Positions 1 to 64,000 of a stretch of 64,000 nt of DNA are shown piece by piece. The notes below the pieces were generated by a model. It saw nothing but the letters and a program-made list of their open reading frames with translations, made no database searches and was not told where the DNA came from. The stretch lies in NCBI GenBank assembly GCA_964016885.1, contig OZ024740.1, positions 58,156,001 through 58,220,000 on the forward strand, read 5' to 3'. How positions within the stretch are numbered: the first letter of the stretch is position 1; each line of letters opens with the position of its first letter. Made by a program: the position numbers and the translations under genes. The stretch comes from Eledone cirrhosa (taxonomy: Eukaryota).

Positions 1-299
1 AAGAATAAAACTTGCTGGCATTGAAGAAGATTTTGGAAGTCGTTATGCAAGGATATTTTTAACCAAATTAAATTTTCTAAATCAAATTCTTAAAATTTCA
101 ATTGTGCCTTAAAATAATTGCTGTGCTGCTTTTAAAATCAAATATATTTTAAGGCAAAATGTTTCTCCAAATACTGTCTCTTGTACAAGGTTTATTACTC
201 TACTTGTTTGAGGATAGGCATCTAACTGTTATTCATTTATCCCTACAGTGCATGTTTCTATATTTTGGAAACTATCACACCATGCTACATTGGAAAAAT

Positions 300-720
300 G
301 CATGAAAAGTACAACCATGATCATAATTTTTATGTTTGTTTGTCCATGTGTACTTGGGTTGCAAGGATCCTTTCCAAATCAGCATCTCATCATTTATTGC
401 ACTCATCATCATCCTGAGGTCAGCTTTCACAACTTCTATCCATATCTTCCCTGGTATTCTACTGTTTCCTTCCACTTGAAATTCTTGGCACTGTTTTTAC
501 CCAACTGTCATCATCCATACACAGAGCCTATGAGAGTGGGGTCTAGCCAGTACTTTGTTCTGGTGCCCAAGAGATAAGAAGGCTCCACAGCAACCATGCA
601 ACATCCATTTTGAGAAAAAATCTTTGACTGCTTTAGACCCCAAAGAAGTCTTGCAGACCCTGTCCATACACATTACATGTCTGTAGCAGTGCAGTCTTTT
701 CTCTTGCTTGCAGCATCTGA
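300..720 (-). pseudogene. Highly decayed 3' fragment of an RTE LINE ORF
   Basis: Minus-strand translations MDDDSWVK and EGNSRIPGKIWIEVVKADL resemble MKDDSCIK...[21 protein letters not shown] at the C-terminus of the intact RTE ORF in this window. Frameshifted; boundaries approximate. Confidence 0.55.
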
Positions 721-2511
721 CATTATTTATACCCACTTGTGAATATTTTAAAGCTCTTATTCATTGTTATTCACAGTTTTAAAATATTTACTGGTGGTAA
801 ACATTTGAAATTTGTCTTGTATTTCCTGTATGAATTTAAATTCTATATTTGTTCTGCTATACTAAATGATATGTAAAATCTGTTGATTGGTAAATTGTAT
901 TCTACTGTTACTGTTATATATTTATATATATATGGTATATATTTATATATATATGGTCTATTTTGTAGGGTGTAATGCTGCCTTCAAATGTTATGGAAAT
1001 TAACAGTATCCTTTATATATATATATATATATATATAAAAACATTTAGAAGTTTAATTATATGAACTTGGAAGACATGGAGGAATAATTACCAGTTCAAG
1101 AAAAAAAAATAGTATAGAACATTCATAGAAAATAGTCTTTTTATCTTTAATATATTCTGTTTTATAACCAACAACTTTTCAATATCCTCTGATATTATCA
1201 TCAAGCCACAGATTTCAAGTAGAGAAGTACAGTTAAATGAAGGAACTTTAACTGGTGCTTATCATATTGATTTTACTTTAACATAGAAAATAGTAGAGAA
1301 ATGACACTCAGTATTCAACCTATGCTGTTTCCATCCAAACTATATTTAATGAAGCCAAAATATCTTGCATAATGTTTGAAAGCCTAATTCATCCAAAGAG
1401 GTAGCAAAAGACAACATCACAATCTTCTGATTTCAAGGTGGTAAGCTCTTCAGCTGGAATAGAGTAGCTTGGGGAGTTCAACATCAGATCCAGGCCAATG
1501 ATTGCAAGCTGACTAAGCACCAACCATTCTCGGAGTTTATTGTTGAACCTACTTCAGTTGAAATATCTGGCACTATAGGTCTCCAAACTACCTCCCTACT
1601 TACAGTGATTGGGAGGAAGATGGCCATACATAAAAAGAAGCCCCATGGGCTAGAGTGCCTTTTTTAGCACATCTCCCTTGTCATTCTCTGGAGTAAGGCC
1701 ATTCTACCAAAATGATGTAGGCGCACCTATCAGTTGTATAAAATACAGTGTGATATTGTTGATATAGACTTTTTCTTCTCATACTGTTTAAATATTTATT
1801 ATTTGATCATTGAAATATGGCTAGTGTTTTGGGGAGATATTATTGAATCAAATGCTTGATTGAATAAGAAGCAACTACTACAATACCTTATGTGAATGAG
1901 TTGTATCTAACCACATGCTTATTTATATTTTAATAGTCTCCTACTACTTTTACTTAGGATTTTTGGAAGTATGTTGATCCCCGTCAAGTATCTTATTTTC
2001 ATGATGACACTAAGTACATATATAACCCTCTTTATTTATCTGTCGAATAACAATTGCCTTTTTGTATTTTCATTTTATGTTTATAATATTTTGTCTTATG
2101 AAATGAATTATTAAAATGAACCTTAAAGCATTTAAAGCACAAAAATTAAAAGAAACCAAATTCCAGTCATGTTTTTGTTTTATCAAATTAGAATTACTTG
2201 AAATGTTTAAAATTCATATTTATCCTTAATAAATCTTTATACATATATACTCATGCCCGATTTATTTTAGTGGTAGAGAAGGATGCTACATTTCAACATT
2301 TGCTAAATTATGGAATTAGTGAAGAATTCTCCTACATAATTATAACTGTAAGTACTAAAAAATACTGAATAAATGTAAATTTTAACGTAGTCAAGTCCAA
2401 AGAAATCACATGGAACTGCAAGTTAAATAAACTAATAGAGCAACAGTATATATTTTAGAAAATGAATTCTATTGTGTAGACAAGTAGTTTGAGAATTTAG
2501 GCACCCTGTGT

Positions 2512-2575
2512 TATCATCATCATCACCATTACCATCAATTCACATCTATTTTTCCATGCTAACATGGATCTGGTG
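2512..2575 (-). mobile_element. Decayed RTE/SINE 3' tail
   Basis: (CAT)n followed by TTCCATGCTAACATGGA, matching the reverse complement of the RTE 3' terminal stem-loop (TTCCACGCTAGCATGGG). Confidence 0.45.
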
Positions 2576-3936
2576 TCGATTTTCATTCAATCAGAAGCAG
2601 GAGGGTAACAGATTGGAAGAATTACATGGTAGGTTAAATAATAAGAAATGGCTTGTTTGATAGAAAAAGGGAGAGTTAACAGGGATCTTCACTTGAATAT
2701 TAAGATTCCAAATACTAGCTATATTCAACCACTAAGTATTAGGTGTGTAACTTTAAACCAACACTTTAAAAATTTAAATTAGGATAATATGCATGTATGT
2801 ATGTATGCATATATGCACATGCATGTATGCATACATATATATTATCCTCATTTAAATGTTTAAATCATTGCTTTAAAGTTACACACCTAATACTTTATGG
2901 TTATATATATGTATATATATATATGGCTGTACATCGCGGAAATGAATCTGTATCATTTGTCTATTATTTCTTCATAAGTACATTTTAAACTTATAGCCTC
3001 GTTTAAATGATTTTTGTGTGGTTAATTTATGCTGATTGGGAGAGGAAATACTGTATATATTTTATCTAATGATTCTTTGGACTTACATTTTTATATATTG
3101 CTCTGATTAATAATTATTTAATTAATTCTTCATTGAGCCACACCGTGAATGGTTGCCAAACACATATATGTATCTATGACTTAGTCTAATTTATATATAT
3201 ATACCTTTTGAATTTATATATATATATATATATATACATATAAATTCATGTGTGTATATATATATATACACACATGAAAGCATGGAAAAGCAGACATAAA
3301 AACGATAATTTTATACACACACACACACACATACACACATAAAAAAATACTCACATTTAAGTGAAGACACTACACTTAAGAAGCTAATATGCATCAGTAG
3401 CATAGGAGACAGCTGAGCAAAGGAAAGTATCATGGAGCACATTTTCAAAAGTAAAACTTGTTTGGTTACAATCTCTTTGTTGAACTGTTAAGTTATAGGA
3501 CATAAGCACAAACACAAATGTAAACATAGACATGGATACACATGTATATTCATACAATATGAATATATATATGTATGTATGTATGAGTATATATACGTGT
3601 AAAAATATATATATATGTCTATGTATGTGTATATTTATATATAGTTCTTTATCCTGTCATGGCAGACAGTTCTCCATTTCCCAACTCCATGGTCAGGATT
3701 TAGGGCTTCAAAAGAAGTAAAAAAATACAGCAGCCATATTTATAAGAAGAATTTATTGTAAGTAGAATTTGGTATGCAGAAAGTGTGCAGAAGCCTGATT
3801 CAGTAATTTAGTGGTTTGTAATGTAGACATTGATATGCATAAAAACCCTTGAAGAGGTGCTTCAGTATGGCAACAATCCATTTACTAAAACCATTAAAAA
3901 AAAGAATAAAAAAAAAAAAAGAATATGTATATGTAC

Positions 3937-4200
3937 ATCATCATCATTTAATGTCCATCTTCCATGCTAGCATGGGTTAGATGGGTTTGTACCATTAAAG
4001 GCAAGTTGGATCGGGTGACCACGTCTCGCTCATATAGGACTGTTTCTGGTTACAGTGTGTGCTGGGTGCTCTTTGCCGTGTCTCCAACACAACCATTTTA
4101 CTGTGTGGGCTGAGTGCTTTTTGTTGTGACACCTACACGACCTCTTTACAGTGTGGGCTGGGGGCTTTTTGCTATGTCACCATCACGACCACTTTACAGT
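3937..4200 (-). mobile_element. Decayed RTE 3' UTR
   Basis: (CAT)n-TTTAATGTCC-TTCCATGCTAGCATGGGTTAGA followed by repeated TTTACAGTGTGGGCTGGGTGCTTTT-like blocks, as in the RTE 3' UTRs at 15531-15832 and 34118-34500. Confidence 0.7.
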
Positions 4201-6129
4201 ATAATATAATTATATTATATGAAATGCAGCCCTTCAAATACAAATGTGTGAAAGCACATACATATATATATGCGTCACTGTGAAAAATAAACAAGTGTAA
4301 ACGCACTTTAGGAATTCTTACCACACTCAGAAGACAAATAACCTTGTTTCCACCCACAAAGAAAATTTACATCAAATGCTATTTGTGCTTAACTGAAAAG
4401 ACCAGTCTAATTTGCATAACATGCATTTGCTTGGCAACATAAGTAGATATCATCATTTCCTGTCCACTTTCCATGCTGGAATGTGTTAATGTCTTGAACA
4501 GGTTGCCACTATCTGACACCAAACGGATTGGGACATCTACCTTGTTTATACCTTCCATATTGGGCATGATTTCAATGGTTGGAAGCCCTTCCAAATGCCA
4601 AACATATCCCACTTTATAAAATTTATCCTGTCCACCATACTAAATAAATCTCTACAAAGGCTGAAATATTATGTACAACAAACCATATATGCTAAATTTA
4701 GTGGGAAATGTTTCAATACATATGTATTAAAAAAATAGGCACTCAAATAGTAACAATATAGAGTTGAGAGAACTCATCAATCATGCTGAAGTTGTAACAA
4801 ACTCTCCAGTGTTGGTACTTTAAAAAAAGAAGCCAGTACACTCTATAAAGAGGTTAGTGTTAGGAAGGGAATTTGGTCATAGAAATTATGTCAAAAGAGT
4901 AGAGAGGACTCTTCAGTTGCAACAAGGACAAGACCAGCTCTCTAGTGCTGATGCCACAATAAAATGCACCTAGTTAACTCTGTAAAGTGGTTGCCTCTAG
5001 CTGTAGAAACCGTTACAAAATGGAATGTATCTGAGTGAGACTGAGTTTGTCTAGGAGAGTAGATCCAATTAAAAAGTAACTTGTTCTGTAATGACCTGCT
5101 TAACTCGTGCCAACATTGATGTGAAAAAATAATGATATATAAATGAGACAAATGTTTGTGTATCTTAACTTTCAATTATCCAAAAACATGAGGAGAAATA
5201 GAATGTGTAAGATAAGCGAAATGGAGTGTTACACAAATTCTAAAACCTGAAATCTGATAAAAAATATAAAAACGATGACAATGCAACTTTTGTTACCAAA
5301 CTAAACAAAAAATATTACGAAACATTTAAGTCTAAAAATCATAAATAAATAAAAATTTAAATGTAGAAACTATAAATAAAATTTTAAATTTTTTATGGCA
5401 GTCCAGATTTAGCCAGAGCAGACACAAGACCAATTTTCAAATAGTTTACTAGGGTTGCTAGGTAACAGAAAAAATAGAAAGATTTTAAAAGAAGAAGATT
5501 GCAATATATGAAGCAGAAGGAGACTTTGGAAGACAATAATTAACAATGATTCCCACTAACTTACACAACAAAAGACATAAAAGCATAGAACAATAACAAC
5601 ATGACATGATAAATGAACATCAAAACAAGCTACTAAGGTCCAAAAAAACACTTTACACGGTCTAGATATGTCGTTGTGATGAAAATTAATTCAATAGATT
5701 AAAAAATCATTTTAATATCAAAGAAAGTTCAACCTAAATTTTGAATCACTTGCATCCATGATATCCTAATGTCATTTATTAGTTTAAAGAAAACATTGAA
5801 ATCAATAAACTATAAACATATCAGAATTTCAGATCTTTAGTGCATCATAATATTAATTTCAAATAATGCAAATACCATCGCAAAAAATTAACATAAACAA
5901 GAAGGAAAAACAATTAACAATATTAAAAATTGAAATCAGGTAGGTAAGGTAGAAAATTATAAACATTTCGTAAACAATACATATTTCACGACTACATAAT
6001 TACTGCTTTAATCTAGCTGTATGTTTGTGAGAGGGTACAGTATACAGATTAGGTCACAAAAACACAAGCATACATATATGTATTAAAATTAAGTGATTTG
6101 GAGGCAAAAACATACACAAAAACATATAC

Positions 6130-6282
6130 GATTGACTTTCACAGCTCCCATCAACCAAATTCACTAATAAGGCACCACCAAGCCAGAGGCTATAACAATA
6201 GACACTTGTCTAAGATACCATGCTACAGGACCAAATATGGAGCAACATGCTTTAGAAGCAAACTTCTAAACTATACAGCCAG
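6130..6282 (-). mobile_element. Decayed tRNA-derived SINE head/body
   Basis: CTTTCACAG...ACCAAATTCAC...GAGGCTATA...AGACACTTG...AAGCAAACTTCTAAACTATACAGCC resembles, from memory, the reverse complement of octopus tRNA-derived SINEs. Not verified by search. Confidence 0.45.
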
Positions 6283-6347
6283 GACTATATCATCCCCCAG
6301 CCCATTATACTTGATGTTTAGTGCAACTGCCAATATATATATATATA

Positions 6348-6563
6348 TCATTGTCATCATCATCATCATCATACATCCATTCTTCCACACAAGCATGGGT
6401 TAGACGGGTTGTCCTGTTGTGGGTAGTGCCATACGGGAACTGATTCTGGCTTGATATCTACAGCTGGATGCCCATTTACAGAGAGTGCCAGACAGTCCCA
6501 TACGAGCGAGACGACCAATCTTGCCGTCTAAGGAAGATAGACATTAAACGATGATGATGATGA
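6348..6563. mobile_element. Two RTE 3' ends joined back-to-back
   Basis: The left part is a minus-strand RTE-A-type 3' end with (CAT)n. The right part is a plus-strand RTE-B-like 3' end (GCCAGACAGTCCCATACGAGC...CATTAAACGATGATGATG). Confidence 0.6.
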
Positions 6564-6565
6564 TA

Positions 6566-6600
<35 letters not shown>

Positions 6601-6606
<6 letters not shown>

Positions 6607-7008
6607 TATTAAAAAAATAATGAATAAACAAAGAAACAGTTCCTTATATTAAACCAAACAAAATTCATTATTTTACGATCGTTTCTAGGATATATATGTG
6701 TTAGAATTGGTATGCATATTCTATAGATCTATGTACAATATTTATACAAACTATCAGAAGGAATATACATACCTTCACATATATATGCTGTCTTCAGAAA
6801 TAATCTAATTTCTGAAGACAGCATATATATGTGAAGGTATGTATATTCCCTCTGATAGTTTGTATAAATATTGTACATAGATCTATAGAATATGCATACC
6901 AATTCTAACACATATATATCCTAGAAACGATCGTAAAATAATGAATTTTGTTTGGTTTAATATAAGGAACTGTTTCTTTGTTTATTCATTATTTTTTTAA
7001 TAATTTAT
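6601..7008. repeat. ~200-bp-arm palindrome, PLE-type fold-back, with a hammerhead motif in each arm
   Basis: Arms 6601-6801 and 6808-7008 are reverse complements (one mismatch seen) around a 6-nt loop AATCTA. Confidence 0.95.
6808..6939 (+). ncRNA. Type-I hammerhead motif with ~105-nt stem II (mirror copy on - strand at 6670-6801)
   Basis: ATTT-CTGAAGA-[long hairpin: ATATATATGTG/CACATATATAT, GGTATGTATATTC/GAATATGCATACC]-GAAA-CGATCG-TA-AAAT. Confidence 0.65.
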
Positions 7009-7157
7009 CTTGACTCTGTTTTCCGTTTATTTTTCACCGAAAGTAGTTTTTGAATGCATCTTCTCTTTTCATGATATCCGGATTACATTGAGTTCTTCAT
7101 ACGGATTGGACACTGCCGTAAACTTTTGGTAGATTTATCTACATATATATATATATA

Positions 7158-7271
7158 GTTGAAAAAAAAATGAAAACGAAATTTCATTTCTCACTCTTAG
7201 TATGGCACTTACTTAAATGTAAGTATGTATGTATACGTACATACATATATGTATACAGACGTACAGTAGCA

Positions 7272-7316
<45 letters not shown>

Positions 7317-7846
7317 GCATACAGGTACACATACATATATGCACGCATCAGTTTAGCCGACGTTTATTATAACGCAGCTTTGTTCGCTTGTTTGTCAACA
7401 AATCGAACAGCCTGAATTTATGCCATACGGTGTTAAGGCAACCACGTCACCTTTTTGTTCAACACTGACACAGGAACGATGTACTAGTTTCAAGCTTGTT
7501 AGCTATCATCAGCACCGTTTACCCATCTGCCAGATAGTTGAGCGTTCGAAAGTATATACTTTCCTTATGAAAATTAACGGCTGAGCAGCCTAATTTGCAT
7601 ATTGAGTGAGTTAAATCGGTCAGGCATACCGAAAACGACAAGTTGAAAAAAAATGAAAACGAAATTTCATTTCTCACTCTTAGTATGGCACTTACTTAAA
7701 TGTAAGTATGTATGTATACGTACATACATATATGTATACAGATGTACAGTAGCATGCATATATATATATATCGGCTAAACTGATGCGTGCATATATGTAT
7801 GTGTACCTGTATGCATTTCATTTTTTTTCAACTTGTCGTTTTCGGT
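7158..7846 (-). mobile_element. Retrozyme-like repeat family R1 (484-bp period, ~1.3 units) with 5' inverted piece
   Basis: Sequence from 7158 restarts at 7642. Hammerhead at 7475-7519 (-). 7771-7846 is reverse-complementary to 7315-7360 and 7627-7657. Confidence 0.75.
7475..7519 (-). ncRNA. Type-I hammerhead ribozyme (R1)
   Basis: AACGGTG-CTGATGA-T-AGCT-AACA-AGCT-T-GAAA-CTAG-TA-CATCGTT: 7-bp stem I, palindromic stem III, GUA site. Confidence 0.8.
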
Positions 7847-8229
7847 ACACAGGACCACTTCATGGCACAGGCCGTTTTTTCTTTGGGGAGTGGTCAATTA
7901 GCCATAGTGCTTTTTTGAAATAAATAAATAAGTAAATATATAAATATATAAATGAATAAATAGATAAATGAATAAATAAATAAATAAATAAATAAAAAAA
8001 AAAAATAAATAAATAAAAAAAAAAAATAAAAACCCCAAGAATAGTAATTCAACAAATATATAGTAGGGAAATTTTTTAGGTGGGTTGGTAATAGAAATTA
8101 AACATTTAACAAGACTGAATCATGGCGCAGACTGGGGTGAGTGGTCAAGTTAACATACAAGCCACAGGTGGCCAGAGTGTTTTTGTAGAATGGAAAGAAT
8201 AAAATATATTAACATATTCACAACCACAT

Positions 8230-8292
8230 ACAAAAACACTTACACACACATATATATACTTATATATATATATATGTGCACACCTACACATT

Positions 8293-8344
<52 letters not shown>

Positions 8345-8705
8345 TGTGTGTGCGTATACACATATACACACACACATACATACATACACATATATACATA
8401 TATACACAAGAAAAACACAAACACACAAATATACACACACGCACGCATACACATACACACACATATATATATCTACACATACACACGTGCGCATACACAT
8501 ACATATATATATATATATATATGTATACACATATATATATACACACCTACATGTACGTATGTCTCTCAGTATAAACTATACTATACATACACATACATAC
8601 ATATGCACACACACACATACATACACATACATACACACACACACAAACACATACATTCACACATATATATACATATATACACATACACACACACACACAT
8701 ATATA
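8230..8705. repeat. Compound (TA)n/(CA)n/(TACA)n microsatellite
   Basis: Direct reading. Confidence 0.95.
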
Positions 8706-9954
8706 ATCTCATATGTATGTTAATAAGCACCCCTGTTTGGCACAGCGGATGTAACCCATCCACGCTCGCCTACCCACCATTGGTGCATTGGTGGGTCTAT
8801 CCCGACGTGTATCTTGCGGATCTGTACCTCTGTATGCGCATGAGTTATGATGTAATGTATCTATGTAGAGCGTGTACTGTGATATAGGCTGCACAAATAG
8901 AAATTTAGCCTGTAACTGTGGGCGGACCTGTGCCATCTCGCCGTAAGCAGTAGATACGTGGCACATGTACGTGTTGCCCTCCTATTCTGTGGTTTAAGAT
9001 CTACAGGCTGACTTCTGGGAGCTCTTGCCCGGGGTTGTAGTCTTTCTAGCACGATTGGCCTTCCATATATTGACGGTCGTTGTTATTATCCCGAAAGTAA
9101 CGTTTTGGCCCCGATAGCCCTCCATAGTTACTAACGGTCTGTGTACACTTGAATCGGGCAATGGCACGTGCGGACATGATTATCTCCGTAGGATTTCAAT
9201 TTGATTTATTTTACTGCATCTCATCGTATGTATTTATTTTGAATGTATTATCCGTGGTGGTGGGTCTTGCCTAATGTGGTATTTCTGTGTTTAATATCAG
9301 CTTTGACCCGGGTGTCCTACGCTGTGTGTGTGGGCGTGTGTGTCTGTGTATACATTTATATGTGTATGGGTGTAGGTGGTTGTATATGTCTGTATATAAA
9401 AATATATATATATGTATACCGTCTCTGCATATGCATGTGGTGTGTATATGTGCATATACGTGCTGAACATATTGGTGTGTATAATCTTGAGATGTCCCAG
9501 TGCGGTGACTTCATGATATTGGCTCTTGAAGCTATTTTTTATATATCTTTTATTTTTTATATATCTTTTGTATGCGCTGTTGAGTATGCATATTAACCCG
9601 CCTGACCCAACTGTATCTGCTTGCTTTCGGCTAGCCCGCCTGCACCTGCTTGCTTTCGGCCCACCTGTCTGCCTCTTGCTGCTGCACGTGAATTCTCCTA
9701 CCTTCCTTCGATGTACCTCTGTTGACCATTGGACTCCTGCCCGGGTGTGAAGCGGTTTGTGATTACCCCACCGCTCAACTGTGTGAATGCACACCCGTGA
9801 CTTTCGAGTGAACTTTTGAGACTGCCCAACCTGGGACGTCTCCATTGCATTGCAATGGTCAAGTGATACTGATAACTGTGACACTTAGTGCCTTCGTGGG
9901 CCCCTGATATATTCAAGAAATATATTCTAAAATAATATATATCTTATCTCAATT

Positions 9955-10190
9955 TACTTTATTTTATTTTATTTTATTTTATTTCATTTCATTTTATTTA
10001 ATTTTATTTATTTAATTTTATTTATTTAATTATATCTTATATTATATTATTTTATTTTAGTTTATTTTATTTTTTATTTTATTTTATTTTATTTTATTTT
10101 ATCTTATTTTATTATTATATTATATTATATTCTATTTTATATAATTTTAATTTTAATTTTATATTATTTTATTCTATTTTATTTCATTCC
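9955..10190. repeat. (ATTTT)n / (ATATT)n low-complexity tract
   Basis: Direct reading. Confidence 0.9.
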
Positions 10191-10578
10191 TTACCCTGTA
10201 TCACTATTATCTGTATATTTTATATTTTATATATATGTTTTTTTATATTTTCTTATATATATTATAAGTCTATTTTTTACCTATTTTTCACCTATTTTTT
10301 ATCTACTCTTACCTAATCCTATCTATCTTATCTATTCTTGTCTGTTCTCTTATCCATGTGTATGCTTGTATGTAACTATATGTTGACAGCACCCCGCCCA
10401 ACTGTGACTGATAGCACCCCTTATTTTTCAATTATTTTTCATTGTTTATTTTTCAATGTTTATTTTTATTTTTATTTTTATTTTTACTTCCTCAATATCT
10501 TTTATCTTTTATTATTTTTCATTCTTTATTTCTTCAATGTCTTGGATTTGTTATTGCTTGTGTGGTATGTAATTAACC

Positions 10579-10634
10579 TTTATGCTCTGATGAGTCCCAC
10601 TTATAGTGCGGATGAAACAATGTTAGCAAGTAAA
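10579..10634 (+). ncRNA. Minimal type-I hammerhead ribozyme
   Basis: TTTATGCT-CTGATGA-GTCC-CACTTATAGTGC-GGAT-GAAA-CAATG-TT-AGCA(AG)TAAA. Confidence 0.7.
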
Positions 10635-10780
10635 GATATGCATATGCTATAGGTGTTCTTTGTTATTGATTATATCACGGCTCTGTCCTCAGACATCGAG
10701 CTAACCTTATACTGCCTGTTGGATAAGTGGAGTATTATACTATTATACACCCCTGATCCTCTCCCTAGTATACTATATAA

Positions 10781-10810
<30 letters not shown>

Positions 10811-10812
<2 letters not shown>

Positions 10813-11231
10813 TTCGTTTCTGAATTTGTTTAGCAAGATTCTTTATCTGAAATCGTGTGTTGAAACCGATATTGTTATACTTTGGGAGGGTCATGCTGCC
10901 AATAAGAAACACACGCACCTGTTGCTTTCACTTCAATTTATTATAATAAATTTATAATAAATTTATAAATTTATAAATTTCTGGTTGGTTGGTTGGTTCC
11001 ACAACCAGATAGTTGTTTATACATAGTCATAGTTCTTTCGTCACACATTCTGTGACCTCTTCAGTGACTGGGGATTCCTTTCTTTGTTCTGTCCTACGCC
11101 ATTTTGTTTCTGTGTGTGTGTTGTGTGCTCAGTCTGTGCATGCGCCACATCCGGGTGTCTGTGTGTTTATGTTCATTTGAAAGCTGCTGGTGCGTGTGTT
11201 TCCTATTGGCAACATGACCCTCCCAAAGTAT

Positions 11232-11238
<7 letters not shown>
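10811..11238 (-). mobile_element. PLE family A pseudo-LTR plus ORF start, with short 5' inverted duplication
   Basis: Reverse complement of 12230-12566, continuing into [27 protein letters not shown] (homologous to the PLE-B N-terminus). HHR at 11025-11069. 11184-11238 is an inverted copy of 10870-10920. Confidence 0.85.
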
Positions 11239-11318
<80 letters not shown>

Positions 11319-11604
11319 CACACACATACACATATACAAGCACACACGCATACATACACATACATACATACATACAAATAAGTACACATAAACGCATATG
11401 CAAAAACAAGCACTCGTTCGCACTCATACATGTGTATAATATAATGGTAGTGGGACAAATTTTAAATTTTAAATTTTAAACTGGGCCTGATAGAGGATTA
11501 AAATAATTAATATCACTACTAAGTTATTAATATTATCATCAAGTAATTAATTACGATTTATTATTTACTATTTACCATTCACTATTCGTTACTTATCTTT
11601 TATC

Positions 11605-12129
11605 TATACAACCCCTAGAGGCGAACTAGCCTACAAGTTTAGAAGGGCCCTAAATAAACATAATCTCAATATTAAGATAGTAGAAAGACCAGGTACCTCC
11701 GTAAAAACACTTATTAGCAAGACATACCCGTTCCAAAGACCCTCATGTATAGATAAGAAATGTATAACCTGTAAAATAAGCCCCCATATTAACTGTAAAA
11801 CTAGAAATGTAGTGTATAGCATAAGATGTACAGAAGGACAATGTAGAAACAAAAATATAGTGTACATAGGTGAGACAGCTCGTAGTATAGGGGAACGAAT
11901 AAATGAACACTGGCGAGACCTCCAAGATAATAAAGAATCATCTGTGCTCTACCAACGTGCTAAGATAGAACACAGAGGTAGACTAGAGAACATAGAAATA
12001 AAAATAGAATCCACACACAGAAAAGACGCAATGTTTAGGCAAATTACAGAGGCAGTAAGCATAAAAGAATTAAAACCAAAATTAAATAGAAAATATGAGT
12101 GGAACAGCAACATCACAACTTACAATTAA
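11605..12129 (+). pseudogene. 5'-truncated PLE family A ORF: Cys-rich linker and GIY-YIG endonuclease
   Basis: Open frame ...KTLISKTYPFQRPSCIDKKCITC...CKTRNVVYSIRC...IVYIGETARSIGERINEH...RQITEAVSI...LNRKYEW*, with GIY-YIG motifs VVY/YIG and conserved R, E, N. Confidence 0.9.
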
Positions 12130-12356
12130 GGACAAAATGAAAACACACACAGGACAAAATGAAAACACACACACACATAGAACAAACAACCAACCAACAA
12201 TAAATAAATAAATAAACAAATAGATAAATGAACACAAACACACACAGACACCCGGATGTGGCGTATGCGCAAACTGAGCACACAACACACACACAGAAAC
12301 AAAATGGCGTAGGATAGAAGAAAGGAAAGGCACAGAAACAAAGGAAAGGAATACCC

Positions 12357-12401
12357 AGTCACTGAAGAGGTCACAGAGTGTGTGACGAAAGGACTATGAC
12401 T
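12357..12401 (+). ncRNA. Hammerhead motif in PLE-A pseudo-LTR (second copy 11025-11069, -)
   Basis: AGTCA-CTGAAGAG-GTCACA-GAGTG-TGTGAC-GAAA-GGAC-TA-TGACT. Confidence 0.75.
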
Positions 12402-12588
12402 ATATATAAACAACTATCTGGTTGTGGAACCAACCAACCAACCAGAAATTTATAAGTTTGTAGATTTGTAAATTTATAAATTTATAAATATATAATAAAC
12501 TGAAGTGAAAGCAACTGGTGCGTGTGTTTCTTATTGGCAACATGACCCTCCCAAAGTATAACAATATGTATATATATGTATATATATG

Positions 12589-12669
<81 letters not shown>

Positions 12670-12969
12670 GTATATATATGTATATATATATATATGTATA
12701 TATATGTATATATATATATATGTATGTATATATATATGTATATATATATGTATATATATATGTATATATATATGTATATATATATATATGTATATATATA
12801 TGTATATATATATGTATATATATATGTATATATATATGTATATATATATGTATATATATATATATATGTATATATATATGTATATATATATGTATATATA
12901 TATGTATATATATATGTATATATATATGTATATATATATATATGTATATATATATGTATATATATATAA

Positions 12970-14683
12970 TTAAGTTAAAGATGTACATCCATATATGTAT
13001 ATATATATGTATATATATATATATGTATATATATATGTATATATATATAATTAAGTTAAAGATGTACATCCATATATGTATACTGAAATACTAGTATGTA
13101 TATGAATACACACACGTATACATATGTAGATGTACCAAGTTTTTTCACTGGTCACTTTACTGTGAGTGGCCAGCTATTCCGTATGTAAACACACAGACAA
13201 ACCGGTTTTTAGAGTCATACTGGTTTTTGAGGAAACACCTTTCCTCTATTCTCCAGAAAGCCAGATACATCTTTAACTTAATTGTTTAAGCGTCAGTCAT
13301 ACAAAAGTGAGTTACAAATGAAACGAAATTTAATTTCGTTTCGTTATTTGTTTTTATCGTCTCCGTTGAACCGGTACTTACTCATACTCTATGCAAATTA
13401 GTCTGCCCACTACTAATTTTCATAGAAAAACCATATAACGATATGTGCTTTTACGATTCTCTAGAGAGGCCGGAAGATAGGTAAATATTGCTGATGAGTT
13501 GTAACAACAACGAAACTAGTTCAATATTCCTTGTCTGGCTTTCTGGAGAATAGAGGAAAGGTGTTTCCTCAAAAACCAGTATGACTCTAAAAACCGGTTT
13601 GTCTGTGTGTTTACATACAGAATAGCTGGCCACTCACAGTAAAGTGACCAGTGAAAAAACTTGGTACATCTACATATGTATACGTGTGTGTATTCATATA
13701 CATACTAGTATTTCAGTATACATATATGGATGTACATCTTTAACTTAATTGTTTAAGCGTCAGTCATACAAAAGTGAGTTACAAATGAAACGAAATTTAA
13801 TTTCGTTTCGTTATTTGTTTTTATCGTCTCCGTTGAACCGGTACTTACTCACACTCTATGCAAATTAGTATGCCCACTACTAATTTTCATAGAAAAAGCA
13901 TATAACGATATGTGCTTTTACGATTCTCTAGAGAGGCCGGAAGATAGGTAAATATTGCTGATGAGTTGTAACAACAACGAAACTAGTTCAATATTCCTTG
14001 TCTGGCTTTCTAGAGAATAGAGGAAAGGTGTTTCCTCAAAAACCAGTATGACTCTAAAAACCGGTTTGTCTGTGTGTTTACATACAGAATAGCTGGCCAC
14101 TCACAGTAAAGTGACCAGTGAAAAAACTTGGTACATCTACATATGTATACGTGTGTGTATTCATATACATACTAGTATTTCAGTATACATATATGGATGT
14201 ACATCTTTAACTTAATTGTTTAAGCGTCAGTCATACAAAAGTGAGTTACAAATGAAACAAAATTTAATTTCGTTTCGTTATTTGTTTTTATCGTCTCCGT
14301 TGAACCGGTACTTACTCACACTCTATGCAAATTAGTATGCCCACTACTAATTTTCATAGAAAAAGCATATAACGATATGTGCTTTTACGATTCTCTAGAG
14401 AGGCCGGAAGATAGGTAAATATTGCTGATGAGTTGTAACAACAACGAAACTAGTTCAATATTCCTTGTCTGGCTTTCTGGAGAATAGAGGAAAGGTGTTT
14501 CCTCAAAAACCAGTATGACTCTAAAAACCGGTTTGTCTGTGTGTTTACATACAGAATAGCTGGCCACTCACAGTAAAGTGACCAGTGAAAAAACTTGGTA
14601 CATCTACATATGTATACGTGTGTGTATTCATATACATACTAGTATTTCAGTATACATATATGGATGTACATCTTTAACTTAAT
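12970..14683 (+). mobile_element. Retrozyme-like repeat family R2: three 467-bp tandem units (13266-14683) preceded by an inverted partial unit (12970-13265)
   Basis: Near-identical units with period 467, one hammerhead per unit, no credible ORF. Confidence 0.85.
13484..13528 (+). ncRNA. Type-I hammerhead ribozyme (R2); identical copies at 13951-13995 and 14418-14462
   Basis: AATATTG-CTGATGA-GTTGT-AACA-ACAAC-GAAA-CTAG-TT-CAATATT: perfect 7-bp stem I, 5-bp stem II, palindromic stem III. Confidence 0.9.
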
Positions 14684-14864
14684 TATATATATATACATAT
14701 ATATATACATATATATATATATACATATATATATACATACATATATATATACATATATATATACATATATATATACATATATATATACATATATATATAC
14801 ATATATATATACATATATATATACATATATATATACATACATATATATATATACATATATATAC

Positions 14865-14895
<31 letters not shown>

Positions 14896-14969
14896 CATAT
14901 ATATACATATATACATATATATATATATATGTATATATATATGTATATATATATGTATATATATATATG

Positions 14970-15016
<47 letters not shown>

Positions 15017-15133
15017 GTATATATGTATATATATATGTATATATATATATGTATATATATATATGTATGTATATATATATGTATATATATATGTATATAT
15101 ATATGTATATATATATATATATGTATATATATG

Positions 15134-15166
<33 letters not shown>

Positions 15167-15367
15167 GTATATATATATATGTATATATATATGTATATAT
15201 ATATATGTATATATATATGTATATATATATATGTATATATATATATGTATATATATATATGTATATATATATGTATATATATATATGTATATATATATGT
15301 ATATATATATATGTGCATATATATATGTATATATACGCATATATATATATACATATATATATATATG

Positions 15368-15398
<31 letters not shown>

Positions 15399-15414
15399 GT
15401 GCATATATATATAC

Positions 15415-15464
<50 letters not shown>

Positions 15465-15530
15465 ATATATGTATATATATGTATATATATATATATGTAT
15501 ATATATGTATATATATATATGTATATATAT
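14684..15530. repeat. Interrupted (TA)n microsatellite with polarity switch near 14930
   Basis: C-interrupted to ~14915, predominantly G-interrupted afterwards. Confidence 0.95.
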
Positions 15531-15832
15531 CATCATCATCATCATCATCACCGTTTTACGTCCGTTCTTCCACGCTAGCATGGGTTAGACGGGTTGTCCT
15601 GTTGTGGGCAGTGTCTGGTCGGCTGACCATGCCTTGCTCATACAGGAACTGATCTGGCTTGATTTCTACAGCTGGATGCCCTTCCTAACACCAACCTCAT
15701 TTACAGTGAGTGCTGGGTGCTTTTTCGTGGCGCCTACACGTCCACTTTACAGTGTGGGCTGGGTGCTTTTTTGCCGTGGCACCTCCACGGCCACCTTGCG
15801 GTGGAGGGGGGGGGGCATATTGTTTATATGCT

Positions 15833-18800
15833 TCAGCATGTACCCATGGGAGGTCGGGTACCCTGTATTACTGCGTGACGCCAGAAGTCACGGTCGTGTG
15901 TCATTGACTTTGAGAGGTGTAGTTGGGTAAGGTCGGCTTTTATCACCTCATCCCAAGTCATCTTGGGTCTCCCCACTCCGCGGTTTCCATCAACTTCTAG
16001 TGCTCTGCACCTTTTTATGCAGCTGTCATCCTTCATACGCATCACATGTCCATACCAGCGTAACCGCCTCTCCTGCACGCAGCATTTGATTCCTCTTATG
16101 CTCAGTCTCTCTCTCAATTCCTTTATGCTTTGTCGTTCACGTATATTACTGTTACACATCCATCGGAGCATGCAGGCTTCGTTTCTCTCTAATCTACGTA
16201 AGTCTTCCACCTTCAGCGCCCAGGTCTCACTACCATGCAACATCGCTGTTCGGATACACGCATCATACAGTCTGCCTTTCATTCTGAGGGAGAAGCCTTT
16301 TGCAGCTAGCAGTGGTAGTAGTTCCCTAAACTTCTTCCATCCCGTTCTTACCCTAGTTATTGTACTTTCTGAGCACCCACCTCCGTTGCTAATTCGGTCA
16401 CCTAGGTAGCAGAAGCTGTCTACTGTTTCTACAGGGCCCTCCCAGAGATTGGTGGTACTTGTTTCCTGTGGCTGTTTGCTTGCTGTTTCAGCACAGCTGC
16501 TGCATGTGAATCCTACATTCTTAATTAAGCTTCCTGAGATCCCGCTACATCTCTTGTGTACCCATTGTTTGCATTTGGGGCAGAGAATGGAGTTTCTACC
16601 TACACCTTTCCTACATACTGAGCAAGGCCATTTCCCTGAGGGGATCTGGGTTCTGTTTTCTCGTCTACTTACAAGGACCTTAGTCTTTGTCATGTTGACT
16701 TTGAGGCCCTTTCTCTCTAGTCCCTGCTTCCAGGTTTGGAATTTATTCTCTAGTTCTACCATAGATTCAGCTATGAGTGCGAGGTCATCAGCATACAGGA
16801 GTTCCCATGGGCATCCGGTCTTAAACTCCTCCGTTATTGCCTGCAGGACTATGATGAACAGGAGAGGGCTAAGAACAGAGCCCTGGTGGACCCCAACCTG
16901 TACGCTAAATTCCTCGCTATACTCATTGCCAATCCTAACTTTGCTGACTGCTCCCCTATACATGGCTTGTACCGCTTTCACAAGCCATTCATCTACTCCT
17001 AGTTTTCTAAGAGCCCACCAGATTACTGCACGTGGAACTCTGTCAAAGGCTTTCTCAAGGTCGACAAATGCCAAGTAGAGTGGCTTACTTTTAGCTAGGT
17101 ACTTTTCCTGTAATTGCCTCACAAGGAAGAGGGCATCAGTGGTGCCTTTCCCTGGTACAAACCCAAATTGCATCTCGTCTATATTCACCCGGTCCCTAAT
17201 CAGCTGTGCTATAACTCTTTCTGTTACTTTCATGACCTGGTCCATCAACTTTATACCTCTATAGTTTCCTCTATCTAGTGCATCGCCTTTACCTTTGTAG
17301 CAGTTGACAATGATGCTACTGCACCAATCTTTTGGTATGGCCCCCTCTAGTATTACCTGGTTAACGATACGTGTGGTTATAGTGTGACCTACAGACCCAG
17401 ATGCCTTCAGCATCTCGGCAGCTATACCCGATGGACCGGTTGCCTTCCCTATCTTCATATCTCTGATTGCCTTACTTACTACGCTGCCGCTGACTTGTAC
17501 TGCTGGTCCCTCTATAGGGTCTACGTGGGGTAGGGTCTCTTCTTCCCATGCATTCTCCTCATTTAGTAATCTATCATAATGACTCTTCCATGCATCTTTC
17601 TTCTCAGCACTTGTGAGGGCAAGCTCACCTTTATCATTCCGGATACACTTCTCTCCAATGACGTCACAACTATCTCTGACACACTGCCTCGCAATCTTGA
17701 ATACCTCCTGTTTCTGGTCCTCACGTTGTAAAACATGCTTGAATTTTCTATCCTCTGCTTCCCTCCTAGCTAAGTATACTTGTCGCCTAGCTTCCCTCTT
17801 GGTCTCTATGTAATGTACCCTGCTCCCCCCGTTCTTCCATTCTTTCCATGCCTGTCTCTTGGCCTTGACTGCTTCATCTACCTTATTGTTCCACCACCAA
17901 GTCACTCTCCTCCTGCTTGAGGTCTTACTCCAGCCACAAACCTCATCCGTCGCCTCTAGTAAGTTATTTTTTAGGAACTCCCAGTTCTCTTCTACGTTAA
18001 ATGTCTCTATCTGTTCTTCTTTACTGTCGTAGGCGTTGAGTAAAATACCTTTAAATCTGTTACTGGTTGAGGGGACTTTCAGCTTCCAGATCTTTCTTCT
18101 CCAGGTTGGCCTCTGTTTCAGGGCTCGTCTAGTTCTGACCGTGAGGTCGCTGACAACTAAGCTATGTTGGGATGTACATTCCTCACTAGGGAAGGCTTTT
18201 GTGTTTACGACCGTCCATCTGTCACGTCCTCTGATGAGGATAAAATCTAACTGACTAGAGTGCTCCCCTGATCTATAGGTGATCAGGTGGTTGTCGGGTT
18301 TTTTAAAGTTTGTGTTACATATCGACATGTCATTGGCGTCGCAGAATTCTAGAAGTCTGAATCCTTCCTCATTCCTTGTGCCAACTCCATGGCCTCCATG
18401 TACTCTATTGAAGCCGTCGCAGTGTTTACCTACGTGTCCGTTAAAATCTCCTGCAATGATTAGGAAGTCCTTGTCGTCTGTTAGAGCAGTAGTGTGTATT
18501 AGGGACTCGTAAAACCTATCCTTAAGTTCGTCTGGCAGCCCCGATTGGGGTGCGTAAGCTGATATTATTGTGGTAATTGTCTTATTCAGGACTAGTCTAA
18601 GTTTAATGATTCTTGCATTTACCCTGTACACTGAGATTACTTTATCTACCCACTTGTCAGCTAATAGTATACCTACACCACCCATCCCATCGTCATTTCC
18701 CACCCAGAAAAATTTGTAGCACTGGCTTTTTCCTACAAGGACTCTAGCAGACCCTCCTCTCCATCTAGTCTCTTGCACACTGCATACATCAACTTCCTTT

Positions 18801-18952
18801 CGCTCTAGCATTTCTACGATTTCTCCTGCTCTTCCTTTCATTGAGCCTACATTGATGGTACCAACTCGGAGTTTTGGGCATTTGTCGACACTCGTAGGGG
18901 AGGGTCTCTGGGTTGGCGCTTCACGTGGGTGCTTGGTAGCTCGCAGATTCAT
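15833..18952 (-). CDS. RTE LINE polyprotein: APE endonuclease, reverse transcriptase, C4HC3 PHD-like finger (1039 aa, intact)
   Basis: APE motifs GTINV, VQETRW, SAYAPQ, GDFNGH, LDFIL, SQH. RT motifs [40 protein letters not shown]-type C-terminus [11 protein letters not shown]...GRPKMTW. Confidence 0.97.
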   Translation of the reverse strand: MNLRATKHPREAPTQRPSPTSVDKCPKLRVGTINVGSMKGRAGEIVEMLERKEVDVCSVQETRWRGGSARVLVGKSQCYKFFWVGNDDGMGGVGILLADKWVDKVISVYRVNARIIKLRLVLNKTITTIISAYAPQSGLPDELKDRFYESLIHTTALTDDKDFLIIAGDFNGHVGKHCDGFNRVHGGHGVGTRNEEGFRLLEFCDANDMSICNTNFKKPDNHLITYRSGEHSSQLDFILIRGRDRWTVVNTKAFPSEECTSQHSLVVSDLTVRTRRALKQRPTWRRKIWKLKVPSTSNRFKGILLNAYDSKEEQIETFNVEENWEFLKNNLLEATDEVCGWSKTSSRRRVTWWWNNKVDEAVKAKRQAWKEWKNGGSRVHYIETKREARRQVYLARREAEDRKFKHVLQREDQKQEVFKIARQCVRDSCDVIGEKCIRNDKGELALTSAEKKDAWKSHYDRLLNEENAWEEETLPHVDPIEGPAVQVSGSVVSKAIRDMKIGKATGPSGIAAEMLKASGSVGHTITTRIVNQVILEGAIPKDWCSSIIVNCYKGKGDALDRGNYRGIKLMDQVMKVTERVIAQLIRDRVNIDEMQFGFVPGKGTTDALFLVRQLQEKYLAKSKPLYLAFVDLEKAFDRVPRAVIWWALRKLGVDEWLVKAVQAMYRGAVSKVRIGNEYSEEFSVQVGVHQGSVLSPLLFIIVLQAITEEFKTGCPWELLYADDLALIAESMVELENKFQTWKQGLERKGLKVNMTKTKVLVSRRENRTQIPSGKWPCSVCRKGVGRNSILCPKCKQWVHKRCSGISGSLIKNVGFTCSSCAETASKQPQETSTTNLWEGPVETVDSFCYLGDRISNGGGCSESTITRVRTGWKKFRELLPLLAAKGFSLRMKGRLYDACIRTAMLHGSETWALKVEDLRRLERNEACMLRWMCNSNIRERQSIKELRERLSIRGIKCCVQERRLRWYGHVMRMKDDSCIKRCRALEVDGNRGVGRPKMTWDEVIKADLTQLHLSKSMTHDRDFWRHAVIQGTRPPMGTC

Positions 18953-19192
18953 ATTTCATCTATTGATTCAGAGTTGCTCGTGTATTCCCAGCTCATCCAT
19001 CCATAACGGTGGGAAAATTGAGGGCTAGAAGAACAGTGGTGGTGGGGTAATGGCAGGGTGTGTTGGGATGCGCCAGAGGAGGAGAGAGTTAGTTAGGCAG
19101 GTAGTAGCAGCAGCAGTGGAAATGGCATGCTAGGTTTGATTGGTCGAATAGACTATGGTGGTGTGTGGGGGTGGGGGGAGGGAAATTGTGAG

Positions 19193-22100
19193 GTAGGAAC
19201 TGAGGGTCGCATGGTAAATATCCAAGTTAATAAGTTAATACTACATCAGTAAAATTAACAATAATAACGTCATGAAAAAAAAAAAAAAAAAAACTAAGAG
19301 AAACCCTAGAAAATTTATCGCTAATACAGCAGGGAAAATTTAACGCTAATACAGCAGGGAACATCATAATATTAACGACAATATGTAGGCTAAAATACCT
19401 TCGTAGATTAGATGGATGGCTGGAATAATTGGAGTCAGCTCTAGTGGTACATTTTAGCAGAGAAGAATGGGAAAGTATCTTATCTCTTCAATATTTTCAG
19501 ATTGAATGAATTAGGTTAAAGACAGGGTAGTAAGCCTTAAAGAAGTGCATAGAGAGGGGGGGGGGGTAGGAACTGAGGGTCGCATGGTAAATAACTGAGA
19601 GAGATACAATAGGATTAGAATACCGCATGGTAAATATCCAAGTTAATAAGTTAATACTACATCAGTAAAATTAACAATAATAACGTCATGAAAAAAACTA
19701 AGAGAAACCCTAGAAAATTTATCGCTAATACAGCAGGGAAAATTTAACGCTAATACAGCAGGGAACATCATAATATTAACGACAATATGTAGGCTAAAAT
19801 ACCTTCGTAGATTAGATGGATGGCTGGAATAATTGGAGTCAGCTCTAGTGGTACATTTTAGCAGAGAAGAATGGGAAAGTATCTTATCTCTTCAATATTT
19901 TCAGATTGAATGAATTAGGTTAAAGACAGGGTAGTAAGCCTTAAAGAAGTGCATAGAGAGGGGGGGGGTAGGAACTGAGGGTCGCATGGTAAATAACTGA
20001 GAGAGATACAATAGGATTAGAATACCGCATGGTAAATATCCAAGTTAATAAGTTAATACTACATCAGTAAAATTAACAATAATAACGTCATGAAAAAAAA
20101 AAAAAAAAAAAAACTAAGAGAAACCCTAGAAAATTTATCGCTAATACAGCAGGGAAAATTTAACGCTAATACAGCAGGGAACATCATAATATTAACGACA
20201 ATATGTAGGCTAAAATACCTTCGTAGATTAGATGGATGGCTGGAATAATTGGAGTCAGCTCTAGTGGTACATTTTAGCAGAGAAGAATGGGAAAGTATCT
20301 TATCTCTTCAATATTTTCAGATTGAATGAATTAGGTTAAAGACAGGGTAGTAAGCCTTAAAGAAGTGCATAGAGAGGGGGGGGGTGGGTTAGGAACTGAG
20401 GGTCGCATGGTAAATAACTGAGAGAGATACAATAGGATTAGAATACCGCATGGTAAATATCCAAGTTAATAAGTTAATACTACATCAGTAAAATTAACAA
20501 TAATAACGTCATGAAAAAAAAAAAAAAAAACTAAGAGAAACCCTAGAAAATTTATCGCTAATACAGCAGGGAAAATTTAACGCTAATACAGCAGGGAACA
20601 TCATAATATTAACGACAATATGTAGGCTAAAATACCTTCGTAGATTAGATGGATGGCTGGAATAATTGGAGTCAGCTCTAGTGGTACATTTTAGCAGAGA
20701 AGAATGGGAAAGTATCTTATCTCTTCAATATTTTCAGATTGAATGAATTAGGTTAAAGACAGGGTAGTAAGCCTTAAAGAAGTGCATAGAGAGGGGGGGG
20801 GGTAGGAACTGAGGGTCGCATGGTAAATAACTGAGAGAGATACAATAGGATTAGAATACCGCATGGTAAATATCCAAGTTAATAAGTTAATACTACATCA
20901 GTAAAATTAACAATAATAACGTCATGAAAAAAAAAAAAAAAAAAAAAAAAAAACTAAGAGAAACCCTAGAAAATTTATCGCTAATACAGCAGGGAAAATT
21001 TAACGCTAATACAGCAGGGAACATCATAATATTAACGACAATATGTAGGCTAAAATACCTTCGTAGATTAGATGGATGGCTGGAATAATTGGAGTCAGCT
21101 CTAGTGGTACATTTTAGCAGAGAAGAATGGGAAAGTATCTTATCTCTTCAATATTTTCAGATTGAATGAATTAGGTTAAAGACAGGGTAGTAAGCCTTAA
21201 AGAAGTGCATAGAGAGGGGGGGGGGGTAGGAACTGAGGGTCGCATGGTAAATAACTGAGAGAGATACAATAGGATTAGAATACCGCATGGTAAATATCCA
21301 AGTTAATAAGTTAATACTACATCAGTAAAATTAACAATAATAACGTCATGAAAAAAACTAAGAGAAACCCTAGAAAATTTATCGCTAATACAGCAGGGAA
21401 AATTTAACGCTAATACAGCAGGGAACATCATAATATTAACGACAATATGTAGGCTAAAATACCTTCGTAGATTAGATGGATGGCTGGAATAATTGGAGTC
21501 AGCTCTAGTGGTACATTTTAGCAGAGAAGAATGGGAAAGTATCTTATCTCTTCAATATTTTCAGATTGAATGAATTAGGTTAAAGACAGGGTAGTAAGCC
21601 TTAAAGAAGTGCATAGAGAGGGGGGGGGGGTAGGAACTGAGGGTCGCATGGTAAATAACTGAGAGAGATACAATAGGATTAGAATACCGCATGGTAAATA
21701 TCCAAGTTAATAAGTTAATACTACATCAGTAAAATTAACAATAATAACGTCATGAAAAAAACTAAGAGAAACCCTAGAAAATTTATCGCTAATACAGCAG
21801 GAAAATTTAACGCTAATACAGCAGGGAACATCATAATATTAACGACAATATGTAGGCTAAAATACCTTCGTAGATTAGATGGATGGCTGGAATAATTGGA
21901 GTCAGCTCTAGTGGTACATTTTAGCAGAGAAGAATGGGAAAGTATCTTATCTCTTCAATATTTTCAGATTGAATGAATTAGGTTAAAGACAGGGTAGTAA
22001 GCCTTAAAGAAGTGCATAGAGAGGGGGGGGTAGGAACTGAGGGTCGCATGGTAAATAACTGAGAGAGATACAATAGGATTAGAATACCGCATGGTAAATA

Positions 22101-24003
22101 TCCAAGTTAATAAGTTAATACTACATCAGTAAAATTAACAATAATAACGTCATGAAAAAAACTAAGAGAAACCCTAGAAAATTTATCGCTAATACAGCAG
22201 GGAAAATTTAACGCTAATACAGCAGGGAACATCATAATATAACGACAATATGTAGGCTAAAATACCTCGTAGATTAGATGGATGGCTGGAATAATTGGAG
22301 TCAGCTCTAGTGGTACATTTTAGCAGAGAAGAATGGAAAGTATCTTATCTCTTCAATATTTTCAGATTGAATGAATTAGGTTAAAGACAGGGTAGTAAGC
22401 CTTAAAGAAGTGCATAGAGAGGGGGGGTAGGAACTGAGGGTCGCATGGTAAATATCCAAGTTAATAAGTTAATACTACATCAGTAAAATTAACAATAATA
22501 ACGTCATGAAAAAAACTAAGAGAAACCCTAGAAAATTTATCGCTAATACAGCAGGGAAAATTTAACGCTAATACAGCAGGGAACATCATAATATTAACGA
22601 CAATATGTAGGCTAAAATACCTTCGTAGATTAGATGGATGGCTGGAATAATTGGAGTCAGCTCTAGTGGTACATTTTAGCAGAGAAGAATGGGAAAGTAT
22701 CTTATCTCTTCAATATTTTCAGATTGAATGAATTAGGTTAAAGACAGGGTAGTAAGCCTTAAAGAAGTGCATAGAGAGGGGGGGGGGGGGGGGGTAGGAA
22801 CTGAGGGTCGCATGGTAAATAACTGAGAGAGATACAATAGGATTAGAATACCGCATGGTAAATATCCAAGTTAATAAGTTAATACTACATCAGTAAAATT
22901 AACAATAATAACGTCATGAAAAAAACTAAGAGAAACCCTAGAAAATTTATCGCTAATACAGCAGGGAAAATTTAACGCTAATACAGCAGGGAACATCATA
23001 ATATTAACGACAATATGTAGGCTAAAATACCTTCGTAGATTAGATGGATGGCTGGAATAATTGGAGTCAGCTCTAGTGGTACATTTTAGCAGAGAAGAAT
23101 GGGAAAGTATCTTATCTCTTCAATATTTTCAGATTGAATGAATTAGGTTAAAGACAGGGTAGTAAGCCTTAAAGAAGTGCATAGAGAGGGGGGGTAGGAA
23201 CTGAGGGTCGCATGGTAAATATCCAAGTTAATAAGTTAATACTACATCAGTAAAATTAACAATAATAACGTCATGAAAAAAACTAAGAGAAACCCTAGAA
23301 AATTTATCGCTAATACAGCAGGGAAAATTTAACGCTAATACAGCAGGGAACATCATAATATTAACGACAATATGTAGGCTAAAATACCTTCGTAGATTAG
23401 ATGGATGGCTGGAATAATTGGAGTCAGCTCTAGTGGTACATTTTAGCAGAGAAGAATGGGAAAGTATCTTATCTCTTCAATATTTTCAGATTGAATGAAT
23501 TAGGTTAAAGACAGGGTAGTAAGCCTTAAAGAAGTGCATAGAGAGGGGGGGGGGGGGTAGGAACTGAGGGTCGCATGGTAAATAACTGAGAGAGATACAA
23601 TAGGATTAGAATACCGCATGGTAAATATCCAAGTTAATAAGTTAATACTACATCAGTAAAATTAACAATAATAACGTCATGAAAAAAACTAAGAGAAACC
23701 CTAGAAAATTTATCGCTAATACAGCAGGGAAAATTTAACGCTAATACAGCAGGGAACATCATAATATTAACGACAATATGTAGGCTAAAATACCTTCGTA
23801 GATTAGATGGATGGCTGGAATAATTGGAGTCAGCTCTAGTGGTACATTTTAGCAGAGAAGAATGGGAAAGTATCTTATCTCTTCAATATTTTCAGATTGA
23901 ATGAATTAGGTTAAAGACAGGGTAGTAAGCCTTAAAGAAGTGCATAGAGAGGGGGGGTAGGAACTGAGGGTCGCATGGTAAATATCCAAGTTAATAAGTT
24001 AAT
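19193..24003 (-). repeat. Tandem array of 12 full plus 1 partial ~360-425-bp monomers at the 5' end of RTE-A
   Basis: TAGGAACTGAGGGTCGCATGG recurs at about 19193, 19566, 19968, 20390, 20802, 21226, 21630, 22030, 22427, 22794, 23194, 23557 and 23957. Units differ mainly by poly-A/poly-G length and a ~40-bp indel. Confidence 0.97.
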
Positions 24004-24400
24004 ATATATATATATGTATATATATATATATTTATATGTGCGTATATATATGTATATATATATATATTTATATGTGCGTATATATATGTATATATATATA
24101 TATTTATATGTGCGTATATATATGTATATATATATATATTTATATGGGCGTATATATATGTATATATATATATGTGCGTATATATATGTATATATATATA
24201 TGTGCGTATATATATGTATATATATATGTGCGTATATATATGTATATATATATGTGTGTATATATATATGTATATATATATATGTGTGTATATATATGTA
24301 TATAAATATGTGTGTATATATATGTGTGTATATGTATATATATGTGTGTATATATATGTATATATATATGTGTGTGTATATATATGTATATATATGTATG

Positions 24401-25036
24401 TGTTTACTCGAGAGAAGGCTACGTTGGTATGGACACGTGATGCGCATGAAAGTCGATAGCTGTATAACAAAGTGCAGGGCAATAAAGATAGACGGTAGTC
24501 ACGGAATAGGCAGACCTAGAAAAACCTGGGACGAGCTGATAAACTCCGACATCACACACTTACACCTCTCCAAGACAATGTCACTGGACCGAGACCTTTG
24601 GCGGTACTCAGTAACTGAGAAGACCCGCCTTACCTAAATATATAGTAAAACCTACTCCAGCCAGTAGGCATCTCTAACAAAATACACCCCGTCCCACCAC
24701 CACCACCCCCACCCCATCCACACCACCCCGTTCTATGTAAAGTTATGTTGGTGCCGCGCCATCGAGGCCGAAACAAATGAGATCGTGTAGGTGTCACGAC
24801 AAAAAAACACACAGTCCACGCTGGAATGTGGCCGTGTAGGCAACACGGTAAAAACCTCCCAGACCCACACTGTAAATGTGGTTGGTGTTAGGAAGGGCAT
24901 CCAACTGTAGAAAACCTGCCAGACAGTCCTATGCGAGCAAGACAATCACTCTTGCCTCAAGTGGGACTACCCCCGTCCAAACCCATGCAAGCGTGGAACA
25001 CGGACGTTAAACGTTGATGATAATGATGATGATGAT
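24401..25036 (+). mobile_element. 5'-truncated RTE family B copy
   Basis: [15 protein letters not shown]...TEKTRLT*, 3' UTR and (GAT)n tail; (TA)n on both sides. Confidence 0.95.
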
Positions 25037-25606
25037 ATGTGTGTATATATATGTATATGTATATATATGTGTGTATATATATGTGTGTTTATATATGTAT
25101 ATATATGTGTGTATATATATGTATATGTATATATATGTGTGTATATATATGTGTGTATATATATGTATATATATATGTATATATATGTGTGTATATATAT
25201 GTATATATATATGTGTATATATATGTGTGTATATATATGTATATATATATGTGTATATATATGTGTGTATATATATGTATATATATATGTATGTATATAT
25301 ATGTTTATATATATGTATATATATATGTGTATATACATGTATATATATATATGTGTATATATACGTGTATATATATATGTGTATATATATATATGTGTAT
25401 ATATATATGTGTATATATATATATATGTATATATATATATGTATATATATATATGTGTATATATATATGTATATATATATATGTGTATATATATATGTAT
25501 ATATATATGTGTATATATATATGTATATATATATATGTATATATATATATGTGTATATATATGTATATATATATATGTGTATATATATGTATATATATAT
25601 ATGTGT

Positions 25607-26220
25607 ATCATCATCATCATCATCATCACCGTTTTACGTCCGTTCTTCCACGCTAGCATGGGTTAGACGGGTTGTCCTGTTGTGGGCAGTGTCTGGTCGG
25701 CTGACCATGCCTTGCTCATACAGGAACTGATCTGGCTTGATTTCTACAGCTGGATGCCCTTCCTAACACCAACCTCATTTACAGTGAGTGCTGGGTGCTT
25801 TTTCGTGGCGCCTACACGTCCACTTTACAGTGTGGGCTGGGTGCTTTTTTGCCGTGGCACCTCCACGACCACCTTGCGGTGGGGGGGGGGCATATTGTTT
25901 ATATGCTTCAGCATGTACCCATGGGAGGTCGGGTACCCTGTATTACTGCGTGACGCCAGAAGTCACGGTCGTGTGTCATCGACTTTGAGAGGTGTAGTTG
26001 GGTAAGGTCGGCTTTTATCACCTCATCCCAAGTCATCTTGGGTCTCCCCACTCCGCGGTTTCCATCAACTTCTAGTGCTCTGCACCTTTTTATGCAGCTG
26101 TCATCCTTCATACGCATCACATGTCCATACCAGCGTAACCGCCTCTCCTGCACGCAGCATTTGATTCCTCTTATGCTCAGTCTCTCTCTCAATTCATTTA
26201 TGCTTTGTCGTTCACGTATA
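25607..26220 (-). mobile_element. 5'-truncated RTE family A copy
   Basis: Near-identical to 15531-16145. Confidence 0.95.
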
Positions 26221-26225
26221 TCACG

Positions 26226-27315
26226 TGTATATATATGTATATATATATATGTGTATATATATGTATATATATATATGTATATATATATATGTATATATAT
26301 GTATATATATTTATGTATATATATATATGTATATGTATATATATATATGTATATATATATATGTATATATATATATGTATATATATATATGTATATATAT
26401 ATGTATATATATATATGTATATATATATATGTATATATATATATGTGTATATATATATGTATATATATATATGTGTATATATATATGTGTATATATATGT
26501 GTATATATATATGTATATATATATATGTGTATATATATGTATATATATATGTGTATATATATGTATATATATATATGTGTATATATATGTATATATATAT
26601 ATGTGTATATATATGTATATATATATATGTGTATATATATGTATATATATATATGTGTATATATATGTACATATATATATGTATATGTATATATGTATAT
26701 GTATATATATATGTGTGTATATATATATGTATATATATATGTGTGTATATGTATATGTATATATATATATATGTGTGTATATGTATATGTATATATATAT
26801 ATATGTGTGTATATGTATATATATATATATGTGTGTATATGTATATGTATAAATATGTGTGTATATGTATATATATATGTGTATATGTATATATATATAT
26901 GTGTGTATATGTATATATATATGTGTGTGTGTATATGTATATATATATATGTGTGTATATATATGTATATATATATGTGTGTATATATATGTATATATAT
27001 ATGTATATATATGTGCGTATATATATGTATATATATGTGCGTATATATGTATATATATATGTGCGTATATATGTGTATATATATGTATATATATATATAT
27101 GTGTATATAAATGTATATATATATATATATATTTATATATATGTATATATATATGTATATATATATGTGTATATATATGTATATATATATGTGTATATAT
27201 ATGTATATATATATATATGTATGTATATATATATGTATGTATATATATATGTATGTATATATATATATATGTATGTATATATATATATATGTATGTATAT
27301 ATATATATATGTATG

Positions 27316-27348
<33 letters not shown>

Positions 27349-27557
27349 GTATGTATATACATGTATGTATATGTATATATATGTATGTATATGTATATAT
27401 ATGTATGTATATGTATATATATATATATGTATGTATATGTATATATATGTATGTATGTATATATATATATGTATGTATATATATCTATGTATATGTATAT
27501 ATATGTATGTATATATATATATGTATGTATATATATCTATGTATATGTATATATATG

Positions 27558-27588
<31 letters not shown>

Positions 27589-27773
27589 ATGTATATATAT
27601 GTATATATATATATATATATGTATATATATTTATATATGTATATATATATGTATATATATTTATATATGTATATATATATATATATATATTTATATATGT
27701 ATATATATGTATATATATATGTATATATATATGTATATATATATATATATGTGTATGTATATGTATATATATG

Positions 27774-27804
<31 letters not shown>

Positions 27805-27901
27805 TTATATATGTATATATATATGTATATATATTTATATATGTATATATATATATATTTATATATGTATATATATGTATATATATATGTATATATATAT
27901 G

Positions 27902-27940
<39 letters not shown>
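26226..27940. repeat. G-interrupted (TA)n microsatellite
   Basis: Direct reading. Confidence 0.97.
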
Positions 27941-28103
27941 GTAATAGGAACCAGTAAGACCCCGACAGTAAGACCGCCGTCGAAACGGCTTGAGCTGAGC
28001 TGTCGGGGTCTTACTGGTTCCTATTACCCACTCTACTACCTCAAGTATTGAGTACTTTGGTGCGTTATGGTCCACCTGGTTCCTTACCACATTTCCTTCG
28101 TTA
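27941..28103 (+). mobile_element. Short island with 28-bp inverted repeat and the 3' half of a hammerhead
   Basis: 27941-27968 is the reverse complement of 28000-28027. GAC-CGCC-GTC-GAAA-CGGCT-TGAGCTG-AGCTG-TC-GGGGTC lies between and across the right arm. Confidence 0.6.
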
Positions 28104-28117
28104 TATATATATGTATA

Positions 28118-28199
<82 letters not shown>

Positions 28200-28201
<2 letters not shown>

Positions 28202-29326
28202 AGTTAAAAATGTACATCCACATATGTATACTGAAATATTAGTATGCATATGAATACACACACGTGTACATATGTAGATGTACCGAGTTTTTCACTGGAC
28301 ACTTTACTGTGAGTGTTCAGCTATTCTGTATGTAAACACACAGACAAACCGGTTTTTAGAGTCATACTGGTTTTCGAGGAAACACCTTTCCTCTACTCTG
28401 CAGAAAGCCAGACAGGAATATTGGAGTAGTTTCGATGTTGTTACATCTCATCAGCAATATTTACCTATCCTCCGGCCTTTCTAGAGAATCGTAAAAGCAC
28501 ATATCGTTATATGCTTTTTCTATGAAAATTAGTAGTGGGCAGACTAATTTGCATAGAGTGTGAGTACGTACCGGTTCAGCGGAGACGATAAAAACAAATA
28601 ACGAAACGAAGTTAAATTTCGTTTCGTTTGTAACTCACTTTTGTATGACTGACGCTTAAACAATTAAGTTTAAAATGTACATCCACATATGTATACTGAA
28701 ATACTAGTATGCATATCACGCTCTATGCAAATTAGTCTGCCCACTACTAATTTTCATAGAAAAAGCATATAACGATACGTGCTTTTACGATTCTCTAGAA
28801 AGGCCGGAGGATAGGTAAATATTGCTGATGAGATGTAACAACATCGAAACTTGTCCAATATTCCTGTCTGGCTTTCTGCAGAATAGAGGAAAGGGGTTTC
28901 CTCGAAAAGCAGTACGACTCTAAAAACCGGTTTGTCTGTGTGTTTACATACAGAATAGCTGAACACTCACAGTAAAGTGTCCAGTGAAAAACTCGGTACA
29001 TCTACATATGTACACGTGTGTGTATTCATATGCATACTAATATTTCAGTATACATATGTGGATGGACATTTTTAACTTAATTGTTTAAGCGTCAGTCATA
29101 CAAAAGTGAGTTACAAACGAAACAAAATTTAATTTCGTTTCGTTATTTGTTTTTATCGTCTCCGTTGAACCGGTACTTACTCACACTCTATGCAAATTAG
29201 TCTGCCCACTACTAATTTTCATAGAAAAAGCATATAACGATATGTGCTTTTACGATTCTCTAGAGAGGCCGGAAGATAGGTAAATATTGCTGATGAGTTG
29301 TAACAACAACAAAACTAGTTCAATAT
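28200..29326. mobile_element. Second R2 locus: one unit on - (28200-28716) head-to-head with ~1.3 units on + (28717-29326)
   Basis: Diverged homologue of 13266-14683. HHRs at 28417-28461 (-), 28818-28862 (+) and 29283-29326 (+, GAAA mutated to AAAA). Confidence 0.85.
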
Positions 29327-29331
29327 GTTTT

Positions 29332-34117
<4,786 letters not shown>

Positions 34118-36538
34118 ATCATCATCATCATCATCATCAGCGTTTAACGTCCGTGTTCCACGCTTGCATGGGTTTGGACGGGGGTAGTCCCACTTGAGGC
34201 AAGAGTGATTGTCTTGCTCGCATAGGACTGTCTGGCAGGTTTTCTACAGTTGGATGCCCTTCCTAACACCAACCACATTTACAGTGTGGGTCTGGGAGGT
34301 TTTTACCGTGTTGCCTACACGGCCACATTACAGCGTGGACTGTGTGTTTTTTTGTCGTGACACCTACACGATCTCATTTGTTTCGGCCTCGATGGCGCGG
34401 CACCAACATAACTTTACATAGAACGGGGTGGTGTGGATCGGGTGGGGGTGGTGGGACGGGGTGTATTTGTTAGAGATGCCTACTGGCTGGAGTAGGTTTT
34501 ACTATATATTTAGGTAAGGCGGGTCTTCTCTGTTACTGAGTACCGCCAAAGGTCTCGGTCCAGTGACATTGTCTTGGAGAGGTGTAAGTGTGTGATGTCG
34601 GAGTTTATCAGCTCGTCCCAGGTTTTTCTAGGTCTGCCTATTCCGTGACTACCGTCTATCTTTATTGCCCTGCACTTTGTTATACAGCTATCGACTTTCA
34701 TGCGCATCACGTGTCCATACCAACGTAGCCTTCTCTCGAGTAAACAACATCTGATCCCTCTTATCTCTAATTTATTCCTTAGTTCGTTTATGCTTTGCCG
34801 TTCACGTATATTACTGTTACACATCCAGCGGAGCATGCAAGCTTCGTTCCTCTCTAGTCTGCGTATATCCTCTGCACACAATGCCCAGGTCTCACTGCCA
34901 TGCAGCATTGCTGTTCGTATGCAGGCATCGTACAACCTGCCTTTCATTTTTAGTGAGAACCCTTTAGCAGCTAATAGTGGTATAAGCTCTCTGAACTTTT
35001 TCCAACCAGTTCTGACTCTAGCTACAGTACTTTCAGAGCACCCTCCCCCACTGCTGATTTTATCGCCCAGGTAACGGAAGCTGTCCACTATTTCTATAGA
35101 ACCCTCTGCGCAATTGAAAGAGCTAGTAGTTTGTGGGCACTTGCTGCTACTTATTGCACCAGAGCACCGGCCACATGTAAAATCTATGTTCTTAGTTAGC
35201 CTACCTGTGATCCCACTACATCTTTTATGCACCCATACTTTGCATTTAGGACATAAAATGGAGTTTCTACCTACGCCTTTCCTACACACCGAGCACGACC
35301 ATTTCCCAGAAGGGACCGCCGCCTTGTTTTCTTTCCTACAAACTAGTACTTTGGTCTTAGCCAGGTTAATTTTAAGTCCTTTTGACTCTAGGCCGTGCTT
35401 CCATGTTTGGAATTTCTTCTCTAGCTCGGCCATTGATTCCGCTATGAGTGTCAGGTCGTCTGCGTATAGGAGTTCCCATGGGCAGCCTGTCTTGAACTCC
35501 TCTGTTATGGCCTGAAGGGCAATAATAAATAGTAGTGGACTGAGAACAGAGCCCTGATGGACGCCGACTTTTACGCTAAACTCTTCACTATATTCGTTGT
35601 TAATTCTAACCTTGCTGACTGTTTCTTTATACATGGCTTGTATAGCCCTCACAAGCCATTCGTCAACGCCTAGTTTTCTAAGAGCCCACCAGATAATGGA
35701 GCGGGGGACTCTGTCGAAGGCTTTCTCCAAGTCGACAAAAGCTAAGTAGAGGGGTTTACCTTTAGCTAGGTACTTCTCTTGTAGTTGTCGTACTATGAAA
35801 AGAGCGTCTGTGGTACTTTTGCCTGACACAAACCCGAACTGCATTTCATCTAGGTCAATTCTCTCTCTGATTAGCTGCGCTATTACTCTTTCCGTGACCT
35901 TCATGACCTGGTCGATTAATTTAATGCCTCTATAGTTACTCCTATCTAGGGCGTCTCCTTTACCCTTATAACAGTTAACGATGATGCTGCTATGCCAGTC
36001 CTTCGGAACAACCCCGTTTTGTACGACTTGGTTAACTATGCGGGTGACCATGGTGTGTCCCACCGTGCCAGATGCCTTCAGCATCTCAGCAACTATTTCC
36101 GAAGGCCCAGCCGCCTTACCAGTCTTCATATCCTTGATTGCCTTACTTATTATACTCCCCTCGACTAACACTGCTGGTCCCTCTATTGGGTCGATATGGG
36201 GGAGACTGCCTTTCTCCCAATTATTCTCCTCATTTAGAAGCCTTTCATAGTGACACTTCCAAGCTACCTTCTTATCAGCGTCGGTGATGGCAAGTGTGCC
36301 ATCGTCGTTTAGTACACACTTCTCCCCGACAATATCACGGTTTTCCTTGACGCATTGCCTAGCAATCCTGAACACCTCACGTTTTTGGTCATCGCGTTGT
36401 AGAACATGCTTGAACTTTCTTTCCTCAGCTTCCCTTCTTGCTAAGTACACTTGTCTCCTAGCTTCCCTCCTGGCCACTTGATAGTCCTCTCTACTTCCCC
36501 CATCCCGCCATACTTTCCAAGCCTGCTTTTTGGCCTTA
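34118..36538 (-). mobile_element. 5'-truncated RTE family B copy; open RT+PHD frame 34510-36477, no endonuclease
   Basis: YADD RT and C4HC3 finger, 3' UTR, (GAT)n tail. Confidence 0.95.
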
Positions 36539-36740
36539 TATATATATGTGTGTATATGTATATATATATATATGTGTGTATATGTATATATATATGTGTG
36601 TATATATATGTATATATATATGTGTGTATATATGTATATATATATGTGTGTGTATATATATGTATATATATGTGTGTATATATATGTATATATATATGTA
36701 TATAAATGTGCGTATATATATGTATATATATGTGCGTATA

Positions 36741-36771
<31 letters not shown>

Positions 36772-36773
<2 letters not shown>

Positions 36774-37496
36774 CATCATCATCATCATCATCATCACCGT
36801 TTTAAGTCCGTTCTTCCACGCTAGCATGGGTTAGACGGGTTGTCCTGTTGTGTGCAGTGTCTGGTCGGCTGACCATGCCTTGCTCATACAGGAACTGATC
36901 TGGCTTGATTTCTACAGCTGGATGCCCTTCCTAACACCAACCTCATTTACAGTGAGTGCTGGGTGCTTTTTCGTGGCGCCTACACGTCCACTTTACAGTG
37001 TGGGCTGGGTGCTTTTTTGCCGTGGCACCTCCACGACCACCTTGCGGTGGGGGGAGTGGGGGCATATTGTTTATATGCTTCAGCATGTACCCATGGGAGG
37101 TCGGGTAGCCTGTATTACTGCGTGACGCCAGAAGTCACGGTCGTGTGTCATTCTCTTTGAGAGGTGTAGTTGGGTAAGGTCGGCTTTTATCACCTCATCC
37201 CAAGTCATCTTGGGTCTCCCCACTCCGCGGTTGCCATCAACTTCTAGTGCTCTGCACCTTTTTATGCAGCTGTCATACGCATCAAATGTTCATACCAGCG
37301 TAACCGCCTCTCCTGCACGCAGCATTTGATTCCTCTTATGCTCAGTCTCTCTCTCAATTCCTTTATGCTTTGTCGTTCACGTATATTACTGTTACACATC
37401 CATCTGAGCATGCAGGCTTCGTTTCTCTCTAATCTACGTAAGTCTTCCACCTTCAGCGCCCATGTCTCACTACCATGCAACATCGCTGTTCGGATA
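36772..37496 (-). mobile_element. 5'-truncated RTE family A copy
   Basis: Matches 15531-16256 with a small deletion near 37275. Confidence 0.95.
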
Positions 37497-37733
37497 TGTG
37501 TATATATATGTATATATATATATATGTGTATATATATGTATATATATATATATATATGTGTATATATATGTATATATATATGTGTATATATATGTATATA
37601 TATACACATATATATATGTGTATATATATGTATATATATATATGTGTATATATATGTATATATATATATATGTATGTATATATATATGTATGTATATATA
37701 TATATGTATGTATATATATATATATATGTATGT

Positions 37734-37803
<70 letters not shown>

Positions 37804-37890
37804 GTATATATATGTATATATATATATATATATGTATGTATATGTATATATATGTATATATATATATATATGTATATATATTTATATATG

Positions 37891-37928
<38 letters not shown>

Positions 37929-38026
37929 TATGTATATATATTTATATATGTATATATATATGTATATATATATGTATATATATGTATATATATATGTATA
38001 TATATACATATATGTATATATATATG

Positions 38027-38058
<32 letters not shown>

Positions 38059-38059
<1 letters not shown>

Positions 38060-38463
38060 TAAGATAAGCAGAACAAGTAAAATTCAATCAATTTTTCAAA
38101 ATACATTAAAAAATATAATATAAATATTTACTTCTTCTAGTGGCCCTTACTGATCAGTTTCGCTCTGTAAAACCTCATAAATCTGATGGATTTATGATGG
38201 AAAACCAAAGCTCATCAGAGAAGCATTTTCCCTTCCTAGGGCTAAACGTCCCAGGAACGACAAAATATACAACCTCCTGCCAGCTAATAAAGGTCTGAAA
38301 GGTCGTAAAATTGACCCGTATGTAAACTGGACCAAAGTAAAAGCGGGAAAATCAAAGACTTGCTGTCTACAATTACTACTAAAAAAATACATTGAACAAC
38401 CTTGAATCATAGACAACCTATGTATTTCTAGGGGTACCTAGTATCCCTGGACATATTAACTTC

Positions 38464-38464
<1 letters not shown>
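38059..38464 (-). mobile_element. 400-bp non-coding island with extended-stem-II hammerhead (38142-38224); duplicate at 40839-41244
   Basis: TTCT-CTGATGA-GCTTTG...TCATAAATC-CATCA-GATTTATGA...CAGAGC-GAAA-CTGATCAG-TA-AGGG on - strand. Probably a PLE pseudo-LTR fragment (inference). Confidence 0.7.
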
Positions 38465-38518
<54 letters not shown>

Positions 38519-38529
38519 GTATATATATG

Positions 38530-38564
<35 letters not shown>

Positions 38565-38573
38565 GTATATATG

Positions 38574-38607
<34 letters not shown>

Positions 38608-38915
38608 CATATATATGTATATATATATACATATATATGTATATATATATACATATATATACATATATATGTATATATATATGTATATATATATGTATAT
38701 ATATATGTATATATATATGTATATATATATGTATATATATATGTATATATATATGTATATATATATGTATATATATATGTATATATATATGTATATATAT
38801 ATATGTATATATATATATGTATATATATATGTATATATATATATGTATATATATATATGTATATATATATGTATATATATATATGTATATATATATGTAT
38901 ATCTATATATATATG

Positions 38916-38964
<49 letters not shown>

Positions 38965-39075
38965 GTATATATATATATGTGTATACATATATATATGTAT
39001 ATACATATATATATGTATATATATATATGTATATATATATATGTATATATATATATGTATATACATATATATATG

Positions 39076-39176
<101 letters not shown>

Positions 39177-39184
39177 GTATATAC

Positions 39185-39235
<51 letters not shown>

Positions 39236-39270
39236 TGTATATACATATATATATATATATATGTATATAC

Positions 39271-39321
<51 letters not shown>

Positions 39322-39330
39322 TGTATATAC

Positions 39331-39362
<32 letters not shown>

Positions 39363-39370
39363 GTATATAC

Positions 39371-39405
<35 letters not shown>

Positions 39406-39433
39406 TATGTATATACATATATATATATATATG

Positions 39434-39546
<113 letters not shown>

Positions 39547-39557
39547 GTATATATATG

Positions 39558-39588
<31 letters not shown>

Positions 39589-39617
39589 GTATATATATAT
39601 ATGTATATATATATATG

Positions 39618-39648
<31 letters not shown>

Positions 39649-39663
39649 GTATATATATATATG

Positions 39664-39726
<63 letters not shown>

Positions 39727-39773
39727 GTATATACATATATATATATATATGTATATATATGTATATATATATG

Positions 39774-39812
<39 letters not shown>

Positions 39813-39813
39813 G

Positions 39814-39910
39814 TACTAAAAGTTTGTAGATAGCTGTTTTAGGTTATGTAACTGTTATAGAAACACGTGTCAATAAATTCCTTTCAACTAAACTGTATCC
39901 ATTCAAATCT

Positions 39911-39914
<4 letters not shown>
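39814..39914 (+). mobile_element. 100-bp fragment of the PLE-C terminus; duplicate at 42491-42591
   Basis: Reverse complement of 61711-61810. Confidence 0.85.
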
Positions 39915-40002
<88 letters not shown>

Positions 40003-40145
40003 ATATGTATGTATATATGTATGTATGTGTATGTATATATGTATGTATGTATATGTATATATGTATGTATATATGTATGTATGTATATATATATATATGT
40101 ATGTATATATATATGTATGTGTATATATATATGTATGTATATATA

Positions 40146-40184
<39 letters not shown>

Positions 40185-40219
40185 ATATATATATGTATAT
40201 ATATGTGTATATATATATG

Positions 40220-40270
<51 letters not shown>

Positions 40271-40375
40271 GTGTATATATATATATGTATATATATATAT
40301 ATGTGTATATATATATATGTATATATATATATATGTATGTATATATATATATGTATGTATATATATATATGTATG

Positions 40376-40406
<31 letters not shown>

Positions 40407-40558
40407 GTATGTATATATATATATATGTGTATGTATATATATATGTATGTATATATATATATGTATATATATATATATGTATGTATATATATATATGTGT
40501 ATGTATATATATATGTATGTATATATATATATGTATGTATATATATATATATGTATGT

Positions 40559-40594
<36 letters not shown>

Positions 40595-40699
40595 GTATAT
40601 ATATGTATATATATATATATATATGTATGTATATGTATATATATGTATATATATATATATATGTATATATATTTATATATGTATATATATTTATATATG

Positions 40700-40740
<41 letters not shown>

Positions 40741-40805
40741 GTATATATATATGTATATATATGTATATATATATGTATATATATACATATATGTATATAT
40801 ATATG

Positions 40806-40840
<35 letters not shown>

Positions 40841-41242
40841 TAAGATAAGCAGAACAAGTAAAATTCAATCAATTTTCAAAATACATTAAAAAATATAATA
40901 TAAATATTTACTTCTTCTAGTGGCCCTTACTGATCAGTTTCGCTCTGTAAAACCTCATAAATCTGATGGATTTATGATGGAAAACCAAAGCTCATCAGAG
41001 AAGCATTTTCCCTTCCTAGGGCTAAACGTCCCAGGAACGACAAAATATACAACCTCCTGCCAGCTAATAAAGGTCTGAAAGGTCGTAAAATTGACCCGTA
41101 TGTAAACTGGACCAAAGTAAAAGCGGGAAAATCAAAGACTTGCTGTCTACAATTACTACTAAAAAATACATTGAACAACCTTGAATCATAGACAACCTAT
41201 GTATTTCTAGGGGTACGTAGTATCCCTGGACATATTAACTTC

Positions 41243-41295
<53 letters not shown>

Positions 41296-41306
41296 GTATA
41301 TATATG

Positions 41307-41382
<76 letters not shown>

Positions 41383-41576
41383 CATATATATGTATATATA
41401 TATACATATATATGTATATATATATACATATATATGTATATATATATACATATATATGTATATATATGTATATATATATGTATATATATATGTATATATA
41501 TATGTATATATATATGTATATATATATGTATATATATATGTATATATATATGTATATATATATGTATATATATATG

Positions 41577-41625
<49 letters not shown>

Positions 41626-41744
41626 GTATATACATATATATATGTATATACATATATATATGTATATATATATATGTATATATATATATGTATATATATA
41701 TATGTATATATATATATGTATATACATATATATATATATATGTG

Positions 41745-41777
<33 letters not shown>

Positions 41778-41785
41778 GTATATAC

Positions 41786-41835
<50 letters not shown>

Positions 41836-41891
41836 GTATATACATATATATATATATATGTATATACATATATATATATATATGTATATAC

Positions 41892-41942
<51 letters not shown>

Positions 41943-41951
41943 TGTATATAC

Positions 41952-41983
<32 letters not shown>

Positions 41984-42053
41984 GTATATACATATATATA
42001 TATATATGTATATATATATATGTATATACATATATATATATATATGTATATAC

Positions 42054-42112
<59 letters not shown>

Positions 42113-42117
42113 TGTAT

Positions 42118-42157
<40 letters not shown>

Positions 42158-42274
42158 GTATATATATATATGTATATATATATATGTATATATATATATG
42201 TATATATATATATGTATATATATATATATGTATATATATATATGTATATATATATATATGTATATATATATATG

Positions 42275-42341
<67 letters not shown>

Positions 42342-42447
42342 GTATATATGTATATATGTATATATATATATATATGTATATATATGTATATATATATGTA
42401 TATATATATATATATGTATATATATGTATATATATATGTATATATAT

Positions 42448-42489
<42 letters not shown>

Positions 42490-42591
42490 GTACTAAAAGT
42501 TTGTAGATAGCTGTTTTAGGTTATGTAACTGTTATAGAAACACGTGTCAATAAATTCCTTTCAACTAAACTGTATCCATTCAAATCTTTCT

Positions 42592-44697
<2,106 letters not shown>

Positions 44698-45323
44698 TAG
44701 TCACCACTTATATATGTCAGGTCACCACTTGGTGCTACTGGTAACATGTATCCCACTACAACCTGTCTCATGGTCGGGTCGTTGGCGACTAAACTGGCAA
44801 CCCCACTAAGGTTTCTTGGTGAGGAGGGTGACTTTGGACATCCTGCAGGACTAAAAACAAAACCTGTCAAAGGGCAAAGGAGCTCTTAAGAGTCAATGGC
44901 CATCCAAAATCACTGGGAGAGATGACCCCTTAGCCTTTATCAAGGCAGAATTCTAGGAGAAGGAAAACTCTGGTATAACACCTGCAACCCTGATGGTATC
45001 CAATGATGTTGACTTGTTCTTCTTTTTGGTAAATATCATCTTGGTTAAGAGAGTGGGACTGGCTTTGTGCAGTGCCTTTGCTCACTATAAAAGCTTCACG
45101 GCACAGGCATTGCTTTATATCTGGAGATCTCTCTGCACTTGCCGTCACATGGTACCATGGGCCCAGAACTATGTGTCAATAATTGTCACAAGTGTAGTGT
45201 TTGTACCCGAGTTTTGAAGTCGCTGGCTGGACTAAAAAGTCATACTCGTTCAGCGAATCGGTAGGGGTTCTCCTACATGGATATAAAGTAGTGGCCGTAC
45301 TCGAAAACGAGTTGGCAGCCACC
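44698..45323 (+). mobile_element. Internally deleted (bipartite) non-autonomous RTE/BovB-like element
   Basis: The 5' part has CTAGGAGAAGGAAAACTCTG, which I recall from RTE 5' UTRs. The 3' part encodes [21 protein letters not shown] (45181-45264, BovB-type C-terminal zinc finger), followed by a CTCG-AAAA-CGAG stem-loop. Confidence 0.6.
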
Positions 45324-45458
45324 ATATATATGTATATGTATGTGTATATATATGTATGTATATATATATATATATGTATATATATATGTATGTATATATA
45401 AATATGTACATATATATATATGTATATATGTATATATATATATATATATATGTATATG

Positions 45459-45489
<31 letters not shown>

Positions 45490-45500
45490 GTATATATATG

Positions 45501-45533
<33 letters not shown>

Positions 45534-45544
45534 GTATATATATG

Positions 45545-45595
<51 letters not shown>

Positions 45596-45720
45596 GTATG
45601 TATATATAGAAATGTATATATATATATATATATGTATATATAGAAATGTATATATATATATATATATGTATATATAGAAATGTATATATATATATATGTA
45701 TATATATATATGTATATATG

Positions 45721-45751
<31 letters not shown>

Positions 45752-45772
45752 GTATATATATGTATATATATG

Positions 45773-45806
<34 letters not shown>

Positions 45807-45830
45807 TGTATATATATGTATATATATATG

Positions 45831-46142
<312 letters not shown>

Positions 46143-46172
46143 TATGTATATGTATATATATATGTATATGTG

Positions 46173-46203
<31 letters not shown>

Positions 46204-46206
46204 GTG

Positions 46207-46289
<83 letters not shown>

Positions 46290-46876
46290 GTAGCGGCGAT
46301 GAATTAGTTTTGCGAGGTTTTTTATATGAAATCGTGTGTCGAAACAGATATTGTTATATTTGGGGAGGGTCATGTTTGCGTAATATTGCCAGAATTAATA
46401 ACAGAACACACTCACTGTTTGGTTGGTTTTCGCTTCTCGCTGTCTTTTATATATATATATCTGCGATCTAACTTACTCGGTCCTCAATGTTGCCATTGAC
46501 TGACCGGCGGTCAAAAATAATACAGATACAATATAGACACAAACACATATATATAGTTTACATAATTTACATAAATCTTTCGTTGCACATCTGCAACATC
46601 GTCAGTGGTGTTATATTCATTGTTCCTCCTGTTGTGTTGTATGTCTACGCCATTTTTTTTTTTGTTCAGTCTGTCTATATATTTATTTATTTATTTGCTT
46701 GTTTGTTTATCTTATTTTATTTTGTCTTCTTTGCGCATGCGTTTGCGTGTGTGTATAGTGTTATGTGTGATGTGTGACTAGTGTGTATAGTGTTGTGTCT
46801 GCTGGGTGACTAGTGTGTGTTTATGTGCTTGTGTATGTATTTATTTATCTTATTTTATTTAATTTTATTTACTTAT

Positions 46877-47080
46877 TTATACTTCTCTTAGGTCAGTGTT
46901 GTTTGTTTGGGTGTTGTTGTTGTTCCACTCATTCTTTCTGTTTAGCTTTGGTCTTCTAATTTCTATTTCACTGGCCTCTCTGATTTGCCTATCTGCTGGG
47001 TCATTCCTATGTTTAGATATTATTCTAATTTCTATGTTGTCTATGTTACCGTCATGTTGTTGTCTAGCATGTTCGTATAG
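46877..47080 (-). pseudogene. C-terminal remnant of PLE-B GIY-YIG endonuclease (out of frame after internal deletion)
   Basis: LYEHARQQHDGNIDNIEIRIISKHRNDPADRQIREASEIEIRRPKLNRKNEW aligns with the PLE-A C-terminus. Confidence 0.85.
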
Positions 47081-48828
47081 GTTTTGCTGATCAGGGATTT
47101 TATGGTGGTTCCTGGCTTTTCTACCACCTTTATTTTTAAGTGGGTCTTTCTCAGGGCCTTTCTACACTGGTTAGCTAATTTCCCACCAGGGGTGGCGTCC
47201 ACAAACATGACACTCTGATATCTCTGGTTGTCGTACCATGATGTGGCCTTCCCTATCTTATGTCTAGCCCTATCTAAGCTATTCCATGATTTGCTCCTGT
47301 ATAGTGGGCAAATTCCTTTCATGTCCAGTTCTATGAGGGTCTTATACTTTTCCATGGCTCCTTCGTATACTCTGACTCTGTCTCTTTGGTTGTAGCCAGA
47401 GAACTGCATGCGGTTGATGAAGTGTTGGATGTGTCCTTCCATTTCTGTTGGGTCGCACATGCTGGACACATTCTTCATCACTCGTACCAAATCTGCGATC
47501 AGAATATTAAACTTAGCACTACTGGACATTGCTGAGTTTTTGAGTATCAGGTATTTGGAGGCCATGGGTTTAGCATAGTGTGAGTGGAGAATTTGGGCTC
47601 TCTCGTCTATAGTGTTAATCCAGAGTTCTGTGTCTAATACAGGTAGTCTATTGTTAGGGTGTTTGGAAGGGAAGTCTATAGTTACAGTTATACTCTGGTG
47701 TATGGAATTAGCTATCTGCTGGATGCTTTCCATCGTGCTACGTTCTAAATCAAACTTGTTAGTGCTCTCTAGTGGGGGTGTTCTTATAACTATATTGATA
47801 TCGTCTACATAACGAGAGTACATGATGAGGTCTATGGAGCTTTCATTAAGGAGATCTTTAAGTCTCCTTTCCCACCATACCATGAAAAGGTTGGCAACAT
47901 CACCAGCTATGCTGACGCCGATGGCTGCTCCCTCATTTTGGGTGTAGATTTTCTCATTGAACTTAAATATGTGGCCCTTTAGGGTAGTTTTGATACTAGC
48001 CCCTATTGCATGTGCGACCATTTTTCTTACCTGATCAGTGTTTTGGGGGGTCCGTATAGCTTTGGTCCACCCAATCCACCTTCCTATGGGAGTCTTTTTA
48101 GCCATTGAGGTTATGGTGGGGGGTCTACCTCTTATAGGTCTACTAGGGCAGAAACATCTAAGGTCATGGCTGTCTAGGTAGTCAGTGTCGTAGGTAAGTC
48201 TAAGTAGGAGGCCCAGTTTGTCTGTGTCGACGTCGCAGAACTCCACCTCACTCTCAATGATCATCTCCACACATCTTTTCACAGCAAAATCAATGTTAAT
48301 GGATGGGTACAGTGACACCACATCCATGCTGCCTATTATGCAGTTGGATAGGCTCCTGTTTTTGTTGCACTCACTGATTCCGCTGAGGAGGTCCTCTGTA
48401 CTTTCACATACATCTGGGGACATCTTGATTATGGGGCGTATAACCATTGAGAGGAAGTAGGAGATCCTGTAGTTGCTAGCTATATTAGCTCCGCATACGG
48501 GTCTTGTTGGTGGTCCTGTTGTCGGGTCGTCGACTGTCTTGTGGTCTTTGCGGAGCCCATACAAGGGTGGTATGCCATTGTTAGACGCCTGGAAGTTGTT
48601 GGCAGTGCGTCTGCTTGGCTTTAGGATGTCAGTCCACATCATCATGTGAGCGTTGAGGATTTTTTCTCTCCCATCGTGTGTTAGTTGTGCAACTTCGCTC
48701 GTGTTGGTGATGTGGGGTTGCATTGCCTCGATGTAGTTCGGCATGCTATCTATTGACATCCTACCAGACTTATCTGTGGGTAGACACACTACCTCACCAT
48801 CCCTTGTGCGCTGCTTGAGGCTAACCAA
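47041..48828 (-). pseudogene. PLE-B reverse transcriptase domain (frameshifted from the N-terminal ORF)
   Basis: PLE RT motifs PTDKSG, LYGLRKDHK, RPVC, SMDVVSLYPSI, YTQNEGAAIG, YSRYVDD, LPVLD, HYAKP. Confidence 0.92.
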
Positions 48829-50284
48829 GCCTTCTACAGGTTTTATCCAGTTGTTGGGCCTCTGGTCTGCTCTGTCTCATAGTGTACCTGTCTACTACTT
48901 GTCTAATCTTATTTCTAGCTATGGTGAACTGTGCCTCCGTCTCGTCATCTATTTGCTGTGGTATGCAAACTCTTTTATTAAAGGGTAACCTCGTAGGATA
49001 GATATTACCCATCTTATATGTTTTGTCAGCTGGGTTGAAAAATAGTTTCTCTAAGGGGTTGTCGTTATTTCTATCGTCATAGTTGTGTGTGTTGCTATTA
49101 TTGTTATCATGGTGGTTGTTGTTGTTTCTATCATTAGCATTAATATTATTATTGTTATGATTGCTAGATGTATTGTTGTTTACTTCACCGTTATTGTTGT
49201 TGTTGTTACTGCTATTTCTACCATTGTGGTTGTTACTATTATTATGTTTCTTGTTTTTCTTGATGTTGCTACATGTACTATTTCCATTATTACCACTGTG
49301 GCTATTGTTGTTGTTGTTGTTCGTATTGTTACCGTTATTACTACTGTGGTCACTGTTGCTGTGTCTGTGGTTAACGTTTCTATTATTATTATTATTGTGG
49401 TTGTTGTTGTTCTGTCTATCGCTAGTATTATTGCCATTATCACTATTTCTCACTTTCCTGCCATTGTTATGGTTATGGCTGTTATTTCTATACCCAGAGT
49501 TATTGTTTATATTACTACTACCGTTATTATTGTTGTTGTTGTTTACCTTTGCATTCCAACGTATTTTTGTGAAACACTTTTCCAGCTCCGTTTTGCATTC
49601 CATAGGGTTAATCTTTTTGTAGATGGCAAATTTTGGTGGTAACTTTAGGATTTGTTGTTCTTGTTCACTGATTAAAGTGTTCCCATAGATATTTACTGTG
49701 TGGTCATTGATAAATTCTTCCGGTAGTTTTACATCACTCATATGGATGTTGTCGATGTTATCTGGGTATTTTTGAGAATATTCGATTTTCCTTTCTTGTA
49801 GTTTTTTCTTATTCATCCATTCTAATTTCTTCTTGAAATACCTACAGCATTCGTTTTGAGCATATTTCGTTTCGCGTCGGATGACGCTCATGAAGTCATC
49901 TCTCTCGTTTGCTGTGATGAGATTTCGGATTTCCTTACCGTTGATGCGTTTTTGTCTGTAGAGTGCGTTGACTTTTGTGTATGTTGTTCTTTTCATATTA
50001 ACTGTTATTGTGTGTTTTAGCCGTTCAGCTTGTGTTTTGTTCAATAATAAATTATTTACTTGTTTTGATATGTTTGTTGTGTATGTTTTGGAGGAAACAC
50101 AGTGTTTTAAGAAGCGGATTTGTTCTGTTGTTATTGTAGTTTTTATATAACAGAAAACAGTGTCTTTCAATAACCTTTCAGCTTGGCACAAGCTAATGCC
50201 ATAGCGGCGATGAATTAGTTTTGCGAGGTTTTTTATATGAAATCGTGTGTCGAAACAGATATTGTTATATTTGGGGAGGGTCAT
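48821..50284 (-). pseudogene. PLE-B N-terminal region with ~160-codon Asn-rich tract
   Basis: The start is duplicated in the pseudo-LTR. LKLPPKFAI motif is typical of the PLE pre-RT region. Frameshift(s) near 48830-48870. Confidence 0.85.
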
Positions 50285-50576
50285 ATTTGCGTAATATTGC
50301 CAGAATTAATAACAGAACACACTCACTGTTTGGTTGGTTTTCGCTTCTCGCTGTCTTTTATATATATATATCTGCGATCTAACTTACTCGGTCCTCAATG
50401 TTGCCATTGACTGACCGGCGGTCAAAAATAATACAGATACAATATAGACACAAACACATATATATAGTTTACATAATTTACATAAATCTTTCGTTGCACA
50501 TCTGCAACATCGTCAGTGGTGTTATATTCATTGTTCCTCCTGTTGTGTTGTATGTCTACGCCATTTTTTTTTTGTT

Positions 50577-53500
50577 CATCATCATCATCGTTTAACGTCC
50601 GTGTTCCACGCTTACATGTGTTTGGACGGGGGTTTTCCCACTTGAGGCAAGAGTGATTGTCTTGCTCGCATAGGATGTCTGGCGGGTTTTTTTACTGCTG
50701 GATGCCCTTCCTAACACCAACCACATTTACAGTGTGGGTCTGGGAGGTTTTTACCGTGTTGCCTACACGGCCACATTACAGCGTGGACTGTGTTGTTTTT
50801 GTCGTGACCCCTACACGATCTCATTTGTTTCGGCCTGGATGTTGTGGGACCAACATAACTTTACATTAAAAGGGTCGGGGTGGTGGGACGGGGGTGTATT
50901 TTGTTAGAGATGCCTACTGACTGTAGTAGGTTTTACTTTGTATTTAGGTAAGGCGGGTCTTCTCTATTACTGAGTACCGCCAAAGGTCTCGGTCCAGTGA
51001 CATTGTCTTGGAGAGGTGTAAGTGTGTGAGGTCGGAATTTATCAGCTCGTCCCAGGTTTTTCTGGGTCTGCCTACTCCATAGCTACCGTCTATCTTTATT
51101 GCCCTGCACTTTGTTATACAGCTGTCGTCTTTCATGCGCATCACGTGACCATACCAACGTAGCCTTCTCTCGAGTAAACAACATCTGATCCCTCTTATTT
51201 CTAATTTTTTCCTTAGTTCGCTTATGCTTTGCCGTTCACGTATGTTACTATTACACATCCAGCCGAGCATGCAAGCTTCGTTCCTCTCTAGTCTGCGTAT
51301 ATCCTCTGCACACAATGCCCAGGTCTCACTGCCATGCAACATTGCTGTTCGTATGCAGGCATCATACAACCTGCCTTTCATTTTTAGGGAGAACCCTTTA
51401 GTGGCTAATAGTGGTATAAGCTCTCTGAACTTTTTCCATCTAGTTCTGACTCTAGCTACTGTACTTTCAGAGCACCCTCCCCCACTGCTGATTTTGTCAC
51501 CCAGGTAACGGAAGCTGTCCACTATTTCTATAGAACCCTCTGCGCAATTGAAAGAGCTAGTATTTTGTGGGCACTTGCTTCTACTTATTGCACCAGAGCA
51601 CCGGCCACATGTAAAATCTATGTTCTTAGTTAGCTTACCTGTGATCCCACTACATCTTTTATGCACCCATACTTTGCATTTGGGACATAAAATGGAGTTT
51701 CTACCTACGCCTTTCCTACACACTGAGCATGGCCATTTCCCGGAAGGGACCGTCGCCTTATTTTCTTTCCTACAAACTAGAACTTTAGTCTTAGCCAGGT
51801 TAATTTTAAGCCCTTTTGATTCTAGGCCATGCTTCCATGTTTGGAATTTCTTCTCTAGCTCGGCCATTGATTCAGCTATGAGCGTTAGATCATCTGCGTA
51901 TAGGAGTTCCCATGGGCAGCCGGTCTTGAACTCCACTGTTATAGCCTGAAGGGCAATAATAAATAGTAGGGGGCTAAGAACAGAGCCCTAATGTACAAAA
52001 ACTTTTACACTACACTCTTCACTATATTCGTTGTTAATTCTAACCTTGCTGACTGTTTCTTTATACATGGCTTGTATAGCTCTCACAAGCCATTCGTCAA
52101 CACCTAGTTTTCTAAGAGCCCACCAGATAATGGAACGGGGGACTCTGTCGAAGGCTTTCTCCAAGTCAACAAACGCTAAGTATAGGGGTTTACTTTTAGC
52201 TAGGTACTTCTCCTGTAGTTGTCGTACAATGAAAAGAGCGTCTGTGGTACTTTTGCCTGACACAAAACCGAACTGCATTTCATCTAGATCAATTCTCTCT
52301 CTGATTAGTTGCGCTATTACTTTTTCCGTGACCTTCATGACCTGGTCGATTAATTTAATGCCTCTATAGTTACTCCTATCTAAAGCATCTCCTTTACCCT
52401 TGTAACAGTTAACGATAGTTTTCTCTACTTCCCCCATCCCACCATACTTTCCAAGCCTGCTTTTTGGCCTTAATTGACTCCTCCACCTTACTGTTCCACC
52501 ACCATGTTACTCTCCTCCTACCTACAGGCCTGCTCCAGCCACAGACTTCGTCTGCCGCCGTCAGCAGGTTTCCTTTCAGGAATTCCCACTGTTCCTCTAT
52601 ATTATCTGACTCTAATTGCTCTTCCTTACTGTCGAAAGCATCAAGTAACATGATTTGGAATTTATTTCTGGCTGTGGGGTCCTTTAACTTCCATATTTTT
52701 CTCCTGAGGATAGTCCTCTTCTGTTGTCTAGTACGTCTCGTCCTGACTATTAGGTCGCTAATTAGTAGTCTATGTTGGGAGGTGCATTCTTCATGGGGGA
52801 GGGATTTAGTGTTTACAACAGACACTCTGTCACGTCCTCTGGTAAGGATATAATCTACCTGGCTGGTATGTTCCCCCGATCTGTAGGTGATCAAGTGATT
52901 GTCTCGTTTTTTGAAGTTAGTGTTACAGATAGTTAGGTTATTTGCATCACAGAATTCCAGGATTCTGGAGCCTTCCTCATTTCTAGTACCAAACCCATAG
53001 CCTCCGTGGATTCCGTCATAGCCGTCATAATGTTGACCAACGTGGCCATTTAGGTCGCCTGCAATAATTATATAGTCAGTGTCGGTTATTTGGGAGGTAG
53101 TGAGCATCAGTGTCTCATAGAATCTGTCTTTTATAGCGCCAGGGAGTCCGGATTGAGGCGCGTATGCCGATATTACTGTCACAGTAGTTCTATTTAGAAC
53201 AAGTCTTATTTTAATTATTCTGTCATTTACTCTATTTACATCTATTATCTTATCCACCCATTTTTCTGCTAACATAATTCCTACCCCACCTATGCCATTG
53301 TCATTTCCCACCCAGAAGAGCTTATAGCAACGTTTTTTACCCACAATGAATCTAGCAGACCCGCCCCACCACCTGATCTCTTGAATACAGCAAACATCAA
53401 CCTCCTTATGTTCAAGCATTTTTACAACCTCGTTAGAGCGGCCTTTTAAGGTGCCTACATTTATGGTACCAACTCTGAAGTTTTGGATTGTGTTTGGAGG

Positions 53501-54016
53501 ATGGGTGAGGGGGATGGGGTTGGGGTTATGGTGGCCATCCACGGCCGAAACAAAGAGGAGGGGGACTTGCCCTTTCGTCCGGCAGCATGAGGTGAATTTG
53601 TCGTTATCTTTGGCATTGTCGTCGTGTGCAGATTCTTCAGACTCTTCAGAAATTCCTTAGTCCATCCATCATATCGAAAAGCAGCCAGAAGTGATAGCAT
53701 AGGCTGTTGACTTGTGATTGGTCCAAATAATAAGGTGGAGAGTGGGGACGGGAGGGAGGGGTATCGGGTAGTTAGCAAAGTGGGGTAGTTAAAAATATAG
53801 TTAAAAATACAAGAAGATTATTTAGAAACAACCAGACAAAATTATAGAATAGAATAAATATGAATGAATGAACCGATAGGCTGGAGAGAGATCAGAAAAA
53901 TGGCATTTACATTATAATTCGCAGGAACGAGGTCTCACCATTTTTGAGCGTTGACAAATTCTGGGATTCTTACCTCGCTACAGGTTTATTTATATTTGGA
54001 GAGAGAGAAGGGGGAA

Positions 54017-54017
<1 letters not shown>
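50577..54017 (-). mobile_element. Near full-length but defective RTE family B copy (APE 52409-53542; RT in pieces 50944-52437)
   Basis: APE and RT motifs are present. There is a ~0.5-kb internal deletion at ~52415 relative to 55574-57968, a stop at ~51988 and a frameshift at ~51935. The 5' UTR runs to 54017. Confidence 0.93.
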
Positions 54018-54078
<61 letters not shown>

Positions 54079-54095
54079 GTATATATATACATATG

Positions 54096-54130
<35 letters not shown>

Positions 54131-54162
54131 GTATATATGTATATATATATATATGTATATAT

Positions 54163-55256
54163 ATGTAAGTATGTATGTATACGTACATACATATATGTAT
54201 ACAGACGTACAGTAGCATGCATATATATATATATATAGAGAGACTGAGCATAAGAGGAATCAAATGCTGCGTGCAGGAGAGGCGGTTACGCTGGTATGGA
54301 CATGTGATGCGTATGAAGGATGACAGCTGCATAAAAAGGTGCAGAGCACTAGAAGTTGATGGAAACCGCGGAGTGGGGAGACCCAAGATGACTTGGGATG
54401 AGGTGATAAAAGCCGACCTTACCCAACTACACCTCTCAAAGAGAATGACACACGACCGTGACTTCTGGCGTCACGCAGTAATACAGGCTACCCGACCTCC
54501 TATGGGTACATGCTGAAGCATATAAACAATATGCCCCCACTCCCCCCACCGCAAGGTGGTCGTGGAGGTGCCACGGCAAAAAAGCACCCAGCCCACACTG
54601 TAAAGTGGACGTGTAGGCGCCACGAAAAAGCACCCAGCACTCACTGTAAATGAGGTTGGTGTTAGGAAGGGCATCCAGCTGTAGAAATCAAGCCAGATCA
54701 GTTCCTGTATGAGCAAGGCATGGTCAGCCGACCAGACACTGCCCACAACAGGACAACCCGTCTAACCCATGCTAGCGTGGAAGAACGGACGTAAAACGGT
54801 GATGATGATGATGATGATGATATATACATACAGGTACACATACATATATGTACGTATCAGTTTAGCGGATGCTTATTATAACGCCCGCTTTGTTAGTTTG
54901 TAAACAAACTGAACAGCCTGAATTTATGCCGTATGGTGTTAAGGCAACCACGTCACCTTTTTGTTCAACACTGACACAGGAACGATGTACTAGTTTCAAG
55001 CTTGTTAGCTATCATCAGCACCATAAACCCTTCTGCCAGATGGTTGAACGTTCGAAAGTATATACTTTCCTTATGAAAATTAACGGCTGAGCAGCCTAAT
55101 TTGCATATCGAGTGAGTTCGACCAGGCGTACCGAGAACGATAAGTTGTAATAAAATGAAAACAAAATTTCATTTCTCACTCTTAGTACGGCACTTACTTA
55201 AATGTAAGTATGTATGTATACGTACATACATATATGTATACAGACGTACAGTAGCA

Positions 55257-55304
<48 letters not shown>

Positions 55305-55345
55305 CAGGTACACATACATATATGTACGTATCAGTTTAGCGGATG
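54163..55345 (-). mobile_element. Second R1 locus (~1.4 units), interrupted by RTE-A; hammerhead 54981-55025
   Basis: Homologous to 7158-7770. Confidence 0.8.
54237..54821 (+). mobile_element. 5'-truncated RTE family A copy inserted in the internal (TA)n of an R1 monomer
   Basis: [11 protein letters not shown]...PPMGTC*, 3' UTR, (GAT)n. R1 sequence is contiguous on both sides. Confidence 0.93.
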
Positions 55346-55382
55346 CTTATTATAACGCCCGCTTTATATATATATATATATA

Positions 55383-55532
55383 TATATGAAAAAGTGAGTC
55401 CTTCATCAGTGACCCTCCAACCGTCCTGGACGGTTGGAGGGTCACTCCAATGCCCAGGACGGTTGGAGGGTCACTGATGAAGGACTCACTTTTTCATATG
55501 TATCCCATTTGCAATGCCGCAGCTCCATTATT

Positions 55533-55536
<4 letters not shown>
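55383..55536. repeat. Nested palindrome around a CTGATGAAGG core fragment
   Basis: 55383-55427 is the reverse complement of 55454-55499, with an extra partial arm between. Confidence 0.85.
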
Positions 55537-55573
<37 letters not shown>

Positions 55574-55578
<5 letters not shown>

Positions 55579-57968
55579 CAAGCTTGGAAAGTATGGCGGG
55601 ATGGGGGAAGTAGAGTAGACTATCAAGTGGCCAGGAGGGAAGCTAGGAGAGAAGTGTACTTAGCAAGAAGGGAAGCTGAGGAAAGAAAGTTCAAGCATGT
55701 CCTACAACGCGATGACCAAAAACGTGAGGTGTTCAGGATTGCTAGGCAATGCGTCAAGGAAAATCGTGATATTGTCGGGGAGAAGTGTGTACTTAACGAT
55801 GATGGCATACTTGCCATCACCGACACTGATAAGAAGGCAGCTTGGAAGTGTCACTATGAAAGGCTACTAAATGAGGAGAATAAATGGGAGAAAGACAGTC
55901 TCCCCCATGTCGACCCAATAGAGGGACCAGCAGTGTTAGTCGAGGGGAGTATAATAAGTAAGGCAATCAAGGATATGAAGACAGGTAAGGCGGCTGGGCC
56001 TTCGGAAATAGTTGCTGAGATGCTGAAGGCATCTGGCACGGTGGGACACACCATGGTCACCCGCATAGTTAACCAAGTCGTACAGAATGGGGTTGTTCCG
56101 AAGGACTGGCATAGCAGCATCATCGTTAACTGTTATAAGGGTAAAGGAGACGCCCTAGATAGGAGTAACTATAGAGGCATTAAATTAATCGACCAGGTCA
56201 TGAAGGTCACAGAAAAAGTAATAGCGCAACTAATCAGAGAGAGAATTGACCTAGATGAAATGCAGTTCGGGTTTGTGTCAGGCAAAAGTACCACAGACGC
56301 TCTTTTCATAGTACGACAACTACAGGAGAAGTACCTAGCTAAAGGTAAACCCCTCTACTTAGCTTTTGTCGACTTGGAGAAAGCCTTCGACAGAGTCCCC
56401 CGCTCCATTATCTGGTGGGCTCTTAGAAAACTAGGCGTTGACGAATGGCTTGTGAGGGCTATACAAGCCATGTATAAAGAAACAGTCAGCAAGGTTAGAA
56501 TTAACAACGAATATAGTGAAGAGTTTAGCGTAAAAGTTGGCGTCCATCAGGGCTCTGTTCTCAGCCCCCTACTATTTATTATTGCCCTTCAGGCTATAAC
56601 AGAGGAGTTCAAGACAGGCTGCCCATGGGAACTCCTATACGCAGACGACCTGACACTCATAGCGGAATCAATGGCCGAGCTAGAGAAGAAATTCCAAACA
56701 TGGAAGCACGGCCTAGAGTCAAAAGGACTTAAAATTAACCTGGCTAAGACCAAAGTTCTAGTTTGTAGGAAAGAAAACAAGGCGGCGGTCCCTTCTGGGA
56801 AATGGTCGTGCTCGGTGTGTAGGAAAGGCGTAGGTAGAAACTCCATTTTGTGTCCTAAATGCAAAGTATGGGTGCATAAAAGATGTAGTGGGATCACAGG
56901 TAAGCTAACTAAGAACATAGATTTTACATGTGGCCGGTGTTCTGGTGCAATAAGTAGCAGCAAGTGCCCACACAATACTAGCTCTTTCAATTGCGCAGAG
57001 GGTTCTATAGAAATAGTGGACAGCTTCCGTTACCTGGGCGATAAAATCAGCAGTGGGGGAGGGTGCTCTGAAAGTACTGTAGCTAGAGTCAGAACTGGTT
57101 GGAAAAAGTTCAGAGAGCTTATACCACTATTAGCTGCTAAAGGGTTCTCCCTAAAAATGAAAGGCAGGTTGTACGATGCCTGCATACGAACAGCAATGTT
57201 GCATGGCAGTGAGACCTGGGCATTGTGTGCAGAGGATATACGCAGACTAGAGAGGAACGAAGCTTGCATGCTCCGCTGGATGTGTAACAGTAATATACGT
57301 GAACGGCAAAGCATAAACGAACTAAGGAAAAAATTAGAGATAAGAGGGATCAGATGTTGTTTACTCGAGAGAAGGCTACGTTGGTATGGACACGTGATGC
57401 GCATGAAAGTCGATAGCTGTATAACAAAGTGCAGGGCAATAAAGATAGACGGTAGCCACGGAATAGGCAGACCTAGAAAAACCTGGGACGAGCTGATAAA
57501 CTCCGACCTCACACACTTACACCTCTCCAAGACAATGTCACTGGACCGAGACCTTTGGCGGTACTCAGTAACAGAGAAGACCCGCCTTGCCAGTAGGCAT
57601 CTCTAACAAAATACACCCCGTCCCACCACCACCACCACCACCCCATCCACACCACCCCGTCCTATGTAAAGTTATGTTGGTGCCGCGCCATCCGGGCCGA
57701 AACAAATGAGATCGTGTAGGTGTCACGACAAAAAAACACACAGTCCACGCTGTAATGTGGCCGTGTAGGCAACACGGTAAAAACCTCCCAGACCCACACT
57801 GTAAATGTGGTTGGTGTTAGGAAGGGCATCCAACTGTAGAAAACCTGCCAGACAGTCCTATGCGAGCAAGACAATCACTCTTGCCTCAAGTGGGACTACC
57901 CCCGTCCAAACCCATGCAAGCGTGGAACACGGACGTTAAACGTTGATGATGATGATGATGATGATGAT
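55574..57968 (+). mobile_element. 5'-truncated RTE family B copy; open RT+PHD frame 55627-57606
   Basis: Highly similar to 34118-36538. A short deletion over the stop codon gives the ASRHL* end. Confidence 0.95.
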
Positions 57969-57987
57969 ATATATATATATATATATA

Positions 57988-59502
57988 CTAGCATTAAAGC
58001 CCGGCGTTGCTCGGGGTCATTAAGTTACCAAAGTTAGGTTGCACCACCCATTTTATGGCAGCACTTTTTTGTCTGCTAGGCACTGGGTGAATGAATTGCA
58101 GACCTGGAAGCATGAGCTGCGCCAGCAGTGACAATTGTAGATTCGCCTATGGATATTATCTCTGTGCAAAAAAGTGTTGAAATTTATTGTTTCACAGTAC
58201 TTGCGCAACACGCGCGTAGACGATGCCAGCCGAACAACAGAGCTGCGATGGAGTTGTTCTGCATGGTTGTCTGTGTGTTTTCTGAATTTAAGACAGTAGG
58301 GAGTGTTGTGGGGAGGGGTGTGATATGGGGGAGAGTTAGCTGCTGTTTCTAGCAGGTTTAGCAACCTCATAGAGGATATGTGTTTTCTAAATTTAAGACA
58401 GTAGCGAGTGGTGTGATATCGAGGAGAGTTAGCTGCTGTTTCTAGCAGGTTTAGTAACCTCATAGAGGATATGTGTTTTCTAAATTTAAGACAGTAGGGA
58501 GTGGTGTGAACGGACAGTATCACCATCAAGCTTGGAAAGAGAAAGTAGCAGAAAGTATGAAGTTGTATAGATTTTCAATGGTAGTGGAAAGAGTTTAGCA
58601 GTTTAAATGACAGAGATAAATCGTAAAATATTGAGTTTTATCTATTTTTTGCGTAATTGTGGGTGAAATTGAAAAAATTATCTGCGTCAAGACGCAATCG
58701 AAACTGTTTCGATTATTGACTTGTAAATTTCAATTGAAGAAATTCTATATCGTAGATTTCTATAACGAAGGAGCATGACCACACACTGAGCTTTATAGAT
58801 TACTAGCATTAATGCTCGGGGTCATTAAGCTACCAAAGTTAGGTTGCACCACCCATTTTATGGCAGCACATTTTTGTCTGCCAGGCACTGGGTGAATGAA
58901 TTGCAGACCTGGAAGCATGAGCTGCGCCAGCAGTGACAATTGTAGTTTCGCCTATGGATATTATCTCTGTGCAAAAAAGTGTTGAAATTTATTGTTTCAC
59001 AGTACTTGCGCAACACGCGCGTAGACGATGCCAGCCGAACAACAGAGCTGCGATGGAGTTGTTCTGCATGGTTGTCTGTGTGTTTTCTAAATTTAAGACA
59101 AGGAGGGTTGTGATATGAGGGAGAGTTAGCTGTTGTTTCTAGCAGGTTTAGTGACCTCATAGAGGATATGTGTTTTCTAAATTTAAGACAGTAGGGAGTG
59201 GTGTGAACGGACAGTATCACCATCAAGCTTGGAAAGAGAAAGTAGCAGAAAGTATGAAGTTGTATAGATTTTGAATGGTAGTAGAAAGAGTTCAGCAGTT
59301 TAAATGAGAGAGAAAAATCGTAAAATATTGAGTTTTATCTATTTTTTGTGTAATTGTGGGTGAAATTGAAAAAATTATCTGCGTCAAGACACAATCGAAA
59401 TTATTTTTAGTCCTGAGTTGTAAATTTCAATTGAAGAAATTCTATATCGTAGATTTCTATAATAAAGGAGCATGACCACACACTGAGCTTTATAGATTAT
59501 GA
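57988..59502 (-). mobile_element. Head-to-tail dimer of a non-autonomous Helitron (units 57988-~58800 and 58803-59502)
   Basis: The - strand begins A|TC at 59502 and ends CCCGAGCAACGCCGGG-CTTTAATG-CTAG|T at 57988: canonical Helitron termini with an A-T target and no TSD. Confidence 0.8.
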
Positions 59503-59513
59503 TATATATATAT

Positions 59514-59545
<32 letters not shown>

Positions 59546-59676
59546 GCAAAAGTTCTATTTAAAATTGTTGGGATACAACAAGTAAATATTTTTATAACTG
59601 ATATAAAGCACTCGACAAATTTTTGGAGTAGATATACAATATTAATAAATGGAAACTATATTTATAAAACCATATT

Positions 59677-59741
59677 TATTTCATTATACATATTTCAGGG
59701 ATACCACATTAAATTATGGTATGCCTTCATCAGACAAAATA
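59677..59741 (-). ncRNA. Type-I hammerhead motif; inverted copy at 61559-61623 (+)
   Basis: TATTTTGT-CTGATGA-AGG-C-ATACCAT-AATTTAAT-GTGGTAT-C-CCT-GAAA-TATGTA-TA-ATGAAATA. Confidence 0.7.
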
Positions 59742-59945
59742 CAATATATAAATATAAATATGAATATAATAAACTACTCTAAAATGTCTAAACTTCCAAT
59801 GTATTAAATAAAATATACGTAAGGTAAATTTCTATATTAAATATAAGGTTATCTGTAGAATCATTGGGTTTTTAAATTTTTAAAATCTTTTAAATTATTT
59901 TTATTTGTTTTGATTATGATAGCTTCTCATAACTTTCACAAGTCT

Positions 59946-60293
59946 CATCATCATCATCACCGTTTTACGTCCGTTCTTCCACGCTAGCATGGGTTAGACG
60001 GGTTGTCCTGTTGTGGGCAGTGTCTGGTCGGCTGACCATGCCTTGCTCATACAGGAACTGATCTGGCTTGATTTCTACAGCTGGATGCCCTTCCTAACAC
60101 CAACCTCATTTACAGTGAGTGCTGGGTGCTTTTTCGTGGCGCCTACACGTCCACTTTACAGTGTGGGCTGGGTGCTTTTTTGCCGTGGCACCTCCACGAC
60201 CACCTTGCGGTGGGGGGAGTGGGGGCATATTGTTTATATGCTTCAGCTTGTACCCATGGGAGGTCGGGTATGGGTACATGCTGAAGCATATAA
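59946..60293 (-). mobile_element. Very short RTE family A copy with ~23-nt 5' inverted duplication and probable AAGTCT target-site duplication
   Basis: 3' UTR match. 60270-60293 is the reverse complement of 60233-60257. AAGTCT at 59940-59945 and 60292-60297. Confidence 0.85.
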
Positions 60294-61164
60294 GTCTACC
60301 CTCTCAATATCTTGATTGAGATATACGTAGGATAAATTTCTATACTAAATATATAAAACATATTATTTTAACTTAAGATACTCTATAGTGTTTTAATGAT
60401 ATTTAATGCTTTGATATTTCTGGATTTCTTTTGACTATATAGTTGCATTTTAAATTTGTATTGTTATGGTTATATTTACAAATTATAACCCTTTGGTAAT
60501 TTATTGATATTGGATTATCTCTATACAAATGCATATGTGTGTATTAATATGCATAGAAAGTGTTATAGATTTTTTGTGTTTGTATATGTGTCTCTATATA
60601 TACATGAGTGATGCATGAGGACGCACACAAATATTTATTATACATATGTATGTGTATATATGTGTGTGTATATATCTATGTGGTTGAGAGGTATTTGCAG
60701 ATGTGCATAATATTAAACACATGAATGGTAATCGTATATATGAGGACATGATTGTTAATCGTATATATTTGTATATATATACTGTGAAATTTTTATAACA
60801 CAATGAGTGTATAGCAGTGATTAAGAGAAATCATTTACGTTTTGTATGGCTATATTGTTGGCTTGAGTAAACATAATTTCTATTTTCAGGACGTGCGTAT
60901 CTATATGTATGTATATATACATATGTATTTGTATGTCTTTCCATAAAATACTAATCTCTATACCAAGGGTACATTTTGAACTCAGATTTTGGTATATTGA
61001 TCTCAAGTTTCTAAACTAAACATATGGTCATTATTGAACAATGTTTAATTTCTTATATTATATATCTATGTCCCATTCATGAATATTGATACTTATATTT
61101 ATATTTTTATTATTCATTTCATAGAAATTGTTAACTTAACTTAATATGACATGACGTAAAGTTG

Positions 61165-61445
61165 TCACTGTCCCCCTCTCTCTATATAGTATTTCTCTCT
61201 CTTGAGTTTCTCTTTCTGTATGATGACTTAATATCTCTCTGTTGCTTTCCTTTGTTTTTCTTATTCCTTTGTTTTTCTTATTCCTTCCTTTTCTCTCTTT
61301 TTTATTTCCTCTTATCTTTATCTATCTCTTTCTTTTCTCCATACTTTTCTCTCTCTCTCCGATATTTCTCCAGGTTTTCTTTCTCTTTTCTTTCTCTCTC
61401 TCTGTCTTTGTTCTTTTCTATTTCTTTCTCTCCGTCTTTTTCTAA
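61165..61445. repeat. CT-rich polypyrimidine tract
   Basis: Direct reading. Confidence 0.85.
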
Positions 61446-61710
61446 TTGTGCTTAACACTATGACTTATATGAACAAATCACTATCCAGACAGCCTCCAAA
61501 AGTAATGGTTGTATTTTAAAGGGTACGTCAAACCTATTTGTAAAACTGTTATATATTGTATTTTGTCTGATGAAGGCATACCATAATTTAATGTGGTATC
61601 CCTGAAATATGTATAATGAAATAAATATGGTTTTATAAATATAGTTTCCATTTATTAATATTGTATATATATATATATATATATACACATATATATATAT
61701 ATATATATAT

Positions 61711-62448
61711 AGAAAGATTTGAATGGATACAGTTTAGTTGAAAGGAATTTATTGACACGTGTTTCTATAACAGTTACATAACCTAAAACAGCTATCTACA
61801 AACTTTTAGTTATGCAGACATTCAATATTTCAATGTTATTATTTACTGTCATTTCATCAGAATAATATTACTGAGGACCTATTTAGTTTTTATAGAGAAT
61901 ATTAGGAGGGAGGGGTGAAGTTGTTAGAAGAATAGTTGAAGGAGTGGTTTTTCGATAGCAGTGAGAATTCTTGGTGGCAGTGAGTAATTAGATTCCCATC
62001 TGTTGTTTTGACATTTTTTATAGAATATATTATTGGTTATTTTTCTAAATCTATAGAAGGATTAGAGATAGTAAAGATATGCGTGGTTGGTTTTGTGTTT
62101 GCACTTAACATTCAGACTTAAATTTTTCTTTCAAGTGTACGTATTCTTTCACCCACGCATTCACACACAAATATATTTGCACACCTCTACAAAATACATA
62201 TACTCACAATTCACATATTCATACTTACATATATATACACATGCATACACATATATATACACACATGTATTCATGTACATACATACGCGCTCATGTGTAT
62301 ACATTTTCATACTCAACTTATCTTTATATATACACACGTATAGACACACACATATATACATACATACTCTAGTCCATGTGTACACACATACACATACATA
62401 CACATCCATATACACATACATACATACACACATACATACACACATATA

Positions 62449-62504
<56 letters not shown>

Positions 62505-63548
62505 CATACATATACATATATACACATATATACATATACACACACACACATATATATATATATAAGCACTTTAATACATGAATACACTTACATCTAACTA
62601 TACACATCAAACATATATATATATTTACTTATTTATATACATTTTCACATATATATACATACTTATGGACGTTTTTAGACACATTCATTATCGCATATTT
62701 GTACCTATTCTCATCAGCATATCTTTTCATTATTAGTATGGTAATTTAAGGTTATTAATATATGTTGAGAAGAGATTGTTTTTATATTTTTCTAACTAGA
62801 TTAAGGTTTATATAGATGGGGGATGTCCCTCTTTTATGTAATATTCTGCTTGTAGTGGGAAAAAAGGGTTTTAGTTCTGTGACGGCAGAATAATGTTCGT
62901 TCAATTCTGTTATTCAGCAGTTTCTTCTTGTGTGTGATTATGTAATAAATCTCAAGATTACACAATTTTAATGTAACAACTTTAGCAGAAAAAGCTTGGA
63001 CGCTCAGGGATAGCAATCAAAAGTTTACCCTAAAATGGGAAAAATTAGCTAAAACCCAAAGCTTTTCCAGGAGCCAAAATTTCTGCAAATTGTGTAATCT
63101 TGAGATTTATTACATAATCACACACAAGAAGAAACTGCTGAATAACAGAATTGAACGAACATTATTCTGCCGTCACAGAACTAAAACCCTTTTTTCCCAC
63201 TACAAGCAGAATATTACATAAAAGAGGGACATCCCCCAACTATATAAACCTTAATCTAGTTAGAAAAATATAAAAACAATCTCTTCTCAACATATATTAA
63301 TAACCTTAAATTACCATACTAATAATGAAAAGATATGCTGATGAGAATAGGTACAAATATGCGATAATGAATGTGTCTAAAAACGTCCATAAGTATGTAT
63401 ATATATGTGAAAATGTATATAAATAAGTAAATATATATATATGTTTGATGTGTATAGTTAGATGTAAGTGTATTCATGTATTAAAGTGCTTATATATATA
63501 TATATGTGTGTGTGTATATGTATATATGTGTATATATGTATATGTATG

Positions 63549-63604
<56 letters not shown>

Positions 63605-64000
63605 TATATGTGTATGTATGTATGTGTATATGGATGTGTATGTATGTGTATGTGTGTACACATGGACTAGAGTATGTATGTATATATGTGTGTGTCTATA
63701 CGTGTGTATATATAAAGATAAGTTGAGTATGAAAATGTATACACATGAGCGCGTATGTATGTACATGAATACATGTGTGTATATATATGTGTATGCATGT
63801 GTATATATATGTAAGTATGAATATGTGAATTGTGAGTATATGTATTTTGTAGAGGTGTGCAAATATATTTGTGTGAATGCGTGGGTGAAAGAATACGTAC
63901 ACTTGAAAGAAAAATTTAAGTCTGAATGTTAAGTGCAAACACAAAACCAACCACGCATATCTTTACTATCTCTAATCCTTCTATAGATTTAGAAAAATAA
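61711..64000. mobile_element. PLE family C: 5'-truncated element on + with a >0.9-kb inverted duplication on its 5' side
   Basis: 62037-62968 is the reverse complement of 63087-64000 (runs off the window), with a 118-nt spacer. Confidence 0.88.
62970..63221 (+). pseudogene. C-terminal half of a PLE GIY-YIG endonuclease (family C)
   Basis: NVTTLAEKAWTLRDSNQKFTLKWEKLAKTQSFSRSQNFCKLCNLEIYYIITHKKKLLNNRIERTLFCRHRTKTLF: the T-L-S/A..W..KW..CxLC..E..LN.R.E..CRH signature. Not in the ORF track because it lacks a start codon. Confidence 0.85.

Follow-up and report, generated by a model that had tools for sequence, protein, structure and literature searches.

Repeat families R1 and R2

The 64-kb window, that is, the whole stretch of Eledone cirrhosa DNA that was analysed, contains insertions of two tandemly repeated families, R1 and R2 (Table 1). 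The R1 unit measures 467 bp and the R2 unit about 486 bp, and homology spans the entire unit: a global alignment of whole units gave 302 identical positions of 442 and a score of 311, against a mean of 116 (sd 11, maximum 140) for 100 shuffles, and the promoter segment discussed below agrees at 46 of 61 positions. The similarity exceeds chance by far, and R1 and R2 are two young members of one repeat superfamily. Exact patterns running from an octamer to the ribozyme core matched 24,610 + 1,798 times across the genome (more than 26,000 copies, a count for the superfamily, R1 and R2 included), and reversed controls gave no match. Unit lengths are 467 bp and 426–608 bp, the GC content of the region is 28–32%, and the predicted RNA folds of the monomers have z of about −10. 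The units show neither a protein-coding frame nor an LTR layout, and the ORF list of the window holds no ORF of at least 110 aa inside them once the TA-repeat frames at their edges are set aside. The hammerhead core is present in all three full R1 units at 13266–14684, and the second R1 insertion carries a compensatory stem II variant, GATGT/ACATC. Four contig sets yielded variants, joins of tandem or circular type and, at 13357, a loose (AT)n end, although contigs cannot show starts or circles and three of the four sets have low depth.

Table 1. Features of R1 and R2, in window coordinates
Feature	Position	Strand	Remarks
R1, direct arm, three 467-bp units	13266..14684	+	terminates ...CTTAATT adjoining (AT)n
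R1, inverted arm, 5'-truncated, head-to-head	13050..13265	−	same end type, adjoins (TA)n
R1, second insertion, head-to-head arms	28200..29326	.	93–98% identical
R2, about 1.3 units of ~486 bp	7158..7771	−	3' end CAACT adjoins (AT)n at 7158
Short inverted pieces after R2	7771–7847
R2, second insertion	54822..55365	−	90–94% identical
Hairpin common to R1 and R2, then T5 and TTAT	13314..13357	+	TTAT: 3' end favoured by the long arms of insertions elsewhere
R1, TATGCAAATTAG element	13390..13401	+	5' arm of hairpin (a); octamer A at 13391
R1, CCAC	13407..13410	+	at position of PSE-like (T)CAG in sister families; weak match, rank 14 of 104
R1, TATA-like box	13434..13439	+	43 nt past octamer A; within hairpin (b)
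R1, predicted transcription start	13463..13464	+	inferred from TATA+29/30; 5' strand of extended stem I
R1, type I hammerhead	13473..13544	+	stem I 13484–13490/13522–13528, TA bulge, core 13491–13497, stem II with AACA loop, palindromic stem III ACTAGT, GUU site, predicted cleavage after 13521
R2, TATGCAAATTAG element	7590..7601	−	octamer 7600–7593
R2, TCAG	7581..7584	−	−56 from predicted start (host U1/U2: TCAGT at −56 to −58)
R2, TATATAC box	7552..7558	−	42 nt past octamer A
R2, predicted transcription start	A7528	−	C/AGATGGG, start at the A
R2, type I hammerhead	7464..7528	−	stem I 7519–7513/7481–7475, core 7512–7506, GUA site, predicted cleavage after 7482

The predicted hammerhead ribozyme

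A preliminary description of this DNA listed five motifs, (a) to (e), the first two being hairpins, in the same order in both families, and all five were found. It regarded them as an old family of structured RNA that might be novel; the age and the type I hammerhead are borne out by stems that covary across 23 representatives, and the novelty of the class is not, as R1 and R2 match known non-LTR retrozymes. The CTGATGA core lies at 13491 (+) in R1 and from 7512 (−) in R2, whose stem II begins with U.U. Among the 23 representatives, 73% of ribozyme stem cells are paired, against 36–40% when the stems are slid, and two-sided change affects 14 of the 17 hammerhead pairs, the pair counts being made without phylogeny correction. 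The "near-complete" stem covariation claimed between R1 and R2 was overstated: two-sided change is seen in only 6 of the 14 core pairs (3/7 in stem I, 3/5 in stem II, 0/2 in stem III), and one stem II pair is broken. Loop 2, given as an identical AACA, has that sequence in R1 and R2 but reads AATA, AATG or AGTT in sister families.

Stem III of R1 is the palindrome ACTAGT, a type reported to cleave poorly as a monomer and well as a dimer (PMC7229834), which suggests dimer cleavage rather than the efficient monomer ribozyme supposed earlier. It is palindromic in 12 of the 23 representatives, with four different sequences. A strict hammerhead fold test was passed by only 11 of 41 representatives, and since one of nine Xenopus retrozyme dimers cleaved in vitro (bioRxiv 10.64898/2026.07.22.740005), a good-looking fold is no guarantee of activity. 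The Rfam search of the 64-kb window returned no match at the gathering threshold. The R1 core aligns across the whole Hammerhead_HH9 model (RF02275) at 37.7 bits (E 6.4e-7), yet under the gathering score of 52, and R2 reaches 18.5 bits (E 0.96); many miRNA matches at E<=1 are TA-repeat noise. Pattern matches in metagenome and viral contigs served as a chance control only, and none of the 120 metagenome matches listed or of the 59 viral ones folds as a hammerhead.

Upstream hairpins and a promoter-like module

Hairpins (a) and (b) overlie TATGCAAAT(G/T)AG and a TATA box 41–45 nt downstream. The position of hairpin (a) and its 11 identical outer positions hold for R1 and R2; the C.U mismatch does not hold as a conserved RNA element, for it varies in sister families, and in the R2' subfamily the mismatched C is paired with G. 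The inner stems also need amendment: the first copy of R1 reads TAGTC and AAAACCATAT, the TAGTA and AAAAGCATAT given earlier come from the copies at 13857 and 14324, and the R2 stem GGCTG/CAGCC is possible only as a 4-bp stem with a tetraloop. Because all 11 outer positions are identical between R1 and R2, they carry no covariation information, and RNAalifold on four subfamilies found no two-sided change in hairpin (a). Across families the octamer arm is kept while its pairing partner and register shift or vanish, so that hairpin (a) is unsupported as a conserved RNA element.

The octamer, placed 80–90 nt upstream of the core in the preliminary description, ends 92 nt before it in R1 and 80 nt in R2, and the side remark there on an snRNA-like promoter turned out to be the best lead. 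Host promoters carry a near-identical element. Five host promoter types (three for U6, located on C5, on C9 and in the C19 array, plus U6atac and MRP) have TATG(C/G)(A/T)AAT(G/T)AG at −76 to −78 together with TATA at −30. That element is absent from all nine host U1/U2 promoter types, which have TCAGT/TCAAT at −56 to −58. Nor does it occur in front of 14 dispersed U6 hits, of five among the 11 copies in the C19 array or of five other U6atac hits; these U6 and U6atac copies were set aside by judgement as retrocopies or disrupted copies. A distal motif, TTA(C/T)(C/T)TCCC, lies near −260 in host U1, U2 and U6, and is absent from all 45 full repeat monomers checked. The octamer was also considered as the distal (DSE) element of host U1/U2, and this was rejected, exact ATGCAAAT occurring in none of 20 distinct 330-nt upstream sequences.

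To test the module, 41 representatives were compared with 179 chance hits to the same pattern (the metagenome matches listed and the viral contigs), using features absent from the search patterns. TATA at +41..45 occurs in 30 of 41 representatives and 7 of 179 chance matches, CA at +17/18 (the U1/U2 PSE position) in 36 and 8, and YAG at +71..74 in 30 and 13, respectively. The distance from TATA to YAG is a constant 29–31 nt in 21 of 30, and that from YAG to the core ranges over 14–31 nt; because the representatives share ancestry, the common motif spacing may be mere descent. Most of them were found through a pattern containing the octamer, and the invariance of the octamer in alignment A3 is therefore built in; within an unselected set, 13 of 30 loci have it exactly, and 8 of these 13 form one duplicated cluster. 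With the Pol II PSE matrix the PSE-like site ranks 1–2 in 10 of 18 families, with scores mostly under the host range of 13.9–20.1, and R1 matches poorly. Octamer, TATA, CA and YAG together form a predicted snRNA-type promoter whose RNA would start at hammerhead stem I. Since the predicted hammerhead stands directly behind host-like snRNA promoter signals, these mobile elements of a known type likely carry their own promoter.

Insertion geometry

Among 41 loci, 22 have a head-to-head and one a tail-to-tail architecture, and 45 of 51 visible ends adjoin (TA)n, in which no TSD is readable. Arms end at two homologous sites about 55–70 nt apart. The insertions have Penelope-type geometry, with an inverted 5'-truncated arm, a one-sided tail of about 55–70 nt and a (TA)n target. 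According to PMC8557442, Penelope-like elements (PLEs) show inverted 5'-truncated copies, a one-sided tail of 30–40 bp and (TA)n targets, and their pseudo-LTRs share with R1 and R2 the type I hammerhead and partial tandems as well; R1 and R2 differ in that no RT/GIY-YIG ORF is attached, and the PLE termini sampled are without an octamer-TATA module. A T-run lies just upstream of the preferred 3' end in both families. Pol III termination was considered as the cause of the fixed 3' ends and rejected, as it fits R1 and not R2, which ends 4–6 nt beyond the T-run, also in copies whose run is broken.

Proposed cycle and alternative explanations

We consider it probable that R1 and R2 are related non-coding retrozyme tandem repeats, that the so-called hairpins are a built-in snRNA-type promoter, and that the elements propagate as follows. 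The promoter at the end of one unit would start RNA 14–31 nt before the core, just including stem I of the next hammerhead, and the polymerase would read across one unit to the hammerhead after it. As in axolotl- and newt-type ribozymes, the two hammerheads may then pair via their palindromic stem III and free a unit-length RNA, which a host ligase, by analogy with other retrozymes, would close into a circle containing the promoter sequence folded as hairpins. A Penelope-like RT/endonuclease, presumed from the observed geometry, would nick (TA)n and prime at AU-rich sites beside the common 3' hairpin; copying more than one turn would restore the promoter upstream of a ribozyme, and priming off both target strands would yield head-to-head arms. 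As to the polymerase that would transcribe the units, RNA polymerase II is slightly favoured over Pol III, as a plausible choice. More tentatively, the superfamily may have captured a hybrid snRNA promoter, joining the upstream element of Pol III genes to the PSE core and TATA geometry of Pol II genes and carried via the RNA circle, so that Penelope rolling reverse transcription would regenerate an external promoter at each insertion.

Somewhat doubtful is the variant in which the same element and cycle use a U6-like Pol III promoter, unit-length RNA arising by partial read-through of internal T-runs. The strongest conserved motif is indeed that of the five host Pol III promoter types and of none of the nine Pol II snRNA types, the elements score 12.1–19.7 on the host matrix (host genes 17.0–20.3), a T-run precedes the preferred 3' end in both families, and the Schistosoma Sm-alpha elements are reported as Pol III-transcribed (PMC6765202). 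However, Pol III would likely stop ahead of the second ribozyme at the T5 of all seven distinct R1 monomers and at the T5–T9 present in 18 of the 32 monomers of the R2 group, and the position of R2 ends relative to the T-run also speaks against it. The distance from octamer to TATA is 42–45 nt in the elements against 46–48 nt in host Pol III genes, a shortfall of 3–5 nt. TCAG at −56/−57, TATA at −30 and a start at the A of CA match host U1. It is unlikely that the upstream hairpins are kept purely as RNA, for recognition by a protein, ligase or RT, with read-through from outside and a likeness to host promoters that is inherited or accidental. Most families have predicted hairpins covering both motifs, more stable than those of host promoters, and in several families the promoter region forms a good RNA fold (z −6.7 in R1, against −1.6 to +1.6 in host promoters). 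R1 and R2 also have other helices in common, among them GAGT/ACTC and the 3' hairpin, and read-through transcription has been proposed for metazoan retrozymes (PMC7761336); against this stand the constant left arm with its shifting partner, the lack of two-sided change in hairpin (a), and three motifs in host-like order and spacing.

Similarly unlikely is an origin of R1 and R2 as pseudo-LTRs, solo or amplified, belonging to an unsampled autonomous Penelope-like family that owns both promoter and ribozyme. The insertion geometry would suit it, PLEs are abundant in the genome (10,595 first-look GIY-YIG candidates), and 24 of 57 Xenopus retrozyme families match Repbase TEs, nearly all of them PLE termini (bioRxiv 10.64898/2026.07.22.740005). 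Yet none of the 30 GIY-YIG loci examined out of 150 scored contains a same-strand octamer element, their termini match R1, R2, R3 and R5 in repetitive sequence at most, and no autonomous partner with attached RT and GIY-YIG ORF came to light among them; an apparent match of R5 to PLE ends was a single incidental neighbour in L147. The PLE endonuclease of the window likewise matches no repeat locus, and pure arrays of at least 30 units exist. Such long, near-identical arrays, and the decayed cores of many old copies, would be expected of a satellite amplified at the DNA level, whether through unequal exchange or as rolling-circle DNA, whose ribozyme and promoter would be fossils. This is very improbable, given that the insertions are dispersed, that their 3' ends are fixed and lie in (TA)n, that 5' truncation varies and inversion occurs, and that young subfamilies show compensatory stem changes.

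Relation to known retrozymes

The promoter of the Schistosoma Sm-alpha elements is tRNA-like and internal, and that of newt satellite 2 is said to contain an octamer. R1 and R2, with the probable built-in promoter, fit the non-LTR retrozyme class. Metazoan non-LTR retrozymes (Cervera and de la Pena 2020, PMC7229834; Li et al. bioRxiv 10.64898/2026.07.22.740005) are likewise non-coding tandem units of low GC, each bearing a single type I hammerhead with its stem I bulge and loop 2; their predicted RNA is highly self-paired, and PLEs occur in the same genome. Axolotl HHR_Amex1 has a palindromic short stem III, like R1, and HHR_Amex2 has U.U at the base of stem II, like R2. The units lie slightly above the 150–450 bp range of 2020 and within 51–972 bp, and they show PLE-type head-to-head arms and one-sided tails directly. 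The 2020 review describes retrozymes as seemingly without a promoter or a conserved motif pointing to a partner (PMC7761336), in contrast to the conserved promoter-like module of R1 and R2.

Hammerhead repeats that bear a promoter have precedents in newt satellite 2 and Sm-alpha. According to PMC2220036 and PMC6765202, newt satellite 2 (Coats et al. 1994) is a hammerhead tandem repeat with an internal snRNA-type promoter, reported to be transcribed by Pol II, and its stem III is weak and palindromic; R1 shares the palindrome, and compared with it R1 and R2 have an octamer-like element about 72 nt before the predicted start and a TATA box, matching host Pol III-type snRNA genes. In Sm-alpha SINE-like elements the promoter precedes the hammerhead, as in R1 and R2, and comes to lie at the 3' end of the cleaved RNA, so that only tandem copies can propagate (PMC6765202); the layout of R1 and R2 is of the external snRNA type. 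Our literature search, which left aside Coats et al. 1994 and the supplement of PMC7229834, both possibly relevant, found no promoter of this layout in retrozymes and no cephalopod retrozymes.

With the element class already known, the promoter hypothesis and the insertion geometry address how animal retrozymes are transcribed and which enzyme moves them, and the former gives exact, mutable positions drawn from host U6, U6atac, MRP, U1 and U2 genes. If the hybrid promoter is real, snRNA-type promoters would recur as the engine behind animal ribozyme circles, and the host would possess a polymerase-choice code, an octamer-like element at −77 versus TCAGT at −57, of which we found no description in the literature. 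The host promoter layout is also of use for guide-RNA expression in this lineage.

Two Related Repeats with One Hammerhead Architecture

R1 and R2, two related non-coding tandem repeats, each with one extra insertion inside the window, are a real feature and on every testable feature belong to the known class of non-LTR retrozymes; sequence, copy number, ribozyme-stem covariation, likeness to host promoters and insertion geometry were established directly. The two are homologous along the whole unit (302/442 identical; alignment score 311 versus 116 ± 11 in 100 shuffles), and the five motifs of the preliminary description were all found in R1 and R2. Both units fold well beyond shuffles (z of −10.1 for R1 and −9.7 for R2). 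Each contains a type I hammerhead comprising a 7-bp stem I below a TA bulge, CTGATGA, a stem II with AACA, and GAAA, while stem III is very short and the site is GUU in R1 and GUA in R2. An Rfam search of the window gave no match at gathering level; for the HH9 model, whose threshold is 52 bits, R1 reaches 37.7 bits and R2 18.5.

Main features of R1, R2 and the Penelope-like element (PLE) in the window
Feature	Position	Remarks
R1 repeat, 467 bp	13266-14684	three direct units
R1 partial arm, inverted	13050-13265	
R2 repeat, ~486 bp	7158-7771	minus strand
5'-truncated Penelope-like element	10821-12567	in (TA)n
GIY-YIG (endonuclease domain) ORF of PLE	11551-12129	PF01541, 22.7 bits
Pseudo-LTR (pLTR) hammerhead of PLE	12362	
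Inverted pLTR of PLE	10869-11178	extra ~48-nt tail

Metazoan non-LTR retrozymes have been defined, with circles shown in coral, mussel and axolotl and mobilisation by PLEs proposed, in a study whose results and discussion mention neither cephalopods nor an element promoter (PMC7229834). Elsewhere, retrozymes are derived from PLE termini, one of nine Xenopus retrozyme dimers being active (bioRxiv 10.64898/2026.07.22.740005), and they seem to be without promoters or conserved motifs (PMC7761336).

Sister Families and Ribozyme Covariation

Near-complete stem covariation between R1 and R2 had been claimed, but among the 14 core pairs only six changed on both sides and one was broken, and the hairpin before the hammerhead whose 5' arm holds the octamer, hairpin (a), is identical at its outer 11 positions. 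Sister families were sought in order to gain real variation. With R1 and R2 left out, a core pattern matched 67 times versus 30 in the control and brought out older families, and the octamer-to-core patterns TATGCAAATGA and TATGCAAATTAG gave 1,798 and 24,610 matches, respectively, with none in either reversed control. Older sister families (labelled R3, R4, R5 and others) have the same promoter-ribozyme layout, and R5 pieces are likewise arranged as head-to-head pairs.

Across 23 representatives, chosen by hand, the ribozyme helices hold, with 73% of cells paired versus 36–40% when slid, two-sided change in 14 of 17 pairs, and a covariation score of 0.48 versus 0.24 shuffled, kinship being ignored. 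Loop 2, previously regarded as conserved, reads AATA, AATG, AGTT or otherwise as well as AACA across the families, and is thus not invariant; a stem I/loop 2 contact is backed as a general feature of type I hammerheads in PMC6155905. Nor does hairpin (a) behave as a kept helix, since pairing of the octamer arm differs from family to family: it is complete in R1 and R2, its C pairs with G in the R2' subfamily, only the 3' half pairs in R5, and the arm is mostly unpaired in other families. Stem III is a 6-nt palindrome (ACTAGT, ACATGT, ATGCAT or ACGCGT) in 12/23 representatives, and axolotl ribozymes with such stems are described as cleaving poorly alone and well as dimers (PMC7229834); by analogy, hammerheads of the R1/R2 type would cleave as dimers.

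A Likely snRNA-Type Promoter

In human snRNA promoters an octamer, a PSE (proximal sequence element) and TATA are described, and the rule of polymerase choice varies by lineage (PMC9652321). The exact octamer was absent within 330 nt of host U1 and U2 (20 distinct upstream sequences). Instead, TCAGT or TCAAT stands at −56 to −58 in nine U1/U2 promoter types; a TATA-like run is also seen near −30. TATG(C/G)(A/T)AAT(G/T)AG at −76 to −78 together with TATA at −30 was found in two dispersed U6 genes, the C19 U6 array, U6atac and RNase MRP. This octamer-like element resembles a POU consensus. It is missing from 14 other U6 matches, five other U6atac matches and 5/11 array copies examined, which were set aside as retrocopies or disrupted copies. 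In those array copies another repeat occupies its place and the TATA box is kept; the dispersed promoterless U6 and U6atac copies, several adjoining (TA)n, are likely retrocopies. TTA(C/T)(C/T)TCCC near −260 to −290 is common to host U1, U2 and U6.

For the repeats, 41 representatives (47 clusters minus six without exact TATGCAAAT(G/T)A) were set against 179 sequences that match this pattern by chance, and only features lying outside the search patterns were counted. Counting from the octamer A, TATA starts at +41 to +45 in 30/41 (chance, 7/179), CA lies at +17/18 in 36/41 (8/179) and YAG at +71 to +74 in 30/41 (13/179), counts that are not independent events because the families are related. 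Setting TATA at −30 places CA at the U1/U2 PSE position and YAG at +1. TATA-to-YAG distance is 29–31 nt in 21/30, and YAG-to-core distance ranges from 14 to 31 nt; the 5' strand of stem I is where the predicted start falls, which for R2 is the A of the AGAT-RGG motif.

As suggested earlier, the repeats likely carry their own snRNA-type promoter, judged by comparison with the host's genes. Octamer-to-TATA spacing, however, falls 3–5 nt short of that in the host's Pol III genes, 45/45 monomers lack the distal host motif, and R1 matches the Pol II PSE poorly. Part of the octamer's invariance among the aligned representatives stems from the search pattern itself; in a set unselected for it, which includes chance matches, it is exact in 13/30 loci, eight from one duplicated cluster. 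Predicted RNA folding of the promoter region is also stronger than that of host promoters, so that constraints on DNA and RNA may act together.

The transcription start is a prediction, and for the polymerase the sequence features pull in two directions. Pol III is suggested by the upstream element, which is the strongest motif, and Sm-alpha is reported to have a Pol III promoter that comes to lie at the 3' end of the cleaved RNA. Internal T5 runs in 7/7 R1 monomers and T5–T9 in 18/32 R2-group monomers, as well as the U1-like geometry, point to Pol II, a precedent being newt satellite 2, whose snRNA promoter is reported to be used by that polymerase (both precedents in PMC6765202 and PMC2220036). 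This promoter-ribozyme layout was not described in the portions of the literature searched, newt satellite 2 being judged from citing passages.

Insertion Geometry and Penelope-Like Elements

Among 41 non-overlapping R1/R2 loci (67 less 26 overlapping or self), head-to-head junctions are seen in 22 and a tail-to-tail one in 1, and 45 of 51 visible outer ends adjoin (TA)n, 13 further ends lying beyond the locus. Ends gather at two homologous sites (unit positions 229–234 and 303 in R1, 265–268 and about 324 in R2), of which the later, TTAT|CG, follows a hairpin common to both. Contigs from a public run have this (AT)n end too, at 13357. For PLEs, inverted copies truncated at the 5' end, tails on one side and (TA)n targets are described (PMC8557442), and the window's own PLE has this form. 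Its geometry is like that of R1 and R2, whereas the octamer is absent from it. Of 30 GIY-YIG loci searched for a partner, none shows the element on its coding strand and none has a homologous terminus. A Penelope-like enzyme would mobilise R1 and R2, and the repeat RNA would form circles. The new trait is the combination of a likely self-carried snRNA-type promoter with Penelope-type insertion geometry, which is directly testable.

Other Repeats in the Window

More hammerhead-like cores, in other repeat families, lie at 10587+, 46605−, 50516−, 38218−, 40998−, 61567+ and 59733−, and the repeats at 46.3 kb and 50.2 kb have the tail of the PLE in common. A 404-bp tandem unit is present in about 12 copies (19208-23984), inside which the window core scan found no CTGANGA core. 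An open 1040-aa APE-RT frame at 15833-18955 (−), presumably an RTE-type LINE, has copies near 34.5, 51 and 56 kb and (CAT)n ends. Finally, a near-perfect 376-bp palindrome (98%) at 6618-6991, adjoining (TA)n, is possibly another head-to-head insertion.

Follow-up and report, generated by a model that had tools for sequence, protein, structure and literature searches.

The tandem repeat at positions 13266-14684 of the window (the whole 64-kb stretch of DNA that was analysed) is likely a single young insertion of a non-coding, hammerhead-bearing retroelement, and we consider, with a probability of roughly three in four, that this element is an animal non-LTR retrozyme, copied by the reverse transcriptase (RT) and the GIY-YIG endonuclease of a Penelope-like element (PLE). 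The lack of an open reading frame (ORF), together with a self-pairing far stronger than that of the local pLTRs, fits a retrozyme, likely one mobilised by a PLE, and the two apparent TA-joined 3' ends, the inverted arms and the (TA)n context are marks of PLE insertion, common to two PLE remnants located nearby. PLE mobilisation, twin priming and the form of the template are what we infer from the sequence.

The array, its hammerheads and the predicted fold

The direct array and its hammerheads are the following:

13266-14684, plus strand: direct array, three units of 467 bp (13266-13732, 13733-14199 and 14200-14666) followed by 18 nt, non-coding
13484-13528, plus strand: type I hammerhead of unit 1, cut predicted after 13521 (GUU)
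13951-13995, plus strand: type I hammerhead of unit 2, cut predicted after 13988
14418-14462, plus strand: type I hammerhead of unit 3, cut predicted after 14455

TRF reports a period of 467 bp, 3.0 copies and 99% matches over 13266-14684, the units differ pairwise at 4, 4 and 2 of 467 positions, and the same 18-mer opens and closes the array, which amounts to 3.04 units; the three near-identical units and the nearly equal starting and ending phase announced by the preliminary description are thus borne out. The unit has a G+C content of 162/467 (35%), its longest stop-free stretch in six frames is 60 codons, the longest reading frame close to its 3' end is 39 codons, and neither the unit nor the arms described below contain an ORF with RT and GIY-YIG domains, as an autonomous PLE would. 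All three units have T54, differing in this from 98.8% of the depth of sequencing run X1, which points to one recent source for the units. A138, a derived base, is found only in units 2 and 3 (C in unit 1, in all three copies of a second locus and in a contig of run X4). The exact 467-bp period runs without a scar across the three cut sites, and the tandem arrangement is a trait of the family, since the two loci, the two subfamilies and the contigs of X1 and X4 all have the same head-to-tail joint.

An intact hammerhead core (CUGAUGA, a stem II of 5 bp with a 4-nt loop, and GAAA) is present in all three units, beginning at 13491, 13958 and 14425, and GAAA is followed by ACUAGU and then by the GUU triplet after which the cut is predicted; stem I has 7 bp and extends into a long rod. 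The Rfam family HH9 matches the three units with 37.7 bits (E 1.9e-6), short of the 52 set for this family as gathering score, and no Rfam match within the 64-kb window attains gathering level. The textbook triplets of hammerheads are GUC and GUA, and GUU is a weaker one. Hence, of the "textbook type-I" hammerhead claimed for each unit, the type I core stands in all three and the triplet does not, and the cut position proposed after 13521 agrees with the modelled hammerhead fold. The 4-nt CTAG stem III had to be corrected, since the palindrome is actually ACUAGU, forming one or two pairs and a small palindromic loop. Forcing helix III to close in a monomer changes the predicted energy from -6.0 to +0.1 kcal/mol (a cost of 6.1 kcal/mol), and the strand-swapped hammerhead dimer is the predicted cofold minimum (-16.6 kcal/mol), so that the dimer-type hammerhead suggested earlier gains support from these predicted folds. 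A palindromic helix III and a favoured dimer fold would fit the dimer model described for metazoan hammerheads in the accessible text of PMC4209133. Predicted dimers are not always cut: the available part of a 2026 preprint (bioRxiv 10.64898/2026.07.22.740005) reports cleavage in one of the nine predicted Xenopus dimers tested, the other eight being uncut.

As a 467-nt circle, the unit is predicted to fold with -151 kcal/mol (z -8.8) and 67% of its bases paired, leaving the hammerhead free to form, and the linear unit has a predicted z of -10.1 against shuffled sequences. For comparison with the -8.8 of the unit, two local pLTRs have z values of -1.2 and -1.8, and a 404-bp repeat has +1.2. The sense strand, which carries the hammerhead, folds better than the antisense strand by 23.8 kcal/mol (null 3.4 +/- 6.1). 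The antisense strand is also folding well (z -6.5), and part of the fold signal is therefore plain palindromy. Subfamily changes break pairs outside the hammerhead in 4 of 16 cases, against 6.9 expected (P 0.06); covariation beyond stem II is not significant, and selection on the fold there is suggestive at most (P 0.06-0.08).

Ends, flanks and a second locus

Besides the direct array, the insertion (locus 1) and a second locus in the window are made of the following features:

12564-13048, no strand assigned: left microsatellite flank, either target or target plus co-inserted tail
12968-13001, minus strand: 34-bp stub of the 3' end, product of an 81-bp duplication
13049-13265, minus strand: inverted 5'-truncated arm of 217 bp, unit positions 269-467/1-18, from the inverted-repeat listing
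14685-14925, plus strand: (TA)nCA tract, oriented oppositely to the (TA)nTG microsatellite around it
28200-28716, minus strand: inverted arm of locus 2, subfamily B, unit positions 431-467/1-467/1-15, ending in (TA)n at the phase of locus 1
28716-29326, plus strand: direct arm of locus 2, unit positions 117-467/1-262, with its end 6 nt beyond the cut site

The preliminary description had the array embedded in (TA)n, which is correct for the whole structure; the left side of the array itself adjoins the inverted copy and the stub. The inverted arm has one mismatch in 217 with units 1 and 3, and its outer end and the right end of the array share one base and phase, 229 nt downstream of the cut. 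The stub goes back to the left junction having been duplicated in tandem (12910-13001 = 12991-13082). Past both 3' ends the flanks, read outward, are identical over 55 nt (that is, inverted), and a match of at least 50 nt was reached from only 2 start points among the 270 local ones and from 3 among the 3183 of the whole window, the observed pair being counted in both. Over about 240 nt, the flank on the right has an orientation inverse to that of the sequence around it, and the (TA)nCA tract likely belongs to the insertion event. As for a target-site duplication, which in animal retrozymes would exceed 4 bp where present, both flanks consist of microsatellite and correspond to each other as inverted rather than direct sequence.

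The copies at locus 2 are 92-94% identical to the focal unit, except for the last part, which is 98% identical. Subfamily B is defined by 16 substitutions and 2 deletions common to both arms of this locus, including a compensatory change in stem II (U-A to A-U) and a C at the cut position. The direct arm belongs to subfamily B up to about 29070 and to subfamily A in its last, hammerhead-bearing part, where the marks of subfamily B are missing, which places a B-to-A switch between unit positions 6 and 201. Both stem II changes also occur in X1 and X4 contigs (27-36% of the X1 depth), and the C at the cut position accounts for 2% of the X1 depth, all of X4 and none of X5. The subfamily A hammerhead that closes this locus is likely inactive, its GAAA having undergone a G-to-A change at a CpG (29311); each of the two subfamily B hammerhead copies has a private helix III change.

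Across these two genomic loci (the only ones read), three of the four outer ends are joined to (TA)n at unit phase 15-18, and the fourth (29326) lies at neither of the common sites; the context is (TA)n or AT-rich at all four. The inner ends vary (unit positions 1, 269, 117 and 431), and both loci have an inverted 5'-truncated head. The nearly equal start and end phase of the array, which had been taken as a signature of mechanism, loses this meaning with the inner ends of locus 2 (117 and 431), and would be met by chance in about 8% of cases. Fixed ends, proposed earlier as the mark of a DNA satellite, were the wrong yardstick, since fixed 3' ends are expected of a PLE-type insertion.

One unit was also compared with four sequencing runs (X1, X4, X5 and X21). 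In X1, 1176 contigs match the unit with a very high summed depth, which is consistent with a high-copy family, and X4 and X5 have 3 and 9 matching contigs, respectively, at low depth in both; X21, a raw-read run, placed 0 of 12.8 million reads on the unit and carries no test. Among the 10 of 46 loose ends listed for X1, a junction to TA is seen in four contigs at 13755 and in five at 13824. The former, 5 nt off the end seen in the window, is probably an alignment run-on. The latter suggests a second TA-joined end at phase 92, about 303 nt past the cut, in five contigs of this one run among the ends listed. The two ends are spaced by 74 nt, compared with 30-40 nt in described PLE tails and 58 nt in a local PLE remnant. 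No strand change was found among the joints listed for X1, X4 and X5 contigs. In the search of sequencing runs, 20 of the 24 rows listed contain part of the unit, 10 of these with at least half of the words; no RNA source figures among the rows listed, a result that carries no weight as to expression. Pattern scans for the element gave no match in the metagenome, genome and viral contigs searched. Two further readings of the contigs were set aside: an intron (a 91-nt GT..AG skip in one X1 contig, with a depth of 18.6 and a 20-nt side) is too thin, and horizontal transfer, as an explanation of the matches across runs, would rest on the 3 and 9 low-depth contigs of X4 and X5.

These data also bear on whether the array could be a DNA satellite or a MITE-like palindromic repeat, expanded by unequal crossing-over or slippage around a chance or relic hammerhead, or else a fold-back artefact of the assembly. 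Many of its hairpins are palindromic on both strands, terminal inverted repeats are present, and the 81-bp duplication and the shared A138 are local events at the DNA level. Nevertheless, we regard this explanation as very improbable, given that short arrays are dispersed over two loci, which differ in their inner ends but agree in the outer one, that the core is intact with covariation in stem II, and that folding is strand-asymmetric; a private base in the inverted arm and an arm/array junction that is not the centre of a palindrome further speak against a fold-back artefact.

PLE machinery and the form of the template

The window is AT-rich, with many (TA)n tracts and retroelements. A 5'-truncated PLE (10812-12567) has an inverted pLTR head, two different 3' ends in (TA)n, an open stretch of 192 codons with a GIY-YIG domain (PF01541, 11551-12129) and hammerheads at 11064 (minus strand) and 12362 (plus strand); its ends, both joined to (TA)n, reach 25 and 83 nt into the beginning of the ORF. 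Just upstream, at 10587-10620, there is an isolated hammerhead-like core whose stems I and III are unconvincing in the fold. A nearly full PLE (46291-50578, minus strand) has 377-nt pLTRs with 1 mismatch, an asparagine-rich insert, a frameshift near 48850, an endonuclease core missing near 47050 and an RT whose best match is an Octopus vulgaris protein (70% identity), from which the host is probably an octopod. The RT domain PF00078 falls below the cut-off in the PLE remnants of the window, which end about 200-310 nt after their hammerheads, one of them with an inverted 5' arm. Other retroelements include an open LINE ORF of 1040 codons (15833-18955, minus strand; AP endonuclease, RT and a PHD-like finger), which we take to be RTE-like, with more copies at about 50900-57600. 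The 404-bp tandem repeat (19208-23984, about 12 copies) lacks a hammerhead motif, and its RNA is no more structured than expected (z +1.15). Long palindromes, possibly inverted PLE-type or MITE insertions, lie at 6601-7008 (98.5% perfect over 408 bp and beginning at a (TA)n tract), 2720-2909, 55387-55496 and 62566-63489, and an identical inverted pair about 1.8 kb apart (59670-59742 and 61558-61630) has a weak CUGAUGA...GAAA motif.

The similarity of the unit to both PLEs of the window is limited to TA-rich matches, and, as the unit is not homologous to them, neither is shown to be its partner. In another explanation, some autonomous PLE not seen here would have the unit simply as its pLTR, made up of the 3' end and the beginning of the ORF, and the array would represent a run of 5'-truncated copies or the local expansion of one, with no life of its own. 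The distance from hammerhead to end is as in the local pLTRs, and in two X1 contigs the unit breaks off at 13823, a single base short of the second TA-joined end, and is followed by non-TA sequence that could be an ORF; in addition, according to the available text of bioRxiv 10.64898/2026.07.22.740005, 24 out of 57 retrozyme families of Xenopus had Repbase matches, to 22 elements of which 21 are PLEs. Against this, the unit is far more structured than the local pLTRs and its hammerhead is of a different type: the local PLE hammerheads have a 6-bp stem II, unlike the canonical-type 5 bp of the unit, and the traits of the minimal PLE hammerhead (a long helix II, a short helix I and an unpaired base between 9 and 10.1, as given in the accessible text of PMC4209133) are absent from the unit, with its 5-bp helix II, 7-bp helix I and no extra base. 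A further objection is the exact head-to-tail junction, found again in each locus and subfamily and in contigs of X1 and X4. Compared with 120 PLE-like proteins, the unit gave nothing under E 0.3 in blastx and the loose-end peptide did not match the N-termini; a relic ORF start resembling PLE N-termini was likewise discarded, 204 of 500 shuffles scoring as high in a comparison of low power with a weak positive control. We find the pLTR explanation unlikely.

Returning to a PLE-mobilised retrozyme, the insertion mechanism that we propose would start with arrays transcribed as multimers. According to the predicted fold, the ACUAGU palindrome would bring two hammerheads together for a slow cut at GUU, in such a way that unit-length or circular RNA may form and uncut multimers may persist. 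Both strands of (TA)n would then be cleaved by the PLE endonuclease and cDNA synthesis be primed from each 3' end, by analogy with the accessible account of PMC11167929; the start would lie either inside the unit, some 229 nt (alternatively some 303 nt) downstream of the cut site, or a little further on, within a microsatellite tail. The head-to-head joining of two 5'-truncated cDNAs would leave a long direct arm and a short inverted one. According to the available parts of PMC8557442, PMC3846280 and PMC8969392, endonuclease-bearing PLEs form partial tandems next to an inverted copy truncated at its 5' end, may carry a 3' tail and have (TA)n as target, and for an anole PLE in vitro, PMC11167929 (same limitation) reports internal RT starts at two sites, AT-rich targets, cutting and extension of both strands, no need for hammerhead cleavage, and uncut RNA as the main substrate.

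The preliminary description saw in the array the product of rolling reverse transcription around a circular RNA, and of this the retroelement, with an internal RT start, stands as opposed to a DNA satellite; the rolling circle is not established. In the circular variant of the preferred reading, which concerns the same element, hammerhead-cut monomers would be ligated to a 467-nt circle, the PLE RT would be primed at unit position 18 and go three rounds, and the inverted arm and symmetric flank would come from later fold-back or DNA-level copying. This route is the published hypothesis for retrozymes (PMC7229834 and PMC4209133, in the text available), and circular RNAs have been shown for the retrozymes of coral, mussel and axolotl (PMC7229834, likewise). 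The scar-free period, the predicted circular fold with its unblocked hammerhead and the T54 shared by the units, as from one recent source, all agree with it. However, a circle cannot carry a flank, and the same 55-nt flank lies at both ends of locus 1; the right flank is, moreover, inverted for about 240 nt. The presence of A138 in units 2 and 3 only (a single site, which could reflect later unequal exchange) and the preference of the anole PLE for uncut RNA in vitro are also against it. The symmetric flank, the shared A138 and the A/B mosaic of locus 2 sit badly with one target-primed circle, which is thereby weakened as the template of locus 1, although we still give it a substantial, if lesser, chance. 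An uncut linear multimer fits the array, the scar-free period and the fold equally well; the flank symmetry could be explained by fold-back copying of one junction, and the sharing of A138 and the mosaic by later exchange or conversion. For locus 1 we lean slightly away from a single circle and towards an uncut linear read-through RNA or, alternatively, one junction being copied at the DNA level.

More tentatively, and with appreciable doubt on our side, the family as a whole might spread not via a circle but via uncut read-through multimers that carry the (TA)nCA tail of the donor site and are primed twice by the PLE. If so, a complete array, an inverted head and new microsatellite would arrive together with every insertion, the arrays of retrozymes would be concatemers that are passed on as such and would form one source of the TA tracts, very long in this genome, and the circular life cycle proposed for animal retrozymes would be overturned.

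Comparison with known systems

The retrozyme kind and the rolling-circle idea are already known. Animal non-LTR retrozymes, as portrayed in the accessible parts of PMC7229834 and bioRxiv 10.64898/2026.07.22.740005, are, like the element studied here, non-coding, low-GC, self-paired tandem units with a type I hammerhead each, usually in dimers or trimers and in genomes which also contain PLEs. Several of the features by which they are recognised are found in the unit, which is a tandem of a few hundred bp with a hammerhead in at least two consecutive units, non-coding with a GC content below 50%, and predicted to give a self-paired RNA. Its length of 467 bp is just over the 150-450 bp given in PMC7229834 and within the 51-972 bp of the 2026 preprint (both from the available text). 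The main-text descriptions of animal retrozymes seen in these sources are without an inverted head, fixed internal 3' ends, microsatellite tails or a cephalopod example. We found no cephalopod retrozyme in the literature, whose supplements may hold one, and the terms ribozyme, hammerhead and retrozyme are absent from the main text of an annotation of Octopus vulgaris repeats from 2026.

The insertions of endonuclease-bearing PLEs (PMC8557442, PMC3846280 and PMC11167929, as far as their text was accessible) share with the focal element the partial tandem, the inverted 5'-truncated head, apparently the two alternative 3' ends downstream of the hammerhead, and the AT-rich or (TA)n targets; the focal element differs in having no ORF, three complete units, a canonical hammerhead and ends 74 nt apart. 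The MRC1-like elements that depend on Chlamys (PMC8557442, available part) are likewise non-autonomous PLE dependants inserted in multiple head-to-tail copies, but they are algal and resemble the 3' end of their partner, and the Chlamys PLE group is reported there without canonical hammerheads. The satellite 2 hammerhead repeats of newt and axolotl, as presented in the accessible text of PMC7229834, have a similar weak helix III with a palindromic loop and are better cleaved as dimers; unlike the unit, they are about 330-350 bp long, with proven expression and circles.

Animal non-LTR retrozymes have been argued to be non-autonomous PLE derivatives (bioRxiv 10.64898/2026.07.22.740005, in the text available), the link between both having been drawn from co-occurrence and pLTR homology (PMC7229834 and the same preprint, with the same restriction). 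To this link, the locus studied here adds evidence at the level of the insertion for the use of PLE machinery by a retrozyme, and it offers a way to decide between circle and linear multimer from sequence, since donor-array tails and unit variants should be inherited if the template is linear and not if it is circular.
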